Shown: positions 1 through 64,000 of the stretch, one piece after another
Layout of the letters: every line of letters starts with the position of its first letter
Position numbering within the stretch: position 1 is the stretch's first letter
Sequence record: NC_048186.1
DNA from: Escherichia phage vB_EcoM_KWBSE43-6
Length of the DNA: 64,000 nucleotides
Reading direction: 5' to 3' (one strand)
Made by a program: the position numbers and the translations under genes
The notes under the pieces: generated by a model
Told to the model about the DNA's origin: nothing
The model's input: only the letters and a program-made list of their open reading frames with translations
Databases searched by the model: none

Positions 1-71
1 GTGAACATGGGATTGAATCTGATCCCGGTAATGCGGAGATTAATACTGATGGCACCCGGTTTCTTGATGGC

Positions 72-998
72 GTGACTATAACCGTCTCTGATATCCGTGA
101 CCGCTGGCTTTCCGTTGAAGGTCGCAATTCTTCTGCGCTGGCTGCTATTGGCGAGACCTTCTGGGTTCTGTCAGGCCGCAATGACATCCGTTTCCTTTCC
201 CGAGTACTCCCCCGCGCGGCCAACTTCTCTGACGATGGTGTAACCTGGCGCGGCGCGTATGGTACACGCCTGTACAATCACGGGCAGCTGGATAGCGTTA
301 TCAGCCGTCTGCGCAAGAATCCAAATACCCGCCAGGCTTATCTGACAATCTACGACCCGGCGCTGGACTCTGATGAAGGTTTGGCCGCTCATAATGAAAC
401 AGGCGAAGCCAAGACCAAGGACATGATTTGTAATTTGGCCCTTTTGTTCTCTATTACAAACGGCTGTCTGAACATGACTGTCATCAACCGTAGCCAGGAT
501 GTTCTTTGGGGAATGTCTTCGATTAACTTCATTGAATTCTCTATTCTTCAAGAAGTGATCGCTAATGTTTTGGGCGTGAACGTCGGCCAGTACAAGTTGT
601 TCTCCAACAATCTTCATTATTACAACAATGAAGTAAGCCAAAAACAGCTGAGTAAGATCACGGCGGATACCGTCGTGGTGGAAGAAGGAATGTTCAAAGA
701 CAAGATTATTTTCAATAATGAAATTGTTGAAGAGCAGAACGGAATCCTGTATATGTTCCGTGACGTGTTGGAAGCGTGTGAAAGTGGATTATCCTGGTCT
801 TCTGTAGTGGGGATGTTGGAACGCTATGGCGCGGACAGAGGGTTGTTGATGCAAATGGCGTATTGTTTGTGGTGCCGTTTGAACGGTGTTCTTATCAATC
901 ATATGTATATTGCTGATGATGGGTTACTGAATGCTCTCCGCCATTCTCCTGTTGATCGCAAATATATGAATCCTCGTTCTTTGGGTGGTGACAAATGA
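72..998 (+). CDS. Pyrimidine (dCMP/dUMP) hydroxymethylase, thymidylate synthase superfamily (T4 gp42-like)
   Basis: Motifs QAYLTIYDP, catalytic-Cys region MICNLALLF and NRSQDVLWG match the ThyA/dCMP-HMase active-site pattern; GTG start overlaps upstream stop (GTGA); about 60 aa C-terminal extension versus T4 gp42. Confidence 0.7.
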   Translation: MTITVSDIRDRWLSVEGRNSSALAAIGETFWVLSGRNDIRFLSRVLPRAANFSDDGVTWRGAYGTRLYNHGQLDSVISRLRKNPNTRQAYLTIYDPALDSDEGLAAHNETGEAKTKDMICNLALLFSITNGCLNMTVINRSQDVLWGMSSINFIEFSILQEVIANVLGVNVGQYKLFSNNLHYYNNEVSQKQLSKITADTVVVEEGMFKDKIIFNNEIVEEQNGILYMFRDVLEACESGLSWSSVVGMLERYGADRGLLMQMAYCLWCRLNGVLINHMYIADDGLLNALRHSPVDRKYMNPRSLGGDK

Positions 999-1564
999 TG
1001 TATCCTAATCTGGAATTCTTCACGGGGCGCAAGCGCTCCGGTAAAGACTTCTGCCTTGAATCTCTGATCAGTTTCTATGAAATTCAGGGTTACAAAGAAA
1101 TCCGTCGTCTTTCATTCTCAGACGAACTGCGCCGGGTGGCCAATTATATCTACCCATGGTTGCCAGTGGACGTAGACGACGCTATCAAGGACGTTCCGTT
1201 CGTTCACCCAGATAACCATCAGGGGTTAACCCCAAGGCAGATCTGGCTCCATCTCGGGAGCGCCTCTGGGCTGCGTTATGTTCAGCCAGACCTATTCCTG
1301 GCGTTTTTTAAACGTTATCAACTTCCTCTCGTTGAGGCTAATCCTCATATCCATTATATCGTCAGTGATTTGCGTACTCCCCAGGAATATGAATGGGCGC
1401 TGAGCACTAAATGTCCTATCACGCGCATTTCAAAGGCAGACCGTGCCGGTATCATAGAAGACGATATAGAGGCGTTCATTGATGAGATGAAGGTCAATTA
1501 TGAATTTGTCAATCCGTTCCAGGGGTGGGCACCATTCGTCAAATTCTATGAGGAAAGGAAATGA
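995..1564 (+). CDS. Deoxynucleoside monophosphate kinase (T4 gp1-like)
   Basis: N-terminal P-loop FFTGRKRSGKDF resembles the T4 gp1 SGVKRSGKD motif; ATGA overlap with upstream gene. Confidence 0.6.
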   Translation: MMYPNLEFFTGRKRSGKDFCLESLISFYEIQGYKEIRRLSFSDELRRVANYIYPWLPVDVDDAIKDVPFVHPDNHQGLTPRQIWLHLGSASGLRYVQPDLFLAFFKRYQLPLVEANPHIHYIVSDLRTPQEYEWALSTKCPITRISKADRAGIIEDDIEAFIDEMKVNYEFVNPFQGWAPFVKFYEERK

Positions 1565-2112
1565 TAACAGCAGATCATATTAAAAGACTGCTCCAACTCC
1601 AAGAGGCCACTAATGTGGCCTACTTTGGGGAAGAGTGGGAAAAGTATTGGACTCACGTTGCCGTAACGAACTCAATTTATCGTGAATGGGCAGAATTCCT
1701 TGATGAAACCACCAAGGATTGGAAGATTTATGGGAATGGTATCCATTTCAATAGAACGGATGCCGTCTATGAATTGGTTGATGTGGTCCATTTTATGCTG
1801 TCTTCCATATTGTCCGGGTATGGTTCTGCGTTCCCGATCGAAATGCAATTTGATCTTTTCTTCAAAGAAGGTCAGGTAATAGATAAATCTGCTAATCTGG
1901 TACATGTCACCGAACGGTTTACAACGTTTATGGGACAACCCGATATCATCCGGTTTGTACGGTTCTTGGTATGCGCCTGTGGTTATCTGGGACTGGACGC
2001 CGAGACATACATGCTGGCACACAAACGCAAAAATGATCGTAATCGGCTGCGCGCTGCAGGCGGCTCTGACTACGACAAATCCAAAGAAATCCCTCTGACC
2101 CTGGAGTTCTAA
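1561..2112 (+). CDS. All-alpha NTP pyrophosphohydrolase-like protein (MazG/dimeric dUTPase-like)
   Basis: Helical composition with E/D-rich motifs (EWAEFLDETTKDW, YELVDVVHFML); position in nucleotide-metabolism operon. Confidence 0.3.
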   Translation: MITADHIKRLLQLQEATNVAYFGEEWEKYWTHVAVTNSIYREWAEFLDETTKDWKIYGNGIHFNRTDAVYELVDVVHFMLSSILSGYGSAFPIEMQFDLFFKEGQVIDKSANLVHVTERFTTFMGQPDIIRFVRFLVCACGYLGLDAETYMLAHKRKNDRNRLRAAGGSDYDKSKEIPLTLEF

Positions 2113-2630
2113 TGTTTACGATTAACATCTCCATTTCGGCCGATAACCTTGAGTCATCGGTTGGCAATTTCATTGAGCACATGAAGCCCTTGGGACATGT
2201 GATACTCAATTGCACGTTAGACGTTGAAGGCGGGGTTGCGGAGATGTTATTCACGACACCCTCTCCAACAGACGCATTCGTCTTGATTGAGCGCTGGGCA
2301 TCGGAGGACATTCCTGTTCCAGCGCCGTTACAGGATATCTATTTCAGCGAGACGATCTACTCACTCCATAGTATGCCCAAGGACGTAAGCCAGGCAGATA
2401 TTGTTCGTCTGATTAATCATAACATGAACTTTGGGTGTATCGTTCGGCGTGATAACTACCGTTTACGCAATCATTTCCTGTATGATAACCAGAACAAAGT
2501 GGATGAAGATCCATTATTATCCATCAAAACCATGCAGGAAGCGATTAATATTTTGTCTAAGAAGGTTCTGGGTGCAGAATTATTAACCACAATTAACAAA
2601 CAAGAGGAAGTAAAATGGCCAGTTCATTAA
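2112..2630 (+). CDS. Hypothetical protein
   Basis: 172-aa ORF, coupled to flanking genes. Confidence 0.45.
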   Translation: MFTINISISADNLESSVGNFIEHMKPLGHVILNCTLDVEGGVAEMLFTTPSPTDAFVLIERWASEDIPVPAPLQDIYFSETIYSLHSMPKDVSQADIVRLINHNMNFGCIVRRDNYRLRNHFLYDNQNKVDEDPLLSIKTMQEAINILSKKVLGAELLTTINKQEEVKWPVH

Positions 2631-3700
2631 TGGATCGCATGTTGAAAGTTGCTAAGAAACATGACGATCAGGCTTCGGTATTGTCTCAGTCAGACGCGCT
2701 CGACCCGAAAATTATCTGCTCGACTGGTATTCCCCTTATTGATATCGCCTGGTCTGGGCGTGTTGATGGCGGTCTGATCTCTGGCATCAAAATGATGGTC
2801 GGTGATTCTCGTACATTCAAAACGATGTTCGGCCTGGTGGACGTCAAAGCGTACATGGATAAATTCCCCGACGCGATCTGTGTATTCGCCGATTCCGAAA
2901 AAGGTGCCAACGCCGATTATTGGACATCCATGGGTATTGACATGGATCGTGTTCTGTATGTCCCGATCGATAACGTTGAACAAACCAAGATCCGTCTGCT
3001 ACAGATTCTTCAGGAAGTGAAGAAAGGCGATAAAGTAATCGTGTTCATCGACTCTATCAGCCAGTTACCTTCCACCAAAGAGGTCGAAGACGCCATCGCT
3101 GGCAAAGATACCCAGGACATGACCCGCGCCCGCGCCCTGAACAGCTTCTGGCGCGTCATTACACCCGAGATTAACAGCAAAGAGCTGGTGTTGGTCTGGA
3201 TCAACTCGTATTATGATGAAATCGGGAACCAATATGCTGAGCCTAACATCAAAGGCGGTAAGCAGGGATTCCTATCATCTAACCTGATTTGGTTCATCAC
3301 CCGTTCACAGGTAAAAGAAGACAAAGACCTGCTGGGGTGGAACTTCAACATCGGCATCATGAAAGGTCGCCATGTTAAAGAGAAAGCCAAACTCCCTGTC
3401 ACGGTTCTGTATGATGGTGGTATTGACCGTTGGAGCGGCATGCTGGAAATTTCTCGGGCGCTTGGCTATGTCGATATGCCGACTTCTGGCTGGTATGTCC
3501 GGACAGCCAAAGGTGGATTTGATCCAGAAAAAGAGAAGAAATACCAGAAGCGTCAAATGGATGATGACTTTTGGTATCCGCTTCTGGAAAACCCGGACTT
3601 CGCCGATGACGTTAAAAAGATGTTCGGCGTTTCCAACGGTACGGTAATGCCTGCGAACATGCTGGAGCAGATGGACCATGTTATCAACACCAGTGAATAA
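2615..3700 (+). CDS. uvsX: UvsX recombinase (RecA-like)
   Basis: Strong T4 UvsX-like motifs: VVFIDSISQLPSTKEVEDA, DMTRARALNSFWR, LYDGGIDRWSGMLE, GWYVR. Confidence 0.9.
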   Translation: MASSLMDRMLKVAKKHDDQASVLSQSDALDPKIICSTGIPLIDIAWSGRVDGGLISGIKMMVGDSRTFKTMFGLVDVKAYMDKFPDAICVFADSEKGANADYWTSMGIDMDRVLYVPIDNVEQTKIRLLQILQEVKKGDKVIVFIDSISQLPSTKEVEDAIAGKDTQDMTRARALNSFWRVITPEINSKELVLVWINSYYDEIGNQYAEPNIKGGKQGFLSSNLIWFITRSQVKEDKDLLGWNFNIGIMKGRHVKEKAKLPVTVLYDGGIDRWSGMLEISRALGYVDMPTSGWYVRTAKGGFDPEKEKKYQKRQMDDDFWYPLLENPDFADDVKKMFGVSNGTVMPANMLEQMDHVINTSE

Positions 3701-4007
3701 CAATGGAGGGGGAGTCACCTCCCCCGTTAATTACGAACTCATCGACCCCGGTGAAGGCCAAATATCCATCGTCCATATTTTGGAGGGCCAATTCCGTGGT
3801 GTCAAATTCCGTATTGGGAAAGTATCCTGGGAATGGTCTGATGACGCACCCCGGCTTATTTTTACCACGGATATTTTGAAGAAACCTTGGCGTATTTTCT
3901 TTAAAGATTTGAAAAATAACGACTTGTTCACTGAAGTGTCAGGCCGTATCTTATTAGACTTAATGCAGAAGAACGCTCAGGAATACAACAAAATTTTGGT
4001 GGGGTAG
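3678..4007 (+). CDS. Hypothetical protein
   Basis: 109-aa ORF between uvsX and helicase. Confidence 0.4.
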   Translation: MLSTPVNNNGGGVTSPVNYELIDPGEGQISIVHILEGQFRGVKFRIGKVSWEWSDDAPRLIFTTDILKKPWRIFFKDLKNNDLFTEVSGRILLDLMQKNAQEYNKILVG

Positions 4008-5441
4008 TTGCCAATGTTACTCGAATCTGTCGTGCTTTCCCAATTGATTTACAATGAAGAATACCAAAGAAAAATATTGCCTTACCTGAAAGCCGATTAT
4101 TTCGAAAATGAAGGTGAGAAGATTATATTCGGATTAATTGACGATTATTCGTCAGAATATAATGCTCGCCCTTCGGTTGATGCTCTGTCTATTATGCTGG
4201 AGAAGACTCCGCTCAACGAGCATGTGTTTGAACAATCAATCGCCGCTCTTTCTAATATCAATGACAATACATTCAATCAGGAATGGTTGGTAAAAGAAAC
4301 TGAGCAATGGGCGCGCAATAAGGCTGTGCACAACGCGATAAAAACAGCTGTTAACATCTATGGTGACAACAAGCGGCAGGAGGAGATGAATAATATCCCC
4401 ACCATCCTGCAAGAAGCGTTGTCTATCAGTTTTGATTCATATCTTGGTCATATCTATTGGGAAATGGCTGCAGAGCAATATGACCATATGAATTCAGCTG
4501 AGGCCAAAATCCCATTCGCTGTTGAAATATTCAACAAGGCTACGCGCGGCGGTGTAGGCAAAAAGACCCTGAACATTGTTACGGGTGCCATCAACGCAGG
4601 TAAGACCACAACCCTGATAGACCTGGCGGCGGGTTATTCAGAGCAGGGGCTGAATGTTTTCGTCTTTACCCTGGAAGTTGCTGAGAACATTTGGCGTCAC
4701 CGTCTTGACGCCCGTATTATGCGACGTGATTTTGAAGTCGTTGAGAAGATGACCCGTGAAGAGTACATCGGGACAATCCAAAAATTAAGGACAAGGGACA
4801 ACGGCTCTCTGAAAGGCGATATCGTCATCAAGGAATACCCATCTGGGGCAGGGCATACTGGATTGTATCGTCGAGATATTCTGGAATATATCTCGTCAAC
4901 AGGCATCTCTCCTGACGTTATCATTATCGACTATCTGGGTGAATCGGCGTCTTCGCGTCTTCCGGCTCATCTTATGAACAACACCAACGTGTACTATACA
5001 TCTGTTGCTCGTGAATTCCGTGCTCTTGGGTTCGAATTTGATTGCCCGGTGTGGACTGGTATGCAGTTCAATCGTGAGAAGCAATCAGCCACAGACGGGG
5101 ATATCAGTGACCTGGCAGATGCTATCGGTATCCCGAAGGTCGCCGACTTCATCATGGCATTCTATGCGCCGGACGAATTGGCTGCAGTCAAGAAGGCCCG
5201 CGCCAGTATCCTCAAAAACCGTTATGCCAACAAACAGAAATTGAAATCGTTCTTGTTTGGTATGGATCAGGATAAGCAGATTTTGTTTGATCTTGACTGG
5301 AATGAGGTTAAGCGAGATCTCACAGAAGAAGAAGCCAAATATGTTGAGAATGTTCATATTAAACATGATATGAACAAAACAGGGAACGTTGTGACCGACG
5401 CGAAGAAAGCGGAAACGGTCAATAACTGGAACTTTGGCTGA
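4008..5441 (+). CDS. 41: Replicative DNA helicase, DnaB family (T4 gp41-like)
   Basis: Walker A GAINAGKTT; N-terminus resembles T4 gp41; 477 aa. Confidence 0.9.
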   Translation: MPMLLESVVLSQLIYNEEYQRKILPYLKADYFENEGEKIIFGLIDDYSSEYNARPSVDALSIMLEKTPLNEHVFEQSIAALSNINDNTFNQEWLVKETEQWARNKAVHNAIKTAVNIYGDNKRQEEMNNIPTILQEALSISFDSYLGHIYWEMAAEQYDHMNSAEAKIPFAVEIFNKATRGGVGKKTLNIVTGAINAGKTTTLIDLAAGYSEQGLNVFVFTLEVAENIWRHRLDARIMRRDFEVVEKMTREEYIGTIQKLRTRDNGSLKGDIVIKEYPSGAGHTGLYRRDILEYISSTGISPDVIIIDYLGESASSRLPAHLMNNTNVYYTSVAREFRALGFEFDCPVWTGMQFNREKQSATDGDISDLADAIGIPKVADFIMAFYAPDELAAVKKARASILKNRYANKQKLKSFLFGMDQDKQILFDLDWNEVKRDLTEEEAKYVENVHIKHDMNKTGNVVTDAKKAETVNNWNFG

Positions 5442-5503
5442 TTTCAATAAACGGATCATGAGGTATAATCTTCATGATCTGAATATAAACCCAGGAGCAC
5501 ATC

Positions 5504-5839
5504 ATGTTGCACAATAATTTCATGGCGGATCTGCTACGCGCCGTTGAGCAGGTGTGCCACACCAAGAAGGATACGATCAATCTAGACTTCGCTCAGACTA
5601 TCGAATTCTTTAAAGCACGCCATGCTTGGAAAGACCACAATGTGAAAGTAATGGCGCAAGAAGGGGAATTGGTTGAACTCGATTTGCCATCATTCCCTTT
5701 ACCGGTACGGACCGAAACTCAGGAACAATACGAAATTGAAGGCGTTCGCATTATTCCTAAGTTTGGTTATCATAGTATCGTTTACTTCTTCCTGAGCCGG
5801 ATTGGGAGAAATATCATCCCGACCGGAATGCGTATCTAA
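5504..5839 (+). CDS. Hypothetical protein
   Basis: 111-aa ORF. Confidence 0.4.
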   Translation: MLHNNFMADLLRAVEQVCHTKKDTINLDFAQTIEFFKARHAWKDHNVKVMAQEGELVELDLPSFPLPVRTETQEQYEIEGVRIIPKFGYHSIVYFFLSRIGRNIIPTGMRI

Positions 5840-5852
5840 TAGAGGGCTTAAC

Positions 5853-6167
5853 ATGTCTGTAGAACAAATTGGTTTTTATGAAATCCCGAACGACCCGGCG
5901 CTGCGCAAGAAACTGTTTGACACCATCGAAAACTGCCGCGCCGCCCAAGTCCGTATCAAATCAGAACAGACGTACATCACTGACGCACTGTCTGAAATCG
6001 GTAAAGCAACGGGCATCAAAGCAGCTGATCTGCGTAAAGTCGTGTCAGACCGCGCCGCTGGTACTTACACCAAGACAATCGAAACCAGCGCCAAATACCA
6101 GGATCTCTACGAATCCCTGTTCCCGAACGCCGCGCCGGATCGTGATCCGAATACTTCCGGCGAATGA
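5853..6167 (+). CDS. Hypothetical protein
   Basis: Start re-picked at ATG 5853 with AGAGGG RBS; followed by terminator. Confidence 0.45.
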   Translation: MSVEQIGFYEIPNDPALRKKLFDTIENCRAAQVRIKSEQTYITDALSEIGKATGIKAADLRKVVSDRAAGTYTKTIETSAKYQDLYESLFPNAAPDRDPNTSGE

Positions 6168-6178
6168 CAGACCCCAAA

Positions 6179-6205
6179 GGCCCAACATTCGTTGGGCTTT
6201 CTTAC
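6179..6205 (+). terminator. Rho-independent terminator
   Basis: GCCCAAC-ATTC-GTTGGGC hairpin followed by TTTCTT. Confidence 0.6.
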
Positions 6206-6285
6206 TTTCAAAACCTTTACTTCAATAAACAACCGCGCTATATTTCATTTTATTGAATTGTTGTTTCTAAATCATGAGGTGAAAG

Positions 6286-7479
6286 ATGGACGCCAAAATC
6301 TACCAGATCCCGCTGGACAATGTCGTCATTGCGCAGGAACGCCTGCAAAAATTAGAGCGCACGGCAAATCGACTGGGGCTGGTATTCCCGACGGTGACCA
6401 TCAGTGAACCATACAGAACCCAACACAAAGATTCTACGTCTGGTGAAATTTTCTATCGTTGGTGGCGGGACATTTCTCTTGAAGGTGAAGGCATTGACCG
6501 CCCGGTTTCATACGGCGGCTGGTCTATCATCGGACAGTTCAATCATCAATATCCAAAGGTCATTCTCAACAAACTGACTGACGACATCGTCCCGCATTTC
6601 ATTCAACGATTCGAGGCAGAGAACGTATCGTGGTGTGAGCATTGCAATAAATCAGTTCGCCGCAATAACACATATGTGGTTCGTAATGAAACCAGCGGAG
6701 CGCAAATGCTCGTCGGTAGCAGCTGCATGCACCATTACGTGCCTCACCAGAAGTCCCTGGATGCCGTAATGGGTTATTACCTGTCCATTCACGAGCTGTT
6801 TAATAACCAGGACGAGGACGGCATCTATGGCGGCGGTACTCCGACGACTGTCGACACCCGGAATTATTTGCGTTTGGTATTCCAGATTTTGTTGACAGGG
6901 GTAGACATCAAATCAGATGTGTATTCAATCGTCATGTCATGCTTCAATGAAGGACAGCCGCCGAAAGACAGATCATCTTTGGCTTGGGATATCTACCACA
7001 AAGCGAAAGAATTTTATTTCGATGCCCTGAGCGAAATGGATCATATGATGGGATTTATTGCATCACTTCCACAGAATAACGATTTCAATGTCAGATTGAC
7101 TCGTATGTGTGAGGCCGGGTATCACCTTATCAAGGATTCCACGACCGTCCGCTGGGGTGCCGTCAAATATTATGAATTTTTACACAAGGGCAACGCACGG
7201 CTGAACAAAATTCAAACCAATTGGGTCGGGGAAATCGGGGAGATGATTGAGAAGACCGTCACCTGCGTTGACCGCAAGTTCCTCTACAGCGGGGATTGGG
7301 GTGATTCCTATCTGTATATCTTCAAAACCGAAGATGGTAGTACGATTACATGGAAGACATCCTATATTGATGCGGATCTGGAAGGACAGATGGTTATCCG
7401 GGGCCGGGTGAAAGAACTGACTGAGTATGAAGATGTCAAACAGACTCAGATTACCAGAGCAAAGTTGAGGACGTTATGA
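6286..7479 (+). CDS. Hypothetical protein with Cys/His cluster
   Basis: 397-aa ORF; WCEHCNK...SSCMHHY possible metal-binding site; function not recognised. Confidence 0.5.
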   Translation: MDAKIYQIPLDNVVIAQERLQKLERTANRLGLVFPTVTISEPYRTQHKDSTSGEIFYRWWRDISLEGEGIDRPVSYGGWSIIGQFNHQYPKVILNKLTDDIVPHFIQRFEAENVSWCEHCNKSVRRNNTYVVRNETSGAQMLVGSSCMHHYVPHQKSLDAVMGYYLSIHELFNNQDEDGIYGGGTPTTVDTRNYLRLVFQILLTGVDIKSDVYSIVMSCFNEGQPPKDRSSLAWDIYHKAKEFYFDALSEMDHMMGFIASLPQNNDFNVRLTRMCEAGYHLIKDSTTVRWGAVKYYEFLHKGNARLNKIQTNWVGEIGEMIEKTVTCVDRKFLYSGDWGDSYLYIFKTEDGSTITWKTSYIDADLEGQMVIRGRVKELTEYEDVKQTQITRAKLRTL

Positions 7480-7616
7480 CATTATTAGAAATGAATGCTG
7501 CGGTGTTAACCAAATTCATCGCAGGTGAACTCAAGATCGGACTCGCCATATTTGGTATCACTACCGTTGCCTTGGCCATATGGGTTCTGATCTATCTGAT
7601 AAAGAGGAAAGGTTGA
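7476..7616 (+). CDS. Small single-TM hydrophobic peptide (not in ORF track)
   Basis: ATGA overlap with upstream stop, GAGG RBS 6 nt upstream; reads MTLLEMNAAVLTKFIAGELKIGLAIFGITTVALAIWVLIYLIKRKG; TGATG coupling to next ORF. Confidence 0.35.
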   Translation: MTLLEMNAAVLTKFIAGELKIGLAIFGITTVALAIWVLIYLIKRKG

Positions 7617-7828
7617 TGGAATGTTCATGTGGAGGGCAGGGGACGAGTTCTTACACCCGTTACCCCACTGTGAAGGAAGCCGAAGCTGCTGGATTCCGCG
7701 TAGAAAAGGCTCCCTGTGTAATCGCCTTGAAAGACTGTCCGGTCTGTAAGAGGCACTCTCAGGACGTCTGGTATGAGCCAGGCGCTCAACCAAAGACAGT
7801 CAATTTGCTGTCCATGATGGGGAAATAA
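7616..7828 (+). CDS. Small Cys-rich protein (putative zinc ribbon)
   Basis: MECSCGG...CPVCKRH; start re-picked at ATG 7616 with AGAGGAAAGG RBS. Confidence 0.4.
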   Translation: MECSCGGQGTSSYTRYPTVKEAEAAGFRVEKAPCVIALKDCPVCKRHSQDVWYEPGAQPKTVNLLSMMGK

Positions 7829-7829
7829 A

Positions 7830-8018
7830 ATGAAAGACGTTACTGATGACCAATTGAAGGAGATGTGGCGGCAAACTCAAATTATCGCTCACAAGAAAAT
7901 GAAAACTATCCGAGCGCTCGAAAATGAACTCGGGGAACTTACCAAGGACTCTACTAATTTAGAGGTCGAATTAATCAAGCGCGGTTATGTTGTCAAGCGC
8001 CGTTTTTGGGAATACTGA
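7830..8018 (+). CDS. Hypothetical protein
   Basis: 62-aa ORF. Confidence 0.35.
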   Translation: MKDVTDDQLKEMWRQTQIIAHKKMKTIRALENELGELTKDSTNLEVELIKRGYVVKRRFWEY

Positions 8019-8019
8019 T

Positions 8020-8361
8020 ATGGCAACTCTCGTAGAAACATTATTTCCTGGCTGCATCATTGGCCGTGGGTGTTCTGAGGCCAGCGGCTTGGAAGCAGAC
8101 GTAGAACCGAAGAACTGTATCATCATTGATAAGTTCCATGACAATCATTATCCTCTGAATCATCGCCGTGATCATTACCTGGTTTCGGTCAATGGTTGCC
8201 TTGTATCCTTGCGTATTTGCCAGGCAATGGATAGTTCCGGGTATGGTGCATTTGCCTATATCCATGATGTGTCTAACGGCGTGTTTGGTCAGGAAACCCT
8301 GATCGAAAAATTCAAAGGATGGAAAGAATCGTTCACTTCTTGTGAACCACCGAAAGAATAA
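8020..8361 (+). CDS. Hypothetical protein
   Basis: Start re-picked at ATG 8020 directly after upstream stop. Confidence 0.4.
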   Translation: MATLVETLFPGCIIGRGCSEASGLEADVEPKNCIIIDKFHDNHYPLNHRRDHYLVSVNGCLVSLRICQAMDSSGYGAFAYIHDVSNGVFGQETLIEKFKGWKESFTSCEPPKE

Positions 8362-8416
8362 TCTATTTCAGTCTTTGGGGTTATAATTGGATTACAAATA
8401 ACCCCGGAGACTCAAG

Positions 8417-9838
8417 ATGATTCCTCTGTTAGAAGCAATTCACACTCTTCGTGAGACCAAAGGCACCAATGCCAAGAAAGAAGTCCTGACACAAATTTTG
8501 AAAGAAAATCCGGACATGGTCGATTTTCTTCAGTATGTGTATGACCCACTTCTTTCTTATTATCGTACAAAGTTTTTACCGAATGCGTTCCCTCGTATGC
8601 TGTCGCGCGGCGTCGTCGGTAGCTGGGATCAGGTGTACGATGTTCTCGACCAGATGAGCGAACGTACCCTCAGCGGGCAGAAAGCCGATCATGAATTATC
8701 GAAAGCGGCGACCAATATTCACCCGGATTACCACGAACTCATCCAGATGATCCTGGACAGGGACATTAAAGCCGGTATTGCTGAAAAGGGAATCAATGCG
8801 GCATTCAACGCAGCGGGCGGGACCGGGCGGCTGATCAACGTACTTCCCTATCATCGTTATGACAACATGACGATTGACCTGCTGAAGAAGATGGACTTCC
8901 GGCGCGGGGTTTACAGTCAGCTGAAATCAGACGGCATGTTTGCCAACATCATCTGCCGACACGGAAAAGAACCCGAAATTCGTTCCCGCTCCGGTTCTCT
9001 TATTGCTGGCGGCTCAGTGGACAACCTATCCCTGGTGTTTAAGGATATCATCTATGATGCTGGAGTTGGCGAGAGCGTGTTCCACGGGGAACTCTTGGTA
9101 GTAGACCTCAAACAAAATACCATCCTGCCTCGTGCTGTCGGCAACGGTAAACTCAACAGCGTGATCCAGACGGGGGAACCTTTACCGGAACAATTCCAGG
9201 TTATCTACCGGGTATGGGATATCGTTCCGTATGAAAAATGGTTCAATGCCGAGCGTGTTGATATCCCATATGAAGCCCGTTACAACATCATCTCCCAAAT
9301 GTTTGACGATGATGGCCTGGTGCAAGTCCAGGAAACCCGTGTTGTTCATTCGTTTGCAGAAGCGGTCGAGCATTTCAAAGACGCGCTATCCCGTAAAGAA
9401 GAAGGCACGATCTGTAAGGCAGCAGATATGCCTTGGGAAGATGGCACAAGTAGCCAAGGTCTCAAACTCAAAATGGAAATTGAGTGTGATCTGGAGATTA
9501 TCGGATTTAATCCCGCTGACGCCAAAGGTAAGCATTCCAAGACGTTTGGGTCGCTACTTTGTAAGACCTCCGATAGTTTACTCATCGTTGGCGTCTCGGG
9601 GATCTCAGATGACCTCAGGAAGTATATGTGGGAACACCAAGACGAGTTCCTGGGTAAGATCGCCGCCGTCCTCTCCAATGGCGTACAGGACAAAACGGAT
9701 GATTCTTTGAAATCATTGTTCCTACCCCGGCTGGTTGAAGTTCGTATTGACAAGAAAGTTGCTAATACGCTCGATGAAGTCTATGAGATTCAAAAAGCGT
9801 ATGTTGAAAACATTCTGGTTCTATTAGAGGCCGCATAA
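8417..9838 (+). CDS. 30: ATP-dependent DNA ligase (T4 gp30-like)
   Basis: Adenylation motif I LKSDGMF (KxDG); 473 aa; N-terminal helical region. Confidence 0.8.
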   Translation: MIPLLEAIHTLRETKGTNAKKEVLTQILKENPDMVDFLQYVYDPLLSYYRTKFLPNAFPRMLSRGVVGSWDQVYDVLDQMSERTLSGQKADHELSKAATNIHPDYHELIQMILDRDIKAGIAEKGINAAFNAAGGTGRLINVLPYHRYDNMTIDLLKKMDFRRGVYSQLKSDGMFANIICRHGKEPEIRSRSGSLIAGGSVDNLSLVFKDIIYDAGVGESVFHGELLVVDLKQNTILPRAVGNGKLNSVIQTGEPLPEQFQVIYRVWDIVPYEKWFNAERVDIPYEARYNIISQMFDDDGLVQVQETRVVHSFAEAVEHFKDALSRKEEGTICKAADMPWEDGTSSQGLKLKMEIECDLEIIGFNPADAKGKHSKTFGSLLCKTSDSLLIVGVSGISDDLRKYMWEHQDEFLGKIAAVLSNGVQDKTDDSLKSLFLPRLVEVRIDKKVANTLDEVYEIQKAYVENILVLLEAA

Positions 9839-9839
9839 A

Positions 9840-10097
9840 ATGGATACGCTATTCACCCTGATGTGTACAATGACTTTCGCGCTGTCCCTGGTTATCAGCT
9901 CGTTGTGTGCCCTGCTGGTGTGGATAGCGTTCCCTGACATCGCACGTTACAAATTTCTCATGTTCGTAGCGATCGTTATCATGAGTTTTATTTTAACAAT
10001 TCACTATGCCAAACAGGATTATAATCCTGACAAACGTTATGCGTCATTGGCGGAGAGATATCATGGCTTCGAATTTAAAGACATTATCAGAAAATGA
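9840..10097 (+). CDS. Small membrane protein (two predicted TM helices)
   Basis: Hydrophobic segments FALSLVISSLCALLVWIAF and FLMFVAIVIMSFILTI. Confidence 0.4.
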   Translation: MDTLFTLMCTMTFALSLVISSLCALLVWIAFPDIARYKFLMFVAIVIMSFILTIHYAKQDYNPDKRYASLAERYHGFEFKDIIRK

Positions 10098-10323
10098 TTC
10101 TGAATATTTGCGTCGAGTTGTCTTGGAACTGGGCGTGAACTATAGCGGAATGGCCAGATTATTAGATTGTTCGAACGCAGTCGGATTCTGGAAGAAAGGT
10201 TATCGTCGGATACCCAAAGCATTCCGCCGGGCGATCTTGATGCTGAAATTTATCAATCAAAAAGGACTCATGTCTGAGTTCTTGAGATATGTGGGTGAAC
10301 AGGAGAAACAAAATGGTAACTGA
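10063..10323 (+). CDS. Putative helix-turn-helix DNA-binding protein
   Basis: Start re-picked at ATG 10063 (GGAGAG RBS); HTH-like GMARLLDCSNAVGFWKKG. Confidence 0.35.
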   Translation: MASNLKTLSENDSEYLRRVVLELGVNYSGMARLLDCSNAVGFWKKGYRRIPKAFRRAILMLKFINQKGLMSEFLRYVGEQEKQNGN

Positions 10324-10975
10324 ATGGGAAAAGATGGAATATGAACGGGCGTTTAACGTTTATTGTATCTTTATGGCCATCAAACTCCATTTCACGACCA
10401 AGGATTATGATTACGGCCTCTATGGCCCGATGAGCAATTACAAATTCGAAACATTCTTTGCCAAAGAAGGTATGCGGAAACAGTTTGCTCGATTGGCCCG
10501 GCGGTTTGAGACTTCTCAAGGCGAAGTTGTTGAGAATTATATCATTGCAAATTTCATAAAGTCCCCCAAGACCTGGGTGACCACATTGTTGACTCGGCAG
10601 GCACAAGAGAATTATAACGAATACCGGAAGCTGTATGACAACTTCACATACCACTTCCTTGACTTTTTTGAAAAGAATATGATTCCGGAAATTACCGGAC
10701 GCGGTCTCACGTTCTTGGATTATCTTAAAGGCGCCGGACAGAATCATCCGGCGCTATTGACCGATATCATTATGAAAAAATATCCGATTTGGTTTCTGGT
10801 CGGACTAAACAAAATAACCGGGTTCATCGCATTTTACGATAAATTGTTGGAAGAAGACATTTATTGGAATTCAGAAGCGTTCTTGCTGAAGAAGACTGAT
10901 GCGGTTGTCCCTAACGAGAATACCGATTACGCCAAAAATAAATTCCGTGAGATGATCCTTTCCCACGGAATTTGA
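10313..10975 (+). CDS. Putative helicase loader (T4 gp59-like)
   Basis: Start ATG 10313 with AGGAG RBS; N-terminal pattern MAIKLHFTTKDYDYGLY resembles the gp59 N-domain; weak. Confidence 0.35.
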   Translation: MVTEWEKMEYERAFNVYCIFMAIKLHFTTKDYDYGLYGPMSNYKFETFFAKEGMRKQFARLARRFETSQGEVVENYIIANFIKSPKTWVTTLLTRQAQENYNEYRKLYDNFTYHFLDFFEKNMIPEITGRGLTFLDYLKGAGQNHPALLTDIIMKKYPIWFLVGLNKITGFIAFYDKLLEEDIYWNSEAFLLKKTDAVVPNENTDYAKNKFREMILSHGI

Positions 10976-10977
10976 TA

Positions 10978-12921
10978 TTACCAATCCCAAAGAATACGGG
11001 ATTTATCAGTTTGGTTCGACGGTTCCAAATTCGTGCTGTTGAAATTGTTCGTCGTGTTGACCTTTTTGGAGTTATCGACATTCTGCTGAATAGGGGCTAT
11101 TACAGAAGTCGGCGGCTGGCTATACACCGATTGTATTTTACCGATGTTATCAGCCGCCCGGCCTTGCGTCGGTAATGCCCCTCCCAAAGTCCCACCACCG
11201 ATTGAGCCATAAGCATCTTTCAGCTGAGCATTACGGTCAGTTACATTAGCCGCATCAGACGTTACACCCTGAGGGATAGGCGTAAGTGTCTGAGCGTCTT
11301 GGTTCAGACCTTCAGTCGCAGGCTGCTGGTCGGATTGTGGAGCAGGAGAATTAGTTGGTTCTTCCGTTCCAATCATCATAGACTGACGGGCTTCTGCCAT
11401 TTTCTGTCTTGCTGTTTCGCCGCCCAATGCGTCAGGGATAATGCTGACAAATTTATCAACGATATCAAACATGGCATTGACGATGGCATTAATCATGTTG
11501 AAAAACGGCTTTTTGACATTCTCAGAGAATCCTTTCTTGATGCTGTCCAGCGTTTTACTCGCGGCTGCAATCCCGTCATCAATAAACGAACTGATACCAC
11601 CAGTGACCCAATCCACCAGTTTCATAAGTTCGCTCTGAAGATTGTCCGCCAGCTTACCGGGGATCTCAGTCAATGATGTGTTCCTGGTTATCCCACCAAA
11701 CAGATCATTAGATATCCAATCCATGATAGAGTTCAGCCATTGGGCAGGTTTCTCAGATATCCAGAGAGTAAACTGTCGGAACTTTTTACCCATGTCTGTG
11801 TCAAATCCGAATATTTTGGACACCCAATCGAATAGATCGCCAAAACTACCGACTAATTCTGTTATCCCAGCCCGCACCCGGTCTACAATGGTCACGGATG
11901 CTTTCCCTAAAATCTCTTTGGCGTTGATGAATCCTTTACCGAATTCAAATACAGAAGAGATTAATGCCAGCGGGCCGACCTTTAAGAATTTCAAAACTTT
12001 ACCGAACGGACCCAGGAGCTTAACGATCCCCTCTCCCATCTTAGAGAACATACCGATGAATGCACCCACAGCCCAACCGATTGCCTTGAAAGGTTTAAGG
12101 AGAAACCCTTTGAGGGCATTGAGGCCTAACATCGCTGCTATGGCAGCACCTATTCCGGATGAGTTCTCGTCTTTCTGGTCATCATCTTTAGGAATGATGG
12201 AAGTCGCCTGAGGAGTATGTTTCCCTTCTTTCCCTTCCTCGCCCCGGCGCATCTCTTCCTTTTCACGCCATTTCTCGTTGCTGTCGAAAATACGGACAAG
12301 AGCATTAACGATATGGCCACCAGTCTTGCCTATTTTCTTCTCAATGGAAGATAACCGGACCAGTTGTTCTGAAGAGTTCTTGTCGATACCTTCTGTATTC
12401 CATCTGACTTCGTCCAGAGTGTCACCAATACGATTTAAATCCGAACTGATGCCGACAAGAGTTCCTTCCTGATTGTCCAACCGCTTGAGGCTGTCATCAT
12501 TGGCTGCTTTCAACTGATCTGATATCAGGTTCAAATATTCAGTATTGGTATCATCAGCGGGCTGGCGGATAAGGTCCCCAAGACGGTCAACCTTCTCGCC
12601 GATTTTCATCAACTCTTCGTTACCATCAACAGCAACATCAACGGTATCTTTCATCCAAATACCATAATCTCGAGTGAATATTGGACTCACTCGAGCGAAG
12701 CCATTGACGAAGTCGTTGACCGAAGGAATTTTGAACTGAAATTCTGGAACATCTTTCTGCTTTTCGGCAGTCTGTAGTTTTTCCAGATTTTTGTTCATCT
12801 TCACCAGCTGCTTGTTGGTCTCATTTTGAGCGCGGAGTTGTTTCCTCTCCATGATCTCTTTCTTGATCTTGTCAAGAACTTGAGCAACTTCAGTCTGTGA
12901 TGTTTGTGCTGGCTCAGCCAT
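10978..12921 (-). CDS. Virion structural protein, tape-measure-like (gp29-like)
   Basis: 647 aa, coiled-coil N-terminus, Gly-rich C-terminal region; sits in baseplate/tail block. Confidence 0.3.
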   Translation of the reverse strand: MAEPAQTSQTEVAQVLDKIKKEIMERKQLRAQNETNKQLVKMNKNLEKLQTAEKQKDVPEFQFKIPSVNDFVNGFARVSPIFTRDYGIWMKDTVDVAVDGNEELMKIGEKVDRLGDLIRQPADDTNTEYLNLISDQLKAANDDSLKRLDNQEGTLVGISSDLNRIGDTLDEVRWNTEGIDKNSSEQLVRLSSIEKKIGKTGGHIVNALVRIFDSNEKWREKEEMRRGEEGKEGKHTPQATSIIPKDDDQKDENSSGIGAAIAAMLGLNALKGFLLKPFKAIGWAVGAFIGMFSKMGEGIVKLLGPFGKVLKFLKVGPLALISSVFEFGKGFINAKEILGKASVTIVDRVRAGITELVGSFGDLFDWVSKIFGFDTDMGKKFRQFTLWISEKPAQWLNSIMDWISNDLFGGITRNTSLTEIPGKLADNLQSELMKLVDWVTGGISSFIDDGIAAASKTLDSIKKGFSENVKKPFFNMINAIVNAMFDIVDKFVSIIPDALGGETARQKMAEARQSMMIGTEEPTNSPAPQSDQQPATEGLNQDAQTLTPIPQGVTSDAANVTDRNAQLKDAYGSIGGGTLGGALPTQGRAADNIGKIQSVYSQPPTSVIAPIQQNVDNSKKVNTTNNFNSTNLEPSNQTDKSRILWDW

Positions 12922-12931
12922 GGCTCACCTC

Positions 12932-14320
12932 TTACACCTTCTGTGATTGTCCTTTGTCAACAGGGACTGGCGTCGGTTGAGATGCAACAGCCTGATTTGT
13001 CTGAGGAGGCAGAACCTTCTCAATCATGCTGTCTTTAGCGATCTCAGCAACACATTGATAATCGTTAGTCAGGCGTGAAATTTTATGACGAATTTTCGTT
13101 ATGATATAATGGCCTGATGATAACTTACTTAACTCGGCCAGGTTTTCATTTTGTTTCGGTCTGTTTGACAGATCTTCGATATAATACACCTGACCAACAT
13201 TCAGACGATTGTCACCAACCAAAAGCAAACGCATGACCGTAGATGCCAGACTGAATTTGATGACACGTTTTGCATAATCCACCTGCTCAGCACCATCTGG
13301 TTGCGCTTCAAGATAACGAACGTTCTCACGATTAAATTCGTCAGAGAATAACGGGTATGGATCCAGATGCGCTGTGTCAGCAAACCATTCGGTGTACACA
13401 CGAGAAGTAGGCGTAACCGTTTTGGTTCTGAAATCATACACCCTTTCGTCTACAGCCAGGACATCATGATAATTCGCCATGAATTGGTCACGGGCCAATT
13501 TCTTTTCCGCTTTGATTATCGTCCTCATGAAACGCTCAGAGTTGAAGTTGTTGTTTTGCAGCAACGGGGCGTCCTGTGGATCACGGAAGAATTTCTTTTC
13601 AAGAGCGGCTTCTTGTTTTTCTTCAGCCGTCATAGTCTGATCACCTTGGTTGAACAAAGTAGTCAGACTTTTGAAATGATATCCTGTGAAATCTTCGTAG
13701 AAAACAAAGGGCATGAATATTTCATCATAAGACCGCCGGGCCATGTAATCAATGCTCTTGAGTACAGGCCAAAGCGGTGTCGCGAATCGTTCTTGGATAC
13801 CATAAGTTGGATCTATGTCTTCAAATTTAGTGCGCGATTCGAGCATTTCAAATATCTTTGCCGCCATATCGGAATATGACCCTTGGAGACCAACCGATTT
13901 ACGCAGCATGCTATCTTTATATGCATCAGTAGTGACCAGGTGCAGCCAGAACGCTTTCTTGGCTGAAGAATTTGACTCATCAGCAACACGCCCAACCCGG
14001 CTGACCCGGAACGATAATGCGGTGTAATCTGTAGCCGCCGGGGATTTAAATGAAATCACGACTTCTTCTCCACCAAGGATAGGCATCGTGTCCAGAATAT
14101 CCCAGCCTTCTTTGATCAACACATTGGCTGTCAATGATGGTGAAACATTCTCTTCCAAACCCAAATCTTGATATATATTGAATTCTTGGAATAATGAAGT
14201 CAGATCATATGGCGTTGGGGTTCCTCCTTCCGGTGTATGAGGAAGGATGGCCATATATTTCAAATCAAACGTCGTGGACGGGGTTAAAATACCGTCTTGT
14301 GACTCTTTGTTCTCAATCAT
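12932..14320 (-). CDS. Putative baseplate hub-like structural protein
   Basis: 462 aa; context only. Confidence 0.25.
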   Translation of the reverse strand: MIENKESQDGILTPSTTFDLKYMAILPHTPEGGTPTPYDLTSLFQEFNIYQDLGLEENVSPSLTANVLIKEGWDILDTMPILGGEEVVISFKSPAATDYTALSFRVSRVGRVADESNSSAKKAFWLHLVTTDAYKDSMLRKSVGLQGSYSDMAAKIFEMLESRTKFEDIDPTYGIQERFATPLWPVLKSIDYMARRSYDEIFMPFVFYEDFTGYHFKSLTTLFNQGDQTMTAEEKQEAALEKKFFRDPQDAPLLQNNNFNSERFMRTIIKAEKKLARDQFMANYHDVLAVDERVYDFRTKTVTPTSRVYTEWFADTAHLDPYPLFSDEFNRENVRYLEAQPDGAEQVDYAKRVIKFSLASTVMRLLLVGDNRLNVGQVYYIEDLSNRPKQNENLAELSKLSSGHYIITKIRHKISRLTNDYQCVAEIAKDSMIEKVLPPQTNQAVASQPTPVPVDKGQSQKV

Positions 14321-14874
14321 TTACTCAGCTCCTGTTCCAGCTGGCTGACAAACATGGAAACATAATCAGGATCAAGGACTTGAATTGCACGTTTCGCCTG
14401 GTTTTTGTTGATGGCATCATCGTGGTATGATATCCCGGTCAAACCATAATTTGCAATGATTTGGGAATCATCCATACCGTCCAGACCGTAAGCCATACGG
14501 ATAGCTCTGGCATCTGTTTCATGCCCAAACTGATCTACATAGTATTTGATATCCCACATACCATCCAAACCGTATTGAGCGATCAATTCTTCAACGATCC
14601 GTTGTTCTGGTTTTGGCCAGTCGTTATTGATATCCATTATGCTGTTGATCATACATGGTATCCAAAACAGCTCGAAGGAGCCATAGACACGCTCTGCAAA
14701 GGACCTTGGGGTTTCCCCATCATAAATGTTATACGGCAGGAGAAGCCCTTCGATGTCCTTAATCTTCTGTATAATCATCACACGGTGCGATAGGTTCTGC
14801 AATAGAACCTGATCATCCTGCTGACAATCAATTAGCTGATGCCAGACGAGGGGGAATTTCTCAAAGAATTTCAT
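14317..14874 (-). CDS. Hypothetical protein with YGLxG repeats
   Basis: Three repeats AQYGLDGMWD / MAYGLDGMDD / ANYGLTGIS. Confidence 0.4.
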   Translation of the reverse strand: MKFFEKFPLVWHQLIDCQQDDQVLLQNLSHRVMIIQKIKDIEGLLLPYNIYDGETPRSFAERVYGSFELFWIPCMINSIMDINNDWPKPEQRIVEELIAQYGLDGMWDIKYYVDQFGHETDARAIRMAYGLDGMDDSQIIANYGLTGISYHDDAINKNQAKRAIQVLDPDYVSMFVSQLEQELSK

Positions 14875-14888
14875 AATCGTCTCCTGGA

Positions 14889-15857
14889 TTAGAAGCTGTC
14901 GCCTTCGGTATCAAAGCGGCCTTTGTGCAGAGGTTCCAGTTCGATAAATGTCATGTCAATTTGGGTAGACACAATGCTATCATCTTTGTGGACTGCATAC
15001 GACGAATCCGGGGTTTCGTTGACGAACATGTTTGACAGAACGCATGTCGAAATCCGGTGCAACCATTTGTTGCGTTCACCTTGCACCATGAATGTAATAT
15101 CAAATGTCGACGGGTGCAGGTAAAACGCGCTGGAGTTCTTGTTGTATTTGTATTCAGGATACATATGCATCTTGAACAGACGAATGATCTCCCTGACCAT
15201 TTTGGCTTCTTTCTGGGAGCGCGGCGTGAATTTGAAAGTGAATGGGATTTCACGGTTTCGCACTCCCTGGAAGATCATTTCCACGTATGGATTCGTCATA
15301 GTGCCGGTGAACAACTCCAGAGTGTCATGAGCGTTAATCGTCGGCAGGAACGGGATAGACTCTGAAGCCGATTGGATAGCCTTCGTCGCCGCAAACCGAC
15401 CCATTTCCTTACCAACATTGAGAGCATCACCAAGTTTGAACTGGCTCATATCCTGGGCAGCGCGGGAAAGGAATTGGGCACCCATACCAGCGAGACCCAA
15501 CTCAGAGCCGTTCCAGCCAACACCATAGTTGGTAGTGATGGATTCGGGCATACACAGGACAATGGACTCGTTAGAACGCACGTGACGCGCCCAGGCATAT
15601 TTGCTGATGGACCCTGATTTGGTACCATACACAACAGGGGTATTACCCAGCGGGTTCTGGATAGGGTTCTGAACCGTCTGTGTTGCGGTGCTTCCATAAG
15701 AAGAACCAGAGATCCTGTTGATGTTGAACAGAACATAATGGCCAAGGGTTTTACCCCCGGTGATATCCAGCGGATAGACCAATTGTTTCTGGGCCTGTGT
15801 CAAGCCTTTGGTGTTCAGAACTTTGATCTTATCCAGGGTAGACTTGAAATTCGCCAT
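14889..15857 (-). CDS. Putative baseplate/tail-tube family protein (gp48/gp54-like)
   Basis: 322 aa, divergent from gp4; size and context only. Confidence 0.3.
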   Translation of the reverse strand: MANFKSTLDKIKVLNTKGLTQAQKQLVYPLDITGGKTLGHYVLFNINRISGSSYGSTATQTVQNPIQNPLGNTPVVYGTKSGSISKYAWARHVRSNESIVLCMPESITTNYGVGWNGSELGLAGMGAQFLSRAAQDMSQFKLGDALNVGKEMGRFAATKAIQSASESIPFLPTINAHDTLELFTGTMTNPYVEMIFQGVRNREIPFTFKFTPRSQKEAKMVREIIRLFKMHMYPEYKYNKNSSAFYLHPSTFDITFMVQGERNKWLHRISTCVLSNMFVNETPDSSYAVHKDDSIVSTQIDMTFIELEPLHKGRFDTEGDSF

Positions 15858-15910
15858 GGTCTTCAGCCCTTAATTAGAAATAGAATGTTGACACTATTTA
15901 GGACTCAATT

Positions 15911-16528
15911 ATGGCTATGTATCTTCAGGGGAAATATGCCCCCGTAAATCCCAAGAAATACAAAGGTGACATTCATAAAATTGTTTTCCGGTCTTCTCTA
16001 GAACTGGTGGCATTCAAATTTTGTGATACAAACCCGGCTATTGTCTATTGGTCATCCGAAGAAACTGTCATCCCTTATATTTCACCAGTTGATGGTCGAC
16101 CGCATCGCTATTTCATGGATTTGAAAGTATGGACCAGATCAGCCAATAGTGAAGAACTCAAGATCACGTTGATCGAAATTAAACCTAAAGATCAGATTAA
16201 AGAACCGAAGAAAACGAAGACAATGAAGGAATCAACCTTCAATAATTCTATGCGGACTTATCTGGTCAATCAGGCTAAATGGACAGCAACCCGAGAGCAT
16301 TGTGCAAAGATGGGATGGTCATTTATTATCTGGACAGAAGAGCACCTCGTTCCTGGGGAAGATCCTGATGTCAAGAAGCAATTTGCTCTCAGATCTAAAA
16401 TGAAAAGAGAAAAGGACATGCAAGACAAACGCAGGGAAGAAAATATCAGAGCATTGAAAGAACAAATGAAAAAGACCATCAAAGCGAATGAACCAAAAGA
16501 ACGCGATGATGGCCTTTTGCTACCTTAA
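15911..16528 (+). CDS. 4: Head completion protein (T4 gp4-like)
   Basis: N-terminus MAMYLQGKYAPVNPKKYKGD...SPVDGRPHRYFMD closely resembles T4 gp4; Lys-rich C-terminal extension. Confidence 0.8.
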   Translation: MAMYLQGKYAPVNPKKYKGDIHKIVFRSSLELVAFKFCDTNPAIVYWSSEETVIPYISPVDGRPHRYFMDLKVWTRSANSEELKITLIEIKPKDQIKEPKKTKTMKESTFNNSMRTYLVNQAKWTATREHCAKMGWSFIIWTEEHLVPGEDPDVKKQFALRSKMKREKDMQDKRREENIRALKEQMKKTIKANEPKERDDGLLLP

Positions 16529-16731
16529 CGTTTCCAAATCTCTACGATATCGCCGGGAGCAAGCACAGCAGACTTACGGATCTCTTCCACTTGGTACGAT
16601 GCGTGCTCTCGGCTGATAGCATAGATGTAAAAAGACATAGTGCGACCATCTGCATCAATATAGTTCACGTCAAACAATCGCCACTCACGACCTTCAACCT
16701 GAACTGTTAATGGCATATTAATCCCACTCAT
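16525..16731 (-). CDS. Hypothetical protein
   Basis: 68-aa ORF in coupled minus-strand operon. Confidence 0.3.
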   Translation of the reverse strand: MSGINMPLTVQVEGREWRLFDVNYIDADGRTMSFYIYAISREHASYQVEEIRKSAVLAPGDIVEIWKR

Positions 16732-16734
16732 ACG

Positions 16735-16935
16735 TTAGCTCCTGTCATGGCCGGGGGCAATGCATTTTTGTTTGTCTCGACTGATATACCAACCATCCTT
16801 CCGGGCTTCTTTAGCACATTCAGCATATGTCTCGCCAGCGTATGTCCAAGGCTTGTTGGTCCCAAATACTGGAGTTGCGTTCTCACACGCATAACAGTCG
16901 CAATACAATTCTAAGGAATATCCGGAAACAACCAT
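16735..16935 (-). CDS. Small Cys-rich protein
   Basis: YCDCYACE ... CAKEARKDGWYISRDKQKC. Confidence 0.3.
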   Translation of the reverse strand: MVVSGYSLELYCDCYACENATPVFGTNKPWTYAGETYAECAKEARKDGWYISRDKQKCIAPGHDRS

Positions 16936-16937
16936 AA

Positions 16938-17345
16938 TCAGTTGTCCAGATGGTCGTAGATCACGCGACGGAAATCATTACCCTTGGCACACCCCTTGGC
17001 AACAAGACGAGTGCCGCCAGTACCAATGACGCTAATCGTTGAAAACCGCAGGACGCGCCCGGTGATGGACTGGTCGACCTTTACGGTTTCAACTTTACCC
17101 AAACGGAGTTCATCTGCATCACGACGGATAAACCCTGTTTTGAAGATAACGCGCTTGTTGGTGACGGCAAATTCAGTCGTCAGGTTCCGAATTACCGTAG
17201 GGATCAGGAAAAACAGGCTGATACCACAAGTCGGGACGAGGAATACAGCCACCCAGAAATAGACCCAAAATCCACTCCACCAGGTCGGGCGGGTAAAGCC
17301 AATCACGTGTTCGTTCTGGCCGAGCATACGATCTACATAACGCAT
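16938..17345 (-). CDS. Membrane protein
   Basis: Two hydrophobic helices near N-terminus followed by soluble domain. Confidence 0.4.
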   Translation of the reverse strand: MRYVDRMLGQNEHVIGFTRPTWWSGFWVYFWVAVFLVPTCGISLFFLIPTVIRNLTTEFAVTNKRVIFKTGFIRRDADELRLGKVETVKVDQSITGRVLRFSTISVIGTGGTRLVAKGCAKGNDFRRVIYDHLDN

Positions 17346-17355
17346 TTTGTTTTCC

Positions 17356-17868
17356 TTATTTGTCTGGGTTTACGCAAAGGGGAGTTGTAGTCAGCTCGCC
17401 TTTATCATCAAAACTGTATTTCAGAACCGCATATTGGTCAACCATGCGATAGACTTCAATACCGGCATTCATCATTTCCACGATGCCCGTCGTGATCCTG
17501 TACGGTTCACAGTAGATCACTTTATCGATCTTGCCGCTGGCAATAATACGTTTGGTGCACTCAGGGCAAGGACTGTGAGTGACGAACATAACCAGACCAC
17601 ACCAATCTGCCGCATGTTGAGGTAAACGGTTCAGAGCATTTTCTTCGGCGTGAATAACACCGTCAGATACCAGCTGGCCGTCTACTTCTATTTCGCACAC
17701 ATTAGGAGCGCCGGGCGCAGTGCCATTCCAGCCAATAGCCAACGGCTGATCAACCCGAGGATCTACGATAACACAACCAACCTGGAGACGGCGGGCATAA
17801 CTGGTTTTGCCATATGCCTGGGCTGCTCTCATATGGGCAAACATCATGCGTGGCTTAATCATGGACAT
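17356..17868 (-). CDS. cd: dCMP deaminase (cytidine/deoxycytidylate deaminase family)
   Basis: Zinc-binding motifs HAEENA and PCPECTK. Confidence 0.9.
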   Translation of the reverse strand: MSMIKPRMMFAHMRAAQAYGKTSYARRLQVGCVIVDPRVDQPLAIGWNGTAPGAPNVCEIEVDGQLVSDGVIHAEENALNRLPQHAADWCGLVMFVTHSPCPECTKRIIASGKIDKVIYCEPYRITTGIVEMMNAGIEVYRMVDQYAVLKYSFDDKGELTTTPLCVNPDK

Positions 17869-18199
17869 TGACCTCTTTTGAGAACATGAAGATCAGGTCT
17901 TCACCGTCAAACTTGCATGAAACTGCCAGGGATGCGACCCAGCTATGGATGATATTGCTGATGACGGTTCGCATTTCGTCTTTCAGTGTATCATTGACTT
18001 CGCGGCCTGCGAATTTCTCAAGCGCGGTGGTTATGACATTATCGGCATGAGGATAATGATTGACATAACGCATCAGATATTTCTCACGCAGAACGATTTT
18101 GTCCGTAAGGTCAGACAACTCCGCAGCTTCTTCTGAATAAAGGCGTTCTTTGGCCTTCAATTCTAACACACGTTCATACAACTCTTTTAGCGGCATCAT
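17855..18199 (-). CDS. Hypothetical protein
   Basis: 114-aa ORF. Confidence 0.4.
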   Translation of the reverse strand: MMPLKELYERVLELKAKERLYSEEAAELSDLTDKIVLREKYLMRYVNHYPHADNVITTALEKFAGREVNDTLKDEMRTVISNIIHSWVASLAVSCKFDGEDLIFMFSKEVNVHD

Positions 18200-18261
18200 A
18201 ATGGCATCTCCTAATAAATTAAGGAGAGTATATACTCTCCTTTTTCAATACGCTTTCAAAT

Positions 18262-18648
18262 TTAGTTCAGGCAGATTTCTCGCCCCAGCGCAGTCAGGCG
18301 ATAGAACTGGATCACTTCCCCACGAGCATAGCGATAATTGCCGTCAGGGGCGTCATGACCGCCATCATGGGTTACAGTAAACCAAGGCTCAATCAACCCT
18401 TTCTTGAGTAGAGACTCCCCGGTTTGGGTATCCCAAGGATCACCCAGGACGTTGGTCAGATGCCGGCTCGGGGTAAAATTCCAAACGCGGACACCTTTAG
18501 AATTTTTCCAGGATTTGGCATAACGTTTGGAATTGATAATAAGCCGGTTGCTGTCTTCAGATTTCAACATACCGAACATATAATTCAATTGATGGCCCGT
18601 ATAGCGAGGCCACTTTTGAGTTTTCACAACAGTATCTTTCGTTTTCAT
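18262..18648 (-). CDS. Hypothetical protein
   Basis: 128-aa ORF. Confidence 0.4.
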   Translation of the reverse strand: MKTKDTVVKTQKWPRYTGHQLNYMFGMLKSEDSNRLIINSKRYAKSWKNSKGVRVWNFTPSRHLTNVLGDPWDTQTGESLLKKGLIEPWFTVTHDGGHDAPDGNYRYARGEVIQFYRLTALGREICLN

Positions 18649-19016
18649 AATATTCCCGCTCTTTCAAGGATAATTTCAACTTCACCCCAATCCACAAAGG
18701 GGCGCTTAGACATTGGGTCATAACTCAGAGGACAACCAAGAGCAGCGTCGTCAATATACAATTGCGCATATGCTTTTGGTGAATCTGTCCATTCATGCTG
18801 TGTGGGATTCTTGTTGATACCATACAGCGGGATATCAAATGACTGGAACCAATCAACCGCTTCTTCAAGTTGTTTCCCGCTGCGCATGGTGAACAGAATC
18901 AGAAGATGATTTTTATCCACCAACTTCTTTAGAATCTCTACAGCACCGATATGGCGTCCGATGAGAGGGTATTCATGGGTAACGCACGTCCCATCAAAAT
19001 CGATACCGATTATCAT
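18645..19016 (-). CDS. HAD-superfamily phosphatase (small, putative nucleotidase)
   Basis: Motif [11 protein letters not shown] (DxDGT) at N-terminus. Confidence 0.5.
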
Positions 19017-19606
19017 AATGATTCCCCATTGTGAAGCTGTAACAGTTCTTTAAACGTAGCCGGGCGGCGTAAATGATCCCAGCTTGAGTTCAGGTAATCC
19101 GGGTTCCCTACTTTGCGGGAATGCCAATGCCCGTGAACATTATATTCCCAACGATCCAGGAGTACGGGCACATGAGTGACAATCACTTTGGAAACGCTGC
19201 CGTCACTCCGAGCCATCTTGTATTCAAACAAAGAACCGAATTTGCTGATCCATTCACTTAGGAATAACTGCATCAGCATTGAAAAACTGTCGTGGTTCCC
19301 CTGAGTTACTTTGATGTTGAAGTTGGGCCGCCAATCATCAGGAACCTTACCATGCATCTTTGGTAGGTTACGCGCCGCGCCTTCTCGCATCAGTTCGATG
19401 AACGCATCTGGGCCACCGAAGCATGTGTCGCCCGTAATGATCAAGGAATCATCCCGGCCACACGTTTGGAATATGCTGTCGATAACTGCGATGTCGTGTT
19501 CATCAACTGTTTCAAACCCACGTGATTTGGGGATCTTTTTATGTTTCAGGTGGGGATCACCCAAAAAGAAAACTTTACCCGCCATATTCTTTTCCTCTGA
19601 GATCAT
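19013..19606 (-). CDS. Calcineurin-like metallophosphoesterase
   Basis: Motifs GDPH, GDTCFGG, QGNHDS, GHWH. Confidence 0.7.
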
Positions 19607-20036
19607 TATAGAAATTGATTAACATATTGTCAGTCCATCCTGACCAGTCGAATACATCAAAATCAGCCACACCTTGGTACATATTGACGATAGCAGGCGA
19701 AAATATGACATCAACCTGATTTTTATCGTTGTCATTCACCTGAACTTTGATCCAGAACAAAGATCGGTCTTCCAGAATATGTGCCAATTTAGGATAACGA
19801 GAGGATATTTCCAATGCCCACACATCTAATATAGAACGAAAATCATCTTCCATTTTATAAATGAATGCCGTGGAAATCGGATGGCCAAGATATGGACTCC
19901 AGGATTTATATTGTGTTACTTCCTGGATGCTGGACACCAATGGTATCACCAATCCCCGCTGATATTGTGCTGACAAAGAAGGGATAGAATTAAGATATGA
20001 CAATATCTCTTCACGCTGAATCTGTGTTAATTTCAT
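19575..20036 (-). CDS. Hypothetical protein
   Basis: 153-aa ORF. Confidence 0.4.
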
Positions 20037-20698
20037 TTTAGTCCCACCTCATAACGATGACGAGTACAGGCCATACAATCGCAGTTCTTTTTCAGAACCG
20101 GATATTCACACCAGGTCATCATCCCGTAAAGAGGACGAAGGGCTTCATAAAACCAGGCTTTCTTCAACCCGATCATGGGGAACAACAATTCAGCCGGGCG
20201 ATTTTGTGGATCAGCCAACATAGCATACCCTTCCATGATCTTATTGAAGGAACGGATATACTGCAGGGCATCATCACCGTTCACATATGCCATGACATAC
20301 GTCTCAGGATAGATAGATGCAAGCTGAGTGCCAAGCAACCATATTGGGGCTTGGGCCAATGCTGAACGGAAAGGGCCAGCTGCTTCTACCTTTAATATAG
20401 GGATTTCATCATTGTCCCAATGTTGTGTTAATTCTGGACGATATTTTTCTGCCCATTGTCTGATCTTTTTCCTAGACCACATTTCACGCCGGGACTTGAA
20501 CGAGTTGTTCTCCAGGTCGCAGTAGATCGTCCGGACATAATATCCGTGAGAAAGCAACCAGAACAGCATGTATGTACTGTCAACACCGCCAGACCAGAAC
20601 AAAGTCACACTCTTATCATTGAAATGCATGGGTAACTTTTGTCCTTCCAACACGTCGCGTACAAATTCTCTGTCATTGAATTCTACATTGATTTCCAT
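20033..20698 (-). CDS. PP-loop ATPase (QueC/ExsB-like N-type ATP pyrophosphatase)
   Basis: SGGVDS PP-loop motif near N-terminus; C-terminal Cys cluster CDCMAC; about 220 aa. Confidence 0.5.
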   Translation of the reverse strand: MEINVEFNDREFVRDVLEGQKLPMHFNDKSVTLFWSGGVDSTYMLFWLLSHGYYVRTIYCDLENNSFKSRREMWSRKKIRQWAEKYRPELTQHWDNDEIPILKVEAAGPFRSALAQAPIWLLGTQLASIYPETYVMAYVNGDDALQYIRSFNKIMEGYAMLADPQNRPAELLFPMIGLKKAWFYEALRPLYGMMTWCEYPVLKKNCDCMACTRHRYEVGLK

Positions 20699-20700
20699 GA

Positions 20701-20943
20701 TTACGCCTTAATCATTCCGAGAGCCTGGGCAATATACCGTTCCGCCCCCTTTAAAGAATCCTTAATGATCTTATAGAATTCTTCCCTGGTCACAATATGA
20801 CTATCAGCCATATACGTGTTGGTCGTAATGCCGTGAGAATCACGGGCATAATGATGGTATAATTCTACACCACCAACATTGAATGTGACAGTTCTGGTAC
20901 GGGATATGCTCATGATTTGTCTCGGGTTAGATAGATATATCAC
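20701..20943 (-). CDS. Hypothetical protein
   Basis: 80-aa ORF. Confidence 0.35.
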   Translation of the reverse strand: MIYLSNPRQIMSISRTRTVTFNVGGVELYHHYARDSHGITTNTYMADSHIVTREEFYKIIKDSLKGAERYIAQALGMIKA

Positions 20944-20961
20944 AATAATACGTTATTTCTT

Positions 20962-20987
20962 ATATAGAAAAGCCCCTTACGGGGCTT
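20962..20987 (-). terminator. Rho-independent terminator-like hairpin
   Basis: AAGCCCC-GTAA-GGGGCTT then TTTCTAT in minus sense; overlaps stop of the 20977..21327 ORF. Confidence 0.4.
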
Positions 20988-21327
20988 CATCTTTATCAGA
21001 TTTATAAACTTCCCATCGGCCTATTCCACGCCATTCACCAAGATCGTTCCAGGTGCGAGTCCCTACCCAGCCACCAACTTCATAATAATGACATATACAT
21101 GCCCAGAAGTCTTTGAAAGTTACTTTCCGAGTTGGTTTCACACATGCGATTTGCCAGCGGGTTAAGCTGATTGCCTGGAACAATGGATGGATATAATTGC
21201 TATAGATCAAATATATCGCGATGAGCACAATGCATCCCACAAATATCATACCGATAGCAGTGAAAATAAACATTATTCCACCTTTAATCCCATCAGATCT
21301 TCCATGGTTTTCTGGATGCGGAGCCAA
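20977..21327 (-). CDS. Small membrane protein
   Basis: Hydrophobic helix GGIMFIFTAIGMIFVGCIVLIAIYLIY. Confidence 0.4.
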   Translation of the reverse strand: MAPHPENHGRSDGIKGGIMFIFTAIGMIFVGCIVLIAIYLIYSNYIHPLFQAISLTRWQIACVKPTRKVTFKDFWACICHYYEVGGWVGTRTWNDLGEWRGIGRWEVYKSDKDEAP

Positions 21328-21959
21328 TCCAGCGCAGCATCATAACGAGGATCATGGTATACCATGCCTTCCAGTTCCCATGCCTTGATGCCGGCATAGC
21401 GATCCATCTGGCCAACGCCTTTCAGCCAGCTGACGATATCAAATGTGTGGTGATAATCCCACGGCTCATTGGAGTATTGCCCGCATGTCACTTCAATGAT
21501 ATGCTGGGCTTTACGCAGATCGAATAGATTTCGATCACACCAGTCAACCGACCTGGGATCAACCCCCAGGCGATGACACCCTTTGCGAATTTCGTCGGCC
21601 AGCTGATAGATGGAGATATCATCTTCCTTTGGATACAGGCTGACTTCACGGGCGGCATCACATGGATTATATTTCCCGTTCCCCAGCCACCAGTCTACAG
21701 TCACTTTCTCTTTGACACGACCGAGGTCGATTTGCTCTTTGACATTCAATTTAATGAATGTAGTACGTTCTTCGACTAGTTGCTGGAGAGTATAACGTTT
21801 GGTCAAATCAGCTACTGTCTGCGCCCAGGATAACATAACAGCGTCATCCCAGCGGCCCAGGGTTTCACTATCGGCGACCGCCAAAATATTTGATTTATAC
21901 ATTGTTACCCTCCACCCGGATAATTTCTTCTTCAGAATCGACGACGTTGATGTCATCAT
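21273..21959 (-). CDS. DEDDh 3'-5' exonuclease (T4 DexA-like)
   Basis: ILAVADSETLG (Exo I-like) and YHDPRYDA (Exo III-like H-x4-D); 228 aa, close to T4 DexA size. Confidence 0.5.
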   Translation of the reverse strand: MMTSTSSILKKKLSGWRVTMYKSNILAVADSETLGRWDDAVMLSWAQTVADLTKRYTLQQLVEERTTFIKLNVKEQIDLGRVKEKVTVDWWLGNGKYNPCDAAREVSLYPKEDDISIYQLADEIRKGCHRLGVDPRSVDWCDRNLFDLRKAQHIIEVTCGQYSNEPWDYHHTFDIVSWLKGVGQMDRYAGIKAWELEGMVYHDPRYDAALDWLRIQKTMEDLMGLKVE

Positions 21960-22500
21960 CCAGCGCGTTCAGATTTTCCATGTCTTCCGCAAACTTGTCT
22001 ACTTCCATGATGTAGAACACGGGGACAACCCGGCGGCGAGTGTCTTCGTACAGGGTTTCAGCCAGCGCTTCTACCTGGCGGACAACGTCATAAAGATTAA
22101 GACCGCCGATACCGCAGCCGATAGCTGGCAGGCCGATATAGACCGTTTCAGAATCCTTCGCTTCCATAATCTCGTGAAGTTGTTCAAACATCACTTGTAC
22201 AGAACTGATAACGGAAGGCATACGAGCATTTGGGCCTGTATAGAATTGAGTATACAGATTGAAGCCCCAAACACCCGTGTCACGGTCAAAGGCATAAGAC
22301 ATGCCACCGAGACGCTGCTCCGGCCCGCGCTCATCGTTCTGGTCTGCGCGCCAGACGTCAGGAAACCCCAGCCGAACGAAATTGGCGATACCCGCGCCCA
22401 TCACCGACCAGCAATTGGCGCCATGGGCGAATCCGTTAATAAGATTGAAACTTTTCGCGGCTTCCAACAAATTCCCACCACGAATGATATACGTTGTCAT
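21895..22500 (-). CDS. Macro domain protein (ADP-ribose binding/processing)
   Basis: Macro-like motifs FAHGANCWSVMGAGIA and IGLPAIGCGIGGLNLYD; acidic C-terminal tail. Confidence 0.5.
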   Translation of the reverse strand: MTTYIIRGGNLLEAAKSFNLINGFAHGANCWSVMGAGIANFVRLGFPDVWRADQNDERGPEQRLGGMSYAFDRDTGVWGFNLYTQFYTGPNARMPSVISSVQVMFEQLHEIMEAKDSETVYIGLPAIGCGIGGLNLYDVVRQVEALAETLYEDTRRRVVPVFYIMEVDKFAEDMENLNALDDDINVVDSEEEIIRVEGNNV

Positions 22501-22730
22501 ACAATTCTTCTCCAGGTAATGTTGATGTCATCAATAAATTCAAGGCAAAAAACGCCGCCATCTCCTTCACTATTGTTGATGGACATGATAGATGTTCTCT
22601 CGTCGGCGGCGATAATATTAACCCCAAACCCTTTGGACATCAAACGGAAAGCGATTTCTTTTACAATCCGATTGAGATACGCAGGGGTGGTTGCCGGGTC
22701 AAAATATATTTCGAACTCAGGCATCACCAA
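22497..22730 (-). CDS. Hypothetical protein
   Basis: 77-aa ORF. Confidence 0.3.
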   Translation of the reverse strand: MVMPEFEIYFDPATTPAYLNRIVKEIAFRLMSKGFGVNIIAADERTSIMSINNSEGDGGVFCLEFIDDINITWRRIV

Positions 22731-22966
22731 TTCCCCTTCATCACGCTTTCCATTGCGTTTTCAGAAATATATTCGATGAAATCATTGTCGGACGCCATCT
22801 TCAACAACTCGAATAATTCGCTACCGACGGCGCAACCAAACATCCCTTCTAACATTCCCTTCACGTTTTCATCGATTTCTTCTGGGTTTAATTCATATAA
22901 TTTCAAGCGACGTGAAATAGCCCGAAATTGCGCAATATCACCGGGTTCAAATTTGGCCATGGTCAT
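22724..22966 (-). CDS. Hypothetical protein
   Basis: 80-aa ORF. Confidence 0.3.
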   Translation of the reverse strand: MTMAKFEPGDIAQFRAISRRLKLYELNPEEIDENVKGMLEGMFGCAVGSELFELLKMASDNDFIEYISENAMESVMKGNW

Positions 22967-23009
22967 TTACCAGTTATGGGATTAGGCGGTAATAATACCG
23001 CCTTTTTAT

Positions 23010-23414
23010 TCAATAAAGGTCTTCGGAGAAAAGCTGATTGAAAGGAGTATTCTTCAGACGAACTTGGTTGATTTGCCCGGCTTCTTTAGCGACGATCGCT
23101 GCCTCTTCACGAGTTAAGAAATTGCCTTGGTTGTCGATGAAACCCTGTTCACGGCTATGGGTTGTAGTAATGACCCCAGCTTCTTTTAGAATTCTTAACT
23201 GGGAATTCATGAATCGGCTGTGGTGACGATCAGCAACCACGATCACATCACCATATTTGTTGGCTGCGGCCACGACACGGCGCTGCCATTCCCCTTCCTT
23301 GGGTAGGTCACGAGCGTACAGGGCAACCATTGTACCATCCGGGGTTCCTTTGACCTCAGAGAACAATCGTCCAGTGCCACCAGGGAGTTCACGGAAATAA
23401 CCAAGTAGTTTCAT
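23010..23414 (-). CDS. Hypothetical protein
   Basis: 134-aa ORF. Confidence 0.4.
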   Translation of the reverse strand: MKLLGYFRELPGGTGRLFSEVKGTPDGTMVALYARDLPKEGEWQRRVVAAANKYGDVIVVADRHHSRFMNSQLRILKEAGVITTTHSREQGFIDNQGNFLTREEAAIVAKEAGQINQVRLKNTPFNQLFSEDLY

Positions 23415-23417
23415 AAT

Positions 23418-23732
23418 CTATTCAATCCATATTTCAGGTTCAGGAATATCGACCATATCCACAGTCTGATTTTTCAGATCGTGAAAACAGTCGCCAAGAA
23501 ATTGTATTTTGCCATTTGTCAAGAACAAATGACAGCGTGAGCCGGGGCGATCTTTAAATACCAATAGACTTGGAGTAAAAGTGGGTGCAACAACATCATT
23601 GTTCCACGCCCAGATCGGGCCTTGTTCTGGAGAACCCTTCACGCGATATGGGTGAAGCATATTACAACCAGGACATTGAAAATATAAAGAATCACCCATA
23701 GACAATAATTTTGAACTCAGGAATCTGCTCAT
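23418..23732 (-). CDS. Putative zinc-binding protein
   Basis: CPGCNMLH ... RCHLF ... GDCFH Cys/His clusters. Confidence 0.4.
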   Translation of the reverse strand: MSRFLSSKLLSMGDSLYFQCPGCNMLHPYRVKGSPEQGPIWAWNNDVVAPTFTPSLLVFKDRPGSRCHLFLTNGKIQFLGDCFHDLKNQTVDMVDIPEPEIWIE

Positions 23733-24022
23733 CAGCTGTCCATCTCCTCATATGGGTTGTAAGGACGCAATTCCCCGATCAGTTTAGGCCACAAGGCGAA
23801 GCCGAACAGATTGAAGGAACGCATAGTGCCTACCATGACAACATCATCGTCTTCGTCAGTGATATCTTTTAAAGAACATATGGGGACATAGGCATCGAAG
23901 TCTTCTCCTTCCCCTTCTTCTACAAGGGCGAATGCGACTTCTTCTGATATGAAGCGAGGGATGCATATGTCAAGCACCCAGGCAAGGAATACAAGAACGG
24001 AAATGCTGCGGAAATAGAACAT
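23732..24022 (-). CDS. Hypothetical protein with N-terminal hydrophobic segment
   Basis: 96-aa ORF. Confidence 0.35.
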   Translation of the reverse strand: MFYFRSISVLVFLAWVLDICIPRFISEEVAFALVEEGEGEDFDAYVPICSLKDITDEDDDVVMVGTMRSFNLFGFALWPKLIGELRPYNPYEEMDS

Positions 24023-24064
24023 ATTAAAGCCCTCGCAGGTGGCGGGGGCTTTTGGCCCCCTGTA

Positions 24065-25405
24065 TTATAGATCGAGCAGAGTTTCCAACTCGTCTAGATC
24101 TTCGTTGTAAAGATCTATGTCCTGTTTCTTATTTAACTCGTCCCGTTGAATTTCCAGATTCTTGATCTGATTCAACAGGCGCTCGCGGGCGTCCAATGTA
24201 ATCGAGGATAGAGACATCTTGAACAAATCGTCAAGATCACCATCAAAGTCCGGGTAATCTTGAATAAAGAGAGATTTAAGAACATCAATTTTCTGCCGTA
24301 GATCTATTTTTGTCGCCCATTCAATGAACAAGGCACGATTGTTCATTTTGTGGATACGGGAGTTGAGGTCAGCCAACAGATATTGGCGACGATCTTCATA
24401 CCGTTCCAGCCGATAGTTGAAGAATGCATACAGCATATCTTTCCAACCATTAAAACGTTGGATAATACCGCACTCGTTCCAAGATGTCCAGGTCGGCATT
24501 TCAGCTGAGTACAGCCGGAACATCTGTTCCACCTTGGCATCATCCAGTTTAGACAATTCACCACGTTTGAACACAACAGTGATATCCCAACCATCTTCTG
24601 TGGAATCGTTGGAATACTCTGTGAGAATCCCTGATTTATACAGCGGAAGAATAATCTTGGTTTCATAATCCTTGGCAAACCAGCCCACCGGGACTTCAGT
24701 TATGCGTAGGGTAGTGGCATTGAGACGTTCATACACACCACGACAGTACACTCGACCTTCCTCAGTGTATCCTGTCTCCCCCTTGTAACCATTCCAATAC
24801 GGTTTCAAGTCATTTGGGTCTTCGCCACGGAGAAGCGCTCTCAGGGCATCCAGGACAGACTTTATGCTATGGCATGGGGTTTTGGTAGCATAGCCACTAC
24901 CGATACCGTTCAGACCATTCACGAGGAACATTGGGATAACCGGCAGGAAAAACTTTGGTTCCAGCCTTTCCTCACCAAGATAATTGTATTCCAGAATGCC
25001 TTCATCTTCTTTCCGATAGATTTTACGAATCACGCCGGATACTGCCACAGAAATATATCGCGGTGATGACGCTTCTTTACCCATGATTGAGCCGAACTGA
25101 CCATCACGATCAAAATACGGAATATTGTTCGTCCCTGGGAAAGCCTGTGCCATATTGACGATAGTGTTGCTCATATTCTCACCACCAGATTTGTAATTGG
25201 TACGGGCGGCGGAAAACATACCCAGGCGGTCAACAATCTCTTCCTTACCGTATTCCAGAGCAGAAAACAAAATTTTTCGCTGGCTGGGCTTGAGGCTGTC
25301 AATTAACAGAGGAATTTGACGGACGCTGTTAACAACCGAAAATTCCTTATGATCGGTATTAACAAATGATGTCACAGTAATGCTTTTGGCAACCATCTTA
25401 TTCAT
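24065..25405 (-). CDS. 52: DNA topoisomerase II medium subunit (T4 gp52-like)
   Basis: Immediately follows gp39; 5' extension in ORF track overlaps gp39 so start re-picked near 25405 (MNKMVAK); size and synteny match. Confidence 0.8.
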   Translation of the reverse strand: MNKMVAKSITVTSFVNTDHKEFSVVNSVRQIPLLIDSLKPSQRKILFSALEYGKEEIVDRLGMFSAARTNYKSGGENMSNTIVNMAQAFPGTNNIPYFDRDGQFGSIMGKEASSPRYISVAVSGVIRKIYRKEDEGILEYNYLGEERLEPKFFLPVIPMFLVNGLNGIGSGYATKTPCHSIKSVLDALRALLRGEDPNDLKPYWNGYKGETGYTEEGRVYCRGVYERLNATTLRITEVPVGWFAKDYETKIILPLYKSGILTEYSNDSTEDGWDITVVFKRGELSKLDDAKVEQMFRLYSAEMPTWTSWNECGIIQRFNGWKDMLYAFFNYRLERYEDRRQYLLADLNSRIHKMNNRALFIEWATKIDLRQKIDVLKSLFIQDYPDFDGDLDDLFKMSLSSITLDARERLLNQIKNLEIQRDELNKKQDIDLYNEDLDELETLLDL

Positions 25406-27308
25406 CCTCTGTTTCGAACAAGCAAACGTCACTAAACCAGGTCTTGCGGTAATCCGCCGCCTTATCACCAAACCCATCATTCAATGAATTCTTGTAGGCA
25501 TCATCCAGAACGACCGTCGTAGTATACGCATCCAGATTGTTTAGAATACGTTTGAAATCTTCGGTGCTGTTACCCCCAAGACCTTTCAGATATTTCTTCT
25601 TTGTGATCTTTTTAGATTCTGGGGTCTTCATGAACTCTTCATATTCGGCGTTGTTCATGAACTCATGCATTTCTTTACCGCACCACACACGCATGTACGG
25701 GGAGCGCAGAAGTTTAAGACGCCCCTGGCGGACATATTCTGGCCAGAACGTACAGTACATGGTAATCAACAGGCCACGGATATGAATGCCGTCATCGTCC
25801 GCGTCCGTAGCGACAACCGTGCAAGGATAACGGCTGGTGTCAATCGGTTGCCCCGGTACTGCGCCGCCGTGGATAGTACACAGGTTCTTGAATTCTTCGT
25901 TGGCCATGACCTTGGCGCGCGAAGCGTTCAAGCAGTTGATGAATTTACCACGCAGAGGAAACAGACCGATTTTCTTGGTGTCACGGGCATTGAGGATAGG
26001 GTTAGACGCGCTATCACCCTCGGTCAACACCAGTACGCAGCCTGAACGATCACCACGGGCCGTCGCGGGATAATACTTTTCAATTTCACGATAATCGCGT
26101 TTGGTGATTTCCTTTTTGGCCTTTTCAAACTCAGCGTCATCCTGGTCATTACGCAAAGCCGCCAGTTCCTTACCCAAGCCGATGGTAACATATTCCAGCG
26201 CCTTACGAATCAAGCGATCAGACGGTTTGTATGTTGTTCCAAACTGACTGACAGGTGTGGTCATGCGCTCTTTAGTCTGACTATCAAACCGGGGGTTATC
26301 GATGTCAGCAGATATGAAAAGCATCATATGGTTCTTGATCATCGCTGGCTTCAATTCTGTCTTGAATTTTTTAGACAGCGGAGTACGAATCGCAGCAACG
26401 ATCTGGTCGGCAACATAGTCGACATGCGGCCCGCCGACGTGAGTAGCGATACTGTTGACATACGACGCATGCATGAACGTGCCGTTCGAAGGCGCGATAG
26501 CAACAGACCAATCCCCTGATTCGTCTACAGATGAACCCTGGCAGAAGTAATCCACGAAATGACCAAAGCGATCAATCCGGATAGGCTTGCCATTGAGGAC
26601 GATCTTCAAACGAGGGTTACACGCCGCTACTTCAAATGCCCGGCGGTAGATCATCAGCAGATTATTGTTATCCAGACCTTTGATCCCCAGACGTTCATAA
26701 TCCGGGATCCAGGCGATGGTCGTACCCGGCGCGTTCAGGTTACTGATCGTCGGCTCTGAACGTTTGCTCATATTGTTCTCAAACGTCTGGAGATAAGACT
26801 TCTTGCCGTCGTTGGTAGATACCCGGAACCATTTTGAGAACACGTTTACGAGAGAAGCGCCTTCGCCGTTCTGGCCACCAGATTTCTTGTTGTTGTACTC
26901 TTCGTCATCATCGTTGAAGTTACTACCAGCATACAAGGAGCCGAAGAGCATCTCCGGGAGCCATTCTTTGGTCTCACCGTGTTTTACCACAGGGATGCCG
27001 CCGTTGTCAGAAACGATGATCTGGCCATTCATCGCCATTACCGTAACAGTGATCTCGTTGAGGCGTTTCCCCTCAGGAGTTTTGCTATGGTCAACGCAGT
27101 TCGTGATAATCTCATCGAACTGTTTGATCAGCGCCGGGGAATAGGTAAAGTTGTCCTTGAACACAACCTGATCTTTTACCGGGTCATAAACCCAAACCGT
27201 CCCGGATGTTGAACGGATACTGCCCAGATGACGTTCTGGGCGGAGAAGGATATGCTCTACATGGGAGAGCTTCTTGTACTTTCTTTCAATGTTAACGTTA
27301 CTGGTCAT
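25398..27308 (-). CDS. 39: DNA topoisomerase II large subunit (T4 gp39-like, GyrB-like ATPase + Toprim)
   Basis: LSHVEHILLRPERHLGS, GHKL ATPase-like N-domain, Toprim-like region; 636 aa. Confidence 0.9.
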   Translation of the reverse strand: MTSNVNIERKYKKLSHVEHILLRPERHLGSIRSTSGTVWVYDPVKDQVVFKDNFTYSPALIKQFDEIITNCVDHSKTPEGKRLNEITVTVMAMNGQIIVSDNGGIPVVKHGETKEWLPEMLFGSLYAGSNFNDDDEEYNNKKSGGQNGEGASLVNVFSKWFRVSTNDGKKSYLQTFENNMSKRSEPTISNLNAPGTTIAWIPDYERLGIKGLDNNNLLMIYRRAFEVAACNPRLKIVLNGKPIRIDRFGHFVDYFCQGSSVDESGDWSVAIAPSNGTFMHASYVNSIATHVGGPHVDYVADQIVAAIRTPLSKKFKTELKPAMIKNHMMLFISADIDNPRFDSQTKERMTTPVSQFGTTYKPSDRLIRKALEYVTIGLGKELAALRNDQDDAEFEKAKKEITKRDYREIEKYYPATARGDRSGCVLVLTEGDSASNPILNARDTKKIGLFPLRGKFINCLNASRAKVMANEEFKNLCTIHGGAVPGQPIDTSRYPCTVVATDADDDGIHIRGLLITMYCTFWPEYVRQGRLKLLRSPYMRVWCGKEMHEFMNNAEYEEFMKTPESKKITKKKYLKGLGGNSTEDFKRILNNLDAYTTTVVLDDAYKNSLNDGFGDKAADYRKTWFSDVCLFETEDE

Positions 27309-27356
27309 CTTCCTATCCCGTCAATGTAAACACACAAGATTATGTATGGGATTGGC

Positions 27357-27983
27357 TTATAGACCAAATTTGCCCCGCCACTTTTCGACTTTGTGCTCAA
27401 ATGCGTGCTCAACTTTTATTCTAATCGATGACGGTTCTGCACAATGATAATACGTTCTTCCTTCATCAGTCCCATATTGAGGGGCGCAACCGTATGACAA
27501 TGCCAATTGAGCTGTGTATCTGATTAAAGTGCTCACCAGGAAGTTTAAATTATCGGTAGATCTTTGTGGCTGGTTTAGCAATCTGGTGATACGCCCTTTC
27601 ATATGATGGATCATAGCTAAATTCTTTTCTGGCCCTGTGGTGGTATCACAGAAAAGGTGGTCTTCAAGGGAATATTGGCGGAAATCAGAATATCCTTGCG
27701 ACAACGCCATTTGGGTTATAATTGAATCAATAATTTCATCTTTCGTCATATTACCATGGATTTGTGCATCTTTGTAATCGCAGACATACAAAAGATCAAC
27801 TGCTGAGATAATCACGTCAGCTATTTCTCCATTGAGTGGCTCTGAAGCTGCGATGCCGTGGTAAACATCGGAAAGTTCACATACTTCTTCCACCAGTTTA
27901 CAGAAGACGAAAAATGGAGAACGATCTGGATTGACCACAGTACATTCATATGACGTATTGACAATATTACGCAGAAATTTCAT
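27357..27983 (-). CDS. MazG-like nucleotide pyrophosphohydrolase
   Basis: LVEEVCELSD ... GEIADVIISAVDLLYV matches the MazG/HisE E-x2-E ... E-x2-D pattern. Confidence 0.45.
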   Translation of the reverse strand: MKFLRNIVNTSYECTVVNPDRSPFFVFCKLVEEVCELSDVYHGIAASEPLNGEIADVIISAVDLLYVCDYKDAQIHGNMTKDEIIDSIITQMALSQGYSDFRQYSLEDHLFCDTTTGPEKNLAMIHHMKGRITRLLNQPQRSTDNLNFLVSTLIRYTAQLALSYGCAPQYGTDEGRTYYHCAEPSSIRIKVEHAFEHKVEKWRGKFGL

Positions 27984-28465
27984 TTCAAATATCCTTCTAG
28001 GCGAAAGCGGTTGATATGTTGTATGATAAAGTCCATAGAGTTTTGAAAACTATATTTTCCCTGATGTTCATATGCATGTATCAGGGGAAGGTGGCTATGG
28101 GCTAATTGGAAACGCAGCTTGGGCGGCATCGTCAGCAATTTTTGGCTTGTTGCTGCAATGATGTCGTGTTTAAATTTGGGGTCATCAGGAGACAGAACGA
28201 CAATCTGCGACTTGGCCAGAGTCTGACCGAATTGTTTGGCATCATTTCCATAAAGGCTACGCAGGTCATCGTGCCGATATTTGAGCCAATACCAGTAGCC
28301 TTCCATCGAGTTGAAAACGCCATCGACAGTATCCATGGGATGGTATGCAAAATGGGACAGGAATCTCCCCAGCTCGGTGCGGCTCCGACTGTAAATGTTG
28401 TAATGTGTCTTGCCTTCGCTATCCGGCGTCATACGATCTTTTGGAACATTGAGTAATAGGAACAT
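27980..28465 (-). CDS. Hypothetical protein
   Basis: 161-aa ORF. Confidence 0.4.
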   Translation of the reverse strand: MFLLLNVPKDRMTPDSEGKTHYNIYSRSRTELGRFLSHFAYHPMDTVDGVFNSMEGYWYWLKYRHDDLRSLYGNDAKQFGQTLAKSQIVVLSPDDPKFKHDIIAATSQKLLTMPPKLRFQLAHSHLPLIHAYEHQGKYSFQNSMDFIIQHINRFRLEGYLK

Positions 28466-28508
28466 GATATAGGATTCTCAAATCAATATATTGCTGTGTG
28501 TAGCAGAT

Positions 28509-28700
28509 TTATAATTTCCTGGATGCGATCAGGAAACTGACGACAGATACAGCACCAAACAGCCCAGATAATATAAATCTGACCAAAGGGAAGTCAGGGG
28601 CCGCAACAAGACTGACTGCGTTTTCCAGGCATATCATGAATGATATACCGCAAAGCATTCCCAGGGCGAACTGATTCGGTTTATGACGTAAACGTACCAT
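28509..28700 (-). CDS. Small membrane protein
   Basis: 63 aa, two hydrophobic stretches. Confidence 0.35.
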   Translation of the reverse strand: MVRLRHKPNQFALGMLCGISFMICLENAVSLVAAPDFPLVRFILSGLFGAVSVVSFLIASRKL

Positions 28701-28711
28701 TTCACACCTCC

Positions 28712-28739
28712 TGGTTGATTAAAAGGGGCCAAAGCCCCT
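28712..28739 (-). terminator. Rho-independent terminator
   Basis: AGGGGC-TTTG-GCCCCT hairpin then TTTTAAT in minus sense. Confidence 0.55.
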
Positions 28740-28744
28740 ATTAT

Positions 28745-29236
28745 CTAGCCGAGAAAGACAACTAGTTTCAAATTAGTAAGAGCAGAGCGACTCTCTTTTA
28801 ACATTTTATGTGCAGCATCAAGGCGTTTCGGATCGTGTAAAGTATCAGAGAATACGATAATATCAGCCTTGTCAATCTTGGTGCCCATATAATGACTAAT
28901 TGTGGTGGTACTGTCTTTCTTATCAACATGCGGGGCCGGTACGTTATAGGGAGAAGAAAAGAAAGAACCACGCTCGCTTTCACTGTGAAAGACAGCCATA
29001 ATACGGACGTTATTTTCTGTTTGGAAATTGTAAGACAGGAGTTTCTTCAGCGCTGCTGTATGACCTGTCTGCCTGATCATACGGTAATATAGAATGTTGC
29101 CCGGTTCAATAATATCTACCAAGCTCCGCGATTCGCGGTCTTTTTGGATTTCGTACGCATCCAATATAAGTTGTTGTATCATCTCAACGTGAGCATTCAA
29201 TGAGATTTCTACTCTGCGTTTTACCATAGATTGCAT
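28745..29236 (-). CDS. Hypothetical protein
   Basis: Start re-picked at 29236 (GAGG RBS) because the listed 5' extension runs through a terminator hairpin. Confidence 0.4.
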   Translation of the reverse strand: MQSMVKRRVEISLNAHVEMIQQLILDAYEIQKDRESRSLVDIIEPGNILYYRMIRQTGHTAALKKLLSYNFQTENNVRIMAVFHSESERGSFFSSPYNVPAPHVDKKDSTTTISHYMGTKIDKADIIVFSDTLHDPKRLDAAHKMLKESRSALTNLKLVVFLG

Positions 29237-29299
29237 TTGTGTATCCTCGGTTAAGTTCCGCTCATGGGGAACTGGTGGATTATACCCCGAGTAACACAT

Positions 29300-29330
29300 A
29301 AAGAAAAAGAGGCCGAAGCCTCTTTTATTC
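29300..29330. terminator. Bidirectional rho-independent terminator
   Basis: AGAGGC-CGAA-GCCTCT hairpin flanked by A-run and T-run. Confidence 0.55.
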
Positions 29331-29546
29331 ATCATACTTGCCTGTCCTGAAATTCCATTTCTTGGCTTTGCTGAAGTCAATATCCTTGAAGATATTCCCA
29401 AAGATTTTCTTGAACTCTGATTCCTCTTCAAGATCCTTCGGTTTCTTCACGGGTTCCTTGACCATACCGCCTTCGGGTTTCCCCACATCGGCGGTCGTGG
29501 TGGCAGGAGGAGAAGAATCTTCAAGGAAATCCTTGAAGGTCTTCAT
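29325..29546 (-). CDS. Small charged protein
   Basis: 73-aa ORF, K/E-rich. Confidence 0.35.
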   Translation of the reverse strand: MKTFKDFLEDSSPPATTTADVGKPEGGMVKEPVKKPKDLEEESEFKKIFGNIFKDIDFSKAKKWNFRTGKYDE

Positions 29547-29547
29547 A

Positions 29548-30369
29548 TTAGACTACAGCCATTTCACAACGGGTAGAAGTCACTGAATGGCCATCGGCGT
29601 CAGAAACAACACACCAATATTCGCCTTCGTCGGCAGCATCCACAGCAGTCACAACCAGGTTAGCGGTTGATGCAGTCGCGTTGGTGCCAGCGTCAATAAC
29701 CGAACCTGCGCCACCCGGCACATCAGAGAAATGCCACACATAAGTGTACGGGGTAGTGCCGCCCGCAGCGACAACGCTAAACGTCGCGTCTTGGCCGCTG
29801 GTAACGTCTTTAGTTGCCGTCAGATCGGTTGAAAGAGACAAAGCGCCCGCAACGGTGATGACGGTTGAATCGGTATGGTTGCCTTCTACGGTGACGCCAT
29901 AGACGGTCACGGAACCGGGCTGAAGCAGTTTGAATTTACCGCCGCCGATATGGACTGCTTTAGTCACGTCACCGGAATACCAGTTGACGCCTTTGTAGGT
30001 TGCATTCGCCGGAGCCACCGTCGCCAGAAGTTCAACCACTTGCCCAATTTCACCATTGGCGGTTGCCGGGGTGATAGTGAGACCAGTAGTCAGGACTGCG
30101 CTGGGATCGTGAATTTCGTAAGATACCAGGAAGCCAACGGGCTTCGAAGGATCGATTTTGGTCACGCCGTCTGCTTCCAGATTAGATTTGGTCAGCAGTG
30201 CATCAAGACCTTTACATTCGGTCAGAATTTCGTTCGGGTCTTGGTTCAGACTGGTTTTCTGCCAGCCCTTGGCAACCCCGGTAACAACATGACCACGTTC
30301 GGTCTCCGGTTTGTTGCGTACAACATACGGCGCGACTAATACATTGATTGTTGGCATGGTTTCCTCCAC
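29548..30369 (-). CDS. Ig-like domain protein (candidate capsid decoration or adhesin, Hoc-like)
   Basis: Beta-rich T/S/V/G composition and Ig-type EGEYWCVVSD motif. Confidence 0.5.
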   Translation of the reverse strand: MEETMPTINVLVAPYVVRNKPETERGHVVTGVAKGWQKTSLNQDPNEILTECKGLDALLTKSNLEADGVTKIDPSKPVGFLVSYEIHDPSAVLTTGLTITPATANGEIGQVVELLATVAPANATYKGVNWYSGDVTKAVHIGGGKFKLLQPGSVTVYGVTVEGNHTDSTVITVAGALSLSTDLTATKDVTSGQDATFSVVAAGGTTPYTYVWHFSDVPGGAGSVIDAGTNATASTANLVVTAVDAADEGEYWCVVSDADGHSVTSTRCEMAVV

Positions 30370-30728
30370 TCATCCAAATCGTTGTTCAGAGCCATCATCA
30401 GCTCGTTATCTGGTTCATAAGAACCGGAACATAAATCATCTCTCCATACACCTAACGTCAACAACGCTGCTTTCAGACGAGGATGTTGGGACTTGTCAGT
30501 TTTCAACACTAACATTCGGCATACAGCCTCAGTCTCAAAAGTGTTGAAAAGTGTAATCAATTGATTGATAAGGACTCGGGGACTTTTCCCGGGAACAAAT
30601 CGTTTCAATGATTGATTAATTAGCGAAATTCGCTGAATGTCCACCATCAAATCATCTCTTGAGACACAAGGAGTAATATAATGCCTCAGAGCGTATTCCA
30701 TTAAATTGCTTTCATCAACAATAGGCAT
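30336..30728 (-). CDS. Hypothetical protein
   Basis: 130-aa ORF. Confidence 0.35.
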   Translation of the reverse strand: MPIVDESNLMEYALRHYITPCVSRDDLMVDIQRISLINQSLKRFVPGKSPRVLINQLITLFNTFETEAVCRMLVLKTDKSQHPRLKAALLTLGVWRDDLCSGSYEPDNELMMALNNDLDEWRKPCQQSMY

Positions 30729-30759
30729 ATAGAATAAGTTCAGCTGTTGTACACTGGAC

Positions 30760-31170
30760 TTATTTAATCTGAAGTTTTTCGATCAATTTGGCGATCAGTT
30801 TGTCCCGGTCTGTTTCTACAATACCCAGAGGCTCACCCAATACCGACAGATCATTGATATCCAGAAGATTGAGGGTTTCTACTGTAATATCAGTGCTGAT
30901 GACCGTTCCCGGTTCTATCGGTCGGCCGAATTTGTCGCGACCATAACGTTTGAGGGTGCTGGCAAGCCCGGTTAGCTCCTCCAGAAGCTCCTTATCGCCG
31001 TTTTTATGCTCGCATACCCAACCATAGTCACCAGCATATACCGTGGCGCCGTCGCCAACGTTCGGGATGTTATCCAGGACGCGCTGCAGGTATGATGGAA
31101 TTTTCTGTTCTTCTACTGCGGTGATTGGGTCAACAACAGCAGTATCTTTAACTTTCGGTGTCTTGGCCAT
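30760..31170 (-). CDS. Hypothetical protein
   Basis: Start re-picked at internal Met (MAKTPKVKD). Confidence 0.4.
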   Translation of the reverse strand: MAKTPKVKDTAVVDPITAVEEQKIPSYLQRVLDNIPNVGDGATVYAGDYGWVCEHKNGDKELLEELTGLASTLKRYGRDKFGRPIEPGTVISTDITVETLNLLDINDLSVLGEPLGIVETDRDKLIAKLIEKLQIK

Positions 31171-31444
31171 GTTCAGTTCTCCTATAGACTTTGATATATT
31201 TACCACAGCAATTGCATTGGTATTCATGCATACAACGCCCGTCGTCATTAAAGTCACATGCCCCACAATGACAGAATAATTTTACAAATTGGCTCCCTTC
31301 AATATTCCTGACCGGGAAATGTTTGTATGAATATTCTCGCATTTCACCGTCAAATTGAAAAGAATCTATTAAGAACTTTTCAGTCGTTCTATAAGGCCCA
31401 AATGTCTGGCGAGCATATTTGAAATAAACATCTCTGGTTTCCAT
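31148..31444 (-). CDS. Small Cys-rich protein
   Basis: CHCGACDFNDDGRCMHEYQCNCCGKY. Confidence 0.4.
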   Translation of the reverse strand: METRDVYFKYARQTFGPYRTTEKFLIDSFQFDGEMREYSYKHFPVRNIEGSQFVKLFCHCGACDFNDDGRCMHEYQCNCCGKYIKVYRRTEHGQDTES

Positions 31445-31455
31445 GAATTAACTCC

Positions 31456-31485
31456 AACAAAAAGGGGCCGAAGCCCCTTATTTTA
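31456..31485. terminator. Bidirectional rho-independent terminator
   Basis: AGGGGC-CGAA-GCCCCT hairpin with flanking A/T runs. Confidence 0.55.
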
Positions 31486-31496
31486 CGCTGTCGTGA

Positions 31497-33083
31497 TTAA
31501 CGATAAAGCCCTTCAACGTCAATGGATTTGTGTTGACGGTTATATTCAGTGGTGTAGTCGTCTAACACCAGATATTCACAGCAGCGAATTTTACTGGACT
31601 TGTAGTCATCAGTGATCGACACGATGTCCTTCGGGTTCAGCTTACAACGAACAACGCGCTGACCCAAGTGGCCGAAGCATTGCTTCAGATATGCCAGCGA
31701 GCAGACGTGCAGCCCATAGGAGCACAGGTCTTTGTTGTCATCGTTGACGAAGGAACGCGCCATGCGTACGATCGTTCCCGGAGTGTTGTCGATCGTACCA
31801 GAGTGCTTGTCCATGTAATTGCCACGGACCGACTTGTACAGAATGATGTCACCGTCTTCAGCAATCTCAATATCCGAGTATGCCATGAATTCATAGATGC
31901 GGCCAGACTGTACCAGGGACGAACTCGGGTTCTGGAACATCTTATCCAGGAAGTTCGTCAGGCGCTGCATGTTGCTGTAATCACCACGCAGCATCAGTGT
32001 CAGGATACGCTTGGCAACGCTCGTACCCGTGATGTCATGGCCGGACCAACGAACACGGTTATTGCTGATGTCAACCAGGCCTGTCGCAAATTTCTCAATC
32101 GCTTCGCGCGGCTTCATCAACGTATACGCCAGTTTGATGTCACGAGATTTAATCGCTTCAACGATTCGGTCATACGACTGGTGGCTGGTCGTGATCGTTT
32201 CCGGTTTGCCATCGATGACAATAACGACGCTCTCCGGCAGGATCATGATCTGATGTTCGTTCAGGAACACACTCAGCTCTTTATCGCCGAATTCAGCCTT
32301 GGTCTGTTTGTCACCGATTTGCTGTGTTTCTTTCAATTTTACTTTGAAAGTCACGGATGACAGCGCCAGACGCAGGGTGCGACCGAGGATGCTGTCGTAA
32401 TAACCAACCCGGCGGCGGGCGTCCATGGAGCCGCGCATCGGATACGTGTCTTCGTCAGGTAAAATAACCGTGATCTCGGAAGTCTCACCTTTGTGACCAT
32501 CAACCAGAGCAGATGCCACTTCGGCCAGCGCAACGATTTTATCGCCGTCATTTTTAGAATTCAATTTGTCGGAAGACTCAGACGGTTTCAGCTGATCGCG
32601 CGCGATCATAGCCGCTTTGATCCCAGCATAACTGCTGTCGTCCGTATAGCGCAAACACAGGAATTGGTTGTGGTTCTCCATGAACTTGCCGACATACCAC
32701 TCTTCGTCGTCTTTTTCATATACAGCCACGCCGCCTTCCAGGACTTCGAATTCTTTCGTGGCGTCCGATTCTTTAATCGGTGAAATGACGGTGATGTTGT
32801 TTGCTTGTTTGATGATACGGACCATCAGCGCACGGGCGATAGTTTTGGTGCTGACGCCATAAGCCGATGCCAGGTTGGTGTTGCTTTCCCCGGCGTGGCT
32901 CTGAGACTGGATCAGTTCGATCTGTTCGGTTGTCAGCGATTTCAGAGAAGCCGGGTCAACCCCCAGCTCTTGGTCGGACACACGCTGTACCATTGAGCGA
33001 GGAACGCCCAATTCGTTAGCGATAGAATTCTGGCTTTTGCCATCCTTCAACATCCGTAAAATACTTTTTTCGGTAGCAGTCAT
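31497..33083 (-). CDS. rIIB: rIIB-like protein
   Basis: Directly downstream of rIIA in same orientation (conserved rIIA-rIIB synteny); N-terminal HTH-like segment. Confidence 0.5.
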   Translation of the reverse strand: MTATEKSILRMLKDGKSQNSIANELGVPRSMVQRVSDQELGVDPASLKSLTTEQIELIQSQSHAGESNTNLASAYGVSTKTIARALMVRIIKQANNITVISPIKESDATKEFEVLEGGVAVYEKDDEEWYVGKFMENHNQFLCLRYTDDSSYAGIKAAMIARDQLKPSESSDKLNSKNDGDKIVALAEVASALVDGHKGETSEITVILPDEDTYPMRGSMDARRRVGYYDSILGRTLRLALSSVTFKVKLKETQQIGDKQTKAEFGDKELSVFLNEHQIMILPESVVIVIDGKPETITTSHQSYDRIVEAIKSRDIKLAYTLMKPREAIEKFATGLVDISNNRVRWSGHDITGTSVAKRILTLMLRGDYSNMQRLTNFLDKMFQNPSSSLVQSGRIYEFMAYSDIEIAEDGDIILYKSVRGNYMDKHSGTIDNTPGTIVRMARSFVNDDNKDLCSYGLHVCSLAYLKQCFGHLGQRVVRCKLNPKDIVSITDDYKSSKIRCCEYLVLDDYTTEYNRQHKSIDVEGLYR

Positions 33084-33116
33084 CTTGTAGTTCCCACTTT
33101 GTGTTAGACGGGGCTA

Positions 33117-35873
33117 TTATGCCCCGAGAATACGTTTTGAAATAGCGGCGAAGAAACCCTCTTTGTCTTCTTCAATCGGGTTCTGAGCCACAGGCGTATA
33201 CGTCGCCATCAGATGTTTTAGCAAGTTATGGCAATCGACGCGATACCGGTTATATTTCTTTTGGGTCTGCGAAATAGAACGTGTCCAGCTGATTTCGCAA
33301 TAACCGTTGGTTTTCAGCAATTCATTGATGCTGGAAAACAATTGAATCATACGCGCCTGCCCATGGCGGTATTGGTCAAAGTTCTTTTTGATACTAACAT
33401 GGAAATTTAATTTTTCCATCGCCTCGTTAAGATCTTTGACGCCAGATAATCCTTTCTTGTTCTTACTGATTTCCTTCAGATAATCCCATTCAGTTTCCGG
33501 GATTAATTCAATATTATTCTTATCCAGCTGGGATATTCTATCCTTCAGATAAGCAAACTTTTCTGGGATACCTTCGTGAGATTTGGCCAGAAGTGACTCC
33601 GCATACGGGATACGGTTTATGATACAACGAGTTTGCTTTCTTAATGCTAACAGTTCCCGGGCATTCTTAGATTTGAAAGACGGCATATGGCGTTTCAATA
33701 ACATTTCAAATACCGCATCAATTGGCACGAACACTTCCGGGAACTTTTTCATCATCGGAACCGATTTACGGCGGGCAAGGATGACTTTCTTATGGAAGTT
33801 CATGAACCCAAATATGTTGTTCCCCTCATCGTCCATAGGAGTGTTGTGCATACATTCCAAAATGCTCCGGGCAACGTATTCATTAACACGTTTTCCACGA
33901 ATATCATGGATGCTGTTAGTTCCTGATATCTCAATATAAACAATTTGCTTACCAGAATCAATGATACTGGAGATATCTTCAGCAGATAATTCTTTATCCT
34001 TATAGAAACTGAAACGGAACCCTTCGTATGCAAACATCCCTGGATCTTTTTCGACCGGGGGCTTCACATACTGCATATCATGCATGAAGTAAACTTCACT
34101 TGGCACGAGGATTTCCGAAATAACTTCGTAAAACTTATCGGCAAATACCAAATGGTCAATAGTTGTCTCTTGTTTACCAACCCAAGATTCAAAATAGGAT
34201 TGAAGCTCTTCGTGATTCTTGTATGCGCCTTTATGGTTTTGCAATAAATTGCGATTGGTCAGCAAAGAATCATTGGGCTTAACAACGATAACAACATCAT
34301 GATTATTTCGCGCCGTCCTGATTTTCAGATTACGGGCGCGGCTGGAGTTATCGATAATAATAGCAACAGATTTTTTCTCACCAACCCAACCATAAACGTC
34401 ATTCAGCATGAGTGAATCCTTGGTTTCCCAATACCCGGCATCCCAATATATTTCAAGGTAATAAGGATTCCCGGCAGTACGGAATGGAGCGTCAACATCG
34501 ATGTTACGTTCTATATCAGGGGTGCCGTTGTAAACATATTTCCCTTTGTAGAAGCGGGTATCAGCCGGGAAGTCCCGCTCCATCATTTTGCGGAAACCGC
34601 TACCGAACATGTTGGTGAATTCGTCTTTCTTCATATACAACGCCAGCGGGCCTTTGCTGGACGCCAGGTTGAGTTCGGAAATCTTTTCCTGCATAATTTT
34701 ATTCGCCACTTTCTTGAACTGGCGATTCAGGGTTTCGCGAGTGTACTCATCGTAAGACAAGTCTTCACGAGATGGTGGGACATTAAGCTCACCGAGTTCA
34801 AAGAAGGTATAGGATGTCGGGAACTTTTCCAGAATAGAAGAAACGTCTTGTTCCAGTTGTTCCAGATCAATAGGGTATGACACCCCGCCCATGACCGCAT
34901 AGTGGGTATTCCCCGTCCCCTTCGGCTGGATATAGGTATTCCCCACCCGGTTGTTAAAACTGATGTCTTCCCAATCGAAGTTGTATGAGTGATTCGTGAC
35001 TTTCGGGCGCTCGTTGGGCTTCATAACTTTACCAAGACGGATCAGCTCTTCTTCAAACGCACGGAAACGACTGTTCTTGACCGGGACTTTCACAGACAAA
35101 CCATTCCATTCATCTGTGTCTTCCGGCGCAGGTTCGCGGGTTTCTACGTTTTTTGTCACCAGGTCAACGGTCGGGATACGGTTCCCGTTCAGATACATCA
35201 GGAAGCGATAGATCTTCCCTTCATAGCGGGATTCAACAGTGAATGAATCCGACACAGAGAAAGGTGATTTGGAACCCAGACCGAACGCGCCGATCTGGCC
35301 ATCATCGTCTTCTTTGGTACTGTTGAACAAAGTGGTATAAAGCCCAGGGGAACGGATGATTTCGCCATCTTGGGTTTTAAAGACCAATTGTCCACCATAA
35401 TACGAAGAGAAATCGGGCACACCCAGGACTTCAGAACCTTCTGGGATTTCGTCTTCTTTGACGACCATGTTGCCCGCCAGAAGCACTTCATCTTCACGGG
35501 CCAAAATAGGTTCACCCATGATCTGTTCCAGCGAAAGGCCGATACCCCAGTCTTTGATTTCCAGCCATGGCTCGTAATCGTCCGGGAGATGGACTTCTAC
35601 GGGAATGTTAGAAGGAGCCAGATACTTACTGTACAGTTGGGGCATCGGGGACAGAGAGGCGTAATGAGACGGCATCCAGCGCTGTAAACGGTTACGCATG
35701 TTGTGAGCGTCAATCGCATTACAAACGGTCTCACGAAGCGCCGCCGCTTCTTTATAACGATAAAGGCTGGAGAACAACGTTTCAAATAACTTATCGGTCA
35801 TTTTGACGTTGAACACATTACCAGATATAGATGATGAAGAGCGGACGAAGTGCTCTGACTTGCGCATTTTCAT
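33117..35873 (-). CDS. rIIA: rIIA protein (GHKL ATPase-like N-domain)
   Basis: RETVCNAIDAH and GAFGLGSKSPFSV match rIIA/GHKL motifs; 918 aa; start codon uncertain (no clear RBS at any candidate Met). Confidence 0.8.
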   Translation of the reverse strand: MKMRKSEHFVRSSSSISGNVFNVKMTDKLFETLFSSLYRYKEAAALRETVCNAIDAHNMRNRLQRWMPSHYASLSPMPQLYSKYLAPSNIPVEVHLPDDYEPWLEIKDWGIGLSLEQIMGEPILAREDEVLLAGNMVVKEDEIPEGSEVLGVPDFSSYYGGQLVFKTQDGEIIRSPGLYTTLFNSTKEDDDGQIGAFGLGSKSPFSVSDSFTVESRYEGKIYRFLMYLNGNRIPTVDLVTKNVETREPAPEDTDEWNGLSVKVPVKNSRFRAFEEELIRLGKVMKPNERPKVTNHSYNFDWEDISFNNRVGNTYIQPKGTGNTHYAVMGGVSYPIDLEQLEQDVSSILEKFPTSYTFFELGELNVPPSREDLSYDEYTRETLNRQFKKVANKIMQEKISELNLASSKGPLALYMKKDEFTNMFGSGFRKMMERDFPADTRFYKGKYVYNGTPDIERNIDVDAPFRTAGNPYYLEIYWDAGYWETKDSLMLNDVYGWVGEKKSVAIIIDNSSRARNLKIRTARNNHDVVIVVKPNDSLLTNRNLLQNHKGAYKNHEELQSYFESWVGKQETTIDHLVFADKFYEVISEILVPSEVYFMHDMQYVKPPVEKDPGMFAYEGFRFSFYKDKELSAEDISSIIDSGKQIVYIEISGTNSIHDIRGKRVNEYVARSILECMHNTPMDDEGNNIFGFMNFHKKVILARRKSVPMMKKFPEVFVPIDAVFEMLLKRHMPSFKSKNARELLALRKQTRCIINRIPYAESLLAKSHEGIPEKFAYLKDRISQLDKNNIELIPETEWDYLKEISKNKKGLSGVKDLNEAMEKLNFHVSIKKNFDQYRHGQARMIQLFSSINELLKTNGYCEISWTRSISQTQKKYNRYRVDCHNLLKHLMATYTPVAQNPIEEDKEGFFAAISKRILGA

Positions 35874-35937
35874 AACGAAGAAGTCCTATCAGTTTCAAAG
35901 GGATTACACAGAGGTATGATACGTGAAGGTCGTTCAA

Positions 35938-35966
35938 TTGAAAAAGCCCCTGAGAAGGGGCTTTAG
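35938..35966 (-). terminator. Rho-independent terminator
   Basis: AAGCCCC-TTCTCA-GGGGCTT then TTTTCAATTG in minus sense. Confidence 0.5.
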
Positions 35967-35972
35967 TTCATA

Positions 35973-36314
35973 TTATCCAATGAGTGATGCTCGGAAGTCA
36001 AAGGTCGGGCGCGTCGCCCCCGGTTCCAGCACTTCTTCCAGATAACCGACATATTGTTTGACAACTACAGTCGGCTCGGCACGATTGGGCTTGGTTGCAC
36101 TCAGATCCAGAAGGCTGGAAGCCACCTGCTCTACAACAGTGCGCTTGATCTCAAAATGGTAGCGGCTCCCGAAGGCGGCGATCTTGACTTCATTAATTTT
36201 GAAGTCAGACAATTCACTGCTGTTCAACGTACCGATATTCAATTGTGAGCGCAGATGCTCAACAATGTTAGAATAAATGTACTGCGGTGTGATCAGCTGT
36301 TCAATAGAACTCAT
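35973..36314 (-). CDS. Hypothetical protein
   Basis: 113-aa ORF. Confidence 0.4.
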   Translation of the reverse strand: MSSIEQLITPQYIYSNIVEHLRSQLNIGTLNSSELSDFKINEVKIAAFGSRYHFEIKRTVVEQVASSLLDLSATKPNRAEPTVVVKQYVGYLEEVLEPGATRPTFDFRASLIG

Positions 36315-36488
36315 AATATATCCTCTAAATTTCGGGTTCAGGTTTACTTAATCGAGCGAGTTCGGCTCGAAGATACAGAATTTCGTCGGCCATCTGTTTC
36401 CCTTCACCAAACATGACATGACACTTTACCTTCCTCGGCTCCCCTTCAGATATTTCGAGGAGCCGTTCTTCTGTTAAGGTGTCATCAC

Positions 36489-36707
36489 TCATTTACTCTT
36501 CCTTTTGTTCTTTCCATGCGTTTTGGCTTTCTTCGGTCGTTTCACCGATGGTCGACCATGGCCCGGCGTTCCCGGCCCTGAATTGTTGGAATACCAAATA
36601 TCATCACCGCGATGACGTGATTCCTGATAACTACGCGCCAATGCTTGTTCTGCACTGATAACAGCACCAGCCATAGCAATGGCAACTAATGCCTTTTTGG
36701 AATTCAT
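36489..36707 (-). CDS. Small secreted basic protein
   Basis: Signal-peptide-like N-terminus MNSKKALVAIAMAGAVISAEQA; C-terminus RPSVKRPKKAKTHGKNKRKSK. Confidence 0.4.
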   Translation of the reverse strand: MNSKKALVAIAMAGAVISAEQALARSYQESRHRGDDIWYSNNSGPGTPGHGRPSVKRPKKAKTHGKNKRKSK

Positions 36708-37147
36708 TATAATTCTCCTTTGGCGGCATAGGACAACGCCTTGGCGATCATCACAGCCAACTGCATAGAACCATAGTCAAAATCACGTTCCACTAATGCT
36801 CTGATTTCATCACGAGATTGGACTTCTGGACAATTTTTGCTCTGTCGGCGTTCTTCCTGATCGATTAGATCGCGCAGCATCAGACCAGTAAAAGAATATT
36901 CGTCAAAGTTTTCCAGATACTTCTGGATGTTAGAAGCGACGGGAGTTGGTTTCTGTGCTTCTGGTTCTTTCAGCGCCGCCACGATAGCATCAATATCCCA
37001 CAAAGGATTCAACATCAACAATAGGTTGACAGTCTTTCCTGACTCCGAAGTCGGATTCTTTCCCAGTACATTGTACAGGGTCTTCAAGGTTTTGTCAAAT
37101 GTGAGAACCACTTGTGTAAGTTCTTCATAAGTTGGTTTGGTAGGCAT
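36707..37147 (-). CDS. Hypothetical protein
   Basis: 146-aa ORF. Confidence 0.4.
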   Translation of the reverse strand: MPTKPTYEELTQVVLTFDKTLKTLYNVLGKNPTSESGKTVNLLLMLNPLWDIDAIVAALKEPEAQKPTPVASNIQKYLENFDEYSFTGLMLRDLIDQEERRQSKNCPEVQSRDEIRALVERDFDYGSMQLAVMIAKALSYAAKGEL

Positions 37148-37536
37148 TAGCGTTTGCTCCGGCGTTTGTTATTCATTTTAGTAGCCTGGCGTTTGTGGGA
37201 AGCGGTTCCACAAAGACGAGGCGGCTTTTGGTAACGAGCATCTTTCATCATCTGACGCTCGTCTCGGGATGTTTCAATAAAATCATTGTCATCTAATTTG
37301 CGCCTTGACTTCAGGCTGTTGATAAGCTGCTTCACATCAAATTCAGAACAGATTTCATCCAGAATCACGATGCGCTTGTCGTTCTCTTCAAGACGTGCCA
37401 GTTCACGAGCTGACATATGATCTTCGATCGAAATCTGCTTTATTTCCCATTCCGGATGAAGATCTTGTAATGCGGCCTTCATGATAATACTGTGGTGACC
37501 GCCCCCGATGATCACGATCTTTTTGGGTTCTGACAT
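37147..37536 (-). CDS. Hypothetical protein with basic C-terminal tail
   Basis: 129-aa ORF. Confidence 0.4.
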   Translation of the reverse strand: MSEPKKIVIIGGGHHSIIMKAALQDLHPEWEIKQISIEDHMSARELARLEENDKRIVILDEICSEFDVKQLINSLKSRRKLDDNDFIETSRDERQMMKDARYQKPPRLCGTASHKRQATKMNNKRRSKR

Positions 37537-37601
37537 GATGTTGCTCCAAAGAAAAGGGATAGAGCAATAATACCCTATCCCTGTTTATTGAAGAATTAAG
37601 T

Positions 37602-38021
37602 CTATTCAGCTTGCGTGTAGTTCAAATCGCCGCGCAGATCCTGAATAGGCTGGCCGCCAACTGCCATGATATAGATGGTGTTGATAGTTTCGAACCACGT
37701 CAGTTCGTTAACGTCTTTGGTGTACGGCGTCACTGGAATAGAAGTTTTGACTTCGTTCGTTTCAGTCAGCGGGTGTGCTTCAACCAGAGTAAGGATAGCG
37801 CAGCGCCCAGACGGATGGATAATACCTTCTTTAAACAACACGATCTTTTTGCGAGGATAGGATGCTTCCCCCAGGCATACGGCAAGATGGTGGATCATTT
37901 CTGGCCGGGTTAATAGAGTATCATTCCTGATGATACCTTGTTTAACAGCTGAGATAACGATCTCGTCCAGAATCGCCTGTTGTTGGTGAAGACTCATAGA
38001 TTCGGTAAGTTTTACGCCCAT
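37602..38021 (-). CDS. Hypothetical protein
   Basis: Start re-picked at MGVKLTE. Confidence 0.35.
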   Translation of the reverse strand: MGVKLTESMSLHQQQAILDEIVISAVKQGIIRNDTLLTRPEMIHHLAVCLGEASYPRKKIVLFKEGIIHPSGRCAILTLVEAHPLTETNEVKTSIPVTPYTKDVNELTWFETINTIYIMAVGGQPIQDLRGDLNYTQAE

Positions 38022-38025
38022 GATA

Positions 38026-38589
38026 TTACCCTTTGAAGTTAATCGGAGCCTGAACACCAGATTCAAAAGCTGCCTGGGTATGGCTATCACTTACAACCTG
38101 GCAGGTCTTTTCCAGATCCAGACGCGGGAAACCAAACATTCCAGCCACGATGTTGCCCGGGAACTGCTGGAGCCGGGTCTCGTACAACTGGCACGCATCG
38201 AGTTTTTTGGTCTGGCTGATACGGAATTCATCACGGCCCGCGCTGATTACGATCTGGATTTCTTTATACAGAGATGAATCGAACTGAATGTTCTGTTCCT
38301 GGATCCATTGCATCACCGCTTTGGAACCGTCGGCGCCATAGCGGCCTTCAAATGTTCCCTTGATGACTTCCTTCAACCCGTTCTTGTACATGTCCGGGAT
38401 TTGCGCCGTGTCCTGCACTTTCATAGTATAAGAACTCAGATAGTTCTCCGAGTCCTTGTTGAACTTCTTAACATTGTTCTCCAGCTTGTTAAAACCGTTG
38501 AACGTGCTGATAAGAAACCCGGCGATGATTGCGATCAAACCAACGGTAGCACCGACGACGATAAGAGAAGAACTGATACTTTTTGACAT
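38026..38589 (-). CDS. LemA-family membrane protein
   Basis: N-terminal TM helix plus C-terminal LemA signature FPGNIVAGMFGFPRLD. Confidence 0.55.
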   Translation of the reverse strand: MSKSISSSLIVVGATVGLIAIIAGFLISTFNGFNKLENNVKKFNKDSENYLSSYTMKVQDTAQIPDMYKNGLKEVIKGTFEGRYGADGSKAVMQWIQEQNIQFDSSLYKEIQIVISAGRDEFRISQTKKLDACQLYETRLQQFPGNIVAGMFGFPRLDLEKTCQVVSDSHTQAAFESGVQAPINFKG

Positions 38590-38605
38590 TTGTGTAGCCT
38601 CTTGT

Positions 38606-39697
38606 TTAGAATGGGAAACGACGATTTAGACTAAAATTATATGGCCCAGCGCCAAGATAGAATAATACACCGAACGGCACACAACCGAGTAAAGACACGA
38701 TCAGGGCTTCCCAGGTCTTCAACTCACGCCATTTCAGATAATCCATCTCCTTCATAGACACCCGGTTGTAGCCCTTGCTGATATTGGTAGCGACTTCTTG
38801 GAAGACTGCTATTCCCATGGGCTGTCCAGTAAGGGATAATCCATTGCGGGAATGCAACTCCATGTTGTTCATGCCATCTGCAAAAGATGTGCTCTTGCCC
38901 CAATTTATCTTCATATCCTTGGTGATATCGGTAACTACGATGACGTCATTCTTCTTGCCGCCCGCCCATGCATACACCAGCCCCTGGAAATATTCAATCG
39001 GCTGGCCTGAAGTTATCACCCAAACGATGTTCACCTGGCGCTCGGCACCCAGAGTTTTCAGAACGCCGTTCAAATAATCATTCCAGTAACCGACAGGAAG
39101 ATTCAAACCAGACATGTTCAAAACCCGGTTGACACGATAGTAATCATAGACCTTTGGGTACGCCGGAATATAATCTTTGAACTTCTCGGCAAACTGTTCA
39201 TCCGAACGGGAGAATAATGAATCCCTGTTTCCAAGAACGTAGTTCTGATACGGATGATCTTGTGCAGCTGGCTCCCCGATCTTCACCTGTGCCCAGCGCG
39301 GCGGCTGGCGCAAACCTTGTCGGTCTATACGCTTAATGGTCAGATCACCGACGGTCGTGTGAACATCCCAGTCAACGTCATAATCATGCTCGTCACAATA
39401 GATCGGGACACAGGACTGGTTGCCTTTACTATCCGTTGAACATGTCTGGCCGCATTGATACTGGTGCTCACACGAGACCTTTTCCCGAGTCTTGCCAGTC
39501 ACATAACCATTAAGGATTTCCACGTCAGCGGCACTCCCCAAGGAGAATGCTGCGTATGCACCCGCTTGTATCAGGCAAGACAAACCAACCCCGATAAGGG
39601 TCGTATAGACCGTCTCCTTAACGTTGTGGTCGGCCTGGTGTCTGACTATGAACGCAACCGCCATTGCCAACGGCAGGATGAAAAAGAGATAGATCAT
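38606..39697 (-). CDS. Multi-pass membrane protein (two N-terminal TM, one C-terminal TM, Cys-rich extracytoplasmic domain)
   Basis: Hydrophobic helices at both ends; Cys cluster CEHQYQCGQTCSTDSKGNQSCVPIYCDEH. Confidence 0.45.
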   Translation of the reverse strand: MIYLFFILPLAMAVAFIVRHQADHNVKETVYTTLIGVGLSCLIQAGAYAAFSLGSAADVEILNGYVTGKTREKVSCEHQYQCGQTCSTDSKGNQSCVPIYCDEHDYDVDWDVHTTVGDLTIKRIDRQGLRQPPRWAQVKIGEPAAQDHPYQNYVLGNRDSLFSRSDEQFAEKFKDYIPAYPKVYDYYRVNRVLNMSGLNLPVGYWNDYLNGVLKTLGAERQVNIVWVITSGQPIEYFQGLVYAWAGGKKNDVIVVTDITKDMKINWGKSTSFADGMNNMELHSRNGLSLTGQPMGIAVFQEVATNISKGYNRVSMKEMDYLKWRELKTWEALIVSLLGCVPFGVLFYLGAGPYNFSLNRRFPF

Positions 39698-40083
39698 AAT
39701 ACACCATCCACGAGTTGGGCTTTCGTCATACCCAACAGTTGTTCTTTGTGTTTTTCATCCGCGCCGTTGGCAACCAAGAGCGCCCAACGTTCTTCATGGT
39801 ACTTCGGGTCCATGGCTTCATCAAACGATAGGTGATGGCGAAACATGATTGAGGCCACAGAATGAAGATTGTGCGCGGTTGCTCTTTGCAAAGTCCGAGT
39901 TGCTGTGATATGCTGTTTTTGATACTCAACGCCCATAAGACGCAATTCACGAATAATACGAATTGGTGACAAATCACCTTTCTCGTAAAGTTCTTTGATA
40001 CGCGATTTCTTAGGGTGTAATTGGCCGTCTGTTTCTTTCATGAACAAATCGTACAAATATTCGACATATTCTGTGTGAGTCAT
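39694..40083 (-). CDS. Hypothetical protein
   Basis: 129-aa ORF. Confidence 0.4.
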   Translation of the reverse strand: MTHTEYVEYLYDLFMKETDGQLHPKKSRIKELYEKGDLSPIRIIRELRLMGVEYQKQHITATRTLQRATAHNLHSVASIMFRHHLSFDEAMDPKYHEERWALLVANGADEKHKEQLLGMTKAQLVDGVL

Positions 40084-40163
40084 AATTTTGATCCTTAGCG
40101 ATAAAAAGGGAACGAGCCAAATATAAGCCCATTCCCTTTATTGAAGAAATTGGTATTGCTCAG

Positions 40164-41381
40164 TTATTTCTTCATCAATGACATCAGATTAACACTCTTC
40201 CCAACAGGGGCGGTCTCCTGTTTGCGTTCAATACGCTCTTCAAGTTCCCAACGTGTTCCCTTCTGTAGATGCCAGATATGTAGGGGAACGCCCGTCTCAA
40301 AGAACACAGGCATCTTCCACTTCTGGACGCCTGGGACGTGCCCTGCGGGAGCCTTCTCACATAACAGGGTATCTGGTAGCCAAAGTGAACGCGCCTCCCA
40401 GAGTGCCGCGCAGGAGTACTCCGGCCAAATGCGTTCCATGTAGTCGATTTCGTCCCAGGTACGCTCCGCATCCCACCCGATATAACGAGTGTTCTTCAGA
40501 CGGAAGAATTTCTTCAACCAACACGCGCCAGAGGTCTCAAAGTTCAGACGGTTGATGAACGTCAGGTGACCGAATTCTTCAACGCATTCATGGAATGCCT
40601 TTTCCAAATCGGCTTCCAGGATGTCACACTCTTCATCGGTGATAGGACAGCCGTCGATCTTTTTCTTCCCGTGTTTGGTCACCCAATCATCACGGTTAGA
40701 AAGGAACGCCGCGCCGTTGCGGTTCGATTCGCTACCTTCACGGTCACGCAGCATGAAGCCAGGGACATCGATTTCCCACATGTTACCGAACACCATGTTC
40801 AGGGCTTCCAGGAAGTTCCAGGCGCTCAGACGGCCGAAGTATTTCCAGGACATTGCCGTGTCCCACAACTCAGTAAACTGGTCTTCTTTCATGGTGCATT
40901 CCAGCATCCAACGAAAAGAATCCATCTGAGTTTTACCGCCCAGCCAATCCACATAGGACTGAACACATGGGATCATCTTGGACTTGCGGTAGCGGCAATC
41001 AGTATCGAAGCGCATGCGTTCAAAGTTCAGATTATACCAGTCCGAGAAGCGCTGCATTTCTTCTTTGGTCTGCGGAGGAACCGGGAACTCAGAGTAGATT
41101 GTCCACGGGCCGATCGCATTATAGCAGCAACCCCAAAGAAACGCCATCCAGATCTTGCGCTCGATCTTTTCCAGATTGGTGAGGCCTTCTGTGACTTCAA
41201 TAGCATAATCCATCAGACGCATCTGCTGGTTGTGCTCTTCAGTATAGGACAGCGCTTCTACCCACGCCTTGAGCAGATACATCCGGTTCTCAGGCTTGCG
41301 GTAGTCAACCTTCAGATCAATCGGGTACTTCCATTGCTCAGGGGCTTTATACCCCTGCGGCATTTTAGATAAATGTGCCAT
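40164..41381 (-). CDS. Large conserved hypothetical protein (candidate DNA-base modification transferase)
   Basis: 405 aa, Trp/Cys-rich, sits beside P-loop kinase and HAD nucleotidase genes; function inferred from context only. Confidence 0.4.
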   Translation of the reverse strand: MAHLSKMPQGYKAPEQWKYPIDLKVDYRKPENRMYLLKAWVEALSYTEEHNQQMRLMDYAIEVTEGLTNLEKIERKIWMAFLWGCCYNAIGPWTIYSEFPVPPQTKEEMQRFSDWYNLNFERMRFDTDCRYRKSKMIPCVQSYVDWLGGKTQMDSFRWMLECTMKEDQFTELWDTAMSWKYFGRLSAWNFLEALNMVFGNMWEIDVPGFMLRDREGSESNRNGAAFLSNRDDWVTKHGKKKIDGCPITDEECDILEADLEKAFHECVEEFGHLTFINRLNFETSGACWLKKFFRLKNTRYIGWDAERTWDEIDYMERIWPEYSCAALWEARSLWLPDTLLCEKAPAGHVPGVQKWKMPVFFETGVPLHIWHLQKGTRWELEERIERKQETAPVGKSVNLMSLMKK

Positions 41382-41384
41382 ACA

Positions 41385-41765
41385 TTAATCCTTTTCGCCG
41401 ACGGAACTTGAAAGTTCTTCATCTCCAGGATGAGGCTGAACTGGCTCCAGTTGCACTTGATCTGCGGTGACCGGGCCGAATGCAGAGTTCCAGATATCGA
41501 CAAAGCGTTTGTCAGAAGTAACAACCCACATACGCTTGGCTTTATTGGAACGGTCAGCAATGAACGCCTGGGCATTGGCGTTAGTACGGACGAGACCGAC
41601 TTGGCGCCACTGACCAAAATCTTTAGACGCCGGGTTAGTGTTCAGCTGAAACTGTGGGATAACCCGGTTGTCTTCCGGATAATAACGGACAGCATTGATC
41701 ATCTTGGCATCGCCCTTATAATCAATAGCGATAGCCACGGCATCGCGGGGAATCAAAATTTTCAT
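41385..41765 (-). CDS. Hypothetical protein
   Basis: 126-aa ORF. Confidence 0.4.
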   Translation of the reverse strand: MKILIPRDAVAIAIDYKGDAKMINAVRYYPEDNRVIPQFQLNTNPASKDFGQWRQVGLVRTNANAQAFIADRSNKAKRMWVVTSDKRFVDIWNSAFGPVTADQVQLEPVQPHPGDEELSSSVGEKD

Positions 41766-41766
41766 C

Positions 41767-41970
41767 TCATTTCCTTAAAAATAATTTATAGACAACAGGT
41801 ATCAAGAACGATAAGAAGCCGAACCAGTAAACCACATTCATGGTTTTCTTTTCTGCTTCTGATAGATCAATGAAACCATAATGATATACTATCATGGTTA
41901 ATAATGAGGCTAAACAAGTGATCGCCCCGACCAATAAAATTGCATCCAACCACTTGTTGTTCATCTTCAT
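41767..41970 (-). CDS. Small membrane protein
   Basis: 67 aa, two hydrophobic helices. Confidence 0.35.
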   Translation of the reverse strand: MKMNNKWLDAILLVGAITCLASLLTMIVYHYGFIDLSEAEKKTMNVVYWFGFLSFLIPVVYKLFLRK

Positions 41971-42851
41971 TTCCTCAACATCATAGCCAGCACGTTAGAA
42001 CTTTTGGACAGCTGTTTCTTTTCATCAGCAGTCTTCTTGACAGTCGGGCGGCGGGTAGCCTTTTCCGGTACGCGATGCGCCAGCGGGTCTGAACCACCAA
42101 CTTCGCGTGTCATTGGATGGTCTTCGCAATACTTATAGAATTCTTTGAAGACGAACCCAGCGTCACGGACTTCATTGATGATCATGTGATGAATGGCATT
42201 GCCAATGACCCACAGCGGTGCGTCGAATGGCAATTGGGCAACTTCGCTGCCAACGCCGTTCTTTTTGTAGAGGACGTCCTGACCGCTGTATGAATCTACA
42301 ACGACATCCCAGCCCGCCGCCGCCATTTCAGATTTAGACTTTTCAAATTCTTTCTGATAAGACTCATTCCGAGTCCAGCCCGAATCCCCGGCTTCTTTAC
42401 CAGAACGCCCACGGATACGAGCATCATACTGATAACGATCCGGATACGTGAAGTACAACAGCGCCAGTTGCTCAATAGGATAATTGGCAAACAGCCATTC
42501 TGGACGCCATTTATCAGACAGCATCAACGGTTCACCCTCACAGACGAGCGTATATCCCGCGCTGAGATGTTCTTTGACCAGTTCGCGGGCGATATCACCA
42601 GAACCTGTCGCGGCATGGATAGCGTCCATCGAGGTCCACGAGGCAAGACCGGATTTGTTTGACGCAGTATACTGGCCGACAAACATTAATTTCAGTTCAT
42701 CAAAGGCCAGGCCAAACAGGCGCGTTTTATCGCCGATGGTATAAGTGACCTCGCGCGGCTCGAGGCGAGTACGCAGCCATTCTATGAACTGTACCACACG
42801 AGTGCCCTTGCCCGTGCCGCTTGTGCCTTTGATTACAATCAGTTTTGACAT
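41967..42851 (-). CDS. P-loop NTPase/kinase-like protein
   Basis: N-terminal GTSGTGKGT Walker-A-like motif; 294 aa. Confidence 0.45.
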   Translation of the reverse strand: MSKLIVIKGTSGTGKGTRVVQFIEWLRTRLEPREVTYTIGDKTRLFGLAFDELKLMFVGQYTASNKSGLASWTSMDAIHAATGSGDIARELVKEHLSAGYTLVCEGEPLMLSDKWRPEWLFANYPIEQLALLYFTYPDRYQYDARIRGRSGKEAGDSGWTRNESYQKEFEKSKSEMAAAGWDVVVDSYSGQDVLYKKNGVGSEVAQLPFDAPLWVIGNAIHHMIINEVRDAGFVFKEFYKYCEDHPMTREVGGSDPLAHRVPEKATRRPTVKKTADEKKQLSKSSNVLAMMLRK

Positions 42852-43222
42852 TAGTTGTCATCCTCAATACGCCATGATACACCGCCAAGCCAAGGCGACC
42901 AGAATACAGCGACCTTCTGGCGACCATATTCTTCGAATTTCACTTTATAACGGTCATCGAAGTCATAGAAAATTTCATCTTCTTCAGAACGTAATAAAGA
43001 ATCTACTGCTAATGAATGAAATTTCTGAGCTGCTCCAACGGGAGTAGGAGTTTCCATCCCCCTGATATAATTGTTTACAGCCGAAACGATCGGATGTACG
43101 ATGCTTTTCGCGGAAACTACAGGCTGAGTTGTAACTTTCAATTCGTTAGACACTTCAGACTCCTTGACGGACAAATTGGTAATGTGCAACCAGGCGGTCA
43201 ACGACTTCTGTAAAATTTTCAC
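42851..43222 (-). CDS. Hypothetical protein
   Basis: 123-aa ORF. Confidence 0.35.
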   Translation of the reverse strand: MKILQKSLTAWLHITNLSVKESEVSNELKVTTQPVVSAKSIVHPIVSAVNNYIRGMETPTPVGAAQKFHSLAVDSLLRSEEDEIFYDFDDRYKVKFEEYGRQKVAVFWSPWLGGVSWRIEDDN

Positions 43223-43946
43223 GCAGATAGTCGAAGTGGTTGCGGCCTTCTACTGGTTTAACATATATCATATTTTCTGAATCCGAAAGATCCAGTTTTT
43301 CATAATTCCCCTGAGGAACGAAGATGCTGAAAACATTGTTCCAGATGCACGGGTCGACATATTTCGGATTGTCGTCAATCAAAACATCGCCAGCAACCAT
43401 GTGCTTTTCATCCGTGCTGATGAAGCCATTGAAGATGTTCGGGAACTTGCCATACACGAACTGACGTTTGCTGCGTTCGTGCTCGGGTTCACATTTGGTG
43501 ACAGCAACAAATTCCACCATTTCAAACTTCATGAGCAGCGCATCATGCAAGTTGTTCAAGAACTCTACCGCACCGGGCAACGGCTGCATACGGGAGTACA
43601 GATCAGGTTGGCGCCAAAAGTCCATCGGGTCGCGTCCGTTTGACATATAATGGGTCTTACCGCCGATACTGACATATGAATGTGACCATGCCGGATGAGC
43701 ACGTTCACGCATCAGGATTGCCAAATCACCCGCATGGTTCATATAACATTGCTTGGTGATCGGCTGGAATTTAGCAGGGCCAACAATCCCGTCCGGGAGA
43801 CTTGCTTGGGCTTCCAGGTTTCCGTCATTAAACCATTTGACCCAAGGCGATAGACTATCGACGATTGTCAGATCAACGTCCACCAAAACCCGGTACAGGC
43901 CTCCGACCTTTGAGTTCATATCGTATAGGCAAGTCAGGTTGTTCAT
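43155..43946 (-). CDS. HAD-superfamily 5'(3')-deoxyribonucleotidase-like protein
   Basis: Motif I VDVDLTIVDS (DxDxT) and C-terminal VLIDDNPKY. Confidence 0.4.
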   Translation of the reverse strand: MNNLTCLYDMNSKVGGLYRVLVDVDLTIVDSLSPWVKWFNDGNLEAQASLPDGIVGPAKFQPITKQCYMNHAGDLAILMRERAHPAWSHSYVSIGGKTHYMSNGRDPMDFWRQPDLYSRMQPLPGAVEFLNNLHDALLMKFEMVEFVAVTKCEPEHERSKRQFVYGKFPNIFNGFISTDEKHMVAGDVLIDDNPKYVDPCIWNNVFSIFVPQGNYEKLDLSDSENMIYVKPVEGRNHFDYLRENFTEVVDRLVAHYQFVRQGV

Positions 43947-44302
43947 TTATCTTCCTCCACTTTATCATATCCTGTCGCTTTACAACCATCAGCCTGGCAG
44001 TCGCCATACAGGACAACCATGGAGTCTTTTACGAAAGTAGAACAATGATACAGCTCCGTCGTTGGATCGCTGTCATCGTAATTGCAAACGGTCTGGATCG
44101 GGCCGGGAGTAGTACCCTGGAGGGCGGCATGTGCTTTAACCATGTCATCCATTTTGGTCTGAGCCTGGTCTTGGGTGAAGTCCGGCCCGCTGAGATCTGG
44201 TGTGTCCAAGAGAGCAGAGCAAGCAGACAGAGACACTGACAGAGTGAACGCCAGCATGATTTTGTAGAACAGAACGGTTTTATTGAGTTTCATCTTAATC
44301 AC
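43943..44302 (-). CDS. Putative lipoprotein
   Basis: Signal peptide with lipobox LSAC; Cys-containing mature domain. Confidence 0.45.
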   Translation of the reverse strand: MIKMKLNKTVLFYKIMLAFTLSVSLSACSALLDTPDLSGPDFTQDQAQTKMDDMVKAHAALQGTTPGPIQTVCNYDDSDPTTELYHCSTFVKDSMVVLYGDCQADGCKATGYDKVEEDK

Positions 44303-44359
44303 CTATTTTTGTCAAAGGGAAACAACAAGGGGAATTATATCCCCCTGTCGGTTATTGAA

Positions 44360-44647
44360 TTAGTGAGAAGCCAAAGAATTATTGTGGTCTACCATAAATT
44401 GGTAGTTGCCACCGAATTTTTTGACCGCATCAATCTCGTGTTGTCCCCATTGATATTGGTAACGCTGGAACAATTCTCCTGGCACAACTTCAATCTCAAA
44501 CTCAAAGAAGCAGTCTTGGCAGAGAACTTTCCCTTCTTCAGTGAAAGATTTTGCTATCAAAAGCGTCACGTCCGGGCCGGGTCTTCCAAATATATACAAA
44601 TATGGATTCCCCAAAACCACTTCATTACCACGTTGATCAACAATCAT
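44360..44647 (-). CDS. Hypothetical protein
   Basis: 95-aa ORF just downstream of polymerase gene. Confidence 0.4.
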   Translation of the reverse strand: MIVDQRGNEVVLGNPYLYIFGRPGPDVTLLIAKSFTEEGKVLCQDCFFEFEIEVVPGELFQRYQYQWGQHEIDAVKKFGGNYQFMVDHNNSLASH

Positions 44648-44650
44648 TTT

Positions 44651-47647
44651 CTACCCCTTTTTACCCATCATCGCTAATAAATTGACCCGACGTTTGTGAG
44701 ACCAGCCAACGACCGTCAGTATAGACTGGATCGGTTCGATGAATGACTTCTCAAATGCCGTGTTGTAATCCACCCATTTCGCCATATCCAATTCTTCGGG
44801 GAAGAACTCTGGATAGGCGAAATAGTTCTGACCGAATGGATTACCAGCTTTCAGCAGAACAATGTTGACTTTATCGCCAGATTCTATTAACGGTAAATCG
44901 AGTTCTTCATGTTTCTCCACCAGGCGATTGTAGCCGACGCATGCCTTTGCAGCAAAGTGCGCCCCAGAGATAAAGGATCCGTCAGGAGCCACGCACTTCT
45001 CAATATCAGAGACACCTGATGCCTTCGCAATATCATCGACGCTCAGTTTCATGTACTCATCTTTATACGTCTTGATGAGGTCTTGGACTTCGCTTTCCGT
45101 GCCTAAAAGAATGCGCTCATAGCACTTGATGAGACGTTCACGACACCATTCTGGCGTTGTTGATTTACGCGCCTCAAGACCTTTGAATTTGATCTTCGGC
45201 TTCTCATATTTGATGCCTTCACTGTCATAGACAGCCATGCAATACATCTTCTTGGCACGCCATACTGCAGCAGACGCAATGACTTCACGCTCCCAAACCA
45301 TGCGCTGTTCGTAGCCATTCATCGTATTGCAGAGCATCTGCGCCCATTCATTGGTCTTGGGCTGGTAATTCTCCTTGATCCATTGGTCGATATTATCAAC
45401 GAGTTTGTGGTGATCAGTTTCTCCTTCCCACAATTTCTTGACCAGGCGCTCGATACAGATATAGTTCGAGTCCGTGTCCCCCGCGATAACATAATCCAGG
45501 CCGCTGGTCCCGCACAATCCGTTAAGATAATCGTCAGTGTAACGTTTGTTCCACTTATTGATCAACTGCCCTGAAGTTGTAATCGCTTCCGCAATGTTGA
45601 GGTTAAAGTATTCTTTAAACCAGACGTTAGAGATTGCACCATAACCTGCGTTCATCAAGATCTTCAGACCTTGCTGTAACGTGTCTTGGGCAACGCCAAG
45701 GTCTTCCCATTTGTGCATCACTTCGGACAGGTGATCAAGGTCGATGTTTTTGTGCTCTTCATACCAGTCTTGGTCAAAGTAGCGGGATTTCATCGCGGAT
45801 TCAAGGTGGAAGTCACCCTTAGACATTTCCTTACACCAGCCCGCCCATTGCTCATACTTCAGACCCTTGGCCTTCTCACCTTTACGGTCAGCGTAAATGC
45901 CGCGCATGATCTCAGAGAGGAAGGACATTTTCTCATTACTGAAGAATTGAACGTTTGGTGTAAACGACACGTTGTAACGCACGAGGGTTTCAAACCGGAA
46001 TTCACCCAGGGCAACCAGTTCATCTACAACCTGTAGGCGTTCATCAATCGCGCGGAGCAGTTTGTCATGAAGATTCTTCATATGGCGACGTTTATGCATC
46101 GGCGTCGTCATATCATTCATCTTGACAGCAAGCTCTTCACACATGGCTTCAATGATTTCACGACGGGTGTGTTTATCACCGATAATCGTTTCAGGCCCGA
46201 GGTTGTACTGCTGAATGATGTGTGGGTACAGGGAGTTCAAGTCCTCTGAGAAGACCCAATAATAGATCCCTGGCGCCACTTCCATGACATATGCGCCTTC
46301 AAAGTTTGTCGGCCCATCATAGACGCGCTGGACTTTGGGAACAATCCCCTTTTCGTACAGCTTGTAATAACACATGGCCAACCATGGCGCTACCGTGCCC
46401 AAACCGTCTTCAAAGTTAGATTTGGTGCGATACGCCAGGACAAACATCAGCTGAATGAGACGCAGTTTTTGTTCCAGACGCCAGACGAGTTTGACGTCCT
46501 TAATACCATACCGGGTGTGCTTACAATAATCGTTGAAATACAGATCAAACAGTGATTTGCTCTCACTGTAATCCATCTTCTTCTCACCGAGTTCGCAATA
46601 TGCAATCCAGTCCAAAGAATATCTTTCACGTGTGGTGTACGTGTGCTTCTTATAGACCTGCAGGTAATCCAACATAGGACAACCAACGAACTGATAAGTC
46701 GTGATGTCACCTTTCTTATCCCGGATGATGCGCTTTTTTATCTTACCCCAAGGACTCAGGCGATTAGTGTCGGCTTCACCCAATACTTGCATACAGCGTT
46801 CTACCAGATACGGGCTATCGAATTGCTCAATGTTCCAGCCTGTCCAACCGTCAAAGGCCCGCGCTTCCCAGTAATCAACAAATGACCGCAGCAGATCTTG
46901 TTCGGTGGTGAACTCTTGATATTCTACTTCCAGACCACCGATCTCTTCATCATTTGGGTCATATTTGAACTTATGGCGATCCTTAGAACACGGCATCCCC
47001 CAGACCATATATTTGTTATTGGTCAGATCCTGGAGCTGAATGAGCGTAATCGGGAATGCCGCATTCATGTTCTGGGTGATCTTACCATTTGCGTCAATAA
47101 TGGGGAACTGGTCGGTCACGTTGTTGGAGATAAAGGAGCCGGGGAAATGCTCGCGGACGAACGCATGGTTGGCCAAGATACGTTTATGGAACTGACGGAC
47201 GCGCGCCGCGCTCCCTTTGAACGTCTGTAGTTCTATCGTCGGGTGCGGGAATGGACCTTTAGTCATCTGCCCATCGACCCATCCTGCAGAGAACACTTCG
47301 ATATCAAGATTGGCGATATGAATGTTGTTGTAATCTGGCTGAATCGTACCGGGGAAACTGTGGGCGATGAATTGGTAGGCATAGTCAGTCTGACCGTATA
47401 TCGCCGCGCCTTCTACATCCTTGTATTCCTCCATATAGTTGTCGGCGTCACGCATAGACGCAAACTTTTTAGAAATCAGAGGTTCGTTCAACAGGCCGAC
47501 TTTTTCAACATTAGAATAATCAGCCGTGGGTAAATACAGAGTGGGTTCGAATTTCTTTTTGAGCATGCGACGGTTGCCCATGTCATCTGCAATTCGAACT
47601 AACAGGTCGTTGCCTTGCCGGGCGACGTTAGTATAGAAAACAGTCAT
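44651..47647 (-). CDS. 43: DNA polymerase, family B (T4 gp43-like)
   Basis: N-terminus MTVFYTNVARQGNDLLVR resembles T4 gp43; YGDTDS polymerase motif; start re-picked at ATG 47647 with GGAG RBS. Confidence 0.95.
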   Translation of the reverse strand: MTVFYTNVARQGNDLLVRIADDMGNRRMLKKKFEPTLYLPTADYSNVEKVGLLNEPLISKKFASMRDADNYMEEYKDVEGAAIYGQTDYAYQFIAHSFPGTIQPDYNNIHIANLDIEVFSAGWVDGQMTKGPFPHPTIELQTFKGSAARVRQFHKRILANHAFVREHFPGSFISNNVTDQFPIIDANGKITQNMNAAFPITLIQLQDLTNNKYMVWGMPCSKDRHKFKYDPNDEEIGGLEVEYQEFTTEQDLLRSFVDYWEARAFDGWTGWNIEQFDSPYLVERCMQVLGEADTNRLSPWGKIKKRIIRDKKGDITTYQFVGCPMLDYLQVYKKHTYTTRERYSLDWIAYCELGEKKMDYSESKSLFDLYFNDYCKHTRYGIKDVKLVWRLEQKLRLIQLMFVLAYRTKSNFEDGLGTVAPWLAMCYYKLYEKGIVPKVQRVYDGPTNFEGAYVMEVAPGIYYWVFSEDLNSLYPHIIQQYNLGPETIIGDKHTRREIIEAMCEELAVKMNDMTTPMHKRRHMKNLHDKLLRAIDERLQVVDELVALGEFRFETLVRYNVSFTPNVQFFSNEKMSFLSEIMRGIYADRKGEKAKGLKYEQWAGWCKEMSKGDFHLESAMKSRYFDQDWYEEHKNIDLDHLSEVMHKWEDLGVAQDTLQQGLKILMNAGYGAISNVWFKEYFNLNIAEAITTSGQLINKWNKRYTDDYLNGLCGTSGLDYVIAGDTDSNYICIERLVKKLWEGETDHHKLVDNIDQWIKENYQPKTNEWAQMLCNTMNGYEQRMVWEREVIASAAVWRAKKMYCMAVYDSEGIKYEKPKIKFKGLEARKSTTPEWCRERLIKCYERILLGTESEVQDLIKTYKDEYMKLSVDDIAKASGVSDIEKCVAPDGSFISGAHFAAKACVGYNRLVEKHEELDLPLIESGDKVNIVLLKAGNPFGQNYFAYPEFFPEELDMAKWVDYNTAFEKSFIEPIQSILTVVGWSHKRRVNLLAMMGKKG

Positions 47648-47665
47648 TGTATTCTCCAGGTTATC

Positions 47666-47680
47666 CGTGCCGTTAGCACG
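47666..47680 (-). promoter_or_regulatory. Hairpin just upstream of polymerase RBS (candidate translational operator)
   Basis: CGTGC-TAACG-GCACG stem-loop about 15 nt upstream of the GGAG RBS in minus sense. Confidence 0.25.
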
Positions 47681-47725
47681 TTCCCATAATTTAGCCGAGG
47701 AGGGTTCATTGACCAAGGAGTTTAT

Positions 47726-48298
47726 ATGGCAATCCCCTTGGTAAGCATGATTCCTGGCGCTTTGAAACAGCTCTGGAATCTGGGAACTGATTTGATTCAA
47801 TATAAGCGGGAAATTGTAAGCGCCAAGCACGATGTCAAGTTAGAAGCGATCAAATCGTCTTCCGACTGGGAACTATCTAAGATCACAGAAGTTGGTGGTT
47901 CTTGGAAAGATGAATTCTGGACTATCGTTCTTGCTATCCCCGCGATCCTCGTTATGTTAGCTCCAGTTGTGGAACTGCTTTTGTTCCCCGGTGAATATCA
48001 TAAAGGGGATTTCATCAAAGCAGTAGTCGGTGGCATGCAAGCCCTGGATACCGCGCCTGATTGGTATACTGCTTCATTATTGACAGCAATTAGTGCATCA
48101 TTCGGTATCAAAGGCTACAACCACTTTAAAAGCAACAGCCGCAAGGCGCAAGCTGTCGATGCCCTTAAACAATTCGGCGTCAAAGTGGTTAGCAAAGATC
48201 CCACTGTTGTTACTCAGTCGGGTTCTCCCGATCTTGAGTCTGCTCCCCCAGCTGGGTCTACTGCGACCTCTGGTGCGTGGCCTGATCTGAAGAAATAA
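47726..48298 (+). CDS. Membrane protein
   Basis: Strong AAGGAG RBS; hydrophobic helices; divergent from polymerase gene. Confidence 0.5.
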   Translation: MAIPLVSMIPGALKQLWNLGTDLIQYKREIVSAKHDVKLEAIKSSSDWELSKITEVGGSWKDEFWTIVLAIPAILVMLAPVVELLLFPGEYHKGDFIKAVVGGMQALDTAPDWYTASLLTAISASFGIKGYNHFKSNSRKAQAVDALKQFGVKVVSKDPTVVTQSGSPDLESAPPAGSTATSGAWPDLKK

Positions 48299-48304
48299 GG
48301 TTCA

Positions 48305-48328
48305 AGGGGCTTCGGCCCCTTTCTTTTG
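48305..48328 (+). terminator. Rho-independent terminator
   Basis: AGGGGC-TTCG-GCCCCT then TTCTTTT. Confidence 0.6.
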
Positions 48329-48338
48329 GTGTTAAGGA

Positions 48339-48551
48339 ATGGATGTGGTAAACAAGAGATTGCTCGTCACCCAGGGCGGGGCGACGATAGTAAGAGGCCG
48401 GATTTATGAACAAACTAAACTCGGCTCACACAAAACTAGACTGAAAGTGAAAGCGCCAGATGGTGGTTGGCCCACAAATGTCATTGTTCCCGATGGTCTC
48501 TTAGAACGAGGGTTCGCGACATATCGAGGGGCAGAGTTCAAAATTTATTAA
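48339..48551 (+). CDS. Hypothetical protein
   Basis: 70-aa ORF. Confidence 0.3.
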   Translation: MDVVNKRLLVTQGGATIVRGRIYEQTKLGSHKTRLKVKAPDGGWPTNVIVPDGLLERGFATYRGAEFKIY

Positions 48552-48645
48552 AATATTTATTGAAAAACTTTACTTCTTCAATAACTGACGTATACTTCAA
48601 ATTGTAGTACGAACAAACAACAAATTGAAGAGAAGGAAATACATC

Positions 48646-49173
48646 ATGAAAATTTTAGCAGAAACCGCAAACAAAAACACAGTTTTGTCTGATGCAGGTG
48701 AAGGCCACGTTTTCGGTAACTTCTTCGGTGCTGTGGAAGGCGACAAAATTTCTGCTGGGCGTTACATGGTCGTATATCATCCTATCATGAAAGGCGTTCG
48801 CCAAGAGATGAAACAAAAATTTGACTCCTACGTTGACGCCATGCAGTTCTTCCTGTTCCAGAAGCGCCATGAGCGTTTTGTAGAAGCCAAAGACGCCGGG
48901 CTGGACGATGCAACTGCCGAACTGATTGCCGAAGGAAAAATGACTCTTGAAGCCGCTCTGGGCGATATGGATATGGACGCCGAAGCACATTGGATTGAAT
49001 ATTCCGCATATCAGAACGAATGCGAAGATGATCCGGAAGATGACGGGTTTGATCCAGATCTCCACGGCGGCGAAGACGACAATACCCCTCCTCTGGAAAT
49101 TCTGATGGCAGGTGGTCAGGCCGCTTGGGAATGGCAGAACGAGAAAAATGCCTGGCTGGATAGCCGCCTCTAA
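48646..49173 (+). CDS. Acidic hypothetical protein
   Basis: Start re-picked at ATG 48646 with GAAGGAAA RBS; acidic C-terminal half. Confidence 0.45.
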   Translation: MKILAETANKNTVLSDAGEGHVFGNFFGAVEGDKISAGRYMVVYHPIMKGVRQEMKQKFDSYVDAMQFFLFQKRHERFVEAKDAGLDDATAELIAEGKMTLEAALGDMDMDAEAHWIEYSAYQNECEDDPEDDGFDPDLHGGEDDNTPPLEILMAGGQAAWEWQNEKNAWLDSRL

Positions 49174-49231
49174 TATCAGGTAAAGCCCCTCCGGGGGCTT
49201 CTTCCCCAAATTTGAAATGTAGGACTATATC

Positions 49232-64000: not shown

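Follow-up and report, generated by a model that had tools for sequence, protein, structure and literature searches.

The 5' end of the 64,000-nucleotide stretch of phage DNA that we analysed (hereafter the window) very probably encodes the nucleotide-pool, or pre-replicative, arm of the thymidine-hypermodification pathway of the Ackermannviridae; we put this at about 90%. Its three genes are predicted to specify a dUMP hydroxymethylase, a kinase for the product and a dUTPase. The operon is the hydroxymethyl-dUTP supply module already described for ViI-like (Ackermannviridae) phages, real but ordinary: the CBA120 operon (Kutter 2011, PMC3184105) and the ViI pathway (Lee 2018, PMC5889632; Lee 2021, PMC8989533) have been published, and the present analysis adds no new biology. 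What we contribute to the case for this pathway consists of gene identities, key residues, a predicted fold, synteny and orthology to ViI proteins; the activities of the ViI enzymes that work at the DNA level, and the occurrence of 5-(2-aminoethoxy)methyl-dU (5-NeOmdU) in ViI and a Taipeivirus, are taken from the literature.

A translationally coupled gene string

The window is 98% identical in DNA to Klebsiella phage phi1_175010, a Taipeivirus of the Ackermannviridae, and the region of interest is 94% identical to that of Trex_ER12; because 265 phage records match it at the DNA level, the region is not a chance feature. It contains three open reading frames in the same (plus-strand) direction, with stops at 998, 1564 and 2112, and, as the initial annotation had reported, start and stop codons overlap between successive genes, here in the sequence ATGA (995-998 and 1561-1564). 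All three are genuine, conserved genes coupled in translation, and the string extends beyond them. A gene for an ACT-like domain protein (2112-2630, plus strand; PF24021, 3e-81) starts on the last nucleotide of the stop of the dUTPase-family gene, a 1-nt overlap (TAATG), and the start of uvsX (2615-3700) overlaps it in turn by 16 nucleotides. Upstream, relatives carry a 5-hmdU DNA kinase gene that runs into the start of the ThyA-like gene through a TGATG overlap; in the 98%-identical relative its product, which matches PF18748 at 1.4e-105, is the ortholog of ViI gp67, a characterised 5-hmdU DNA kinase, and in our sequence it would lie just off the window. Gene order (gp67 [5-HMUDK]-thyA-dnk-dUTPase-gp62-uvsX) and overlaps are the same in ViI (Vi01_060c/059c/058c), to whose proteins those of the window are 76% (thyA), 87% (dnk), 66% (dUTPase) and 41% (gp62, in the same position as the ACT-like protein) identical. 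A scan of positions 1-8500 for promoters and terminators found such sites no more frequently than in shuffled sequence, so the limits of the operon are drawn solely from overlapping stop and start codons. Rfam at gathering thresholds returned seven tRNAs and nothing else.

The first gene (1-998, plus strand) is truncated at its 5' end. Its frame is open from base 3, from where we read the codons, and the GTG at 72, taken as the start by the initial annotation, is an internal codon. In phi1_175010 and phage May the complete gene is 1056 nt long, encodes 351 amino acids and starts 58 nt (19 codons and one base) ahead of the first base of the window. Both the start at 72 and the accompanying estimate that the protein is about 60 residues longer than T4 gp42 arose because the window edge cuts the gene; the difference is actually about 105 residues (351 against 246). 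Residue numbers below are those of the full-length 351-residue protein, and conservation was counted across 79 homologs.

A probable hydroxymethylase of the ThyA superfamily

By profile cutoff and by fold the protein is a member of the ThyA/thymidylate synthase superfamily, as had been proposed. It scores 57 bits against PF00303 (cutoff 24.3), in a match that reaches no further than position 222 of the 266 in the profile, and its AlphaFold2 model (mean pLDDT 94) matches thymidylate synthase and MilA structures with a Foldseek probability of 1.00. Its own PHROG family, phrog_3676, is matched at 3e-154 from profile position 45; the next closest is the family of SPO1 gp29, SP10 and M6 (7e-56), followed by that of thymidylate synthase and T4 gp42 (4e-26).

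The catalytic cysteine (C163, 429-431) and the N-R-S-Q-D motif (486-500) noticed in the initial annotation are both present. C163, R183-S184-D186 (489-494 and 498-500) and H225-Y227 of the H-x-Y motif (615-617 and 621-623) are invariant in all 79 homologs; so are Arg130, Asp160 (420-422) and Asn195 (525-527), and these three are shared, as are Cys163 and Ser184, with SPO1 gp29, a characterised dUMP hydroxymethylase. The core of the latter is 35% identical to that of our protein and has in common with it the aspartate three residues before the cysteine, C-N, N-R-S-x-D, the asparagine and H-x-Y. The aspartate, in the sequence K-D-M-I-C, is found also in SP10, an M6-like phage and T4 gp42, whereas E. 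coli thymidylate synthase has leucine there. An acidic residue (Asp or Glu) at this position activates the substrate water, and the aspartate is regarded as a hydroxymethylase mark where thymidylate synthases have leucine (PMC6400193).

Most GenBank records nevertheless call the protein of relatives a thymidylate synthase, which would make dTMP; the PF00303 match and the uracil-recognising asparagine of thymidylate synthase agree with this label. We consider it very unlikely to be right. Relative to the E. coli enzyme, aspartate replaces Leu143, a gap and a phenylalanine stand at the positions of Trp80 and Trp83, and the phage protein has no C-terminal tail to close the active site for hydride transfer, a MilA-like helical domain taking its place (for the roles of these residues and of the tail see PMC6400193). 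All six NCBIfam thymidylate synthase equivalog models fall far below their cutoffs, at 33-60 bits against 108-405, the best reaching 59.7 bits against 327; identity is about 20% to E. coli ThyA, compared with the 35% to SPO1 gp29; and the downstream pathway described below requires 5-hmdU. The initial annotation had considered that specificity residues identical to those of thymidylate synthase would tell against a hydroxymethylase. As a test this is incomplete: a dUMP hydroxymethylase is expected to have the same uracil-specifying asparagine as thymidylate synthase, and it is the Asp-for-Leu substitution and the absent tail that tell the two apart.

That residue also bears on the choice between dUMP and dCMP. 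Asparagine at the specificity position (Asn177 in E. coli) denotes uracil and aspartate (Asp179 in T4, Asp186 in MilA) cytosine, while serine together with arginine denotes deoxyribose (PMC5175136). MAFFT and HMMER place the specificity aspartates of T4 and MilA one column away from Asn195, owing to a one-residue indel. We therefore based the equivalence, over the raw alignment column, on the spacing from the aspartate of R-S-x-D, on a superposition in the literature that equates T4 Arg177 with E. coli Pro175 (PMC6400193) and on the lack of any acidic residue in the specificity loop, G-M-S-S-I-N-F. A dCMP hydroxymethylase like T4 gp42, giving the phage hydroxymethylcytosine, would share with our protein the superfamily, the aspartate three before the cysteine and the want of a thymidylate synthase tail, but we judge it extremely improbable: the specificity asparagine is present in 79 of 79 homologs and the loop is without an acidic residue; T4 gp42 is not in the best 60 of 61 PDB sequence matches (E<=0.01) and belongs to another PHROG; among the gene products of the window are enzymes whose substrate is 5-hmdU in DNA, as well as a dCMP deaminase, which would deplete dCMP; and in CBA120 cytosine is not replaced by hmC (PMC3184105). 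The ThyA-like protein is best read, from its residues, as a dUMP hydroxymethylase. The initial annotation had guessed at dUMP rather than dCMP, and both Asn195 and the 5-hmdU-processing genes of the same window support it.

The Ser/Thr that the dCMP hydroxymethylase signature places two residues before the conserved tyrosine is absent, the sequence being G-A-Y here, A-P-Y in SPO1 and SP10 and S-N-Y in T4. The Ser-x-Tyr part of this signature derives from enzymes that use dCMP, and it is missing as well from SPO1 gp29, a characterised dUMP hydroxymethylase.

The best match of solved structure is MilA, the CMP 5-hydroxymethylase of Streptomyces rimofaciens (PDB 5jnh, 5b6d), in sequence (3.7e-18) as well as in fold (TMq 0.75). 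R130 aligns with Lys133 of MilA and S184 with Ala176, so that Asp, Ala and Lys in MilA stand against Asn, Ser and Arg in the window enzyme; these differences imply that MilA takes a cytosine ribonucleotide and the window enzyme a uracil deoxyribonucleotide. A CMP hydroxymethylase of MilA type was rejected on this residue evidence.

The extra C-terminal region begins at about residue 237 (base about 711), and its helical part (789-995, plus strand; residues about 263-351), which replaces the thymidylate synthase tail, is modelled by AlphaFold2 as helices at 265-280, 285-294, 300-314 and 326-334. MilA too has an extra C-terminal helical domain, situated away from the active site (PMC5175136), and it is included in the fold match: the Foldseek alignment to MilA covers the full-length model with its tail, in 351 columns, whereas thymidylate synthases align over about 240 columns with a TMq of 0.5. 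By analogy, the domain of the phage enzyme should also lie away from the active site. The initial annotation had remarked on the extended C-terminus; it is not peculiar to this phage, at least 103 residues following H-x-Y in 79 of 79 homologs. SPO1 gp29 (383 residues) likewise has a long C-terminal tail, although the two tails have no detectable sequence similarity. It is conceivable, if doubtful, that this fast-evolving helical domain is more than the folding aid suggested for MilA, and would serve as a docking module, keeping the kinase and dUTPase that are translated with it together in an hmdUTP-channelling complex like the dNTP synthetase of T4, the dUTPase also destroying dTTP and so excluding thymine at replication.

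The presumed kinase and the dUTPase-family protein

The second gene (995-1564, plus strand) encodes a T4 gp1-type dNMP kinase, presumed to act on 5-hmdUMP. It matches phrog_139 at 1.1e-43, over the same profile span as T4 gp1 itself (1.8e-65), and its P-loop, G-R-K-R-S-G-K-D at 1025-1048, resembles the G-V-K-R-S-G-K-D of gp1. Direct comparison with T4 gp1 by BLASTP aligned 29 residues, in the P-loop region only, and a PDB sequence search with the kinase recovered neither T4 gp1 nor another kinase at E<=1, so the gp1 relationship, which the initial annotation had also perceived, is carried by the common PHROG and the P-loop.

The third gene (1561-2112, plus strand) was described initially as specifying an all-alpha NTPase-like protein. 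Its product belongs with the all-alpha dimeric dUTPase-family NTP pyrophosphatases, scoring 32.9 bits against PF08761 (cutoff 22.9) and 8e-38 against phrog_173, and it aligns with the Campylobacter jejuni dUTPase 1w2y at E 3.7e-4. In this alignment E42 (1684-1686), E45 (1693-1695), E71 (1771-1773) and D74 (1780-1782) fall opposite C. jejuni E46, E49, E74 and D77, which we take to be metal ligands. Against the NCBIfam dUTPase equivalog, whose cutoff is 300, it scored 26.7 bits. The protein is presumed to be a dUTPase, possibly a dTTPase too; activity on dTTP or dCTP is possible. When the dUTPase, MazG-like, kinase and NT5C-like proteins of the window were compared by BLASTP with SPO1 gp22.1, 23.1, 29.3 and 30.2 and with M6-like neighbours, nothing meaningful was found.

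A proposed route from dUMP to the final base

Taken together with genes further along the window, the operon suggests the following route. A dCMP deaminase and the dimeric dUTPase-type pyrophosphatase would provide dUMP. The catalytic cysteine of the ThyA-like enzyme would attack C6 of dUMP, a methylene group would be transferred from methylene-tetrahydrofolate, and water, rather than hydride, would add to the exocyclic methylene to yield 5-hydroxymethyl-dUMP. The gp1-type kinase would raise this to the diphosphate and host NDP kinase would complete 5-hmdUTP, from which the phage polymerase would put 5-hmdU into DNA. There, 5-hmdU DNA kinases—one whose gene lies, in relatives, immediately before the start of the window, and a second encoded inside it—would phosphorylate the base, an amino acid:DNA transferase would add serine, and a PLP decarboxylase would convert the product to 5-NeOmdU.

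Those of the genes for these further steps that lie in the window are all on the minus strand. The dCMP deaminase gene, at 17356-17868 as the initial annotation had it, is genuine (PF00383, 1.2e-16; phrog_174, 1.6e-56; product 69% identical to that of ViI). The transferase gene (40164-41381) specifies an ortholog of ViI gp247, of aGPT-Pplase clade 2, with 85% full-length identity and a match to PF18724 at 1.8e-58; gp247 puts serine on phosphorylated 5-hmdU in DNA (PMC8989533). At 41967-42851 is the gene for an ortholog of ViI gp243, 5-hmdU DNA kinase 2 (71% identity; PF18747, 3.9e-138; function in PMC8989533), and at 51300-52670 that for an ortholog of ViI gp226, the PLP-dependent decarboxylase which converts O-serinyl-T to 5-NeOmdU (PMC8989533). 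The latter is 88% identical over 396 residues, with a weak match to Pfam PALP, and its translation probably begins some 30 codons into the reading frame as listed. The window thus holds orthologs of gp243, gp247 and gp226, and that of gp67 adjoins it in the relative: the ViI-type hypermodification gene set. An NT5C-like deoxypyrimidine 5'-nucleotidase gene (43155-43946, minus strand; PF06941, 8.7e-9, 35.9 bits, cutoff 24.8; product 70% identical to ViI orf239) is a candidate to encode a dTMPase.

The most likely final base, by analogy with ViI, is 5-NeOmdU rather than hmU or hmC. In the ViI-like family 5-hmU is an intermediate of nucleotides and nascent DNA, part of which is converted to 5-NeOmdU after replication (PMC5889632, PMC8989533, bioRxiv 10.64898/2026.05.19.726188). 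The initial annotation had thought hmU plausible; this stands as far as the dUMP substrate is concerned but not for the final base, given the orthologs of gp243, gp247 and gp226. That hmdUMP is made as proposed and hydroxymethyluracil itself remains in the mature DNA is true of phages of SPO1 type, whose hydroxymethylase is, of those characterised, the closest to that of the window, and it was the first interpretation for CBA120 (PMC3184105). For our phage we find it highly improbable, since 5-hmdU DNA kinase 2, the serine transferase and the PLP decarboxylase of ViI all have intact orthologs in the window. Moreover, ViI virion DNA is devoid of 5-hmdU (PMC8989533), measurements have shown 5-NeOmdU in both ViI and CBA120 (PMC5889632, PMC11721090), and chemical confirmation for a Taipeivirus came in 2026 with phage phiHS2, in which 5-NeOmdU takes the place of about 16% of dT; Trex_ER12, 94% identical to our region, is named among the closest relatives of phiHS2 (bioRxiv 10.64898/2026.05.19.726188).

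The roles we propose for the operon genes are the same as those proposed for ViI and for CBA120 (orf073/orf070; Kutter 2011) (PMC3184105, PMC8989533), where the ViI-type hydroxymethylase, kinase and dUTPase were themselves assigned by inference, without assay. ViI differs in genus and in host (Taipeivirus and Klebsiella here), and no functional difference is evident. In SPO1, where hmU is the final base, the gene neighbourhood is unlike that of the window. T4 gp42, gp1 and gp56 follow the same logic, a hydroxymethylase, a modified-dNMP kinase sharing PHROG 139 with ours and a pyrophosphatase (gp56, a dCTPase/dUTPase) that feeds the monophosphate pool, but in T4 it is cytosine that is modified (Asp179), gp42 is without a C-terminal domain, and the genes are scattered and not translationally coupled.

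The expected base, 5-NeOmdU reached via 5-hmdU, bears on how the DNA would behave towards restriction enzymes and in sequencing, and on its resistance to host nucleases. The practical value of these assignments is in annotation: in public records the hydroxymethylase appears as 'thymidylate synthase' and the decarboxylase as 'threonine dehydratase', and the kinases that act on 5-hmdU in DNA are entered as 'terminase small subunit' and 'guanylate kinase'.

A coupled gene string and its relatives

Three plus-strand open reading frames, ending at 998, 1564 and 2112, encode a ThyA-like protein cut by the window's left edge, a gp1-like dNMP kinase (995-1564) and an all-alpha NTP pyrophosphatase (1561-2112). 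Both junctions are ATGA (995-998 and 1561-1564), which bears out the initial annotation's view of three genes coupled by stop/start overlaps, and Shine-Dalgarno-like purine runs lie immediately 5' of them. The coupled string extends past the three genes noted there, to an ACT-like gene (PF24021; 2112-2630, +) overlapping the pyrophosphatase stop as TAATG, and then to uvsX (2615-3700, +), which shares 16 nt with it. A scan for consensus promoters and terminators gave none above shuffled expectation within the string.

A DNA-level search with window bases 1-4000 matched 265 phage records, headed by Klebsiella phage phi1_175010 (Ackermannviridae, Taipeivirus; 98.2% identity across all 4000 bases), followed by the Klebsiella Taipeiviruses K751, Trex_ER12 and May, then by Salmonella, Escherichia and Dickeya phages of Ackermannviridae. 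These relatives correct the ThyA-like gene's start, initially placed at 72: the frame is open from base 3, the GTG at 72 is merely its first start-type codon, and the PHROG profile alignment begins only at profile position 45. In phi1_175010, whose protein differs from the window's at two residues, and in May, this gene spans 1056 nt (351 aa) and starts 58 nt upstream of window base 1; in phi1_175010 the upstream gene is joined to this start by TGATG. Since the full gene encodes 351 aa in relatives, the excess over T4 gp42 (246 aa) is ~105 aa, rather than the ~60 first estimated.

Substrate specificity of the ThyA-like enzyme

Pfam Thymidylat_synt recognises the window protein (57 bits, cutoff 24.3), but over profile positions 54-222 of 266 only, so that the thymidylate synthase (TS) C-terminal part is absent; none of the six NCBIfam TS equivalog models reaches its cutoff (33-60 bits against 108-405). 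Its own Ackermannviridae family ranks first among PHROGs (3e-154), then phrog_5131 (7e-56), which holds the SP10, SPO1-like and M6-like enzymes, and last phrog_160 (4e-26), where ordinary TS and T4 gp42 belong. In a PDB sequence search the closest solved structure is MilA, a Streptomyces CMP 5-hydroxymethylase (3.7e-18), with TS structures behind it at 3e-8 or weaker; the 60 matches listed do not include T4 gp42.

We aligned the window protein with ViI thyA (Salmonella phage ViI), SPO1 gp29 (the characterised dUMP hydroxymethylase), SP10 gp188, an M6-like enzyme, T4 gp42 and E. coli ThyA (sequence identical to PDB 1aob); residue numbers are those of the full-length 351-aa protein. The catalytic Cys, R-S-x-D and H-x-Y occur in every one of them. 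At the position three residues ahead of the Cys (Cys-3), the window protein and every aligned hydroxymethylase have Asp, where E. coli TS has Leu143; the T4 dCH ternary complex shows this Asp activating the substrate water, and it has been proposed as a hydroxymethylase signature (PMC6400193). Canonical TS was rejected on this Asp, the absent C-terminal TS part and the equivalog scores.

According to the rule drawn from MilA, cytosine is read by Asp (MilA 186, T4 179) and uracil by Asn, while Ser and Arg select deoxyribose, and Ala176 and Lys133 ribose (PMC5175136). The base-specificity residue is Asn in the window protein, ViI, SPO1, SP10, the M6-like enzyme and E. coli TS, and the deoxyribose positions are Ser184 and Arg130. 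One additional residue in the specificity loop of the window protein makes aligners set T4 Asp179 and MilA Asp186 one column off this Asn; the equivalence was fixed by spacing, +8 from the R-S-x-D Asp in T4 and E. coli alike, and by a published superposition in which T4 Arg177 corresponds to E. coli Pro175. With Asn at this position and no acidic residue in the loop (G-M-S-S-I-N-F), a dCMP hydroxymethylase was likewise rejected. Among 79 aligned database homologs, D160, C163, N195, S184 and R130 are all invariant. Where the published 'Ser-x-Tyr' signature calls for Ser, the window protein has Gly; SPO1 gp29 also lacks this Ser. By all sequence features tested the window enzyme is of the SPO1 gp29 type, its catalysis as a dUMP hydroxymethylase being predicted.

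The extended C-terminus, initially singled out as notable, proved family-wide: 103-314 residues follow H-x-Y in 79/79 homologs, whereas E. coli TS has 55 there and T4 gp42 has 28. SPO1 gp29 is 383 aa long, SP10 gp188 382 aa and the M6-like enzyme 351 aa. An AlphaFold2 model of a full-length homolog (P0001, 97% identical to the window protein; input, the 79-sequence alignment; mean pLDDT 94) places four main helices within residues 265-334 and a further, short helix at 344-347. In a Foldseek comparison with the PDB, MilA comes first (TMq 0.75, 351 alignment columns), with TS at TMq ~0.5 over ~240-276 columns, so the extra part, as modelled, is structurally like MilA's. The latter is an additional five-helix domain away from the active site, needed for solubility and otherwise given as of unknown function (PMC5175136). 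Sequence comparison indicates that the domain is evolving faster than the core within Ackermannviridae-like homologs (mean identity 45% vs 81%); no sequence similarity between it and the SPO1-type tails was detectable.

Partner enzymes and a probable hypermodification pathway

The 189-aa kinase has the P-loop G-R-K-R-S-G-K-D (T4 gp1, G-V-K-R-S-G-K-D) and matches phrog_139 (1e-43), as does T4 gp1 (2e-65), both covering one and the same stretch of the profile, although pairwise the two show no detectable similarity outside the P-loop; a PDB sequence search with it found nothing. The 183-aa protein is recognised by Pfam's dimeric dUTPase model (32.9 bits, cutoff 22.9) and matches Campylobacter dUTPase 1w2y, four acidic residues aligning with E46, E49, E74 and D77; it is presumed to be a dUTPase of this family. 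Because CBA120 did not incorporate labelled thymidine, Kutter et al. suggested dTTP as a further substrate of the ortholog in that phage (PMC3184105). Yet most virion T in such phages is plain thymidine (~60% of T positions in ViI, ~84% in Taipeivirus phiHS2), and how 5-hydroxymethyl-dU (5-hmdU) becomes thymidine was stated to be unknown by Lee et al. 2018.

Gene order in ViI is identical (gp67, thyA, dnk, dUTPase, gp62, uvsX; gp numbers of Lee et al. were read from the 'orf000NN' notes of the ViI record), with identities of 76% for thyA, 87% for dnk and 66% for dUTPase. The ACT-like gene that sits, translationally coupled, between those for dUTPase and uvsX keeps its position (gp62) but is only 41% identical, where its neighbours reach 66-87%. 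ViI gp67 is a 5-hmdU DNA kinase by experiment (PMC8989533), and its phi1_175010 ortholog (PF18748, 1.4e-105) lies directly upstream of the window's left edge. The window's minus strand encodes a 5-hmdU DNA kinase 2 (41967-42851; PF18747, 3.9e-138; 71% to ViI gp243), an amino acid:DNA transferase (40164-41381; PF18724, 1.8e-58; 85% to ViI gp247) and a PLP enzyme, the decarboxylase (51300-52670; 88% to ViI gp226), whose ORF as listed probably begins ~30 codons too early, judged against ViI. Work by Lee et al. on ViI established that 5-hmdU in DNA is phosphorylated by the kinases and joined by gp247 to serine via the serine hydroxyl, and that gp226 decarboxylates the product to 5-(2-aminoethoxy)methyl-dU (5-NeOmdU; PMC5889632, PMC8989533). 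A 2026 preprint reports the same gene set in phiHS2, with 5-NeOmdU at ~16% of dT by HPLC-MS, and counts Trex_ER12, to which the window region is 94% identical, among its closest relatives (bioRxiv 10.64898/2026.05.19.726188). The dCMP deaminase initially reported is present in the window. With orthologs of the ViI 5-NeOmdU enzymes encoded there too, the final base would most likely be 5-NeOmdU rather than hmU, initially thought plausible as the modified base.

The three-gene region would constitute the pre-replicative arm of a thymidine-hypermodification pathway, comprising dCMP deaminase, dUTPase/dTTPase, dUMP hydroxymethylase, dNMP kinase, host NDP kinase and phage polymerase, as drawn by Lee et al. 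2021 (PMC8989533); the T4 gp42/gp1/gp56 set follows the same working scheme, the window's acting on uracil instead. By analogy with SPO1-type phages, an NT5C-like deoxypyrimidine 5'-nucleotidase adjoining the DNA kinase 2 gene (43155-43946, -) and a second, MazG-like pyrophosphatase (27357-27983, -) could be candidates for depleting dTMP and dTTP. The feature was real and correctly sensed, its gene start and length, family-wide C-terminal domain and final base needing correction; the module has already been described for this phage family (PMC3184105, PMC5889632, PMC8989533, PMC11721090, phiHS2 preprint).

Record labels and accessory regions

The gp67-type kinase (PF18748, 1.4e-105) is labelled 'terminase small subunit' in Ackermannviridae and SP10 GenBank/RefSeq records (phi1_175010, L001:3164-3943; ViI Vi01_061c, L010:38203-38865; SP10 gp186, L005:1-924), which looks like a propagated PHROG-derived misannotation. 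In relatives, DNA kinase 2 is labelled 'guanylate kinase' and the PLP decarboxylase 'threonine dehydratase'.

Window G+C is uniform (44-49%). Between a 397-aa ORF (6286-7479) and the DNA ligase gene (8417-9838), the window (~7480-8417) is ~1.8 kb shorter than a 98%-identical relative (PQ066595.1 82544-85258), which has eight small hypothetical genes there, marking a variable accessory region. Rfam places seven clustered tRNA genes at 54311-55995 (-), where the relative has annotated tRNAs for Gln, Tyr, Asn, Ser (two) and Met.

Follow-up and report, generated by a model that had tools for sequence, protein, structure and literature searches.

The analysis presented here indicates that the 185-aa protein encoded on the minus strand at positions 14317-14874 of the window (the whole 64,000-nucleotide stretch of Escherichia phage vB_EcoM_KWBSE43-6, NC_048186.1, that was analysed) is the gp53-type baseplate wedge subunit of the Taipeivirus (Ackermannviridae) type, whose three YGLxG motifs most likely act as helix-end packing elements. 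It is noted that the product is already known: its gene is one of the core structural genes that are annotated as a matter of routine in phages of the Ackermannviridae, and an identical protein in GenBank bears the name 'baseplate wedge subunit', so that the identification by itself matters little. The addition made here is purely descriptive, namely that the platform region of gp53 in this clade bears three helix-end YGL elements, one of which elaborates a Lys-Tyr-Gly found throughout the family.

Identity and fold of the gene product

As read from the sequence, the open reading frame starts with the ATG at 14872-14874 and stops with the TGA at 14317-14319, and a Shine-Dalgarno-like AGGAGA (14880-14885, minus strand) is located 5 nt upstream of the ATG, at the position equivalent to that of the ribosome-binding site annotated in Klebsiella phage Magnus. 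The sequence-only reading had described the product as a structural-block protein and had suggested HMM and structure-prediction searches as a check; both kinds of search bear out this description and sharpen it to a gp53-type baseplate wedge subunit. Pfam PF11246 (Phage_gp53) matches aa 46-118 with 33.5 bits (E 4.4e-8), above its gathering score of 21, and PHROG 232 'baseplate wedge subunit' matches aa 1-184 with an E value of 4.6e-56. In amino acid sequence the protein shows 100% identity to the annotated 'baseplate wedge subunit' of two Klebsiella phages, Bilbo and XDRKpn-1 (both Taipeivirus, Ackermannviridae); at the DNA level, the identity to Taipeivirus genomes, in which the gene carries the same annotation, is about 97%. 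A further Pfam match, to DUF6181 (aa 91-132), has an E value of 0.004 and scores 17.7 bits where 25 would be required, so that it is below threshold and was taken as chance. A scan of the protein and its three neighbours against NCBIfam gave no matches.

The AF2 model of the protein has a mean pLDDT of 81, with values of 87-93 over aa 40-180. In the Foldseek search against the PDB, the model matches the solved T4 gp53 (5iv5_BF) with an E value of 2.5e-9, a probability of 1.00 and TM scores of 0.65/0.63, while 5hx2_F is found with an E value of 1.1e-4. An equally strong fold match (9f4a_AG, E 2.9e-9) is to the baseplate wedge subunit of vB_Kpn_Lilla1, a variant of Klebsiella phage KP1 (9f4a/9f4b), which is also the best sequence match among solved structures, with a phmmer E value of 7e-9 over aa 44-185 as compared with 4e-3 for T4 gp53 (5hx2/5iv5). 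The Lilla1 protein differs from ours in having 212 aa and a T4-like motif region (KYADVGG, with no YGL triple) and in belonging to a different phage family.

Gene neighbourhood

The placement of the gene between baseplate-like genes, as had been claimed from the letters alone, proves right. Upstream of it on the minus strand is a gp48-type baseplate tail tube cap gene (14889-15857), the product of which matches Pfam T4_tail_cap with 22.2 bits against a cut-off of 20.2 and PHROG 230 with an E value of 5e-114, in agreement with the annotation of phage Magnus. Downstream is a hub-type tail protein gene (12932-14320, minus strand; PHROG 350 'tail protein', E 4.5e-99), which is annotated as 'putative baseplate hub subunit' in Dickeya phage XF4 and likewise in Vi01-like phages, and whose ATG overlaps the stop of the gp53-like gene by 4 nt (ATGA). 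The tail block of four genes ends with that for a tape-measure-like protein (10978-12921, minus strand), which is matched over its full length by PHROG 3799 and which carries the annotation 'tape measure protein' in XDRKpn-1, Menlow and vB_KpnM-20. Thus, from high to low coordinates, a gp4-type head closure gene on the opposite strand is followed by the minus-strand genes for the gp48-type cap, the gp53-like protein, the hub and the tape measure, so that the gene is located among tail and baseplate genes of a contractile-tailed phage. By analogy with T4, the platform domain would be expected to contact the gp48-type cap.

Orthologues in Ackermannviridae phages, including Magnus, Menlow, XDRKpn-1, Bilbo and Sajous1 (gp55), are 79-100% identical, with equal length, the same gene order and no substantial differences, and the annotated proteins in this range include the 'Gp53 baseplate wedge subunit' of Salmonella phage Vi01. 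In the Kuttervirus Sajous1, the syntenic gp55, named 'baseplate wedge subunit', was detected when CsCl-purified virions were analysed by LC-MS/MS, next to the tape measure protein gp53, the hub gp54 and the tube cap gp56 (PMC10892097). Based on the gene order, we infer that Sajous1 gp55 is the orthologue of the 185-aa protein, which would indirectly support a presence of the latter in the virion.

Comparison with T4 gp53 and related proteins

The 185-aa protein and T4 gp53 (196 aa; 5iv5, 5hx2; PF11246) have the same overall fold, both are encoded among tail and baseplate genes, and YG (64-65), W71, N77, W86, Y101 and Y112 stand at the same residue numbers in both. The phmmer alignment of the two is gapless over aa 47-120, and residue numbers are thus the same in both where the platform domain begins and at motif 1. 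The differences are also large. The identity is only 14-16% in the structural alignment and about 25% by tblastn to T4-like phages; T4 gp53 has KYKNVGG at motif 1 (K100-Y101) and is without YGL at sites 2 and 3, with the segment of motif 2 aligning to an unrelated T4 stretch. Moreover, gene 53 of T4 lies between genes 4 and 5, whereas the gene here lies between those for the gp48-type cap and the hub and tape measure.

Two regions of the protein can be distinguished. The first is a segment at aa 45-85 (14620-14742, minus strand) with the family-wide signature FAERVYGS...W...N, where Y64, G65, W71 and N77, and beyond its end W86, are conserved as far as distant homologues. A LysM-like module is common to T4 gp53, Pvc7, Afp7 and the pyocin R2 glue protein (PMC12546770), and by analogy with this literature on T4 gp53 the segment is probably LysM-like, Pfam LysM itself finding no match. 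Proteins of the Pvc7/Afp7/pyocin R2 glue type appear in Foldseek as weak, non-significant matches (7b5h_AK, 7aeb_M, 9gtp_M and 9qgl_7A, E 0.5 or worse), and they differ in that their LysM is fused to a tube initiator and that they are without a platform region with YGL motifs. The second region, aa 89-168 (14371-14610, minus strand), is the equivalent of the T4 gp53 platform domain according to the phmmer alignment, is modelled with a pLDDT of 87-93 and holds all three motifs.

Recurrence of the YGLxG motif

The three copies of YGL(D/T)G(M/I) that had been noticed are all present exactly as claimed. Motif 1, YGLDGM (aa 101-106; 14557-14574, minus strand), is in the last turn of the predicted helix 90-105; motif 2, YGLDGM (aa 129-134; 14473-14490, minus strand), begins at the final residue of the predicted helix 122-129; and motif 3, YGLTGI (aa 143-148; 14431-14448, minus strand), comes right after the predicted helix 136-142 and runs into the strand 146-149. 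The spacing between the motifs is 28 and 14 residues, and with an extra Phe-Gly at aa 116-117 the pattern [YF]G occurs at 101, 116, 129 and 143. The 18-mers that encode the motifs are identical at 16/18, 12/18 and 12/18 positions, the two lower values being those of copy 3 against the other copies. Copies 1 and 2 differ in their DNA at two positions, both of them synonymous, which means that the recurrence is at the level of the protein; a DNA-level repeat is ruled out by such synonymous differences.

It might be argued that a motif so short, with the exact triple present only in very close relatives, has recurred by chance and is without meaning. We consider this hardly credible, because no shuffle of the protein out of 200,000 contained at least two YGLxG and only one out of 200,000 contained at least three YGL, and because three of the four YGLxG in the open stretches of the window (stop-free, at least 100 aa, in all six frames, 30,912 aa in total) are in this one protein. 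Any word of the form xxx.x recurred three times in 6 of 20,000 shuffles. Moreover, YGL is kept at all three sites in homologues down to about 55-60% identity (P0021, for example). Based on the shuffling and on the conservation, we reject an origin in chance or composition.

Another possibility is that the Ackermannviridae lineage duplicated a helix-turn unit some 14 residues long, giving the copies at aa ~120-134 and 135-148, while the one at 92-106 would be older. The recurrence would in that case be a historical trace without a function of its own, which is compatible with the packing explanation. The regular 28 + 14 spacing together with the four [YF]G positions is in keeping with such an origin, as is the fact that the segment holding motifs 2 and 3 varies among the other members of the gp53 family or is missing from them. 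Furthermore, hhalign aligns the units over 12-14 columns with the flanking hydrophobic positions included, and when columns were shuffled, the profile-profile scores among the three units were equalled in 0/150, 0/150 and 2/150 cases. However, the likeness consists mostly of the YGL core and two hydrophobic positions, the hhalign probabilities are only 6-39%, the DNA of copy 3 has the low identity to the other copies given above, and the units are too short to separate duplication from convergence. We therefore hold the duplication as a tentative suggestion, somewhat improbable as it stands.

Conservation of the motifs across the gp53 family

The sequence-only reading would have been undone by a motif of chance composition that is not conserved in homologues, and on this point it stands in part: the YGL cores are kept in the Ackermannviridae-type homologues with an identity of 53% or more, while the full YGLxG triple does not extend beyond the closest relatives. 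Already in the 81%-identical Kuttervirus protein only two YGLxG are present, the exact form having been lost at site 2 in Kuttervirus proteins (YGLGSM). At motif 1, all of the 21 Ackermannviridae-type homologues fit [YF]Gx[DES][GM]M, with DGM in 17 of them. YGL is present at motif 2 in 14/21 and at motif 3 in 18/21 of the close homologues, the second Gly of motif 3 occurring in only 3/21 and being usually replaced by Ala or Pro. The replacements in the close relatives are conservative (YGI, YGM, FGL, YNL, YSL).

For the distant homologues, 116 cluster representatives were used, the counts at each site being among those ungapped there. Site 1 is aromatic in 104 of 105 representatives, and the next residue is Gly in 68 and small in 97 of the same 105. 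Site 2 is gapped in 55 of the 116, and in P0035-P0039 its segment is swapped for an insert of about 100 aa. At site 3, Leu is found in 49/112 and Gly in 33/112, and the third position is aliphatic in 62/112. None of the 116 representatives has aromatic-Gly-aliphatic at all three sites. Thus the Tyr-Gly of motif 1 is the sole part of the motifs that belongs to the wider gp53 family, and the segment between sites 1 and 3 is a hot spot of the family for deletions and large domain insertions.

By comparison, the signature of the gp53 family itself (YG...W...N...W followed by Y101) is found in the protein. In an alignment of 32 sequences, with members 22-28% identical included, W71, N77 and W86 are invariant and Y64, G65, Y101 and G102 nearly so, and of the 116 distant representatives, 115 have Y64 and 104 have Y101. 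Taken together, the recurrence of YGLxG is neither a chance event, nor a conserved signature of the family, nor a known repeat family.

Proposed role of the motifs

In T4, the platform domain (gp53 89-168) touches the gp48(7-32) anchor loop and the protomers of the first sheath ring (bioRxiv 10.64898/2026.03.06.709160), and gp53, of which a baseplate contains six copies, joins after gp6 and makes possible both the association of wedge with wedge and the binding of gp25 (PMC3004832). No structure of an Ackermannviridae baseplate was found in the searches of PDB sequences and folds or among the listed results of one targeted literature search, nor were assembly data for one found, and all the partner contacts described below are hence transferred from T4, where the identity is about 16-25%. 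By this analogy, six copies of the gp53-type protein per virion would bind the inner wedge (the gp6/gp7-type core and gp25) and would let the wedges close into a ring. The YGLxG motifs would then be structural helix-end or turn elements of the platform region, where the aromatic residue and the Leu would pack into a small hydrophobic core and the Gly would let the chain exit the helix. Motif 1 is an elaboration of the family-wide Lys-Tyr-Gly, and motifs 2 and 3, 14 residues apart, are in a lineage-specific two-helix insert and perhaps arose by a small internal duplication. It is most likely that the motifs are such helix-end packing elements and not a catalytic or ligand-binding repeat, and the graded conservation seen in the sequences is consistent with a packing role.

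It should be noted that the register of the motifs relative to the helix ends differs. The predicted helices end at residues 105, 129 and 142, i.e., the helix end is four residues past the Tyr in motif 1, at the Tyr in motif 2 and one residue before it in motif 3, which implies that the motifs are not three copies of one identical local structure. Motifs 2 and 3 are parts of a beta-alpha-alpha-beta sub-module at aa 106-152 (14419-14559, minus strand). When searched in isolation, this sub-module did not retrieve T4 gp53, and its structure may be different from that in T4.

The sub-module might also be thought to be a second, cryptic LysM-like module, with 'hhAxYG[LV]' as the signature of LysM helix 1, implying the binding of glycan or peptidoglycan. 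The YGLxG motif appears to resemble the LysM helix-1 consensus (IAkkYGv), and the sub-module has, in the predicted structure, the beta-alpha-alpha-beta order of elements of LysM. However, hhalign of aa 44-90 against aa 106-152 gives a probability of 0.1%, Pfam LysM (PF01476) has no match at E values up to 10, and the isolated sub-module finds no LysM in Foldseek, the best matches being crambin and viscotoxin with E values of 2.4 or worse. This reading, very improbable by our estimate, is rejected.

A different role would be that the motifs are lineage-specific contact residues instead of core packing ones, with the gp48-type anchor loop, the first sheath ring or an Ackermannviridae-specific baseplate or tailspike-adaptor protein as candidate partners. 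The motifs are indeed in the region equivalent to the platform, the T4 counterpart of which contacts gp48(7-32) and the sheath protomers, and motif 1 is almost invariant in the clade, more so than a simple turn needs, as its DGM count indicates. On the other hand, Tyr, Leu and Met/Ile are typical core residues, and in motifs 2 and 3 a good many substitutions are tolerated among members of the clade, so that we regard a contact role as unlikely. An even less probable, speculative version is that the platform region of gp53 in Ackermannviridae acquired hhAxYGLxGh, a helix-turn of some 14 residues present in two or three copies, as a docking surface peculiar to this lineage, with the gp48 anchor loop, the first sheath ring or an adaptor of the branched tailspike complex as examples of what might dock there. 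If it were true, the lock between baseplate and sheath in Ackermannviridae would be built otherwise than in T4.

The description of these helix-end elements and of the insertion hot spot may be of use in modelling Ackermannviridae baseplates and in picking insertion-tolerant sites in gp53-type proteins. Another possible use is in bio-contained phages with gp53 deleted, for which there is a precedent in a T4-like Salmonella phage (PMC10821221). The protein deleted there, SEA1 gp141, has 191 aa and is 83% similar to T4 gp53; it is thus T4-like and non-orthologous, and we do not take it as evidence of essentiality in Ackermannviridae. Finally, the 'gp53' of XM1 is a capsid decoration protein and is irrelevant to the baseplate gp53.

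Identity of the gene and its neighbours

The ORF at 14317-14874 on the minus strand, with its ATG at 14872-14874, encodes a protein of 185 aa; AGGAGA, as read from the sequence, lies upstream of the ATG at 14880-14885 (minus), and the ATG of the next gene overlaps the TGA stop in the ATGA at 14317-14320. The protein, which the sequence-only reading had placed in the structural block with the suggestion of HMM and structure-prediction searches, is a gp53-type baseplate wedge subunit: it is matched by Pfam PF11246 (Phage_gp53, 'Base plate wedge protein 53') with 33.5 bits versus a gathering score of 21, it is matched over its full length by PHROG 232 'baseplate wedge subunit' (E 4.6e-56), and its AlphaFold2 model lands on T4 gp53 in Foldseek, as discussed below. 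Klebsiella phages XDRKpn-1 and vB_KqM-Bilbo carry a 100% identical protein under the name 'baseplate wedge subunit', and in Kuttervirus the proteins, Vi01 'Gp53 baseplate wedge subunit' among them, are 79-81% identical. The 5 kb around the gene have about 97% DNA identity with Taipeivirus (Ackermannviridae) genomes such as Magnus, Menlow and UPM 2146, with the gene annotated in Magnus as 'baseplate wedge subunit, InterPro IPR022607'. The protein is an ordinary and previously annotated one, and what had been observed on it is correct.

The gene indeed lies between baseplate-like genes, being flanked by those of a gp48-type tail tube cap (14889-15857, minus) and a hub-type tail protein (12932-14320, minus), with that of a tape-measure-like protein (10978-12921, minus) and, on the opposite strand, that of a gp4-type head closure protein (15911-16528, plus) as further neighbours. 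Vi01-like phages show this order too within their conserved core genes: head completion is followed by tail tube cap, wedge subunit and hub subunit, then by tape measure, helicase loader and ligase (PMC10892097). In CsCl-purified virions of Sajous1, the 'baseplate wedge subunit' gp55 was found by LC-MS/MS alongside the tape measure (gp53), the hub (gp54) and the tube cap (gp56) (PMC10892097). From the synteny and about 80% identity we infer that Sajous1 gp55 is orthologous to the 185-aa protein, and with this orthology the virion proteomics that had been proposed is largely supplied by those data.

The three YGLxG motifs

The three copies of YGL(D/T)G(M/I) are present exactly as had been described: motif 1, YGLDGM, at aa 101-106 (14557-14574), motif 2, YGLDGM, at aa 129-134 (14473-14490), and motif 3, YGLTGI, at aa 143-148 (14431-14448), all on the minus strand. 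They far exceed the expectation from composition, with two or more YGLxG occurring in 0 of 200,000 shuffles of the protein and, allowing for the look-elsewhere effect, any xxx.x word occurring three times in 6 of 20,000. In the window's open stretches of at least 100 aa (six frames, 30,912 aa) YGLxG occurs four times in total, three of them in this protein. The fourth, at 10412-10426 (plus; DYDYGLYGPMS), is within a gp59-type helicase loader ORF (10289-10975) and is probably there by chance. The 18-mers coding for the motifs are identical at 16/18, 12/18 and 12/18 positions and differ at synonymous sites, so the recurrence is at the protein level and a DNA repeat as the source of the motifs is ruled out.

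Profile-profile alignment (hhalign) of the three motif segments, with profiles from an alignment of 21 sequences, pairs them over 12-14 columns as (D/E)x-h-h-A-x-Y-G-L-x-G-h. Column-shuffled controls reached the pair scores in 0/150, 0/150 and 2/150 cases, and the hhalign probabilities between segments are just 6-39%. The motifs are spaced by 28 and 14 residues, and with the Phe-Gly at 116-117 there is [YF]G at 101, 116, 129 and 143. Since the pair scores beat the shuffles and the spacing has this extra Phe-Gly, it is plausible that a helix-turn unit underwent a small internal duplication, above all in the variable segment that carries motifs 2 and 3; units of this length do not distinguish duplication from convergence.

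Conservation across the gp53 family

In all 21 close, Ackermannviridae-type homologues (at least 53% identical) the motif 1 site reads [YF]Gx[DES][GM]M, with YG[LIMV]DGM in 16. YGL is present in 14/21 at site 2 (variants YDL, YNL, FNL and HND) and in 18/21 at site 3, where the second Gly is kept in just 3/21 and is usually replaced by Ala or Pro. When 1.84 billion cluster representatives were searched with a profile, 2,913 family members were found at E <=0.001, and a distant set of 116 representatives of 160-215 aa was aligned. There, site 1 is ungapped in 105, with the first position aromatic in 104/105, followed by Gly in 68/105 and Leu in 9/105; site 2 is gapped in 55/116; site 3 is ungapped in 112, with Leu in 49/112 and Gly in 33/112. 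None of the 116 has aromatic-Gly-aliphatic at all three sites. T4 gp53 has K100-Y101 at the position of motif 1.

These counts thus separate successively wider levels: the exact triple is a trait of Taipeivirus and the phages nearest to it, the YGL cores are one of the wider Ackermannviridae-type clade, and only the Lys-Tyr-Gly of motif 1 is one of the entire gp53 family. The refuting case that had been named is a motif that is a chance feature of composition not conserved in homologues; the part on chance is contradicted by the shuffles, and that on conservation stands for the exact triple and not for the YGL cores within the Ackermannviridae-type clade.

It is also observed that the segment between motifs 1 and 3 is an insertion hot spot of the family. 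It is deleted in shorter members, and many members of 230-495 aa have inserts of about 100 to 300 residues there, while ~100 residues at the N-terminus and ~40 at the C-terminus remain aligned. The longer members P0035-P0039 (236-298 aa) have a ~100-residue insert in place of the motif 2 segment, and in many representatives, up to 495 aa long, the match is split in two at about position 100-120. Pfam DUF6181 gives a weak match to aa 91-132, spanning motif 1 and the first residues of motif 2 (17.7 bits, E 0.004, with the full protein; 19.3 bits, E 0.0012, with the C-terminal 100 aa); both scores are below the 25-bit cut-off and the match is treated as chance.

Structure and proposed role

Among solved structures, phmmer retrieved 9f4a, the Klebsiella phage Lilla1 baseplate wedge subunit (E 7e-9), and T4 gp53 (5hx2/5iv5, E 4e-3). 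The AlphaFold2 model, built from 32 homologues, has a mean pLDDT of 81 (87-93 over aa 40-180), and Foldseek with it gave significant matches only to T4 gp53 as solved within the hexagonal baseplate (5iv5_BF, E 2.5e-9, TM 0.65) and to 9f4a_AG (E 2.9e-9). No Ackermannviridae baseplate structure came from the PDB sequence and fold searches or from the results listed for one targeted literature search.

The model has helices at 90-105, 122-129, 136-142, 150-160 and 169-184 and strands at 109-113, 146-149 and 163-167. Motif 1 is the last turn of predicted helix 90-105, motif 2 starts at the final residue of helix 122-129, and motif 3 directly follows helix 136-142 and leads into strand 146-149. All three are therefore predicted helix-end elements, with a register relative to the helix ends that is not identical. 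Because the phmmer alignment to T4 gp53 is ungapped over aa 47-120, the residue numbering coincides over this stretch and motif 1, and thus the motifs lie within the equivalent of the T4 platform domain, residues 89-168 (bioRxiv 10.64898/2026.03.06.709160).

The sub-module at aa 106-152, carrying motifs 2 and 3, has the beta-alpha-alpha-beta order of LysM, and 'hhAxYG[LV]' resembles the LysM helix-1 signature; on these grounds a second, cryptic LysM module was considered. It is rejected: hhalign assigned a probability of 0.1% to its alignment with the LysM-like segment of the protein itself, Pfam gave no LysM match at E up to 10, and Foldseek with the isolated AlphaFold2 model, confidently beta-alpha-alpha-beta (pLDDT 85.9), found no LysM, the best matches, crambin and viscotoxin, having E values of 2.4 or worse. 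That search did not retrieve T4 gp53 either, and the structure here may be a clade-specific part of the platform, or the sub-module may just be too small as a query.

T4 gp53, present in six copies per baseplate, binds after gp6, is required for gp25 binding and triggers the association of six wedges (PMC3004832). It carries a LysM-like module (PMC12546770), and sheath protomers engage it once the baseplate has expanded (bioRxiv 10.64898/2026.03.06.709160). A mechanism of this type is the best-supported one for the 185-aa protein, which would, as in T4, be a six-copy inner-baseplate clamp, with its platform contacting, by analogy, the anchor loop of the tube cap and the first ring of the sheath. 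Within the platform, the YGLxG motifs would be helix-end packing elements, their side chains presumably buried. That they instead form a lineage-specific docking surface is improbable, and would be of modest interest if true.

Other observations in the neighbourhood

The gp4-type head closure protein (15911-16528, plus; PHROG 218, E 1.4e-57) is also matched above cut-off by PF08722, the TnsA-like endonuclease N-terminal domain (E 5.7e-18), which gives this virion head-completion protein a nuclease-like fold. Between the tail genes and dCMP deaminase, at 16938-17345 (minus), a 135-aa protein is encoded that Magnus has annotated as 'membrane-flanked domain'. About 217 bp at 16530-16746 have no counterpart in Klebsiella phage Magnus, with the flanks aligning at 97.6% and 89.8% identity, and all 15 of the 15 listed megablast matches share the pattern of 96% covered in 2 pieces. 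This segment holds an extra ORF of 68 aa at 16525-16731 (minus; MSGINMPLTVQVEGREWRLFDVNYIDADGRTMSF...), with the head-closure gene on one side and a 66-aa ORF on the other; the extra ORF is a candidate for a small accessory gene peculiar to phage KWBSE43-6.

Follow-up and report, generated by a model that had tools for sequence, protein, structure and literature searches.

What does a QueC-like ATP pyrophosphatase do in a phage in which no other deazaguanine pathway gene can be recognized? This question is raised by a minus-strand ORF at positions 20033-20698 of the window (the whole 64,000-nucleotide stretch of DNA analyzed here), which encodes a 221-aa protein with an SGGVDS PP-loop and a C-terminal four-Cys cluster. 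A sequence-only reading had described the protein as a QueC-type ATP pyrophosphatase and suggested that it may adenylate a nucleotide or base intermediate. The best reading of the present analysis, held with slightly more confidence than doubt, is that the protein would be an accessory adenylate-forming amidoligase from a phage-specific clade that is sister to QueC and Cap9, acting on a nucleobase- or nucleotide-like substrate other than CDG.

The gene and its protein

The ORF is a genuine gene rather than a chance occurrence, because its product matches the phrog_1550 HMM over the full length (residues 1-219, E 3.1e-68, 231 bits), orthologs occur in 197 phage records, most of which are Kuttervirus phages of Salmonella and E. 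coli, and the dN/dS of 0.15 against the ortholog of Klebsiella phage 0507-KN2-1 indicates purifying selection. One peptide of an ortholog was detected in the proteome of phage Sajous1 (PMC10892097). A pseudogene or degenerate enzyme was considered and ruled out by the invariant catalytic residues together with the same dN/dS value. As the 6-kb surroundings of the gene are 96% identical to 0507-KN2-1 (Ackermannviridae, Taipeivirus), the window is judged by this similarity to be part of a ~160-kb ViI-like myovirus.

Both motifs pointed out by the sequence-only reading were found at the expected ends of the protein. SGGVDS occupies residues 36-41 of the translation (nt 20576-20593), and CDCMAC lies within the Cys cluster CEYPVLKKNCDCMAC (residues 197-211, nt 20066-20110). 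The protein carries a helical N-terminal extension of 28 residues, which is specific to Ackermannviridae; no difference in kind from its phrog_1550 relatives was found. An AF2 model was built from 120 sequences; with 19 close homologs as input, the C-terminus was modeled less well.

Family placement and active site

Single-sequence searches of PDB, Pfam, and NCBIfam detect the PP-loop alone, and deep profiles were therefore needed to place the protein. The Pfam QueC match (PF06508) covers residues 32-80 only, with 22.0 bits against a threshold of 22, and the NCBIfam QueC model TIGR00364 gives 15.2 bits, which does not reach its curated cut-off of 150.3. In the same kind of search, MnmA, ThiI, TilS, and argininosuccinate synthase all fall well under their own cut-offs. 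Relatives collected by an exhaustive phmmer search comprise 551 cluster representatives of ~200-300 aa, with ~30% identity over residues 29-215; 138 of them reach E<=1e-10. All 61 of the distant relatives sampled are members of phrog_1550. A profile of 120 family members, the same set from which the conservation counts given below were taken, aligns along its entire length, including the Cys ribbon, with the structures of B. subtilis QueC (3bl5, E 1.1e-11) and Cap9 (E 1.3e-9), and all other PP-loop families align to it at the N-terminal motif only. Alignment to E. coli QueC by hhalign spans 178 columns, with a probability of 95.3% and an E value of 2e-8. The protein thus contains the SGGxDS loop of the PP-loop ATP pyrophosphatase (adenine nucleotide alpha-hydrolase) superfamily, and its whole-domain homology, Cys ribbon included, as detected through profiles, assigns it to the QueC superfamily in the broad sense (PF06508). 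The HMM comparison with the QueC, PAPS reductase, MnmA, and TilS families, which had been suggested along with the initial assignment, gave a divided answer, in that only QueC and Cap9 match at full length and the single-sequence score on the NCBIfam QueC model stays below its cut-off. With respect to PAPS reductase and DndC-like proteins, no PAPS_reduct domain match was found in the target.

The same fold was found in BFVD for proteins of mycobacteriophage Muddy, Vibrio phage YC, Pseudomonas phage Noxifer, and Ralstonia phage RSF1, with a TM of 0.75 for the Muddy ATPase on the target. Hutinet et al. (2019) set the Muddy protein and an ortholog from Escherichia phage ECML-4 apart from QueC, as probably another subfamily of N-type ATP pyrophosphatases. 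The ECML-4 ortholog is 55.7% identical to the target, which is a direct member of this group of phrog_1550, or singleton QueC-like, proteins. On the function of the clade, a literature search on Ackermannviridae, QueC-like, PP-loop, Kuttervirus, and Muddy topics found nothing beyond the remark of Hutinet et al. The clade had thus already been noticed, and nothing categorically new is claimed here. As judged from these profiles, the target belongs to a phage-specific clade that appears to be a sister of QueC and Cap9.

A role as an RNA- or tRNA-modifying PP-loop enzyme of the TilS, MnmA, TtcA, or ThiI type, acting on phage or host tRNAs (for example, in lysidine formation on a CAU tRNA or in protection against an anticodon nuclease), appears improbable. 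QueC and Cap9 outscore all of these families, which align at the PP-loop only; the HMM cut-offs of TilS, MnmA, ThiI, and TtcA/TtuA are not reached. No RNA-binding domain, whether THUMP, TilS C-terminal, or other, is present in the 221-aa protein, which also lacks the central CxxC...C Fe-S triad of TtcA/TtuA, and sister phages that lack the target keep the rest of the compared region.

The gene and the segments of its predicted active site are as follows.

20033..20698, minus strand: target gene, encoding a 221-aa PP-loop ATP pyrophosphatase, member of the phage-specific QueC-like clade phrog_1550
20573..20596, minus strand: PP-loop W35-SGGVDS-T42, the pyrophosphate-binding motif; G38, D40, and S41 are invariant, and W35, S36, G37, and T42 are conserved in at least 90% of the 120 members
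20483..20509, minus strand: N64-N65-x-x-K68-x-x-x-E72, clade-specific, in place of QueC YxQxHxxE
20339..20353, minus strand: Q116-A-P-I-W120, in place of QueC VPxRN; Q116 corresponds to R99 and W120 to the stacking Phe
20258..20275, minus strand: D142-D143-A-L-Q-Y147; the acidic pair corresponds to QueC T126/D127, and Y147 to QueC Y131 and Cap9 Y115
20159..20161, minus strand: K180, a Lys invariant in 120/120 and corresponding to E. coli QueC K165
20066..20110, minus strand: C197-E198-x7-C206-x-C208-xx-C211, a four-Cys ribbon homologous to the QueC Zn site

Canonical QueC is characterized by SGGxDS, YxQxHxxE (Y35 essential), VPxRN (R99 essential), YPDC (Y131 must be aromatic), K165, and C(x)8CxxCxxC (Y189 essential) (Libby et al. 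2026, PMC13329287). Structures of QatC and Cap9 revealed that a Tyr stacks on the deazaguanine, an Asp two residues further on reads N1/N2, and an Arg stacks on the base and holds the adenine, with a Phe likewise in a stacking role (PMC13279940; Cap9 preprint). The target resembles canonical QueC in its size (~220 aa for QueC), SGGxDS loop, alpha/beta fold, PL...K segment with K180 at the position of K165, D143 at that of D127, Y147 at that of Y131, four-Cys ribbon, and, presumably, adenylate-forming chemistry. It differs in NNxxKxxxE for YxQxHxxE, xQxPxW for VPxRN, an Arg (R149) for the Asp of YPDC, a Glu for Y189, and the spacing of the four Cys. In the hhalign alignment, the residues opposite YxQxHxxE are L62, N64 (at Q37), a deletion at H39, and S66, so that the canonical motif is absent. 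The replacement is itself conserved, with N64 in 108, N65 in 110, Lys or Gln at position 68 in 118, and E72 in 119 of the 120 sequences. Likewise, position 116 is Gln in 112/120 and position 120 is Trp or Phe in 109/120; D142, found in 120/120, is a new invariant residue relative to QueC, and D143 is present in 100/120. Position 147 is Tyr, Phe, or Trp in 115/120, whereas position 149, which corresponds to the guanine-reading Asp (QueC D133), varies among Pro, Asp, Asn, Glu, and Arg across the clade. The Y-P-D pair shared by QueC and Cap9 is therefore retained in its aromatic half (Y147) and lost in its Asp half (R149). Since the CDG-reading residues are replaced by another strictly conserved set, the substrate would differ from CDG.

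The Cys ribbon is equally well kept (C197 in 120/120, C206 in 115/120, C208 in 119/120, and C211 in 119/120), and the residue next to its first Cys, E198 (115/120), stands in place of the essential Y189 of QueC. The spacing is Cx8CxCxxC in the clade versus C(x)8CxxCxxC in QueC, and the four Cys align with the ribbons of QueC and Cap9. By this homology, the cluster is inferred to be of the Zn-ribbon type, metal included. The ribbon also bears on whether the protein could be a sulfurtransferase resembling YcfA, LarE, or TtuA, which would adenylate a base carbonyl and swap in sulfur, using the cluster as an Fe-S site. Such an activity looks quite improbable, as the cluster aligns position by position to the Zn ribbon found in QueC and in Cap9, the all-Cys ligand set leaves no open iron site, and no sulfur-carrier or cysteine-desulfurase gene is located nearby. 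The near invariance of the PP-loop, D142, K180, and the four Cys in the 120 sequences points to a catalytically competent, stand-alone ATP pyrophosphatase.

Whether the protein is a true QueC, that is, a preQ0 synthase, can be judged from these residues together with the gene content of the phage. RefSeq and PHROGs label it as 'QueC-like queuosine biosynthesis', its homology to QueC extends over the full length including the Cys ribbon, and the window encodes tRNA-Tyr(GTA) twice and tRNA-Asn(GTT). Nevertheless, the score on the NCBIfam QueC model is only about one tenth of the cut-off (15 versus 150 bits), YxQxH is absent, and the changes R99 to Q, D133 to R, and Y189 to E fall on positions that are essential or substrate-reading in QueC and Cap9. 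The QueC of phage 9g does not detect the target protein at E<=1, and the hosts already possess QueC. Phage 9g probes for DpdA, FolE, QueD, Gat-QueC, and QueE matched nothing in either the window or the complete reference genome, although they detected themselves as controls, and none of folE, queD, queE, and dpdA is annotated in the closest complete genome. The earlier statement that no other deazaguanine pathway genes are recognizable here thus holds for the window and was extended to the reference genome by the search for folE, queD, queE, and dpdA that had been recommended with it. Unlike canonical QueC, the target shows no linkage to queD, queE, or folE, and its clade is phage-restricted. 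Two loci of uncultured phages (L011 and L013) retain a canonical QueC with all signature motifs beside a clade member, a few kb apart; because each encodes both, the two proteins would not be redundant. A true QueC is accordingly the least probable of the explanations weighed here, and judging by its residues the target is almost certainly not a preQ0 synthase. As for the initial assignment as a QueC-type ATP pyrophosphatase, fold and clade stand, through the profile matches to 3bl5 and Cap9, and a functional QueC does not, given the substituted signature residues. The database label 'queuosine biosynthesis' would be misleading for the clade on these grounds.

Distribution and genomic neighborhood

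In a scan of one genome for each of 185,579 bacterial and archaeal species, only two full-length relatives were found, both of them isolated genes, and the phrog_1550 clade is therefore essentially viral. The target is conserved in Kuttervirus. Among 48 records that have the neighboring genes, its DNA is present in 10, which represent 5 distinct Taipeivirus phages, and the missing stretch has the size of a gene.

20041..20707, strand not assigned: presence/absence cassette with boundaries from blastn; Klebsiella phage phi1_146021 has ~19 nt instead

Sister phages with 96-98% identity cleanly miss the target and retain the phosphoesterase, HAD-like, and dCMP deaminase genes. In vB_KpnM_Croc_ER14, window positions 19627-20693 are missing, which removes both the target and the 153-aa ORF downstream of it; in Serratia phage IME250, the target is present and the HAD-like gene is apparently missing. 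The target is an accessory gene in the early region of Taipeivirus, and, being accessory, it cannot be needed for replication or thymidine hypermodification. An essential role in thymidine hypermodification of the 5-hmdU type, considered as a candidate, was ruled out by the lack of the gene in most sister phages.

In the window, the target heads a series of minus-strand genes that abut or overlap at their ends and that follow the order target, 153-aa ORF, metallophosphoesterase, HAD-like gene, two small ORFs, and dCMP deaminase. Upstream of the target lie genes for a DexA-like exonuclease, a macro-like protein, and topoisomerase II subunits.

19575..20036, minus strand: 153-aa ORF, phrog_17979; its start overlaps the target stop by 4 nt, and it is limited to part of the genus
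19013..19606, minus strand: calcineurin-type metallophosphoesterase, phrog_547 (E 5e-43), with GDxH/GD/GNHD/HxH motifs
18645..19016, minus strand: 123-aa HAD-like protein with a DxDGT motif, phrog_1238; PDB 2obb (E 1e-16)
17356..17868, minus strand: dCMP deaminase, Pfam E 1e-16

A terminator-like hairpin at 18221-18242 lies between the target and dCMP deaminase; counts of promoters and terminators are only slightly above those in shuffled sequence.

Neighbor clustering was carried out on 70 viral loci containing relatives of the target, and no partner gene is conserved across their lineages. One uncultured lineage, which accounts for 28 loci, has a fixed order of SNF2 helicase, small protein, PP-loop protein, family-B DNA polymerase, and Nudix. 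About 25 other lineages have neighbors such as RecA, DnaB, gp32, 5'-3' exonuclease, topoisomerase, dCMP deaminase (twice), ThyA, ThyX, DHFR, a Mom-family protein, and a C5-methylase. The SNF2 helicase was examined as a dedicated partner and rejected; it adjoins the PP-loop gene in 33 of the 60 non-Ackermann loci, but 28 of these are the one syntenic lineage, so that it reflects a replication-module context. The genes beside the target in the window recur elsewhere. A homolog of the HAD-like protein directly adjoins a clade member in L011, and others occur close by in L025 and L070/71. In L047, L049, L052, and L070/71, a metallophosphoesterase homolog is found no more than 8 kb from the clade member, and dCMP deaminase adjoins clade members in L049 and L064; all of these are raw recurrences. 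Taken together, the recurring neighbors lend modest support to a phosphorylated nucleobase or a nucleotide as the substrate. The operon with a metallophosphoesterase, a HAD phosphatase, and dCMP deaminase that the sequence-only reading had put forward is correct as to gene order, and homologs of these genes recur in independent lineages, but the target is absent from sister phages that keep these genes, and IME250 apparently lacks the HAD-like gene. Because the target and its neighbors are gained and lost independently, the argument from a shared operon is weakened.

The neighborhood also bears on conjugation in the manner of Cap9 or QatC. Here, the protein would attach a nucleobase-like acid to a protein N-terminal amine, or divert such an acid, thereby modifying a phage or host protein or countering immunity that depends on deazaguanylation (type IV CBASS, Qat). 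Cap9 of type IV CBASS (PDB 9NTO), which deazaguanylates the N-terminus of the CD-NTase, is 15% identical to the target. The equivalent of its R86 is Gln, and of its CDG-reading pair Y115/D117 the target keeps only the aromatic residue, the Asp being absent. In contrast to Cap9, the target is phage-encoded and outside a defense island, with no CD-NTase or Cap10 (TGT-like) gene nearby. QatC of the QatABCD system is likewise a QueC-family enzyme with replaced CDG-recognition residues, but it is extended considerably at both termini, carries a TxT motif, and depends on QatB as an obligate partner, whereas the target is a 221-aa protein with Y147-I-R149; no qat genes were found near the target, and there was no specific PADLOC QatC match. 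The PADLOC QueC model matches the PP-loop only, with 23.7 bits. A small upstream protein starting with M-[G/A] was considered as a family-wide partner and rejected, as it occurs in a single uncultured lineage only, with no relative in other lineages or in the window, where the flanking small ORFs lack an initial Met-Gly. With no partner gene kept across lineages, a conjugation of this kind is distinctly unlikely for the target.

At L070/71, a phosphoribosyltransferase gene, a divergent PP-loop gene, and a QueD-like gene form a cassette, with a Q_salvage gene 6 kb downstream; apart from L011 and L013, this is the sole locus with a deazapurine flavor. The cassette recalls a toyocamycin-type pathway, which reportedly combines the QueC ToyM with the phosphoribosyltransferase ToyH and the HAD phosphatase ToyI. 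A QueC-like protein, a phosphoribosyltransferase, a QueD-like protein, and a small HAD protein occur piecemeal in L070/71 and L011, and the window has the HAD-like protein. Unlike that pathway, the full set is present in no single phage locus, and the phage of the window has no phosphoribosyltransferase/QueD/QueE set at all; the likeness is a lead rather than a test.

Proposed chemistry and substrate

According to the amidoligase reading, the protein would bind ATP-Mg as in QueC, Cap9, and the nitrile synthetases, and would use ATP to adenylate an oxygen atom, of a carboxylate or carbonyl group, on a flat heteroaromatic substrate. The adenylate would then be resolved by ammonia or another amine, leading to a C-N bond. 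The polar residues around the substrate pocket are remodeled, with the strictly conserved NNxxKxxxE, Q116, D142, and E198 instead of the CDG-reading residues. A compound at the nucleobase or nucleotide level is the most plausible substrate; it is the best guess because phosphatases and dCMP deaminase recur near clade members, as do replication and pyrimidine-precursor modules. Adenylation of a nucleotide or base intermediate, as originally suggested, is predicted as a reasonable guess. True QueC activity, Cap9-like conjugation or counter-defense, tRNA modification, and sulfur transfer all rank lower than the amidoligase reading.

Two observations bear on this reading from the other side. Neighbors from nucleotide metabolism are generic for large phages, which counts against it, and the independent variation of the target and its neighbors within the genus speaks against a pathway to which all of them would be obligatory.

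For the clade as a whole, the substrate may be deazapurine-related, because L011 and L013 carry a canonical QueC and L070/71 carries the phosphoribosyltransferase, QueD-like, and Q_salvage genes. As to the product, LC-MS of ViI DNA is said to have revealed thymidine hypermodification only, which would argue against a DNA-base product in Ackermannviridae. A wider and unlikely proposal is that the viral QueC branch performs an ATP-dependent amidation or conjugation of a nucleobase- or nucleotide-like acid, a chemistry that would be new to phages, either as nucleotide or small-molecule modification or as Cap9-like protein conjugation. Its role would be accessory, and possibly one of counter-defense, for example against immunity based on 7-deazaguanine conjugation or on manipulation of the nucleotide pool.

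The QueC fold does more than preQ0 synthesis. Cap9 uses it for protein deazaguanylation, and phrog_1550 would represent a third, phage-only radiation, which comprises hundreds of sequence clusters from Ackermannviridae, jumbo phages, mycobacteriophage Muddy, and many uncultured phages and which falls outside the scope of the 2026 survey of the QueC family. Recognition that the clade members are probably not QueC would stop false inference of deazaguanine DNA modification in phages that are therapeutic candidates. If the substrate proves to be a nucleotide or a defense-related metabolite, the protein would represent a new enzyme class in phage nucleotide metabolism or counter-defense. The gene is a tractable target in this respect, as natural sister phages with and without it allow direct comparison.

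Early region around the PP-loop gene

Window positions 18600-21000 constitute an early region that is mosaic among Taipeivirus phages. Comparison of Taipeivirus genomes that are 96-98% identical revealed gene-sized units of presence or absence in this region: the PP-loop gene (20041-20707), a 153-aa ORF and the genes for the HAD-like protein and the phosphoesterase, each of which some genomes carry and others lack.

18221-18242, minus strand: hairpin with a 9-bp stem, AAGGAGAGTATATACTCTCCTT
21273-21959, minus strand: DexA-like exonuclease ORF
21895-22500, minus strand: macro-domain-like protein (phrog_335)

The hairpin is located in the inter-ORF gap between phrog_4677 and phrog_4059 and looks like a terminator. 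The operon supposed in the sequence-only reading to extend from the PP-loop gene to the dCMP deaminase gene could be split by this hairpin. The macro-domain-like gene, whose phrog_335 label is "phosphatase", shares 65 nt with the DexA-like exonuclease ORF, at the start of the latter. Combined with the genes for the HAD-like protein and the metallophosphoesterase, it forms a cluster of putative phosphate-processing enzymes.

Genomic settings of the phrog_1550 clade in other phages

L011:471-1268 and 8052-8807: canonical QueC and phrog_1550-clade paralog
L013:1428-2231 and 7998-8708: canonical QueC and phrog_1550-clade paralog
L070:7212-9019 and 15168-16097: phosphoribosyltransferase/clade member/QueD-like cassette, and Q_salvage gene; same in L071
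L012:7675-8040, plus 19 other loci (cluster 3): ~120-aa protein

In the loci L011 and L013 from two uncultured phages, QueC and a paralog belonging to the phrog_1550 clade (the phage-specific clade of the PP-loop gene) lie within one replication module, and the canonical QueC (preQ0 synthase) of both retains all of the YxQxH, VPxRN and YPD motifs. The clade member of L011 is directly preceded by a 123-aa HAD-like gene. DnaB appears to contain an intein at both loci.

In the viral loci L070 and L071, the cassette is ordered as a type-I phosphoribosyltransferase, a divergent clade member and a QueD-like protein, the last of which is assigned in L070 to PTPS (E 8e-25). Both loci also have SbcCD-like genes upstream of the cassette and, 6 kb beyond it on the downstream side, a gene of the Q_salvage (DUF2419) family. 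These cassettes are reminiscent of toyocamycin-type deazapurine nucleotide pathways.

In the SNF2/PolB phage lineage, to which it is limited, the ~120-aa protein is encoded by the gene directly preceding the PP-loop gene. Its strongly conserved N-terminus, M-[G/A]-x-x-Y-x-W-x-x-N-P-F-x-D, is similar to the exposed small-residue N-termini targeted by Cap9 and QatC, the QueC-family enzymes of type IV CBASS and QatABCD defence systems.

tRNA cluster and a gene pair in a reference genome

54308-55995, minus strand: seven tRNA genes, Gln(ttg), Tyr(gta) x2, Asn(gtt), Ser(tga), Ser(gct) and Met(cat)
L074:18517-21020 (reference genome NC_022343, not within the window): two adjoining genes annotated "ribose-phosphate pyrophosphokinase" and "nicotinamide phosphoribosyl transferase"

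The queuosine-type GUN tRNAs of the window's cluster are those for Tyr and Asn, and the CAT tRNA could be of the Ile2 (lysidine) type. The NC_022343 gene pair looks like a phage NAD+ reconstitution pair of the Adps/Namat type (NARP1). An acyl carrier protein gene is found a few kb beyond this pair.

What the first reader, a model, noticed from the sequence alone, without database searches (positions are those of the whole stretch)
21895..22500. Macro-domain protein with acidic tail
Motifs FAHGANCWSVMGAGIA and IGLPAIGCGIGGL match the diphosphate-binding loops of macro domains, which bind or hydrolyse ADP-ribose adducts. In a phage this could counter host ADP-ribosylating defences or regulate the phage's own ART. 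It sits directly beside the DexA-like exonuclease gene.
Basis: partly seen in the sequence, partly recalled or inferred. Interest (0 to 1): 0.55.

Follow-up and report, generated by a model that had tools for sequence, protein, structure and literature searches.

The report
Phage macrodomain, likely anti-DarT enzyme
This Klebsiella phage gene encodes a macrodomain enzyme of the same family as phage T4's Tk.4/AdfM, which most likely strips ADP-ribose off phage DNA to defeat the bacterial DarTG2 defence; it is a real but already-recognised kind of gene.

Summary

The window is an Ackermannviridae (Taipeivirus) Klebsiella phage. Near-identical genomes already annotate this gene as "macro domain-containing protein" or, for legacy reasons, "phosphatase".

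The protein falls in PHROG 335 with T4 Tk.4 and PhiKZ gp104. Both are named AdfM and both have been shown to counter DarTG2. It shares T4 Tk.4's invariant His26/Asn29/Gln85 pattern. Gln85 sits where DarG and TARG1 have their catalytic lysine, as in Streptomyces SCO6735, a Gln-dependent enzyme that cleaves thymidine-linked ADP-ribose.

The "acidic tail" is acidic (net -11 over 37 aa), but it is predicted to be a folded helix-strand-helix add-on specific to Ackermannviridae, not a disordered tail. No phage ADP-ribosyltransferase is annotated, so "regulating its own ART" has no support.

Verdict: a new member of a known kind, of modest interest. The function of the acidic extension is the only open point.

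The parts
21895..22500 (-). Macrodomain gene (201 aa plus stop); Tk.4/AdfM-type standalone macrodomain
22009..22500 (-). Macro core, aa 1-164 (six-stranded sheet with helices; last core strand VPVFYI)
   Evidence: Secondary structure of the model; aligned spans to DarG, TARG1 and Poa1p
22384..22431 (-). Loop 1 motif FAHGANCWSVMGAGIA (aa 24-39), with family-invariant His26, Asn29 and Cys30 and the MGAGIA phosphate-binding loop
   Evidence: Invariant columns in A1 (A1 numbering is protein numbering minus 1). It aligns to DarG VNTVNCVGVMGKGIA and Poa1p IHSCNCNGSWGGGIA. Asn29 corresponds to PhiKZ AdfM N23, whose mutation reduces activity (PMC13309987).
22246..22260 (-). Invariant NLYTQ (aa 81-85); Gln85 occupies the position of the catalytic Lys of DarG (K80) and TARG1 (K84)
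   Evidence: Profile alignments; invariant in 38 of 38 family members; also present in T4 Tk.4; YTQ is kept in the bacterial relatives
22099..22137 (-). Loop 2 motif IGLPAIGCGIGGL (aa 122-134), the second diphosphate-binding loop; Gly132 aligns with TARG1 Asp125, where DarG also has Gly
21898..22008 (-). Acidic C-terminal extension (aa 165-201; 13 D/E against 2 K/R), predicted helix-strand-helix; present only in Ackermannviridae-type members
22497..22730 (-). Upstream 77-aa DUF7234 gene, translationally coupled (ATGA overlap at 22497-22500); the pairing with the macro gene is conserved in Ackermannviridae
   Evidence: Pfam DUF7234 at 1.5e-33; the overlap; conserved adjacency
21273..21902 (-). 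Downstream dexA-like exonuclease gene (209 aa from the ATG at 21902), overlapping the macro stop by 8 nt
   Evidence: PHROG 255 exonuclease at 5e-53; annotation; orthologs 74-84% identical in distant relatives

Best explanation
The gene encodes a standalone macrodomain ADP-ribosyl hydrolase of the phage Tk.4/AdfM type. It is co-expressed with DNA-metabolism genes (topoisomerase II, DexA).

It most likely binds ADP-ribose that a host DarT2-type toxin has attached to thymidines in single-stranded phage DNA. It would then hydrolyse the ribose-base bond, restoring replicable DNA and so neutralising the DarTG2 abortive-infection defence.

Catalysis probably does not use the lysine of DarG or TARG1. 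It more likely uses the Gln85-centred, water-mediated mechanism described for Streptomyces SCO6735, with invariant His26 and Asn29 positioning the distal ribose.

Shown here: the macro fold, the class (DarG/TARG1/Poa1p-like), family membership with T4 Tk.4, the conserved active-site residues and the operon anatomy. Inferred: the substrate (dT-ADPr on ssDNA), the hydrolytic activity and the anti-DarTG2 role.
For: - Sequence: the family profile matches DarG at 9e-14 and TARG1 at 4e-10. DarG is the only PADLOC model hit, for this protein and for T4 Tk.4 alike.
- Family: this protein shares PHROG 335 with Tequatrovirus and Krischvirus Tk.4 and with PhiKZ gp104. It is 33-37% identical to Tk.4. T4 Tk.4 matches only this ORF in the window and in a close relative's whole genome.
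- Function of relatives: a T4 tk.4 knockout is sensitised to DarTG2 (bioRxiv 10.1101/2025.11.20.689424). PhiKZ gp104 removes DarT2's ADP-ribose from TNTC ssDNA and rescues cells from DarT2 toxicity (PMC13309987).
- Active site: His26, Asn29, Gln85 and both Gly loops are invariant in 38 members and are present in T4 Tk.4. SCO6735 has Gln85 at the catalytic-lysine position. Its Q85A mutant is dead, and the enzyme cleaves dT-ADPr and protects against DarT (PMC9411070, PMC9967889).
- Evolution: the macro protein is 46-48% identical in relatives whose adjacent DexA is 74-84% identical. That fits an arms-race gene.
- Host: DarT2 homologs occur on plasmids, including 2 from Klebsiella.
Against: - No experiment exists for this protein or for any Ackermannviridae member. 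Identity to the tested T4 and PhiKZ proteins is only 26-37%.
- T4 AdfM's activity is inferred from genetics, not biochemistry.
- The catalytic lysine that is essential in DarG is absent. The correspondence to SCO6735 Gln85 is transitive, because the direct 5e3b alignment was not printed.
- The protein is very acidic (net -16, pI 4.4), whereas DNA-acting DarG, TARG1 and SCO6735 have electropositive clefts (PMC9411070). However, PhiKZ gp104 (-6) and Tk.4 (-5) are also acidic.
- Cellular relatives of this subfamily are standalone and not next to DarT.
- Iyer et al. (PMC9503650) argue that phage macrodomains mainly target small ADP-ribose derivatives.
- DarTG2 has not been shown to restrict this phage's hosts.
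Confidence: 0.6

Rival explanations
1. It hydrolyses or sequesters small soluble ADP-ribose derivatives rather than DNA adducts. Candidates are ADP-ribose-1''-phosphate (a Poa1p-like 'A1pp phosphatase'), O-acetyl-ADP-ribose, or ADP-ribose-derived immune signals or toxins such as those of Thoeris/TIR systems.
For: - The family's invariant His26 aligns with Poa1p His23, a residue the depositors mutated (H23A entry 6lfs).
- The legacy annotation of T4 Tk.4 is 'A1pp phosphatase motif'.
- Iyer et al. propose that phage macrodomains mainly counter low-molecular-weight ADP-ribose derivatives (PMC9503650).
- An acidic surface suits a small-molecule substrate better than DNA.
Against: - The only phenotype reported for the T4 ortholog is loss of resistance to DarTG2; tk.4 was the single significant hit in that screen.
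- Poa1p Ser30 and Phe152 are not conserved here (Val33 and Gly132).
Confidence: 0.2
2. It reverses ADP-ribosylation of proteins or RNA by host defence ARTs, for example CmdTAC-type mRNA ADP-ribosylation, or protein-targeting toxins.
For: TARG1 and SCO6735, which belong to the same class, also de-modify proteins (PMC9967889, PMC9411070). TARG1 is the top Foldseek hit. RNA-targeting ART defences against T-even phages exist (PMC11618068, listed).
Against: There is no evidence that any member of this phage family acts on protein or RNA. DarG-type macrodomains are reported as DNA-specific (PMC13309987; PMC9967889). TARG1's Asp125 is replaced by Gly, as in DarG.
Confidence: 0.12
3. It regulates or reverses modifications made by the phage's own ADP-ribosyltransferase.
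For: T4-like phages encode Alt, ModA and ModB as well as Tk.4 (established knowledge). Some phages do carry ART-macro pairs (PMC9503650).
Against: No ART is annotated among the 249 features of phi1_175010, the close relative whose macro protein is 100% identical. No DarT-like sequence is detectable in it. The one gene labelled 'anti-CRISPR' in that genome is a Phage_gp49_66 family protein, not an AcrIF11-type ART. Many hypothetical proteins remain unscreened.
Confidence: 0.03
4. It is a non-catalytic ADP-ribose reader or sponge, or it inhibits DarT only by binding it.
For: The catalytic lysine is absent. Catalytically dead DarG, TARG1 and SCO6735 still inhibit DarT by interaction (PMC9411070). 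The acidic extension could act as a DNA mimic (DarG's C-terminal domain works this way, PMC11481870).
Against: His26, Asn29 and Gln85 are strictly invariant across 25-100% identity, and Gln at this site is catalytically essential in SCO6735. Family members lacking the extension, including T4 Tk.4, still protect.
Confidence: 0.05

Closest known systems
T4 Tk.4 = AdfM (anti-DarT factor macrodomain), Tequatrovirus (bioRxiv 10.1101/2025.11.20.689424)
   Same: Both are in PHROG 335. Both carry the invariant motifs HG(A/C)NC, MG(A/S)G, NLYTQ and PxIG(C/A)GIG. They are 33-37% identical over about 120 aa with reciprocal single hits. Both are standalone phage macrodomains in a nucleotide/DNA-metabolism gene cluster, and both hit only DarG in PADLOC.
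   Different: Tk.4 is 155 aa and lacks the roughly 40-aa acidic C-terminal extension. Its genomic neighbours differ (vs and tk rather than DUF7234 and dexA). Tk.4 carries a net charge of -5, against -16 here. The phage family (Straboviridae) and host are also different.
PhiKZ gp104 = AdfM (chimallivirus DarG2-like antitoxin; PMC13309987)
   Same: Same PHROG 335 and the same fold class. The conserved Asn (N23 in gp104, Asn29 here) is shared. gp104 is also a standalone phage macrodomain.
   Different: Identity is only 26%. gp104 keeps the DarG-type FPTK lysine and has Ile where this family has the invariant His. Its second-best PHROG is 30914, whereas this protein and Tk.4 have 15329. It is imported into a phage nucleus, which Ackermannviridae do not have.
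Streptomyces coelicolor SCO6735 (PDB 5e3b; PMC9411070)
   Same: ALC1/TARG1/DarG-class macrodomain with Gln instead of the catalytic Lys. His and Asn also occur in the first loop (H24 and N27 there, His26 and Asn29 here). It is standalone, cleaves dT-ADPr and neutralises DarT. The family-profile hit is 2.4e-7.
   Different: It is a cellular, DNA-damage-regulated protein. It has a longer basic mobile loop (Lys89, Lys94) and an electropositive cleft. It has no acidic extension. The residue-level alignment was obtained only by transitivity.
Bacterial DarG (DarTG2 antitoxin; PDB 5m3i, 5m31, 7omu)
   Different: This protein has no DarT-binding C-terminal domain and no adjacent DarT. Lys80 is replaced by Gln and Trp83 is not conserved. 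It scores 40.9 bits against the 250-bit equivalog cut-off.
Yeast Poa1p (ADP-ribose-1''-phosphate phosphatase; PDB 6lfq)
   Different: Poa1p has Ser at the Gln85 position. Its Ser30 and Phe152 are not conserved here. Its second loop (INSGIFG) differs from GCGIGG.

Membership tests
Macro domain superfamily | Three-layer alpha/beta/alpha macro fold | tested here: met
Macro domain superfamily | Two glycine-rich ADP-ribose/diphosphate-binding loops | tested here: met
   MGAGIA (aa 34-39) and GCGIGG (aa 128-133) align to the loops of DarG, TARG1 and Poa1p and are invariant or nearly so in the family.
Macro domain superfamily | Score above Pfam PF01661 gathering threshold | tested here: not met
   15.1 bits against a cut-off of 22, and only aa 112-141 matched. 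This divergent subfamily is poorly covered by the Pfam model; relatives are listed as 'faint'.
ALC1-like / TARG1 / DarG class | Closest sequence and structure neighbours belong to this class | tested here: met
ALC1-like / TARG1 / DarG class | Catalytic lysine (DarG K80 / TARG1 K84) | tested here: not met
   Gln85 aligns with the first Lys of DarG PTKKHW and of TARG1 ITKK. The Gln is invariant in the subfamily.
Bacterial DarG antitoxin (NCBIfam NF048014) | Full-length equivalog score, including the C-terminal DarT-binding domain | tested here: not met
   40.9 bits against a cut-off of 250. Only model positions 5-137 of 338 matched, and likewise in PADLOC.
Bacterial DarG antitoxin (NCBIfam NF048014) | Encoded next to a DarT (DUF4433) toxin | tested here: not met
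   The neighbours are DUF7234 and dexA. No DarT-like sequence was found in the related whole genome or next to the cellular relatives.
Phage AdfM, T4 Tk.4 type | Same protein family and reciprocal unique match to Tk.4 | tested here: met
   PHROG 335 for both. T4 Tk.4 hits only this ORF (7.5e-15). One place per record in T4-like genomes.
Phage AdfM, T4 Tk.4 type | Shared active-site constellation His / Asn / Gln plus the Gly loops | tested here: met
Phage AdfM, T4 Tk.4 type | Protects the phage against DarTG2 / removes dT-ADPr | not testable with these tools
   This needs a plaque assay of a deletion mutant on a DarTG2-positive host and an in vitro de-ADP-ribosylation assay.
SCO6735-type Gln-dependent dT-ADPr hydrolase | Gln at the catalytic-Lys position, with His and Asn in loop 1 | tested here: met
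   Gln85 aligns with DarG K80, and PMC9411070 states that SCO6735 Q85 is equivalent to K80 and K84. The SCO6735 mutants H24Y and N27S show the same H-x-x-N spacing as His26 and Asn29. The direct alignment to 5e3b was not obtained.
SCO6735-type Gln-dependent dT-ADPr hydrolase | Extended basic mobile loop (Lys89/Lys94) and electropositive DNA-binding cleft | tested here: inconclusive
   The loop after Gln85 (FYTGPNARMPS) has one Arg. The whole protein carries a net charge of -16.
Poa1p-type Appr-1''-p phosphatase | Conservation of the residues probed in Poa1p (His23, Ser30, Phe152) | tested here: inconclusive
   His23 aligns with His26 and is conserved. Ser30 aligns with Val33 (Thr in most members). 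Phe152 aligns with Gly132 and is not conserved.

The most novel reading that the evidence does not exclude
The Ackermannviridae-specific folded acidic C-terminal extension (aa 165-201, net -11) may be a miniature functional analogue of DarG's C-terminal domain. It would act as a negatively charged ssDNA mimic that docks onto DarT, or onto another DNA-binding defence or replication protein. This 201-aa protein would then be a compact two-pronged antitoxin that both erases the DNA adduct and blocks the toxin, possibly working with the conserved, translationally coupled DUF7234 partner.
Probability: 0.1. Interest if true: 0.55.

Novelty: new member of a known kind. Interest (0 to 1): 0.3.

Why it matters
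It extends the recently defined phage anti-DarTG2 macrodomain family (AdfM) to Ackermannviridae, a group widely used in Klebsiella, Salmonella and E. coli phage therapy and biocontrol. The presence or absence of this gene could therefore influence host range on DarTG2-carrying strains.

It also shows that the propagated annotation 'phosphatase' is a legacy label.

The T4-type AdfM lineage shares a Gln-for-Lys active site with SCO6735. That predicts a lysine-independent mechanism for a very widespread phage enzyme, which has homologs in about 2,350 of 50,697 phage records.

Tried and rejected
- Pfam Macro alone: sub-threshold. I did not take this as a refutation, because the profile and structure evidence is strong.
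- Single-sequence phmmer alignment: it placed FYTGPNAR opposite DarG FPTKKHWR. I rejected this in favour of the family-profile alignment, which puts the invariant NLYTQ opposite NFPTK.
- Direct alignment to SCO6735 (5e3b): an N-terminal sub-profile lost that hit, so the correspondence rests on transitivity.
- Phage-encoded ART partner: none is annotated in the whole related genome. The gene labelled 'anti-CRISPR' is a gp49/66-family protein, not an ART.
- DarT next to cellular homologs: only 9 loci were found across about 185,000 species genomes, and none had a DarT neighbour. This was BLASTP with a single DarT2 query, so sensitivity was limited.
- Link between the upstream 77-aa DUF7234 protein and ICP1 AdfB (also 77 aa): DUF7234 has no Vibrio or ICP1 matches and is found almost only in Ackermannviridae-type records.
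- Similarity of the C-terminal extension to DarG's C-terminal domain: the DarG HMMs align only to the macro part.
- Promoter and terminator consensus scan: counts were not above the shuffled expectation, so no timing claim is made.

Full report
**Observation**

The minus-strand ORF 21895..22500 encodes a 201-aa protein. FAHGANCWSVMGAGIA is aa 24-39 and IGLPAIGCGIGGL is aa 122-134.

The start ATG overlaps the stop of an upstream 77-aa gene (ATGA at 22497-22500). The stop overlaps by 8 nt the ATG at 21902 of a DexA-like exonuclease gene, which has a GGAGGG Shine-Dalgarno sequence upstream.

**What genome this is**

The surrounding 3 kb is 98-99% identical to Klebsiella phages of the Ackermannviridae genus Taipeivirus (cp21, phi1_175010, XDRKpn-1, 0507-KN2-1).

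The identical protein in phi1_175010 is annotated 'phosphatase'. The XDRKpn-1 copy is annotated 'macro domain-containing protein'. UniProt names the Erwinia phiEa2809 and Serratia phiMAM1 orthologs 'Macro domain-containing protein'. The identification as a macrodomain is therefore already in public annotation.

**Is it a macrodomain?**

Pfam's Macro model scores only 15.1 bits, against a cut-off of 22. Everything else is decisive:
- NCBIfam DarG at 1.5e-10 and PADLOC DarG at 2e-10, both over the macrodomain part only.
- phmmer hits to the solved DarG macrodomains 5m3i and 5m31 and to the Thermosipho DarTG fusion 7omu.
- A 38-member family profile that hits M. tuberculosis DarG at 9e-14, TARG1 at 4e-10, T. 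aquaticus DarG at 5e-10, SCO6735 at 2.4e-7 and Poa1p at 3e-7.
- An AlphaFold2 model with mean pLDDT 94.6 and pTM 0.91.
- Foldseek top hits to TARG1, Poa1p and DarG with probability 1.00.

**Family and function of relatives**

tblastn finds homologs in 2,350 of 50,697 phage records, including the Tk.4 proteins of T4-like phages.

This protein, Tequatrovirus Tk.4, Krischvirus Tk.4 and PhiKZ gp104 all have PHROG 335 as their best family. RefSeq labels T4 Tk.4 'phosphatase; contains A1pp phosphatase motif', which explains the PHROG label.

Two recent studies give this family a function:
- A transposon screen found tk.4 to be the single T4 gene needed on a DarTG2 host. A clean knockout was sensitised, and the gene was named adfM (bioRxiv 10.1101/2025.11.20.689424).
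- PhiKZ gp104, also named AdfM, removes DarT2's ADP-ribose from a TNTC oligonucleotide and rescues cells from DarT2. Its N23A mutation reduces activity (PMC13309987).

This protein is 33-37% identical to Tk.4 over about 120 residues and 26% identical to gp104. T4 Tk.4 matches no other ORF in the window or in the whole related genome.

**Active site**

Alignment A1 and the model lack Met1, so full-protein numbering is A1 numbering plus 1.

Invariant in all 38 aligned members are His26, Gly27, Ala28, Asn29, Cys30, Met34, Gly37, Asp53, Asn81, Leu82, Tyr83, Gln85, Pro125, Gly128 and Gly133.

In the profile alignments, NLYTQ lies opposite DarG INFPTK and TARG1 YLITK. Gln85 therefore replaces the catalytic lysine (DarG K80, TARG1 K84), whose mutation inactivates those enzymes (PMC9967889). 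The earlier single-sequence alignment had mis-registered this segment.

T4's own Tk.4 has the same AHGCNC...NLYTQ...PRIGAGIG constellation. PhiKZ gp104 instead keeps FPTK and lacks the His. The two proteins named 'AdfM' therefore represent two lineages, and this protein belongs to the T4 type.

A Gln at this site is not a dead end. Streptomyces SCO6735 has Gln85 at the equivalent position, and its Q85A mutant is completely inactive. The enzyme cleaves thymidine-linked ADP-ribose by a proposed water-mediated mechanism and protects against DarT. Its mutant panel (H24Y, N27S) shows the same His-x-x-Asn spacing (PMC9411070).

The invariant His also aligns with Poa1p His23 (hhalign probability 96%). 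I could not print a direct alignment to SCO6735, so that correspondence is transitive.

**The 'acidic tail'**

Residues 165-201 have 13 D/E against 2 K/R. The whole protein carries a net charge of -16, with pI 4.4.

The model predicts this segment as helix (model residues 166-179), strand (183-186) and helix (189-199), with block pLDDT of 82-95. The Ackermannviridae orthologs phiEa2809 and phiMAM1 superpose over the full length, with TM 0.81-0.84. It is therefore a folded extension, not a disordered tail.

The extension is present, with a conserved hydrophobic pattern and a net charge of -6 to -16, in the close clade. It is shorter and less acidic in the Erwinia and Serratia clade, and absent from Tk.4, gp104 and the cellular relatives.

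It has no detectable similarity to DarG's C-terminal domain. [quoted passage not shown] An analogous role for the extension is the most novel reading that the evidence does not exclude, but nothing tested here supports it directly.

**Context**

The order of genes is:
- topoisomerase II large subunit
- topoisomerase II second subunit (DNA_topoisoIV-type)
- a Y16D-family protein
- DUF7234
- the macro gene
- dexA
- a 98-100-aa protein

This order is conserved in a 48%-identical metagenomic relative and in Erwinia phage Bue1, where one gene is inserted.

DexA is 74-84% identical in those phages, whereas the macro protein is 46-48% identical. That faster divergence fits a gene under arms-race pressure. 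In T4, tk.4 is not next to dexA, so the adjacency is specific to this lineage and is not evidence of a functional link.

No ADP-ribosyltransferase is annotated among the 249 features of phi1_175010, and no DarT-like sequence is present. The 'regulates its own ART' idea therefore has no support.

Cellular genomes contain very few members of this subfamily: 9 loci across about 185,000 species genomes. All are standalone proteins of about 150 aa with HGANC and N[AG]YTQ motifs, and none has a DarT neighbour. DarT2 homologs occur on 80 plasmids, including two from Klebsiella.

The promoter and terminator consensus scan was not above chance.

**Verdict**

However, the gene belongs to a family whose fold is already annotated and whose function has recently been established in T4 and PhiKZ.

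The best-supported mechanism is removal of DarT2-type ADP-ribose from thymidines in phage ssDNA by a Gln-type (SCO6735-like) active site. I put confidence in this at about 0.6. The rivals are small-molecule ADP-ribose derivative processing (0.2), protein or RNA de-ADP-ribosylation (0.12), a non-catalytic binder (0.05) and regulation of the phage's own ART (0.03).

The features not previously described, as far as the searched literature shows, are the Ackermannviridae-specific folded acidic extension and the conserved coupling to DUF7234.

Novelty: new member of a known kind. Interest: 0.3.

Noticed in passing
window 20033-20698 (-), within an inserted segment at about 20052-20702: A QueC-like PP-loop ATPase gene (221 aa; PHROG 1550 at 3e-68; Pfam QueC at 22 bits). 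It lies in a roughly 650-bp segment that is absent from the whole genome of the 98%-identical phage phi1_175010 and from the XDRKpn-1 locus. phi1_175010 instead carries a different 385-bp segment a little upstream. This looks like a strain-variable accessory gene, possibly related to 7-deazaguanine DNA modification.
   Followed up: partly
window 22497-22730 (-): A 77-aa DUF7234 protein is translationally coupled (ATGA overlap) to the macro gene. The pairing is conserved across Ackermannviridae genera (for example Salmonella phage maane and a metagenomic relative). The protein diverges fast (29-33% identity between genera) and is found almost only in Ackermannviridae-type records. It shows no similarity to ICP1 AdfB, although both are 77 aa. 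Its function is unknown.
   Followed up: partly
window 21273-21959 (-): GenBank records disagree on the dexA start: 228 aa from the ATG at 21959 (PQ066595.1) against 209 aa from the ATG at 21902 (PP792980.1). The 209-aa start has a GGAGGG Shine-Dalgarno sequence and matches the 209/210-aa orthologs. The longer call would overlap the macro gene by 65 nt.
   Followed up: yes
window 22984-23003, 20970-20987, 24044-24060: GC-rich hairpins sit in the short intergenic gaps that bracket the five-gene block containing the macro gene. The one at 20970-20987 overlaps the stop codon of the last gene and is followed by TTTCT on the minus strand, so it looks like a terminator. Overall the terminator scan was not above chance.
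   Followed up: partly
family-wide (PHROG 335; T4 NC_000866 60922-61389): The widely propagated annotation 'phosphatase' for this family traces to the T4 Tk.4 note 'contains A1pp phosphatase motif'. No phosphatase activity has been shown, and current evidence points to ADP-ribosyl glycohydrolase activity against DarT2 adducts.
   Followed up: yes
family-wide: T4 Tk.4 (L017 4423-4890) compared with PhiKZ gp104: Two proteins independently named 'AdfM' have different active-site constellations. T4 Tk.4 and this protein have His...Asn...Gln (SCO6735-like). PhiKZ gp104 has Ile...Asn...Lys (DarG-like). They may therefore use different catalytic mechanisms.
   Followed up: partly
window 23010-23414 (-): This 134-aa protein (PHROG 839) has orthologs in relatives that carry Pfam T4_Y16D hits. 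One GenBank record annotates it 'tRNA processing enzyme'. The local Pfam scan gave no hit at E<=0.01.
   Followed up: no

Follow-up and report, generated by a model that had tools for sequence, protein, structure and literature searches.

A diverged pair of LemA-like and TPM-fold membrane proteins, predicted to face the periplasm, in a Taipeivirus and other large-genome phages

Introduction

What are a LemA-like protein and a multi-pass membrane partner doing in the genome of a bacteriophage? LemA and TPM/YgcG proteins are common in bacteria, where they are often encoded side by side. In the literature searched, no functional study of a LemA-TPM pair was found, either phage or bacterial. TPM domains have been proposed to work in a chaperone-like way when membrane complexes are repaired or assembled, and an association with PspA membrane-stress operons and with zinc-ribbon proteins is described as well (PMC11237479). 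Phosphatase and ATPase/ADPase activities of TPM domains are also reported in the literature summarised there (PMC11237479).

The window, by which is meant the whole stretch of DNA analysed (64,000 nucleotides of Escherichia phage vB_EcoM_KWBSE43-6, sequence record NC_048186.1), is 97% identical to the Klebsiella phages phi1_146041, KpS110 and Menlow, and the phage group to which it belongs is the genus Taipeivirus of the family Ackermannviridae. The original prediction for this locus was that a LemA-family protein is coupled here to a Cys-rich membrane protein, and that the two may act at the envelope, for example in superinfection exclusion or lysis timing. It had also set the pair against the T4 core set of genes. 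That framing does not suit a Taipeivirus, although a T4-like phage, Aeh1, nevertheless carries the pair.

Organisation of the locus

The region 38026-39697 holds exactly the two open reading frames that had been described, both on the minus strand. The first to be transcribed (38606..39697, minus strand) encodes P363, a 363-aa membrane protein with three predicted transmembrane (TM) helices, a Cys/His beta domain and a TPM-fold domain, which matches PHROG 2087 (E 3e-155). The second (38026..38589, minus strand) encodes P187, a bitopic LemA-like protein of 187 aa, which matches PHROG 1383 (E 6e-82). In comparison with Menlow, dN/dS is 0.029 for P363 and 0.042 for P187. From these low ratios, together with the two PHROG matches, it follows that P363 and P187 are real genes, and that they are under strong purifying selection.

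The two genes are separated by a spacer of 16 nt (38590..38605, minus strand), in which the sequence AAGAGG can be read as a Shine-Dalgarno ribosome-binding site (RBS) for P187; Menlow carries an RBS annotation at the equivalent position. On the upstream side, the ATG of P363 overlaps the stop codon of a 129-aa gene (phrog_5047; 39694..40083, minus strand) in an ATGA, and on the downstream side a gap of 4 nt lies between the P187 stop codon and the ATG of a 139-aa gene (phrog_4236, Menlow gp007; 37602..38021, minus strand). This four-gene unit is closed by a terminator-like hairpin with a 12-bp stem and a following T-run (37555..37582, minus strand), which is an annotated terminator in Menlow. 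A further terminator-like hairpin with a T-run lies upstream of the unit (40101..40139, minus strand), and here too Menlow has a terminator at the equivalent position. From the upstream hairpin to the start codon of the first gene no promoter was found, so the four-gene unit must be expressed by read-through from the DNA-modification operon. A scan for sigma-70 promoters and terminators gave counts no higher than the shuffled expectation, a search for the T4 late-promoter motif yielded no site near the pair, and a literature search for Ackermannviridae transcriptomes gave none that were usable. The neighbours of the pair in the window include rIIA, an amino acid:DNA transferase and 5-hmdU DNA kinase 2.

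Linkage and distribution of the pair

By tblastn, 484 phage records contain P363 and 495 contain P187. Sorted by genus, the records of P363 and P187 number 168 and 166 for Salmonella, 61 and 61 for Escherichia, 55 and 54 for Klebsiella, and 29 and 29 for Erwinia. Nearly all of the records among the matches listed are larger than 100 kb, and the pair is present in about 1% of sequenced phage genomes. The lineages that carry it include the Ackermannviridae, T5-like phages, ICP1, Aeh1, jumbo phages and Bacillus phage G, along with megaplasmids.

P363 and P187 are adjacent at every locus that has both genes and enough flanking DNA. P363 precedes P187 on one strand in CBA120 (orf253/254), LIMEstone1 (ORF194/195), Menlow, Erwinia phage RAY (gp45/46), the ICP1 isolate 2017_DRC_106 and the T4-like Aeromonas phage Aeh1 (ORF288c/287c). 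The same arrangement is found in all eight (8/8) of the MAG contigs that have downstream DNA, and on ‘plasmids’ of 0.6-0.9 Mb from Vibrio, Photobacterium and Variovorax. Bacillus phage G (gp142/gp144) and Tenacibaculum phage PTm1 (ORF-155/157) show the opposite order, and in one metagenomic sequence the two are fused in a single open reading frame of 553 aa, P0227. An exception is the Lak megaphage Lak-B1, which has a P187-like gene and no detectable partner inside 5 kb. The genetic linkage of P363 and P187 is thus near-obligate.

The flanking 129-aa and 139-aa genes were considered as further members of the module and rejected: among the loci tested they occur only in Ackermannviridae, the 129-aa gene being found only in Menlow and CBA120. 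The conserved module therefore consists of exactly two genes. At five of the loci (the window, RAY, Aeh1, PTm1 and L023) the pair is surrounded by nucleotide-metabolism, replication and auxiliary genes, and lies outside the structural and lysis modules.

P187, a LemA-like protein

An N-terminal TM helix had been predicted for P187 and is indeed present at aa 9-27 (38509..38565, minus strand; Kyte-Doolittle 2.78), where it forms a putative signal anchor of N-in/C-out orientation. Behind it lies a helical domain homologous to LemA (aa 27-157; 38119..38511, minus strand), located by hhalign and by comparison of the family profile with the PDB. P187 has the layout of LemA, an N-terminal membrane anchor and then a helical domain ending in the Y-N...F-P...G-F motif. 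The C-terminal LemA signature noticed in the original prediction is corroborated by hhalign, in which the C-terminal FPGNIVAGMFGF of P187 aligns onto the FP motif of true LemA. The domain also contains the motif FPGNIVAGMFGFP, which, together with Y136, aligns with the LemA YN..FP..fG motif in the same comparison. Within the P187 family the FP is retained only by the Ackermannviridae subgroup, and Y136, G153 and P155 are conserved throughout. The family also has a near-invariant motif of its own, EGRYGxDGSKAVxQWIQEQN (aa 81-100; 38290-38349, minus strand), which was recognised from the invariant columns of the alignment.

The assignment to the LemA family stands as remote homology and falls short as a Pfam match. 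The match of P187 to Pfam LemA (PF04011) is sub-threshold (19.2 bits, E 0.0011, against a gathering cut-off of 26.2), and LemA matches at E <= 0.1 are seen in three of 38 diverse relatives, with a best E of 0.00035. The best individual score among the members scanned, 22.3 bits for a Vibrio megaplasmid copy, is likewise below 26.2. When the P187 family was aligned by hhalign with six annotated bacterial LemA proteins, however, a probability of 95.4% was obtained (E 2e-8, 131 columns). The top match of the family profile among PDB sequences is the LemA crystal structure 2ETD (E 0.0098, in two collinear segments). The AF2 model of P187 is helical throughout (pLDDT 88.6), and a Foldseek search of the PDB with this model returned nothing significant, the best E being 0.43 and LemA 2ETD standing at rank 12. 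On the strength of the profile comparisons, P187 is a remote LemA homologue, and its family numbers 1505 representative clusters at E <= 1e-3.

P187 contains a further pair of residues, Cys133 and Cys163 (38101..38193, minus strand), which probably form a periplasmic disulfide. Both are present in 17 relatives and neither in 21, and not one of the 38 has a single Cys. This joint presence or absence fits a periplasmic disulfide, a pattern that shared ancestry alone could also give.

P363, a partner with a TPM fold

According to the original prediction, the partner protein would cross the membrane twice near its N terminus and once at its C terminus, with an extracytoplasmic domain in between. 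The model and the charge bias described below bear this out, TM2 being the weaker of the helices. TM1 lies at aa 2-20 (39638..39694, minus strand; Kyte-Doolittle 2.29), or aa 1-19 in another delimitation, corresponding to an AF2 helix at 4-20. TM2 is moderately hydrophobic and is modelled by AF2 as a helix at aa 26-55 (39533..39622, minus strand). There follow in the AF2 model a beta domain, predicted to be periplasmic (aa 57-151; 39245..39529, minus strand), and an alpha/beta domain of TPM fold at about aa 192-325 (38723..39124, minus strand), which includes a conserved W-x-GGKKNDV strand. The C-terminal TM3, at aa 328-350 (38648..38716, minus strand; Kyte-Doolittle 2.16; AF2 helix 328-350) or, more narrowly, aa 331-349, is succeeded by a short basic tail that is predicted to be cytoplasmic.

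The extracytoplasmic part had been called Cys-rich. It does hold one conserved Cys/His cluster within aa 76-104, made up of C76, H78, C82, C86, C96, C101 and H104 (39386-39472, minus strand), but it is not Cys-rich generally. Each of these five Cys and two His residues is kept in at least 41 of 43 relatives. The Cys count of the ectodomain is odd (5, 7 or 9) in 41 of the 43, and is 4 in the other two. Several Asp, Lys and Arg residues are invariant in the family as well. A possible resemblance to the ZnR association of TPM proteins is a lead.

P363 has 299 homologues, nearly all from phages or metagenomes. The protein itself has no Pfam match, including to TPM (PF04536, cut-off 22.1 bits), and no NCBIfam or PADLOC match. 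Weak matches to Pfam TPM do occur at the corresponding position in 12 of 43 relatives (best E 1.8e-4); in four relatives examined they score 15-18 bits, against the cut-off of 22.1, and they span only profile positions 11-76, that is, the first half. Alignment of the P363 family by hhalign with four bacterial TPM/YgcG proteins placed the right region and was not significant (2.8%, E 0.016). The second-half motif DR..RxEVGxGLE, invariant in all four of the bacterial TPM proteins, has no counterpart in the P363 family in this weak (2.8%) alignment, and comparison of the P363 family profile with PDB sequences gave chance-level matches only. The AF2 model, in turn, is confident (pLDDT 90.7), and the ectodomain adopts the TPM alpha/beta fold. 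Of the two families suggested at the outset for the partner, the likeness to TPM has therefore held. DUF2207 was rejected, being absent from the 25 most often matched of the 39 families that the 43 members hit at E <= 1.

Membrane topology

In the P187 family the N-terminal tail carries a net charge of +1.4, compared with -0.3 for the flank that follows the TM helix, and the N side is the more positive in 31 of 38 relatives. This bias points to an N-in/C-out orientation. In the P363 family (n=43) the net charge is +0.95 for the loop between TM1 and TM2 and +1.14 for the C-terminal tail, and the large domain has negatively charged flanks, a distribution from which this domain is predicted to be periplasmic. 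The TM1-TM2 loop is correspondingly predicted to be cytoplasmic. In the fusion P0227, the topology of the linker sets both domains on one side of the membrane. Lipobox-type signals (LAGC, LSGC) stand at the start of two of the six bacterial LemA proteins, which argues that LemA domains are extracytoplasmic in those bacteria also. From the charge bias and the Cys pair, the soluble domains of P187 and P363 are both predicted to lie in the periplasm.

Proposed role and alternatives

We tentatively propose, with a confidence that falls somewhat short of even, that the pair is a phage-borne, strongly diverged LemA-TPM module forming a putative chaperone-like or maintenance complex at the periplasmic face, and that it belongs neither to the virion nor to a lysis cassette. 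Its probable site of action is the host inner membrane, on the outer side, and its likeliest function is to maintain the membrane, or to serve in a chaperone-like way, while infection proceeds. A single transcript would carry P363 and P187 together with early/middle genes of DNA modification and replication. By the computed anatomy and topology, P363 is predicted to enter the host inner membrane by means of its two-helix hairpin and its C-terminal helix, exposing the Cys/His-rich beta domain and the TPM-fold domain to the periplasm, whilst P187 is predicted to be held by its single N-terminal helix (N-in) with the LemA-like domain on the same side as the ectodomain of P363. There the two proteins may form a complex that looks after the membrane, or complexes embedded in it, in a chaperone-like or maintenance capacity. 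The envelope would thereby stay intact and energised, or would withstand membrane-directed triggers of abortive infection, until the large-genome phage has completed its infection cycle.

The near-invariant EGRYGxDGS of P187 and the invariant residues of P363 could instead mark an enzyme or a specific ligand site. A doubtful extension is that the pair is a phage-propagated machine of the outer face, which binds or modifies a universal component of the envelope or membrane through EGRYGxDGS and the Cys/His/TPM sites, and thereby guards against membrane-directed abortive-infection or envelope-stress responses. It is more unlikely that the two proteins are enzymes acting on a phosphorylated substrate, periplasmic or lipid-linked, such as a TPM phosphatase that would remodel the envelope by acting on its precursors. 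The activities reported for TPM domains (PMC11237479) speak for this, as do the near-invariant polar motifs of both P187 and P363, which resemble ligand or catalytic sites, and a putative capacity of the P363 Cys/His cluster to bind metal. Against it, the canonical TPM motif region is not conserved in P363, the gene context suggests no substrate, and the periplasm is without ATP. Superinfection exclusion, by which a periplasm-facing complex would stop the genome entry or cell-wall penetration of later phages in the manner of T4 Imm and Sp, also seems unlikely, if slightly less so than the enzyme pair. The predicted inner-membrane and periplasmic location is suited to it, the genes are placed among early/middle genes near rIIA, and the carriers are virulent phages that compete for the same hosts. 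However, neither P363 nor P187 resembles Imm, Sp or any other exclusion protein; more broadly, no likeness to T4-type exclusion, holin/antiholin or defence proteins was found in sequence or fold, nor any match to a PADLOC model. Exclusion proteins are, moreover, usually lineage-specific and fast-evolving, whereas the near-invariant motifs of the pair span Klebsiella phages, Bacillus phage G, Tenacibaculum PTm1 and CPR-associated contigs, a breadth of conservation that is easier to reconcile with a universal target than with one specific to competitors.

The second function named in the original prediction, control of lysis timing, would have the pair work in the periplasm to sense or regulate the triggering of the holin, on the model of the T4 antiholin RI and the periplasmic domain of the holin T. 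Two periplasm-facing membrane proteins, one small and helical and the other with a globular domain, encoded close to rIIA, are what such an analogy calls to mind. Neither P363 nor P187, however, matches T or RI in structure or sequence, and in the phages examined the endolysin, holin and spanin genes never adjoin the pair. The pair occurs, besides, in the T4-like Aeh1 and in T5-like phages, and T4-like and T5-like phages have complete lysis systems of their own; we consider a part in lysis very unlikely. Least probable of all, and likewise very unlikely, is that P187 is a true component of the virion, as the database label ‘virion structural protein’ would have it. This label is attached to PHROG 1383 and to many RefSeq records, and the P187 homologue of Erwinia phage RAY is named ‘putative structural protein’. 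Yet it is not traceable to an experiment in the papers on RAY, LIMEstone1, phiD3, PD10.3 and 0507-KN2-1, and the mass spectrometry of RAY used a crude lysate and does not list gp46. P187, for its part, combines a LemA-like domain with a TM helix of the signal-anchor type, its gene lies outside the structural modules and is tied to a partner with three TM helices, and it occurs on bacterial megaplasmids too.

Significance

A diverged copy of the LemA-TPM module has been kept by several unrelated phage lineages, with hosts that range from Proteobacteria to Bacillus, and this phage copy makes the module genetically tractable. PHROG 2087, an uncharacterised phage family, gains a fold assignment and a predicted topology. 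For PHROG 1383, the label ‘virion structural protein’ is corrected, its experimental basis not having been found in the papers checked. Should the pair indeed guard the membrane of the infected cell, large-genome phages would possess in it a general module for counter-defence or for guarding the membrane, and the widespread LemA-TPM system of bacteria would gain its first functional handle.

Comparison with known systems

The Imm/Sp and RI/T proteins of T4 are, like the pair described here, encoded by a phage, and their site of action, the inner membrane or the periplasm, is the one predicted for the pair, but the pair differs from them in its distribution and in its pattern of conservation. 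Among TPM proteins, TLP18.3/Psb32 and B. subtilis YdjH are connected with membrane-complex repair and PspA operons. The phage pair, in contrast, has no PspA-like partner, and the sequence similarity is marginal.

The closer comparison is with the bacterial module of LemA (PF04011, COG1704, 2ETD) and TPM/YgcG (PF04536). In a sample of six bacterial LemA loci taken from plasmids, a TPM/YgcG gene directly follows the LemA gene in four and a DUF3137 gene in one. The likeness to bacterial LemA/partner pairs, as first suspected, is thereby confirmed, and the phage pair is a diverged form of the LemA-TPM module found in cells. The divergence is considerable. The gene order in phages is usually the reverse of the bacterial one, with the TPM-like gene first, and neither phage protein reaches the Pfam threshold of its family (LemA or TPM). 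Set beside bacterial TPM proteins, the phage TPM-like protein has gained a TM hairpin at its N terminus as well as the Cys/His beta domain, and neither the DR..RxEVGxGLE motif nor a Gly-rich tail at the C terminus is found in it. Its LemA-like companion is missing about 25 residues from the middle of bacterial LemA and has its own EGRYGxDGS motif. Nevertheless, in phage and bacterium alike two adjacent genes on the same strand encode a membrane-anchored helical protein of LemA type and a membrane-anchored protein of TPM fold, the domains of both being predicted to be extracytoplasmic.

Neighbouring genes

Immediately upstream of the four-gene transcription unit that holds the genes for P363, a 363-aa TPM-fold membrane protein, and P187, a 187-aa LemA-like protein, lie an amino acid:DNA transferase gene (window 40164-41381, minus strand; PF18724, E 2e-58) and a 5-hmdU DNA kinase 2 gene (window 41967-42851, minus strand; PF18747, E 4e-138). 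These are thymidine-hypermodification genes, typical of ViI-like phages; the kinase is still named 'guanylate kinase' in some records. The same early region also contains further small envelope-directed ORFs of 72 aa (window 36489-36707) and 67 aa (window 41767-41970), both on the minus strand and both annotated, as gp004 and gp013, in the related Klebsiella phage Menlow. In one of the two the N-terminus (MNSKKALVAIAMAGAVISAEQALA) resembles a signal peptide and a basic tail comes after it; the other appears to form two hydrophobic helices.

The Cys/His cluster of P363

Residues 76-104 of P363 (window 39386-39472, minus strand) form a Cys/His cluster in the family alignment, A2. The ectodomains of the family contain five, seven or nine cysteines (four in two outliers), the additional cysteines being gained two at a time, which gives rise to CxC and CxxC spacings; H78 and H104 are conserved too. 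The cluster is a candidate zinc site, a candidate site of disulfides, or both.

The pair in other genomes

Homologues are located here by the coordinates of the stretch (L-number) in which they were found. In Vibrio phage ICP1 isolate 2017_DRC_106 the pair (L002, 3866-5459) sits in the interval from gp30 to gp41, inside a block of genes without legacy gp numbers, and the lack of such numbers suggests that the block is a variable region missing from some ICP1 isolates. In Vibrio, Photobacterium and Variovorax the pair also occurs on extrachromosomal replicons of very large size, among them the 882-kb pVP-19-VB00998 of Vibrio parahaemolyticus (L027, 8965-10697) and the linear, 801-kb plasmid 2 of Variovorax sp. 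SRS16 (L028, 8923-10688). In the 19-kb stretches examined its neighbours are mainly small hypotheticals, along with DUF262 proteins, endonuclease V and a GIY-YIG nuclease.

A single 553-aa ORF, P0227 (L023, 1012-2673; contig Ga0181608_113487 of JGI metagenome 3300014198), contains a P363-like part and a P187-like part, connected by a linker some 25 residues long. This is the one instance of such a fusion seen, and could be either a natural gene fusion or an assembly frame error.

Prevotella megaphage Lak-B1 has a lone P187-like gene (L024, 4824-5369; family profile match, E 4e-36) adjoining a ClpX-like gene, and no P363-like ORF was found within 5 kb of it under either genetic code. By tblastn, P187 matched 15 Prevotella phage records; for P363, Prevotella is absent among the ten genera listed.

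Gene order

Two distant phages, Bacillus phage G (gp142-gp144; L004, 2196-4155) and Tenacibaculum phage PTm1 (ORF-155/157; L025, 5001-6631), both encode a LemA-like and TPM-like pair in which the LemA-like gene comes first, the two being separated in phage G by a small additional ORF, gp143. This order is that of bacterial LemA-TPM pairs and is the inverse of that in proteobacterial phages, where the P363 gene leads.

Follow-up and report, generated by a model that had tools for sequence, protein, structure and literature searches.

The analysed window, 64,000 nucleotides of Escherichia phage vB_EcoM_KWBSE43-6 (NC_048186.1), shares 96–97% DNA identity with phages cp21, 0507-KN2-1, and Menlow and is a Klebsiella Taipeivirus of the family Ackermannviridae. 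The block at positions 40164–43946, which has matches in 278 phage records, contains three main minus-strand open reading frames (ORFs), at 40164–41381, 41967–42851, and 43155–43946, where the first-pass annotation had placed a large 405-aa protein, a P-loop kinase-like protein, and a HAD 5'-nucleotidase-like protein, respectively. All three are genuine genes rather than chance ORFs, and their Pfam matches (E-values of 1.8e-58, 3.9e-138, and 8.7e-9) all lie above the curated cut-offs.

Interspersed with them on the same strand are four small ORFs that had not been listed previously, and the seven genes are linked by ribosome-binding sites and overlapping stop/start codons. The first gene of the apparent operon encodes a DUF7292 protein of about 116 aa (43943–44293, ATG at 44293; PF23964, E 5e-52), which is 58% identical to gp237 of Salmonella phage ViI, in a tblastn alignment starting at 44293, and which by eye carries a lipoprotein-like signal sequence with an LSAC lipobox. 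Downstream of the HAD gene lies the gene for a DUF7254 protein of about 100 aa (42851–43153; PF23912, E 5.7e-49; phrog_3911), an orthologue of ViI orf00240 that starts with a GTG at 43153, preceded by an AAGGAG ribosome-binding site, within a maximal ORF extending to 43222; this gene is without annotation in the RefSeq record of 0507-KN2-1. Beyond the kinase gene, a 67-aa ORF (41767–41970; phrog_4514, E 7e-32) occupies the position of ViI orf00244 and is likely a small membrane protein, judging by eye from two hydrophobic stretches in its translation; it has diverged from ViI past tblastn detection, gp244 giving no match at E<1e-3. The 126-aa gene (41385–41765; phrog_4163, E 2.6e-68), an orthologue of ViI orf00245 (gp245, 62% identity), sits between the kinase and transferase genes with translational coupling, and its product has no Pfam or PDB match. 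Both ends of the unit are marked on the minus strand by terminator-like hairpins, one separating the operon from the DNA polymerase region (44323–44350; 11-bp stem with a T-rich tail, -18.9 kcal/mol, z -4.0) and the other just downstream of the transferase gene (40105–40139; 14-bp stem with the U-run UUUUUA behind it, -21.5 kcal/mol, z -2.9). The kinase and transferase genes thereby belong to a single translationally coupled seven-gene unit.

The DNA kinase and the amino acid:DNA transferase

The 294-aa protein (41967–42851, minus strand) is assigned as a 5-hmdU DNA kinase type 2 (5-HMUDK) and the orthologue of ViI gp243. It matches the Pfam profile PF18747 (HMUD2) with 460 bits (cut-off 25; E 3.9e-138) over positions 1–297 of 298, the GTSGTGKGT segment that had already suggested a P-loop kinase is its Walker A motif (residues 9–17), and gp243 is 71% identical to it over the full length and occupies the same genomic position. 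ATP-dependent phosphorylation of 5-hmdU in DNA has been shown for ViI gp243, gp67, M6 gp54, and others (PMC8989533). The profile match, together with identity and synteny to gp243, upholds the earlier proposal that the P-loop protein is a DNA kinase, and the protein is expected to act on 5-hmdU in DNA, phosphorylating its 5-hydroxymethyl group. RefSeq and PHROG name it 'guanylate kinase'; NCBIfam gives no guanylate-kinase match for it.

The 405-aa protein (40164–41381, minus strand) corresponds to an amino acid:DNA transferase (AADT, formerly aGPT-Pplase clade 2). It matches PF18724 (ADDT) with 198 bits (cut-off 26.2; E 1.8e-58) over profile positions 2–228 of 232, and its full-length orthologue (85% identity), ViI gp247, is a biochemically proven serine:DNA transferase that converts 5-PmdU in DNA to 5-O-serinylthymidine (PMC8989533). 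The 405-aa protein would thus be predicted to transfer L-serine, via its hydroxyl, to 5-PmdU in DNA. Across 24 homologues, with identities as low as 40%, E282, T283, and C287 of its catalytic motif ETSGAC do not vary, and the active-site segment NFETSGACWLKKFFRL is identical in gp247. Its description as Trp/Cys-rich was accurate (W 5.4% and C 2.7%, whereas 11 further large proteins encoded in the window have 1.4% and 0.9%). The 'unknown fold' attributed to it must be corrected, as a crystal structure exists for a member of the family (PMC11472151). In the phage records listed, GenBank labels the protein 'hypothetical'.

The crystallized member is the 5-PmdU glycinyltransferase PUGT (PMC11472151), gp46 of Pseudomonas phage PaMx11 (8z2m, 8z2n), which has the Pfam family, the all-helical fold, and the Glu-Thr...Cys catalytic motif in common with the 405-aa protein. 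The AF2 model of the latter (pLDDT 89.4) is all-helical, with a predicted two-bundle, glycosylase-like fold as in PUGT. In a Foldseek search against the PDB, the top three matches were PUGT structures (8z2n, 8z2m) with probabilities of 0.99–1.0, at E-values of only 0.04–0.08 and TM-scores of 0.54–0.64 on the target, and the AGOG glycosylase ranked fifth. No pairwise sequence similarity to PaMx11 gp46, and no sequence-level match to any PDB chain, was detectable; in a weak alignment, E282/T283/C287 fall on E243/T244/C247 of PaMx11 (residues from PMC11472151), whereas its glycine-binding W146 and K150 fall on L185 and N189. The two enzymes also differ in length (292 aa in PaMx11 and 405 aa here) and in linkage, PaMx11 gp46 attaching glycine through nitrogen and the ViI-type enzyme serine through oxygen, while tailoring downstream in PaMx11 employs an FAD lyase and an acetyltransferase, not a PLP decarboxylase. 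The profile and structure searches that the first-pass annotation had named as a check return HMUD2 for the 294-aa protein and ADDT (aGPT-Pplase clade 2), with PUGT as the top Foldseek match, for the 405-aa protein; the guess that the latter is the transferase agrees with its ADDT profile, its identity and synteny with gp247, and the PUGT fold match.

The HAD phosphatase and pathway genes elsewhere in the window

The 263-aa protein (43155–43946, minus strand) is a HAD-superfamily, NT5C-type 5'(3')-deoxyribonucleotidase-like phosphatase and the orthologue of ViI orf00239 (70% identity). PF06941 (NT5C) matches residues 109–197 only (35.9 bits, cut-off 24.8; E 8.7e-9). HAD motif I is DVDLT at residue 23, and across motifs I–IV in 20 homologues D23, D25, T27, K160, K181, D191, and D192 are invariant, with T or S at position 150. 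In its AF2 model (pLDDT 87.9), a Rossmann-like HAD fold with a cap is predicted, and the best Foldseek matches are the deoxyribonucleotidase-like 3bwv of S. epidermidis and the human mitochondrial (mdN) and cytosolic (cdN) deoxyribonucleotidases (3bwv, 1z4i, 1q92, 2jao; E 1.7e-8 to 1.6e-7, probability 1.0). These NT5C enzymes (PF06941) have the HAD core fold and motifs I–IV in common with the phage protein, as its best structural matches (E 1e-8 to 1e-7), but their identity to it is only 16–19%, and the phage protein is about 70 residues longer, with an insertion behind motif I and an additional helix at the C-terminus, which brings the TM-score to about 0.5 when taken over the query length. 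Family match, motifs, and structural neighbours are consistent with the HAD nucleotidase named at the outset; motifs and modelled fold indicate an intact NT5C-type deoxyribonucleotidase, for which dNMP activity is predicted.

The remaining genes named at the outset, for ThyA-family, dNMP kinase, dCMP deaminase, two MazG-like, and PLP proteins, are all present in the window. The PLP-dependent enzyme (51300–52670, minus strand) is given as a maximal ORF, conserved from near 52490 and with an uncertain true start; its match to PALP is weak (E 2.2e-5, 24.4 bits, below the 35-bit cut-off), and it is 88% identical over 396 aa to its orthologue ViI gp226, which decarboxylates O-serinylthymidine to 5-NeOmdU (PMC5889632, PMC8989533). 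This orthology fits the suggestion that a PLP enzyme tailors the appended group. The ThyA-family protein (1–998, plus strand, frame 3–998, lacking its 5' end at the window edge; PF00303, E 2.2e-15), orthologous to ViI thyA (Vi01_060c) and 76% identical to ViI gp66, scores 59.7 bits against the thymidylate-synthase equivalog, far under its 327-bit cut-off, and is predicted to be a dUMP hydroxymethylase, the source of 5-hmdUMP. It is followed by the dNMP kinase (995–1564, plus strand; phrog_139 deoxynucleoside monophosphate kinase, E 1.1e-43), orthologous to ViI dnk (gp65, 87% identity), and by an all-alpha NTP pyrophosphohydrolase of the dUTPase_2/MazG-like type (1561–2112, plus strand; PF08761, E 9.8e-8; ViI gp63, 66% identity). 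On the minus strand are the dCMP deaminase for dUMP supply (17356–17868; PF00383, E 1.2e-16; 69% identical to that of ViI) and the second MazG-like pyrophosphatase (27357–27983; phrog_1247, E 2.3e-37; ViI gp11, 55% identity), which has no Pfam match.

Analogous to the window, ViI carries the same nucleotide-metabolism genes (thyA-like, dnk, dUTPase_2, dCMP deaminase, MazG), orthologous kinase, transferase, and decarboxylase (71%, 85%, and 88% identity), and, between the polymerase and the transferase, the same succession of genes, although it is a Salmonella phage of the genus Kuttervirus and the window belongs to Taipeivirus, with Klebsiella as host. The ViI 5-NeOmdU pathway comprises gp243 and gp67 as 5-hmdU DNA kinases, gp247 as serine:DNA transferase, and gp226 as PLP decarboxylase (PMC5889632; Lee et al. 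2021, PMC8989533). Reconstitution in lysates involved gp67, gp160, gp226, gp243, and gp247 only (PMC5889632), and the activities of gp243 and gp247 were reconstituted in vitro (PMC8989533). From this five-protein set, orthologues of gp226, gp243, and gp247 lie inside the window; tblastn with the ViI proteins found no homologue there of the gp67 kinase or of gp160 (aGPT-Pplase1), whose homologues would lie outside the present window. In 0507-KN2-1 the gp67 homologue is immediately left of thyA, which by synteny would place it just left of the window start here.

The predicted 5-NeOmdU pathway and alternative readings

Taken together, the block very probably represents the post-replicative core of the Ackermannviridae pathway for 5-(2-aminoethoxy)methyl-2'-deoxyuridine (5-NeOmdU) in its Taipeivirus form. 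5-NeOmdU, the aminoethoxy-methyl form of some thymines, which resists host restriction enzymes, is the predicted modified base, with activities and serine substrate assigned by orthology. At the nucleotide level, the dCMP deaminase would supply dUMP, from which the ThyA-like hydroxymethylase would make 5-hmdUMP; phosphorylation by the dNMP kinase together with kinases of the host would then yield 5-hmdUTP, which the phage polymerase would insert in place of T. In DNA, by orthology to ViI, the 294-aa kinase would form 5-PmdU by placing the ATP gamma-phosphate on the hydroxymethyl group. Cys287 of the 405-aa transferase, assisted by Glu282, would then attack C6 of 5-PmdU, expelling the phosphate and leaving an exocyclic methylene. 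To this methylene, free L-serine would add through its side-chain hydroxyl to give 5-O-serinylthymidine, which the PLP enzyme (51300–52670) would decarboxylate to 5-NeOmdU. The kinase, transferase, and decarboxylase steps in DNA have been shown for the ViI orthologues (PMC8989533, PMC5889632). Family profiles, ViI orthology, and synteny support the 5-hydroxymethyl-pyrimidine hypermodification that the first-pass annotation had deduced; the pathway is already published, and that deduction is a rediscovery. 5-NeOmdU was predicted for 0507-KN2-1 (Lee et al. 2018, PMC5889632), a Taipeivirus like the window, 97% identical to it in the DNA of the block, and listed among the ViI-like 5-HMUDK phages in Table 1 of that study. 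In ViI, CBA120, and others, the base was measured at ~40% of T, and in Taipeivirus phiHS2 at 16.4% of dT by HPLC-MS and MS/MS (2026 preprint, bioRxiv 10.64898/2026.05.19.726188). The gene set of phiHS2 is the same as that of the window, which is a different isolate whose modification is predicted from its genes.

An ordinary nucleotide-salvage module, in which a guanylate or nucleotide kinase and a generic deoxyribonucleotidase accompany an unrelated 405-aa protein and the DNA is unmodified, would suit the database labels 'guanylate kinase' and 'hypothetical', but we give it almost no credence in view of the full-length HMUD2 match of a kinase 71% identical to gp243, which phosphorylates 5-hmdU in DNA (PMC8989533), the ADDT match and gp247 identity of the 405-aa protein, and the NCBIfam result for the kinase. 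Scarcely more probable is a pathway of the same kind with another product, arising from a non-serine nucleophile or different later tailoring. Family substrates do vary, from glycine (M6, PaMx11) and putrescine (PhiW-14) to serine (ViI) (PMC8989533), and the transferase differs from gp247 at 15% of residues; however, its active-site segment is identical to that of gp247 within an overall identity of 85%, its decarboxylase partner is 88% identical to that of ViI, the ORFs scanned in the window revealed no additional tailoring enzyme, and phiHS2 contains 5-NeOmdU by MS/MS.

With 5-NeOmdU as the preferred product, the role of the HAD phosphatase is a separate matter. Its gene is a neighbour of the kinase and transferase genes, as first described, and is syntenic with both within Ackermannviridae-like phages; its inclusion in the pathway gene set is tied to synteny alone and is not established. 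The data do not support it as a required 5-NeOmdU component: its orthologue is outside the ViI reconstitution set, and in other phage lineages the ADDT gene has no HAD gene beside it. Direct, unrecognised action on DNA, for example dephosphorylation of 5-PmdU that would set the partial modification (16–40%), is improbable, even though the HAD gene shares a transcript with the kinase and transferase genes, stays within 1–2 kb of both in phages whose transferase is only 49–55% identical, and encodes intact catalytic motifs. Against it stand the nearest structures, which are mononucleotide 5'(3')-deoxyribonucleotidases, the omission of the orthologue from the ViI lysate reconstitution (PMC5889632), the absence of HAD beside the transferase in ParB/Tet_JBP-type clusters, and a protein in which no DNA-binding feature was identified. 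Most likely, the enzyme would work on the nucleotide pool, e.g., as a dTMP/dUMP nucleotidase. The HAD phosphatase is conserved beside the kinase and transferase, as are the co-transcribed DUF7254 protein and/or the 126-aa phrog_4163 protein. We tentatively propose, as a rather doubtful possibility, that these proteins are accessory parts, so far unrecognised, of hypermodification by the ThyA route; if so, they might act as a dTMP/dUMP-specific nucleotidase biasing the pool towards 5-hmdUTP, or as a factor that determines at which T positions, and at what proportion of them, 5-NeOmdU is formed.

The seven-gene unit and its two DNA-modifying enzymes

Seven closely packed ORFs occupy positions 40164–44302 on the minus strand, with stop and start codons that overlap or lie 1–4 nt apart and a GGAG/AAGGA-type ribosome-binding site ahead of each start. 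The furthest upstream encodes a DUF7292 protein (43943–44293), followed on the same strand by a 263-aa HAD protein (43155–43946), a DUF7254 protein of ~100 aa from a GTG start (42851–43153), a 294-aa P-loop protein (41967–42851), a 67-aa ORF (41767–41970), a 126-aa protein (41385–41765), and a 405-aa protein (40164–41381). The unit is flanked upstream by a hairpin with a T-rich tail (44350–44323; fold z −4.0) and, just past the 405-aa gene, by a 14-bp hairpin with a U-run (40139–40105; fold z −2.9). Hence, the seven ORFs look like one transcription unit. A promoter scan of 38000–48500 gave 19 matches against 14.4 ± 4.9 in shuffled sequence, which does not exceed the background; therefore, no promoter is claimed. 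Sequence searches of PDB chains with the 126-aa and DUF7254 proteins returned no meaningful match. Two likely envelope proteins are interspersed in the operon, namely, the DUF7292 protein, which carries what looks like a lipoprotein signal (LSAC, by eye), and the 67-aa ORF, a likely membrane protein with two hydrophobic stretches; neither has an obvious tie to DNA chemistry.

The first-pass annotation had read this region as a DNA base-hypermodification gene set. Its ORF coordinates are correct, as are the GTSGTGKGT motif of the 294-aa protein and the Trp/Cys richness of the 405-aa protein (W 5.4% and C 2.7% vs. 1.4% and 0.9% in 11 further large proteins of the window). The family searches it proposed for both proteins bore out the reading: the 294-aa protein matches Pfam PF18747, “5-hmdU DNA kinase 2”, from end to end (E 3.9e-138), and the 405-aa protein matches PF18724, “Amino acid:DNA transferase” (E 1.8e-58). 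They are 71% and 85% identical to gp243 and gp247, respectively, of Salmonella phage ViI, where the “gp” numbering used by Lee et al. follows the orf00xxx notes in the genome record. The gene order polymerase, DUF7292, HAD, DUF7254, kinase, small ORF, 126-aa ORF, and transferase is common to ViI and the window. NCBIfam gave no model for the kinase or the transferase, nor for the HAD and PLP proteins, and sequence searches of PDB chains with the kinase and transferase gave no match even at E 10. A side result of the kinase search concerns phrog_15209 (497 aa, labelled “endonuclease”), in which the HMUD2 kinase domain matches positions 204–496; thus, in some phages, this DNA kinase is the C-terminal part of a fusion with a further domain of ~200 aa ahead of it.

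The segment NFETSGACWLKKFFRL of the transferase is the same in ViI and corresponds to the region of gp247 that holds its essential Cys and Glu. Residues E282, T283, and C287 are invariant in 24 homologues, with identity down to 40%. BLASTP between the transferase and gp46 of Pseudomonas phage PaMx11 (the 5-PmdU glycinyltransferase PUGT) was not significant; a weak hhalign profile alignment (E 0.058, probability <1%), used solely for motif correspondence, places these residues on E243, T244, and C247 of gp46, which coordinate a metal and clamp the target base in the crystal structure (PMC11472151). The AlphaFold model of the transferase, built from a 24-sequence alignment, is all-helical (pLDDT 89.4), and its three best PDB matches are all PaMx11 gp46/PUGT (probability 0.99–1.0, E 0.04–0.08); the AGOG DNA glycosylase ranks fifth. 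Since these E-values are modest, the fold is not decisive by itself, but the predicted structure agrees with what the HMM match and orthology indicate.

The pathway in the window and among its relatives

The chemistry of the ViI orthologues has been published. Purified gp243 and gp67 both phosphorylate 5-hmdU in DNA in an ATP-dependent manner, and purified gp247 links 5-PmdU to the side-chain oxygen of free L-serine, yielding 5-O-serinylthymidine (PMC8989533). The latter enzyme needs a conserved Cys and a nearby Glu, and the evidence favours a mechanism with a covalent adduct at C6 and an intermediate that carries an exocyclic methylene (PMC8989533). Subsequently, the PLP-dependent decarboxylase gp226 converts 5-O-serinylthymidine to the hypermodified base form 5-NeOmdU (PMC8989533).

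The PLP enzyme of the window (51300–52670) is 88% identical to gp226. The ThyA-family gene (3–998, cut by the window edge) shares 76% identity with ViI thyA, and its product scores far under the thymidylate-synthase equivalog thresholds, as expected of a divergent paralogue. After it come genes for a dNMP kinase (87% identity to ViI dnk) and for a pyrophosphohydrolase of the dUTPase_2/MazG-like type, and the window further carries a dCMP deaminase (17356–17868) and a second MazG-like gene (27357–27983). Homologues of the paralogous kinase gp67 and of gp160 (aGPT-Pplase clade 1) were not found within the window; the gp67 gene is placed just left of the window start because it directly adjoins thyA in ViI and in Klebsiella phage 0507-KN2-1. 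Insertions as the reason for the greater length of two ORFs, those of the polymerase (1059 aa) and the PLP enzyme (456 aa), were considered and rejected, as the extra residues are N-terminal in these maximal ORFs and stem from start-codon choice. Between the dUTPase_2 and uvsX-like genes lies a phage ACT-like domain protein (2112–2630, plus strand; PF24021, E 3e-81), which is 41% identical to its ViI counterpart vs. 66–87% for its neighbours; by these identities, it evolves unusually fast for a gene of the nucleotide-metabolism cluster. A 221-aa ORF (20033–20698, minus strand), named “QueC-like queuosine biosynthesis” in the RefSeq records of 0507-KN2-1 and ViI, has a borderline match to QueC, a PP-loop ATPase (22.0 bits vs. 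a cut-off of 22); no further deazaguanine genes were seen.

The block is 96–97% identical in DNA to those of Klebsiella phages cp21, 0507-KN2-1, Menlow, Magnus, UPM 2146, and others, and 80–90% identical to those of ~230 Ackermannviridae phages of Salmonella, Escherichia, and Dickeya. The window is collinear with 0507-KN2-1, the type species of the genus Taipeivirus, from thyA through the tail genes. Lee et al. (2018) listed 0507-KN2-1 among the ViI-like phages encoding 5-HMUDK and predicted 5-NeOmdU there, and they reported that ~40% of T is replaced by 5-NeOmdU in ViI, CBA120, and others (PMC5889632). A 2024 review of the Ackermannviridae describes the modification genes as conserved family-wide. 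In addition, Taipeivirus phiHS2 has the same gene set, resisted nine of ten restriction enzymes, and carries 5-NeOmdU at 16.4% of dT by HPLC-MS/MS (2026 preprint, bioRxiv 10.64898/2026.05.19.726188). The hypermodification system of the window is thus already known, and the first-pass annotation, working from the bare sequence, correctly arrived at a pathway that had been published; its reading is supported except for the membership of the HAD protein in the pathway.

The HAD protein and variation of the gene cluster

The HAD protein matches Pfam PF06941 (NT5C; E 8.7e-9), is 70% identical to ViI orf00239, and retains all four HAD motifs, which are invariant across 20 homologues. Its model (pLDDT 87.9) is closest to 5'(3')-deoxyribonucleotidases, i.e., S. 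epidermidis 3bwv, human mdN, and mouse cdN (E 1e-8 to 1e-7), and a role as a DNA-level phosphatase is considered very improbable. The homologues lie nearly all on contigs of ~150–160 kb, which is the size of Ackermannviridae genomes. The HAD orthologue was not among the proteins of the ViI lysate reconstitution (PMC5889632), and it seems rather doubtful that the HAD protein, or the co-transcribed uncharacterised proteins, are genuine accessories of the system.

A HAD-like gene (26–32% identity by tblastn) also lies 1–2 kb upstream of the kinase–transferase pair in two distant relatives, Pseudomonas phage Cygsa01 and Vibrio phage 207E48.1, the transferases of which are just 49–55% identical to that of the window. 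In both Cygsa01 (L007 4855–10156) and 207E48.1 (L008 4479–10235), the HAD-like protein, HMUD2 kinase, transferase, and a gp160-like aGPT-Pplase1 are encoded within ~5–6 kb, whereas gp160 is tens of kb off in ViI and the Taipeiviruses. This arrangement suggests an ancestral compact cluster that may later have been dispersed.

A different context is found in two metagenomic phage contigs (L009 7860–11077 and L011 7757–11179), in which the closest transferases from outside the Ackermannviridae (41–42% identical) come directly after ParB_N and Tet_JBP genes. The ORF between these genes and the transferase is weakly P-loop kinase-like in L011; a Pfam search with that of L009 gave no match. To judge from gene content, such contigs would make 5-hmdU by way of a dioxygenase and then apply the same transferase chemistry to it, and this route would need no nucleotide-pool engineering because 5-hmdU would come from T already in DNA. 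A third contig encodes an HMUD1-type kinase, and no NT5C gene was found beside its transferase either. As a HAD gene is absent beside the transferase in these three non-Ackermannviridae contigs, the protein as a universal partner of the transferase was rejected. The pattern of presence and absence fits a putative pool-level role of the HAD enzyme, e.g., as a dTMP or dUMP nucleotidase.

Public annotation and neighbouring features

The public annotation of these enzymes is wrong or empty. The HMUD2 kinase (41967–42851) is recorded as “guanylate kinase”, while ViI gp67 (L004 38203–38865) and PaMx11 gp49 (L006 19218–19787) are labelled “terminase small subunit” although they are experimentally proven 5-hmdU DNA kinases; the 0507-KN2-1 homologue orf32 (L002 1–340) bears the same label. 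The transferase is mostly a “hypothetical protein”, and always so where annotated among the 40 listed of 377 matching phage records. The functions of the kinase and transferase have been in print since 2018–2021, and the value of the window lies mainly in annotation correction. Ackermannviridae DNA with 5-NeOmdU resists many restriction enzymes, which bears on phage therapy with Klebsiella Taipeiviruses and on the sequencing and cloning of their DNA.

Elsewhere in the window, seven tRNA genes (Gln-ttg, two Tyr-gta, Asn-gtt, Ser-tga, Ser-gct, and Met-cat) lie on the minus strand at 54308–55995. The cluster is followed by ~2.6 kb (56000–58650) with only short ORFs (<110 aa), for which an Rfam search gave no match; the corresponding place in ViI holds a similar gap, ~4 kb long and unannotated.
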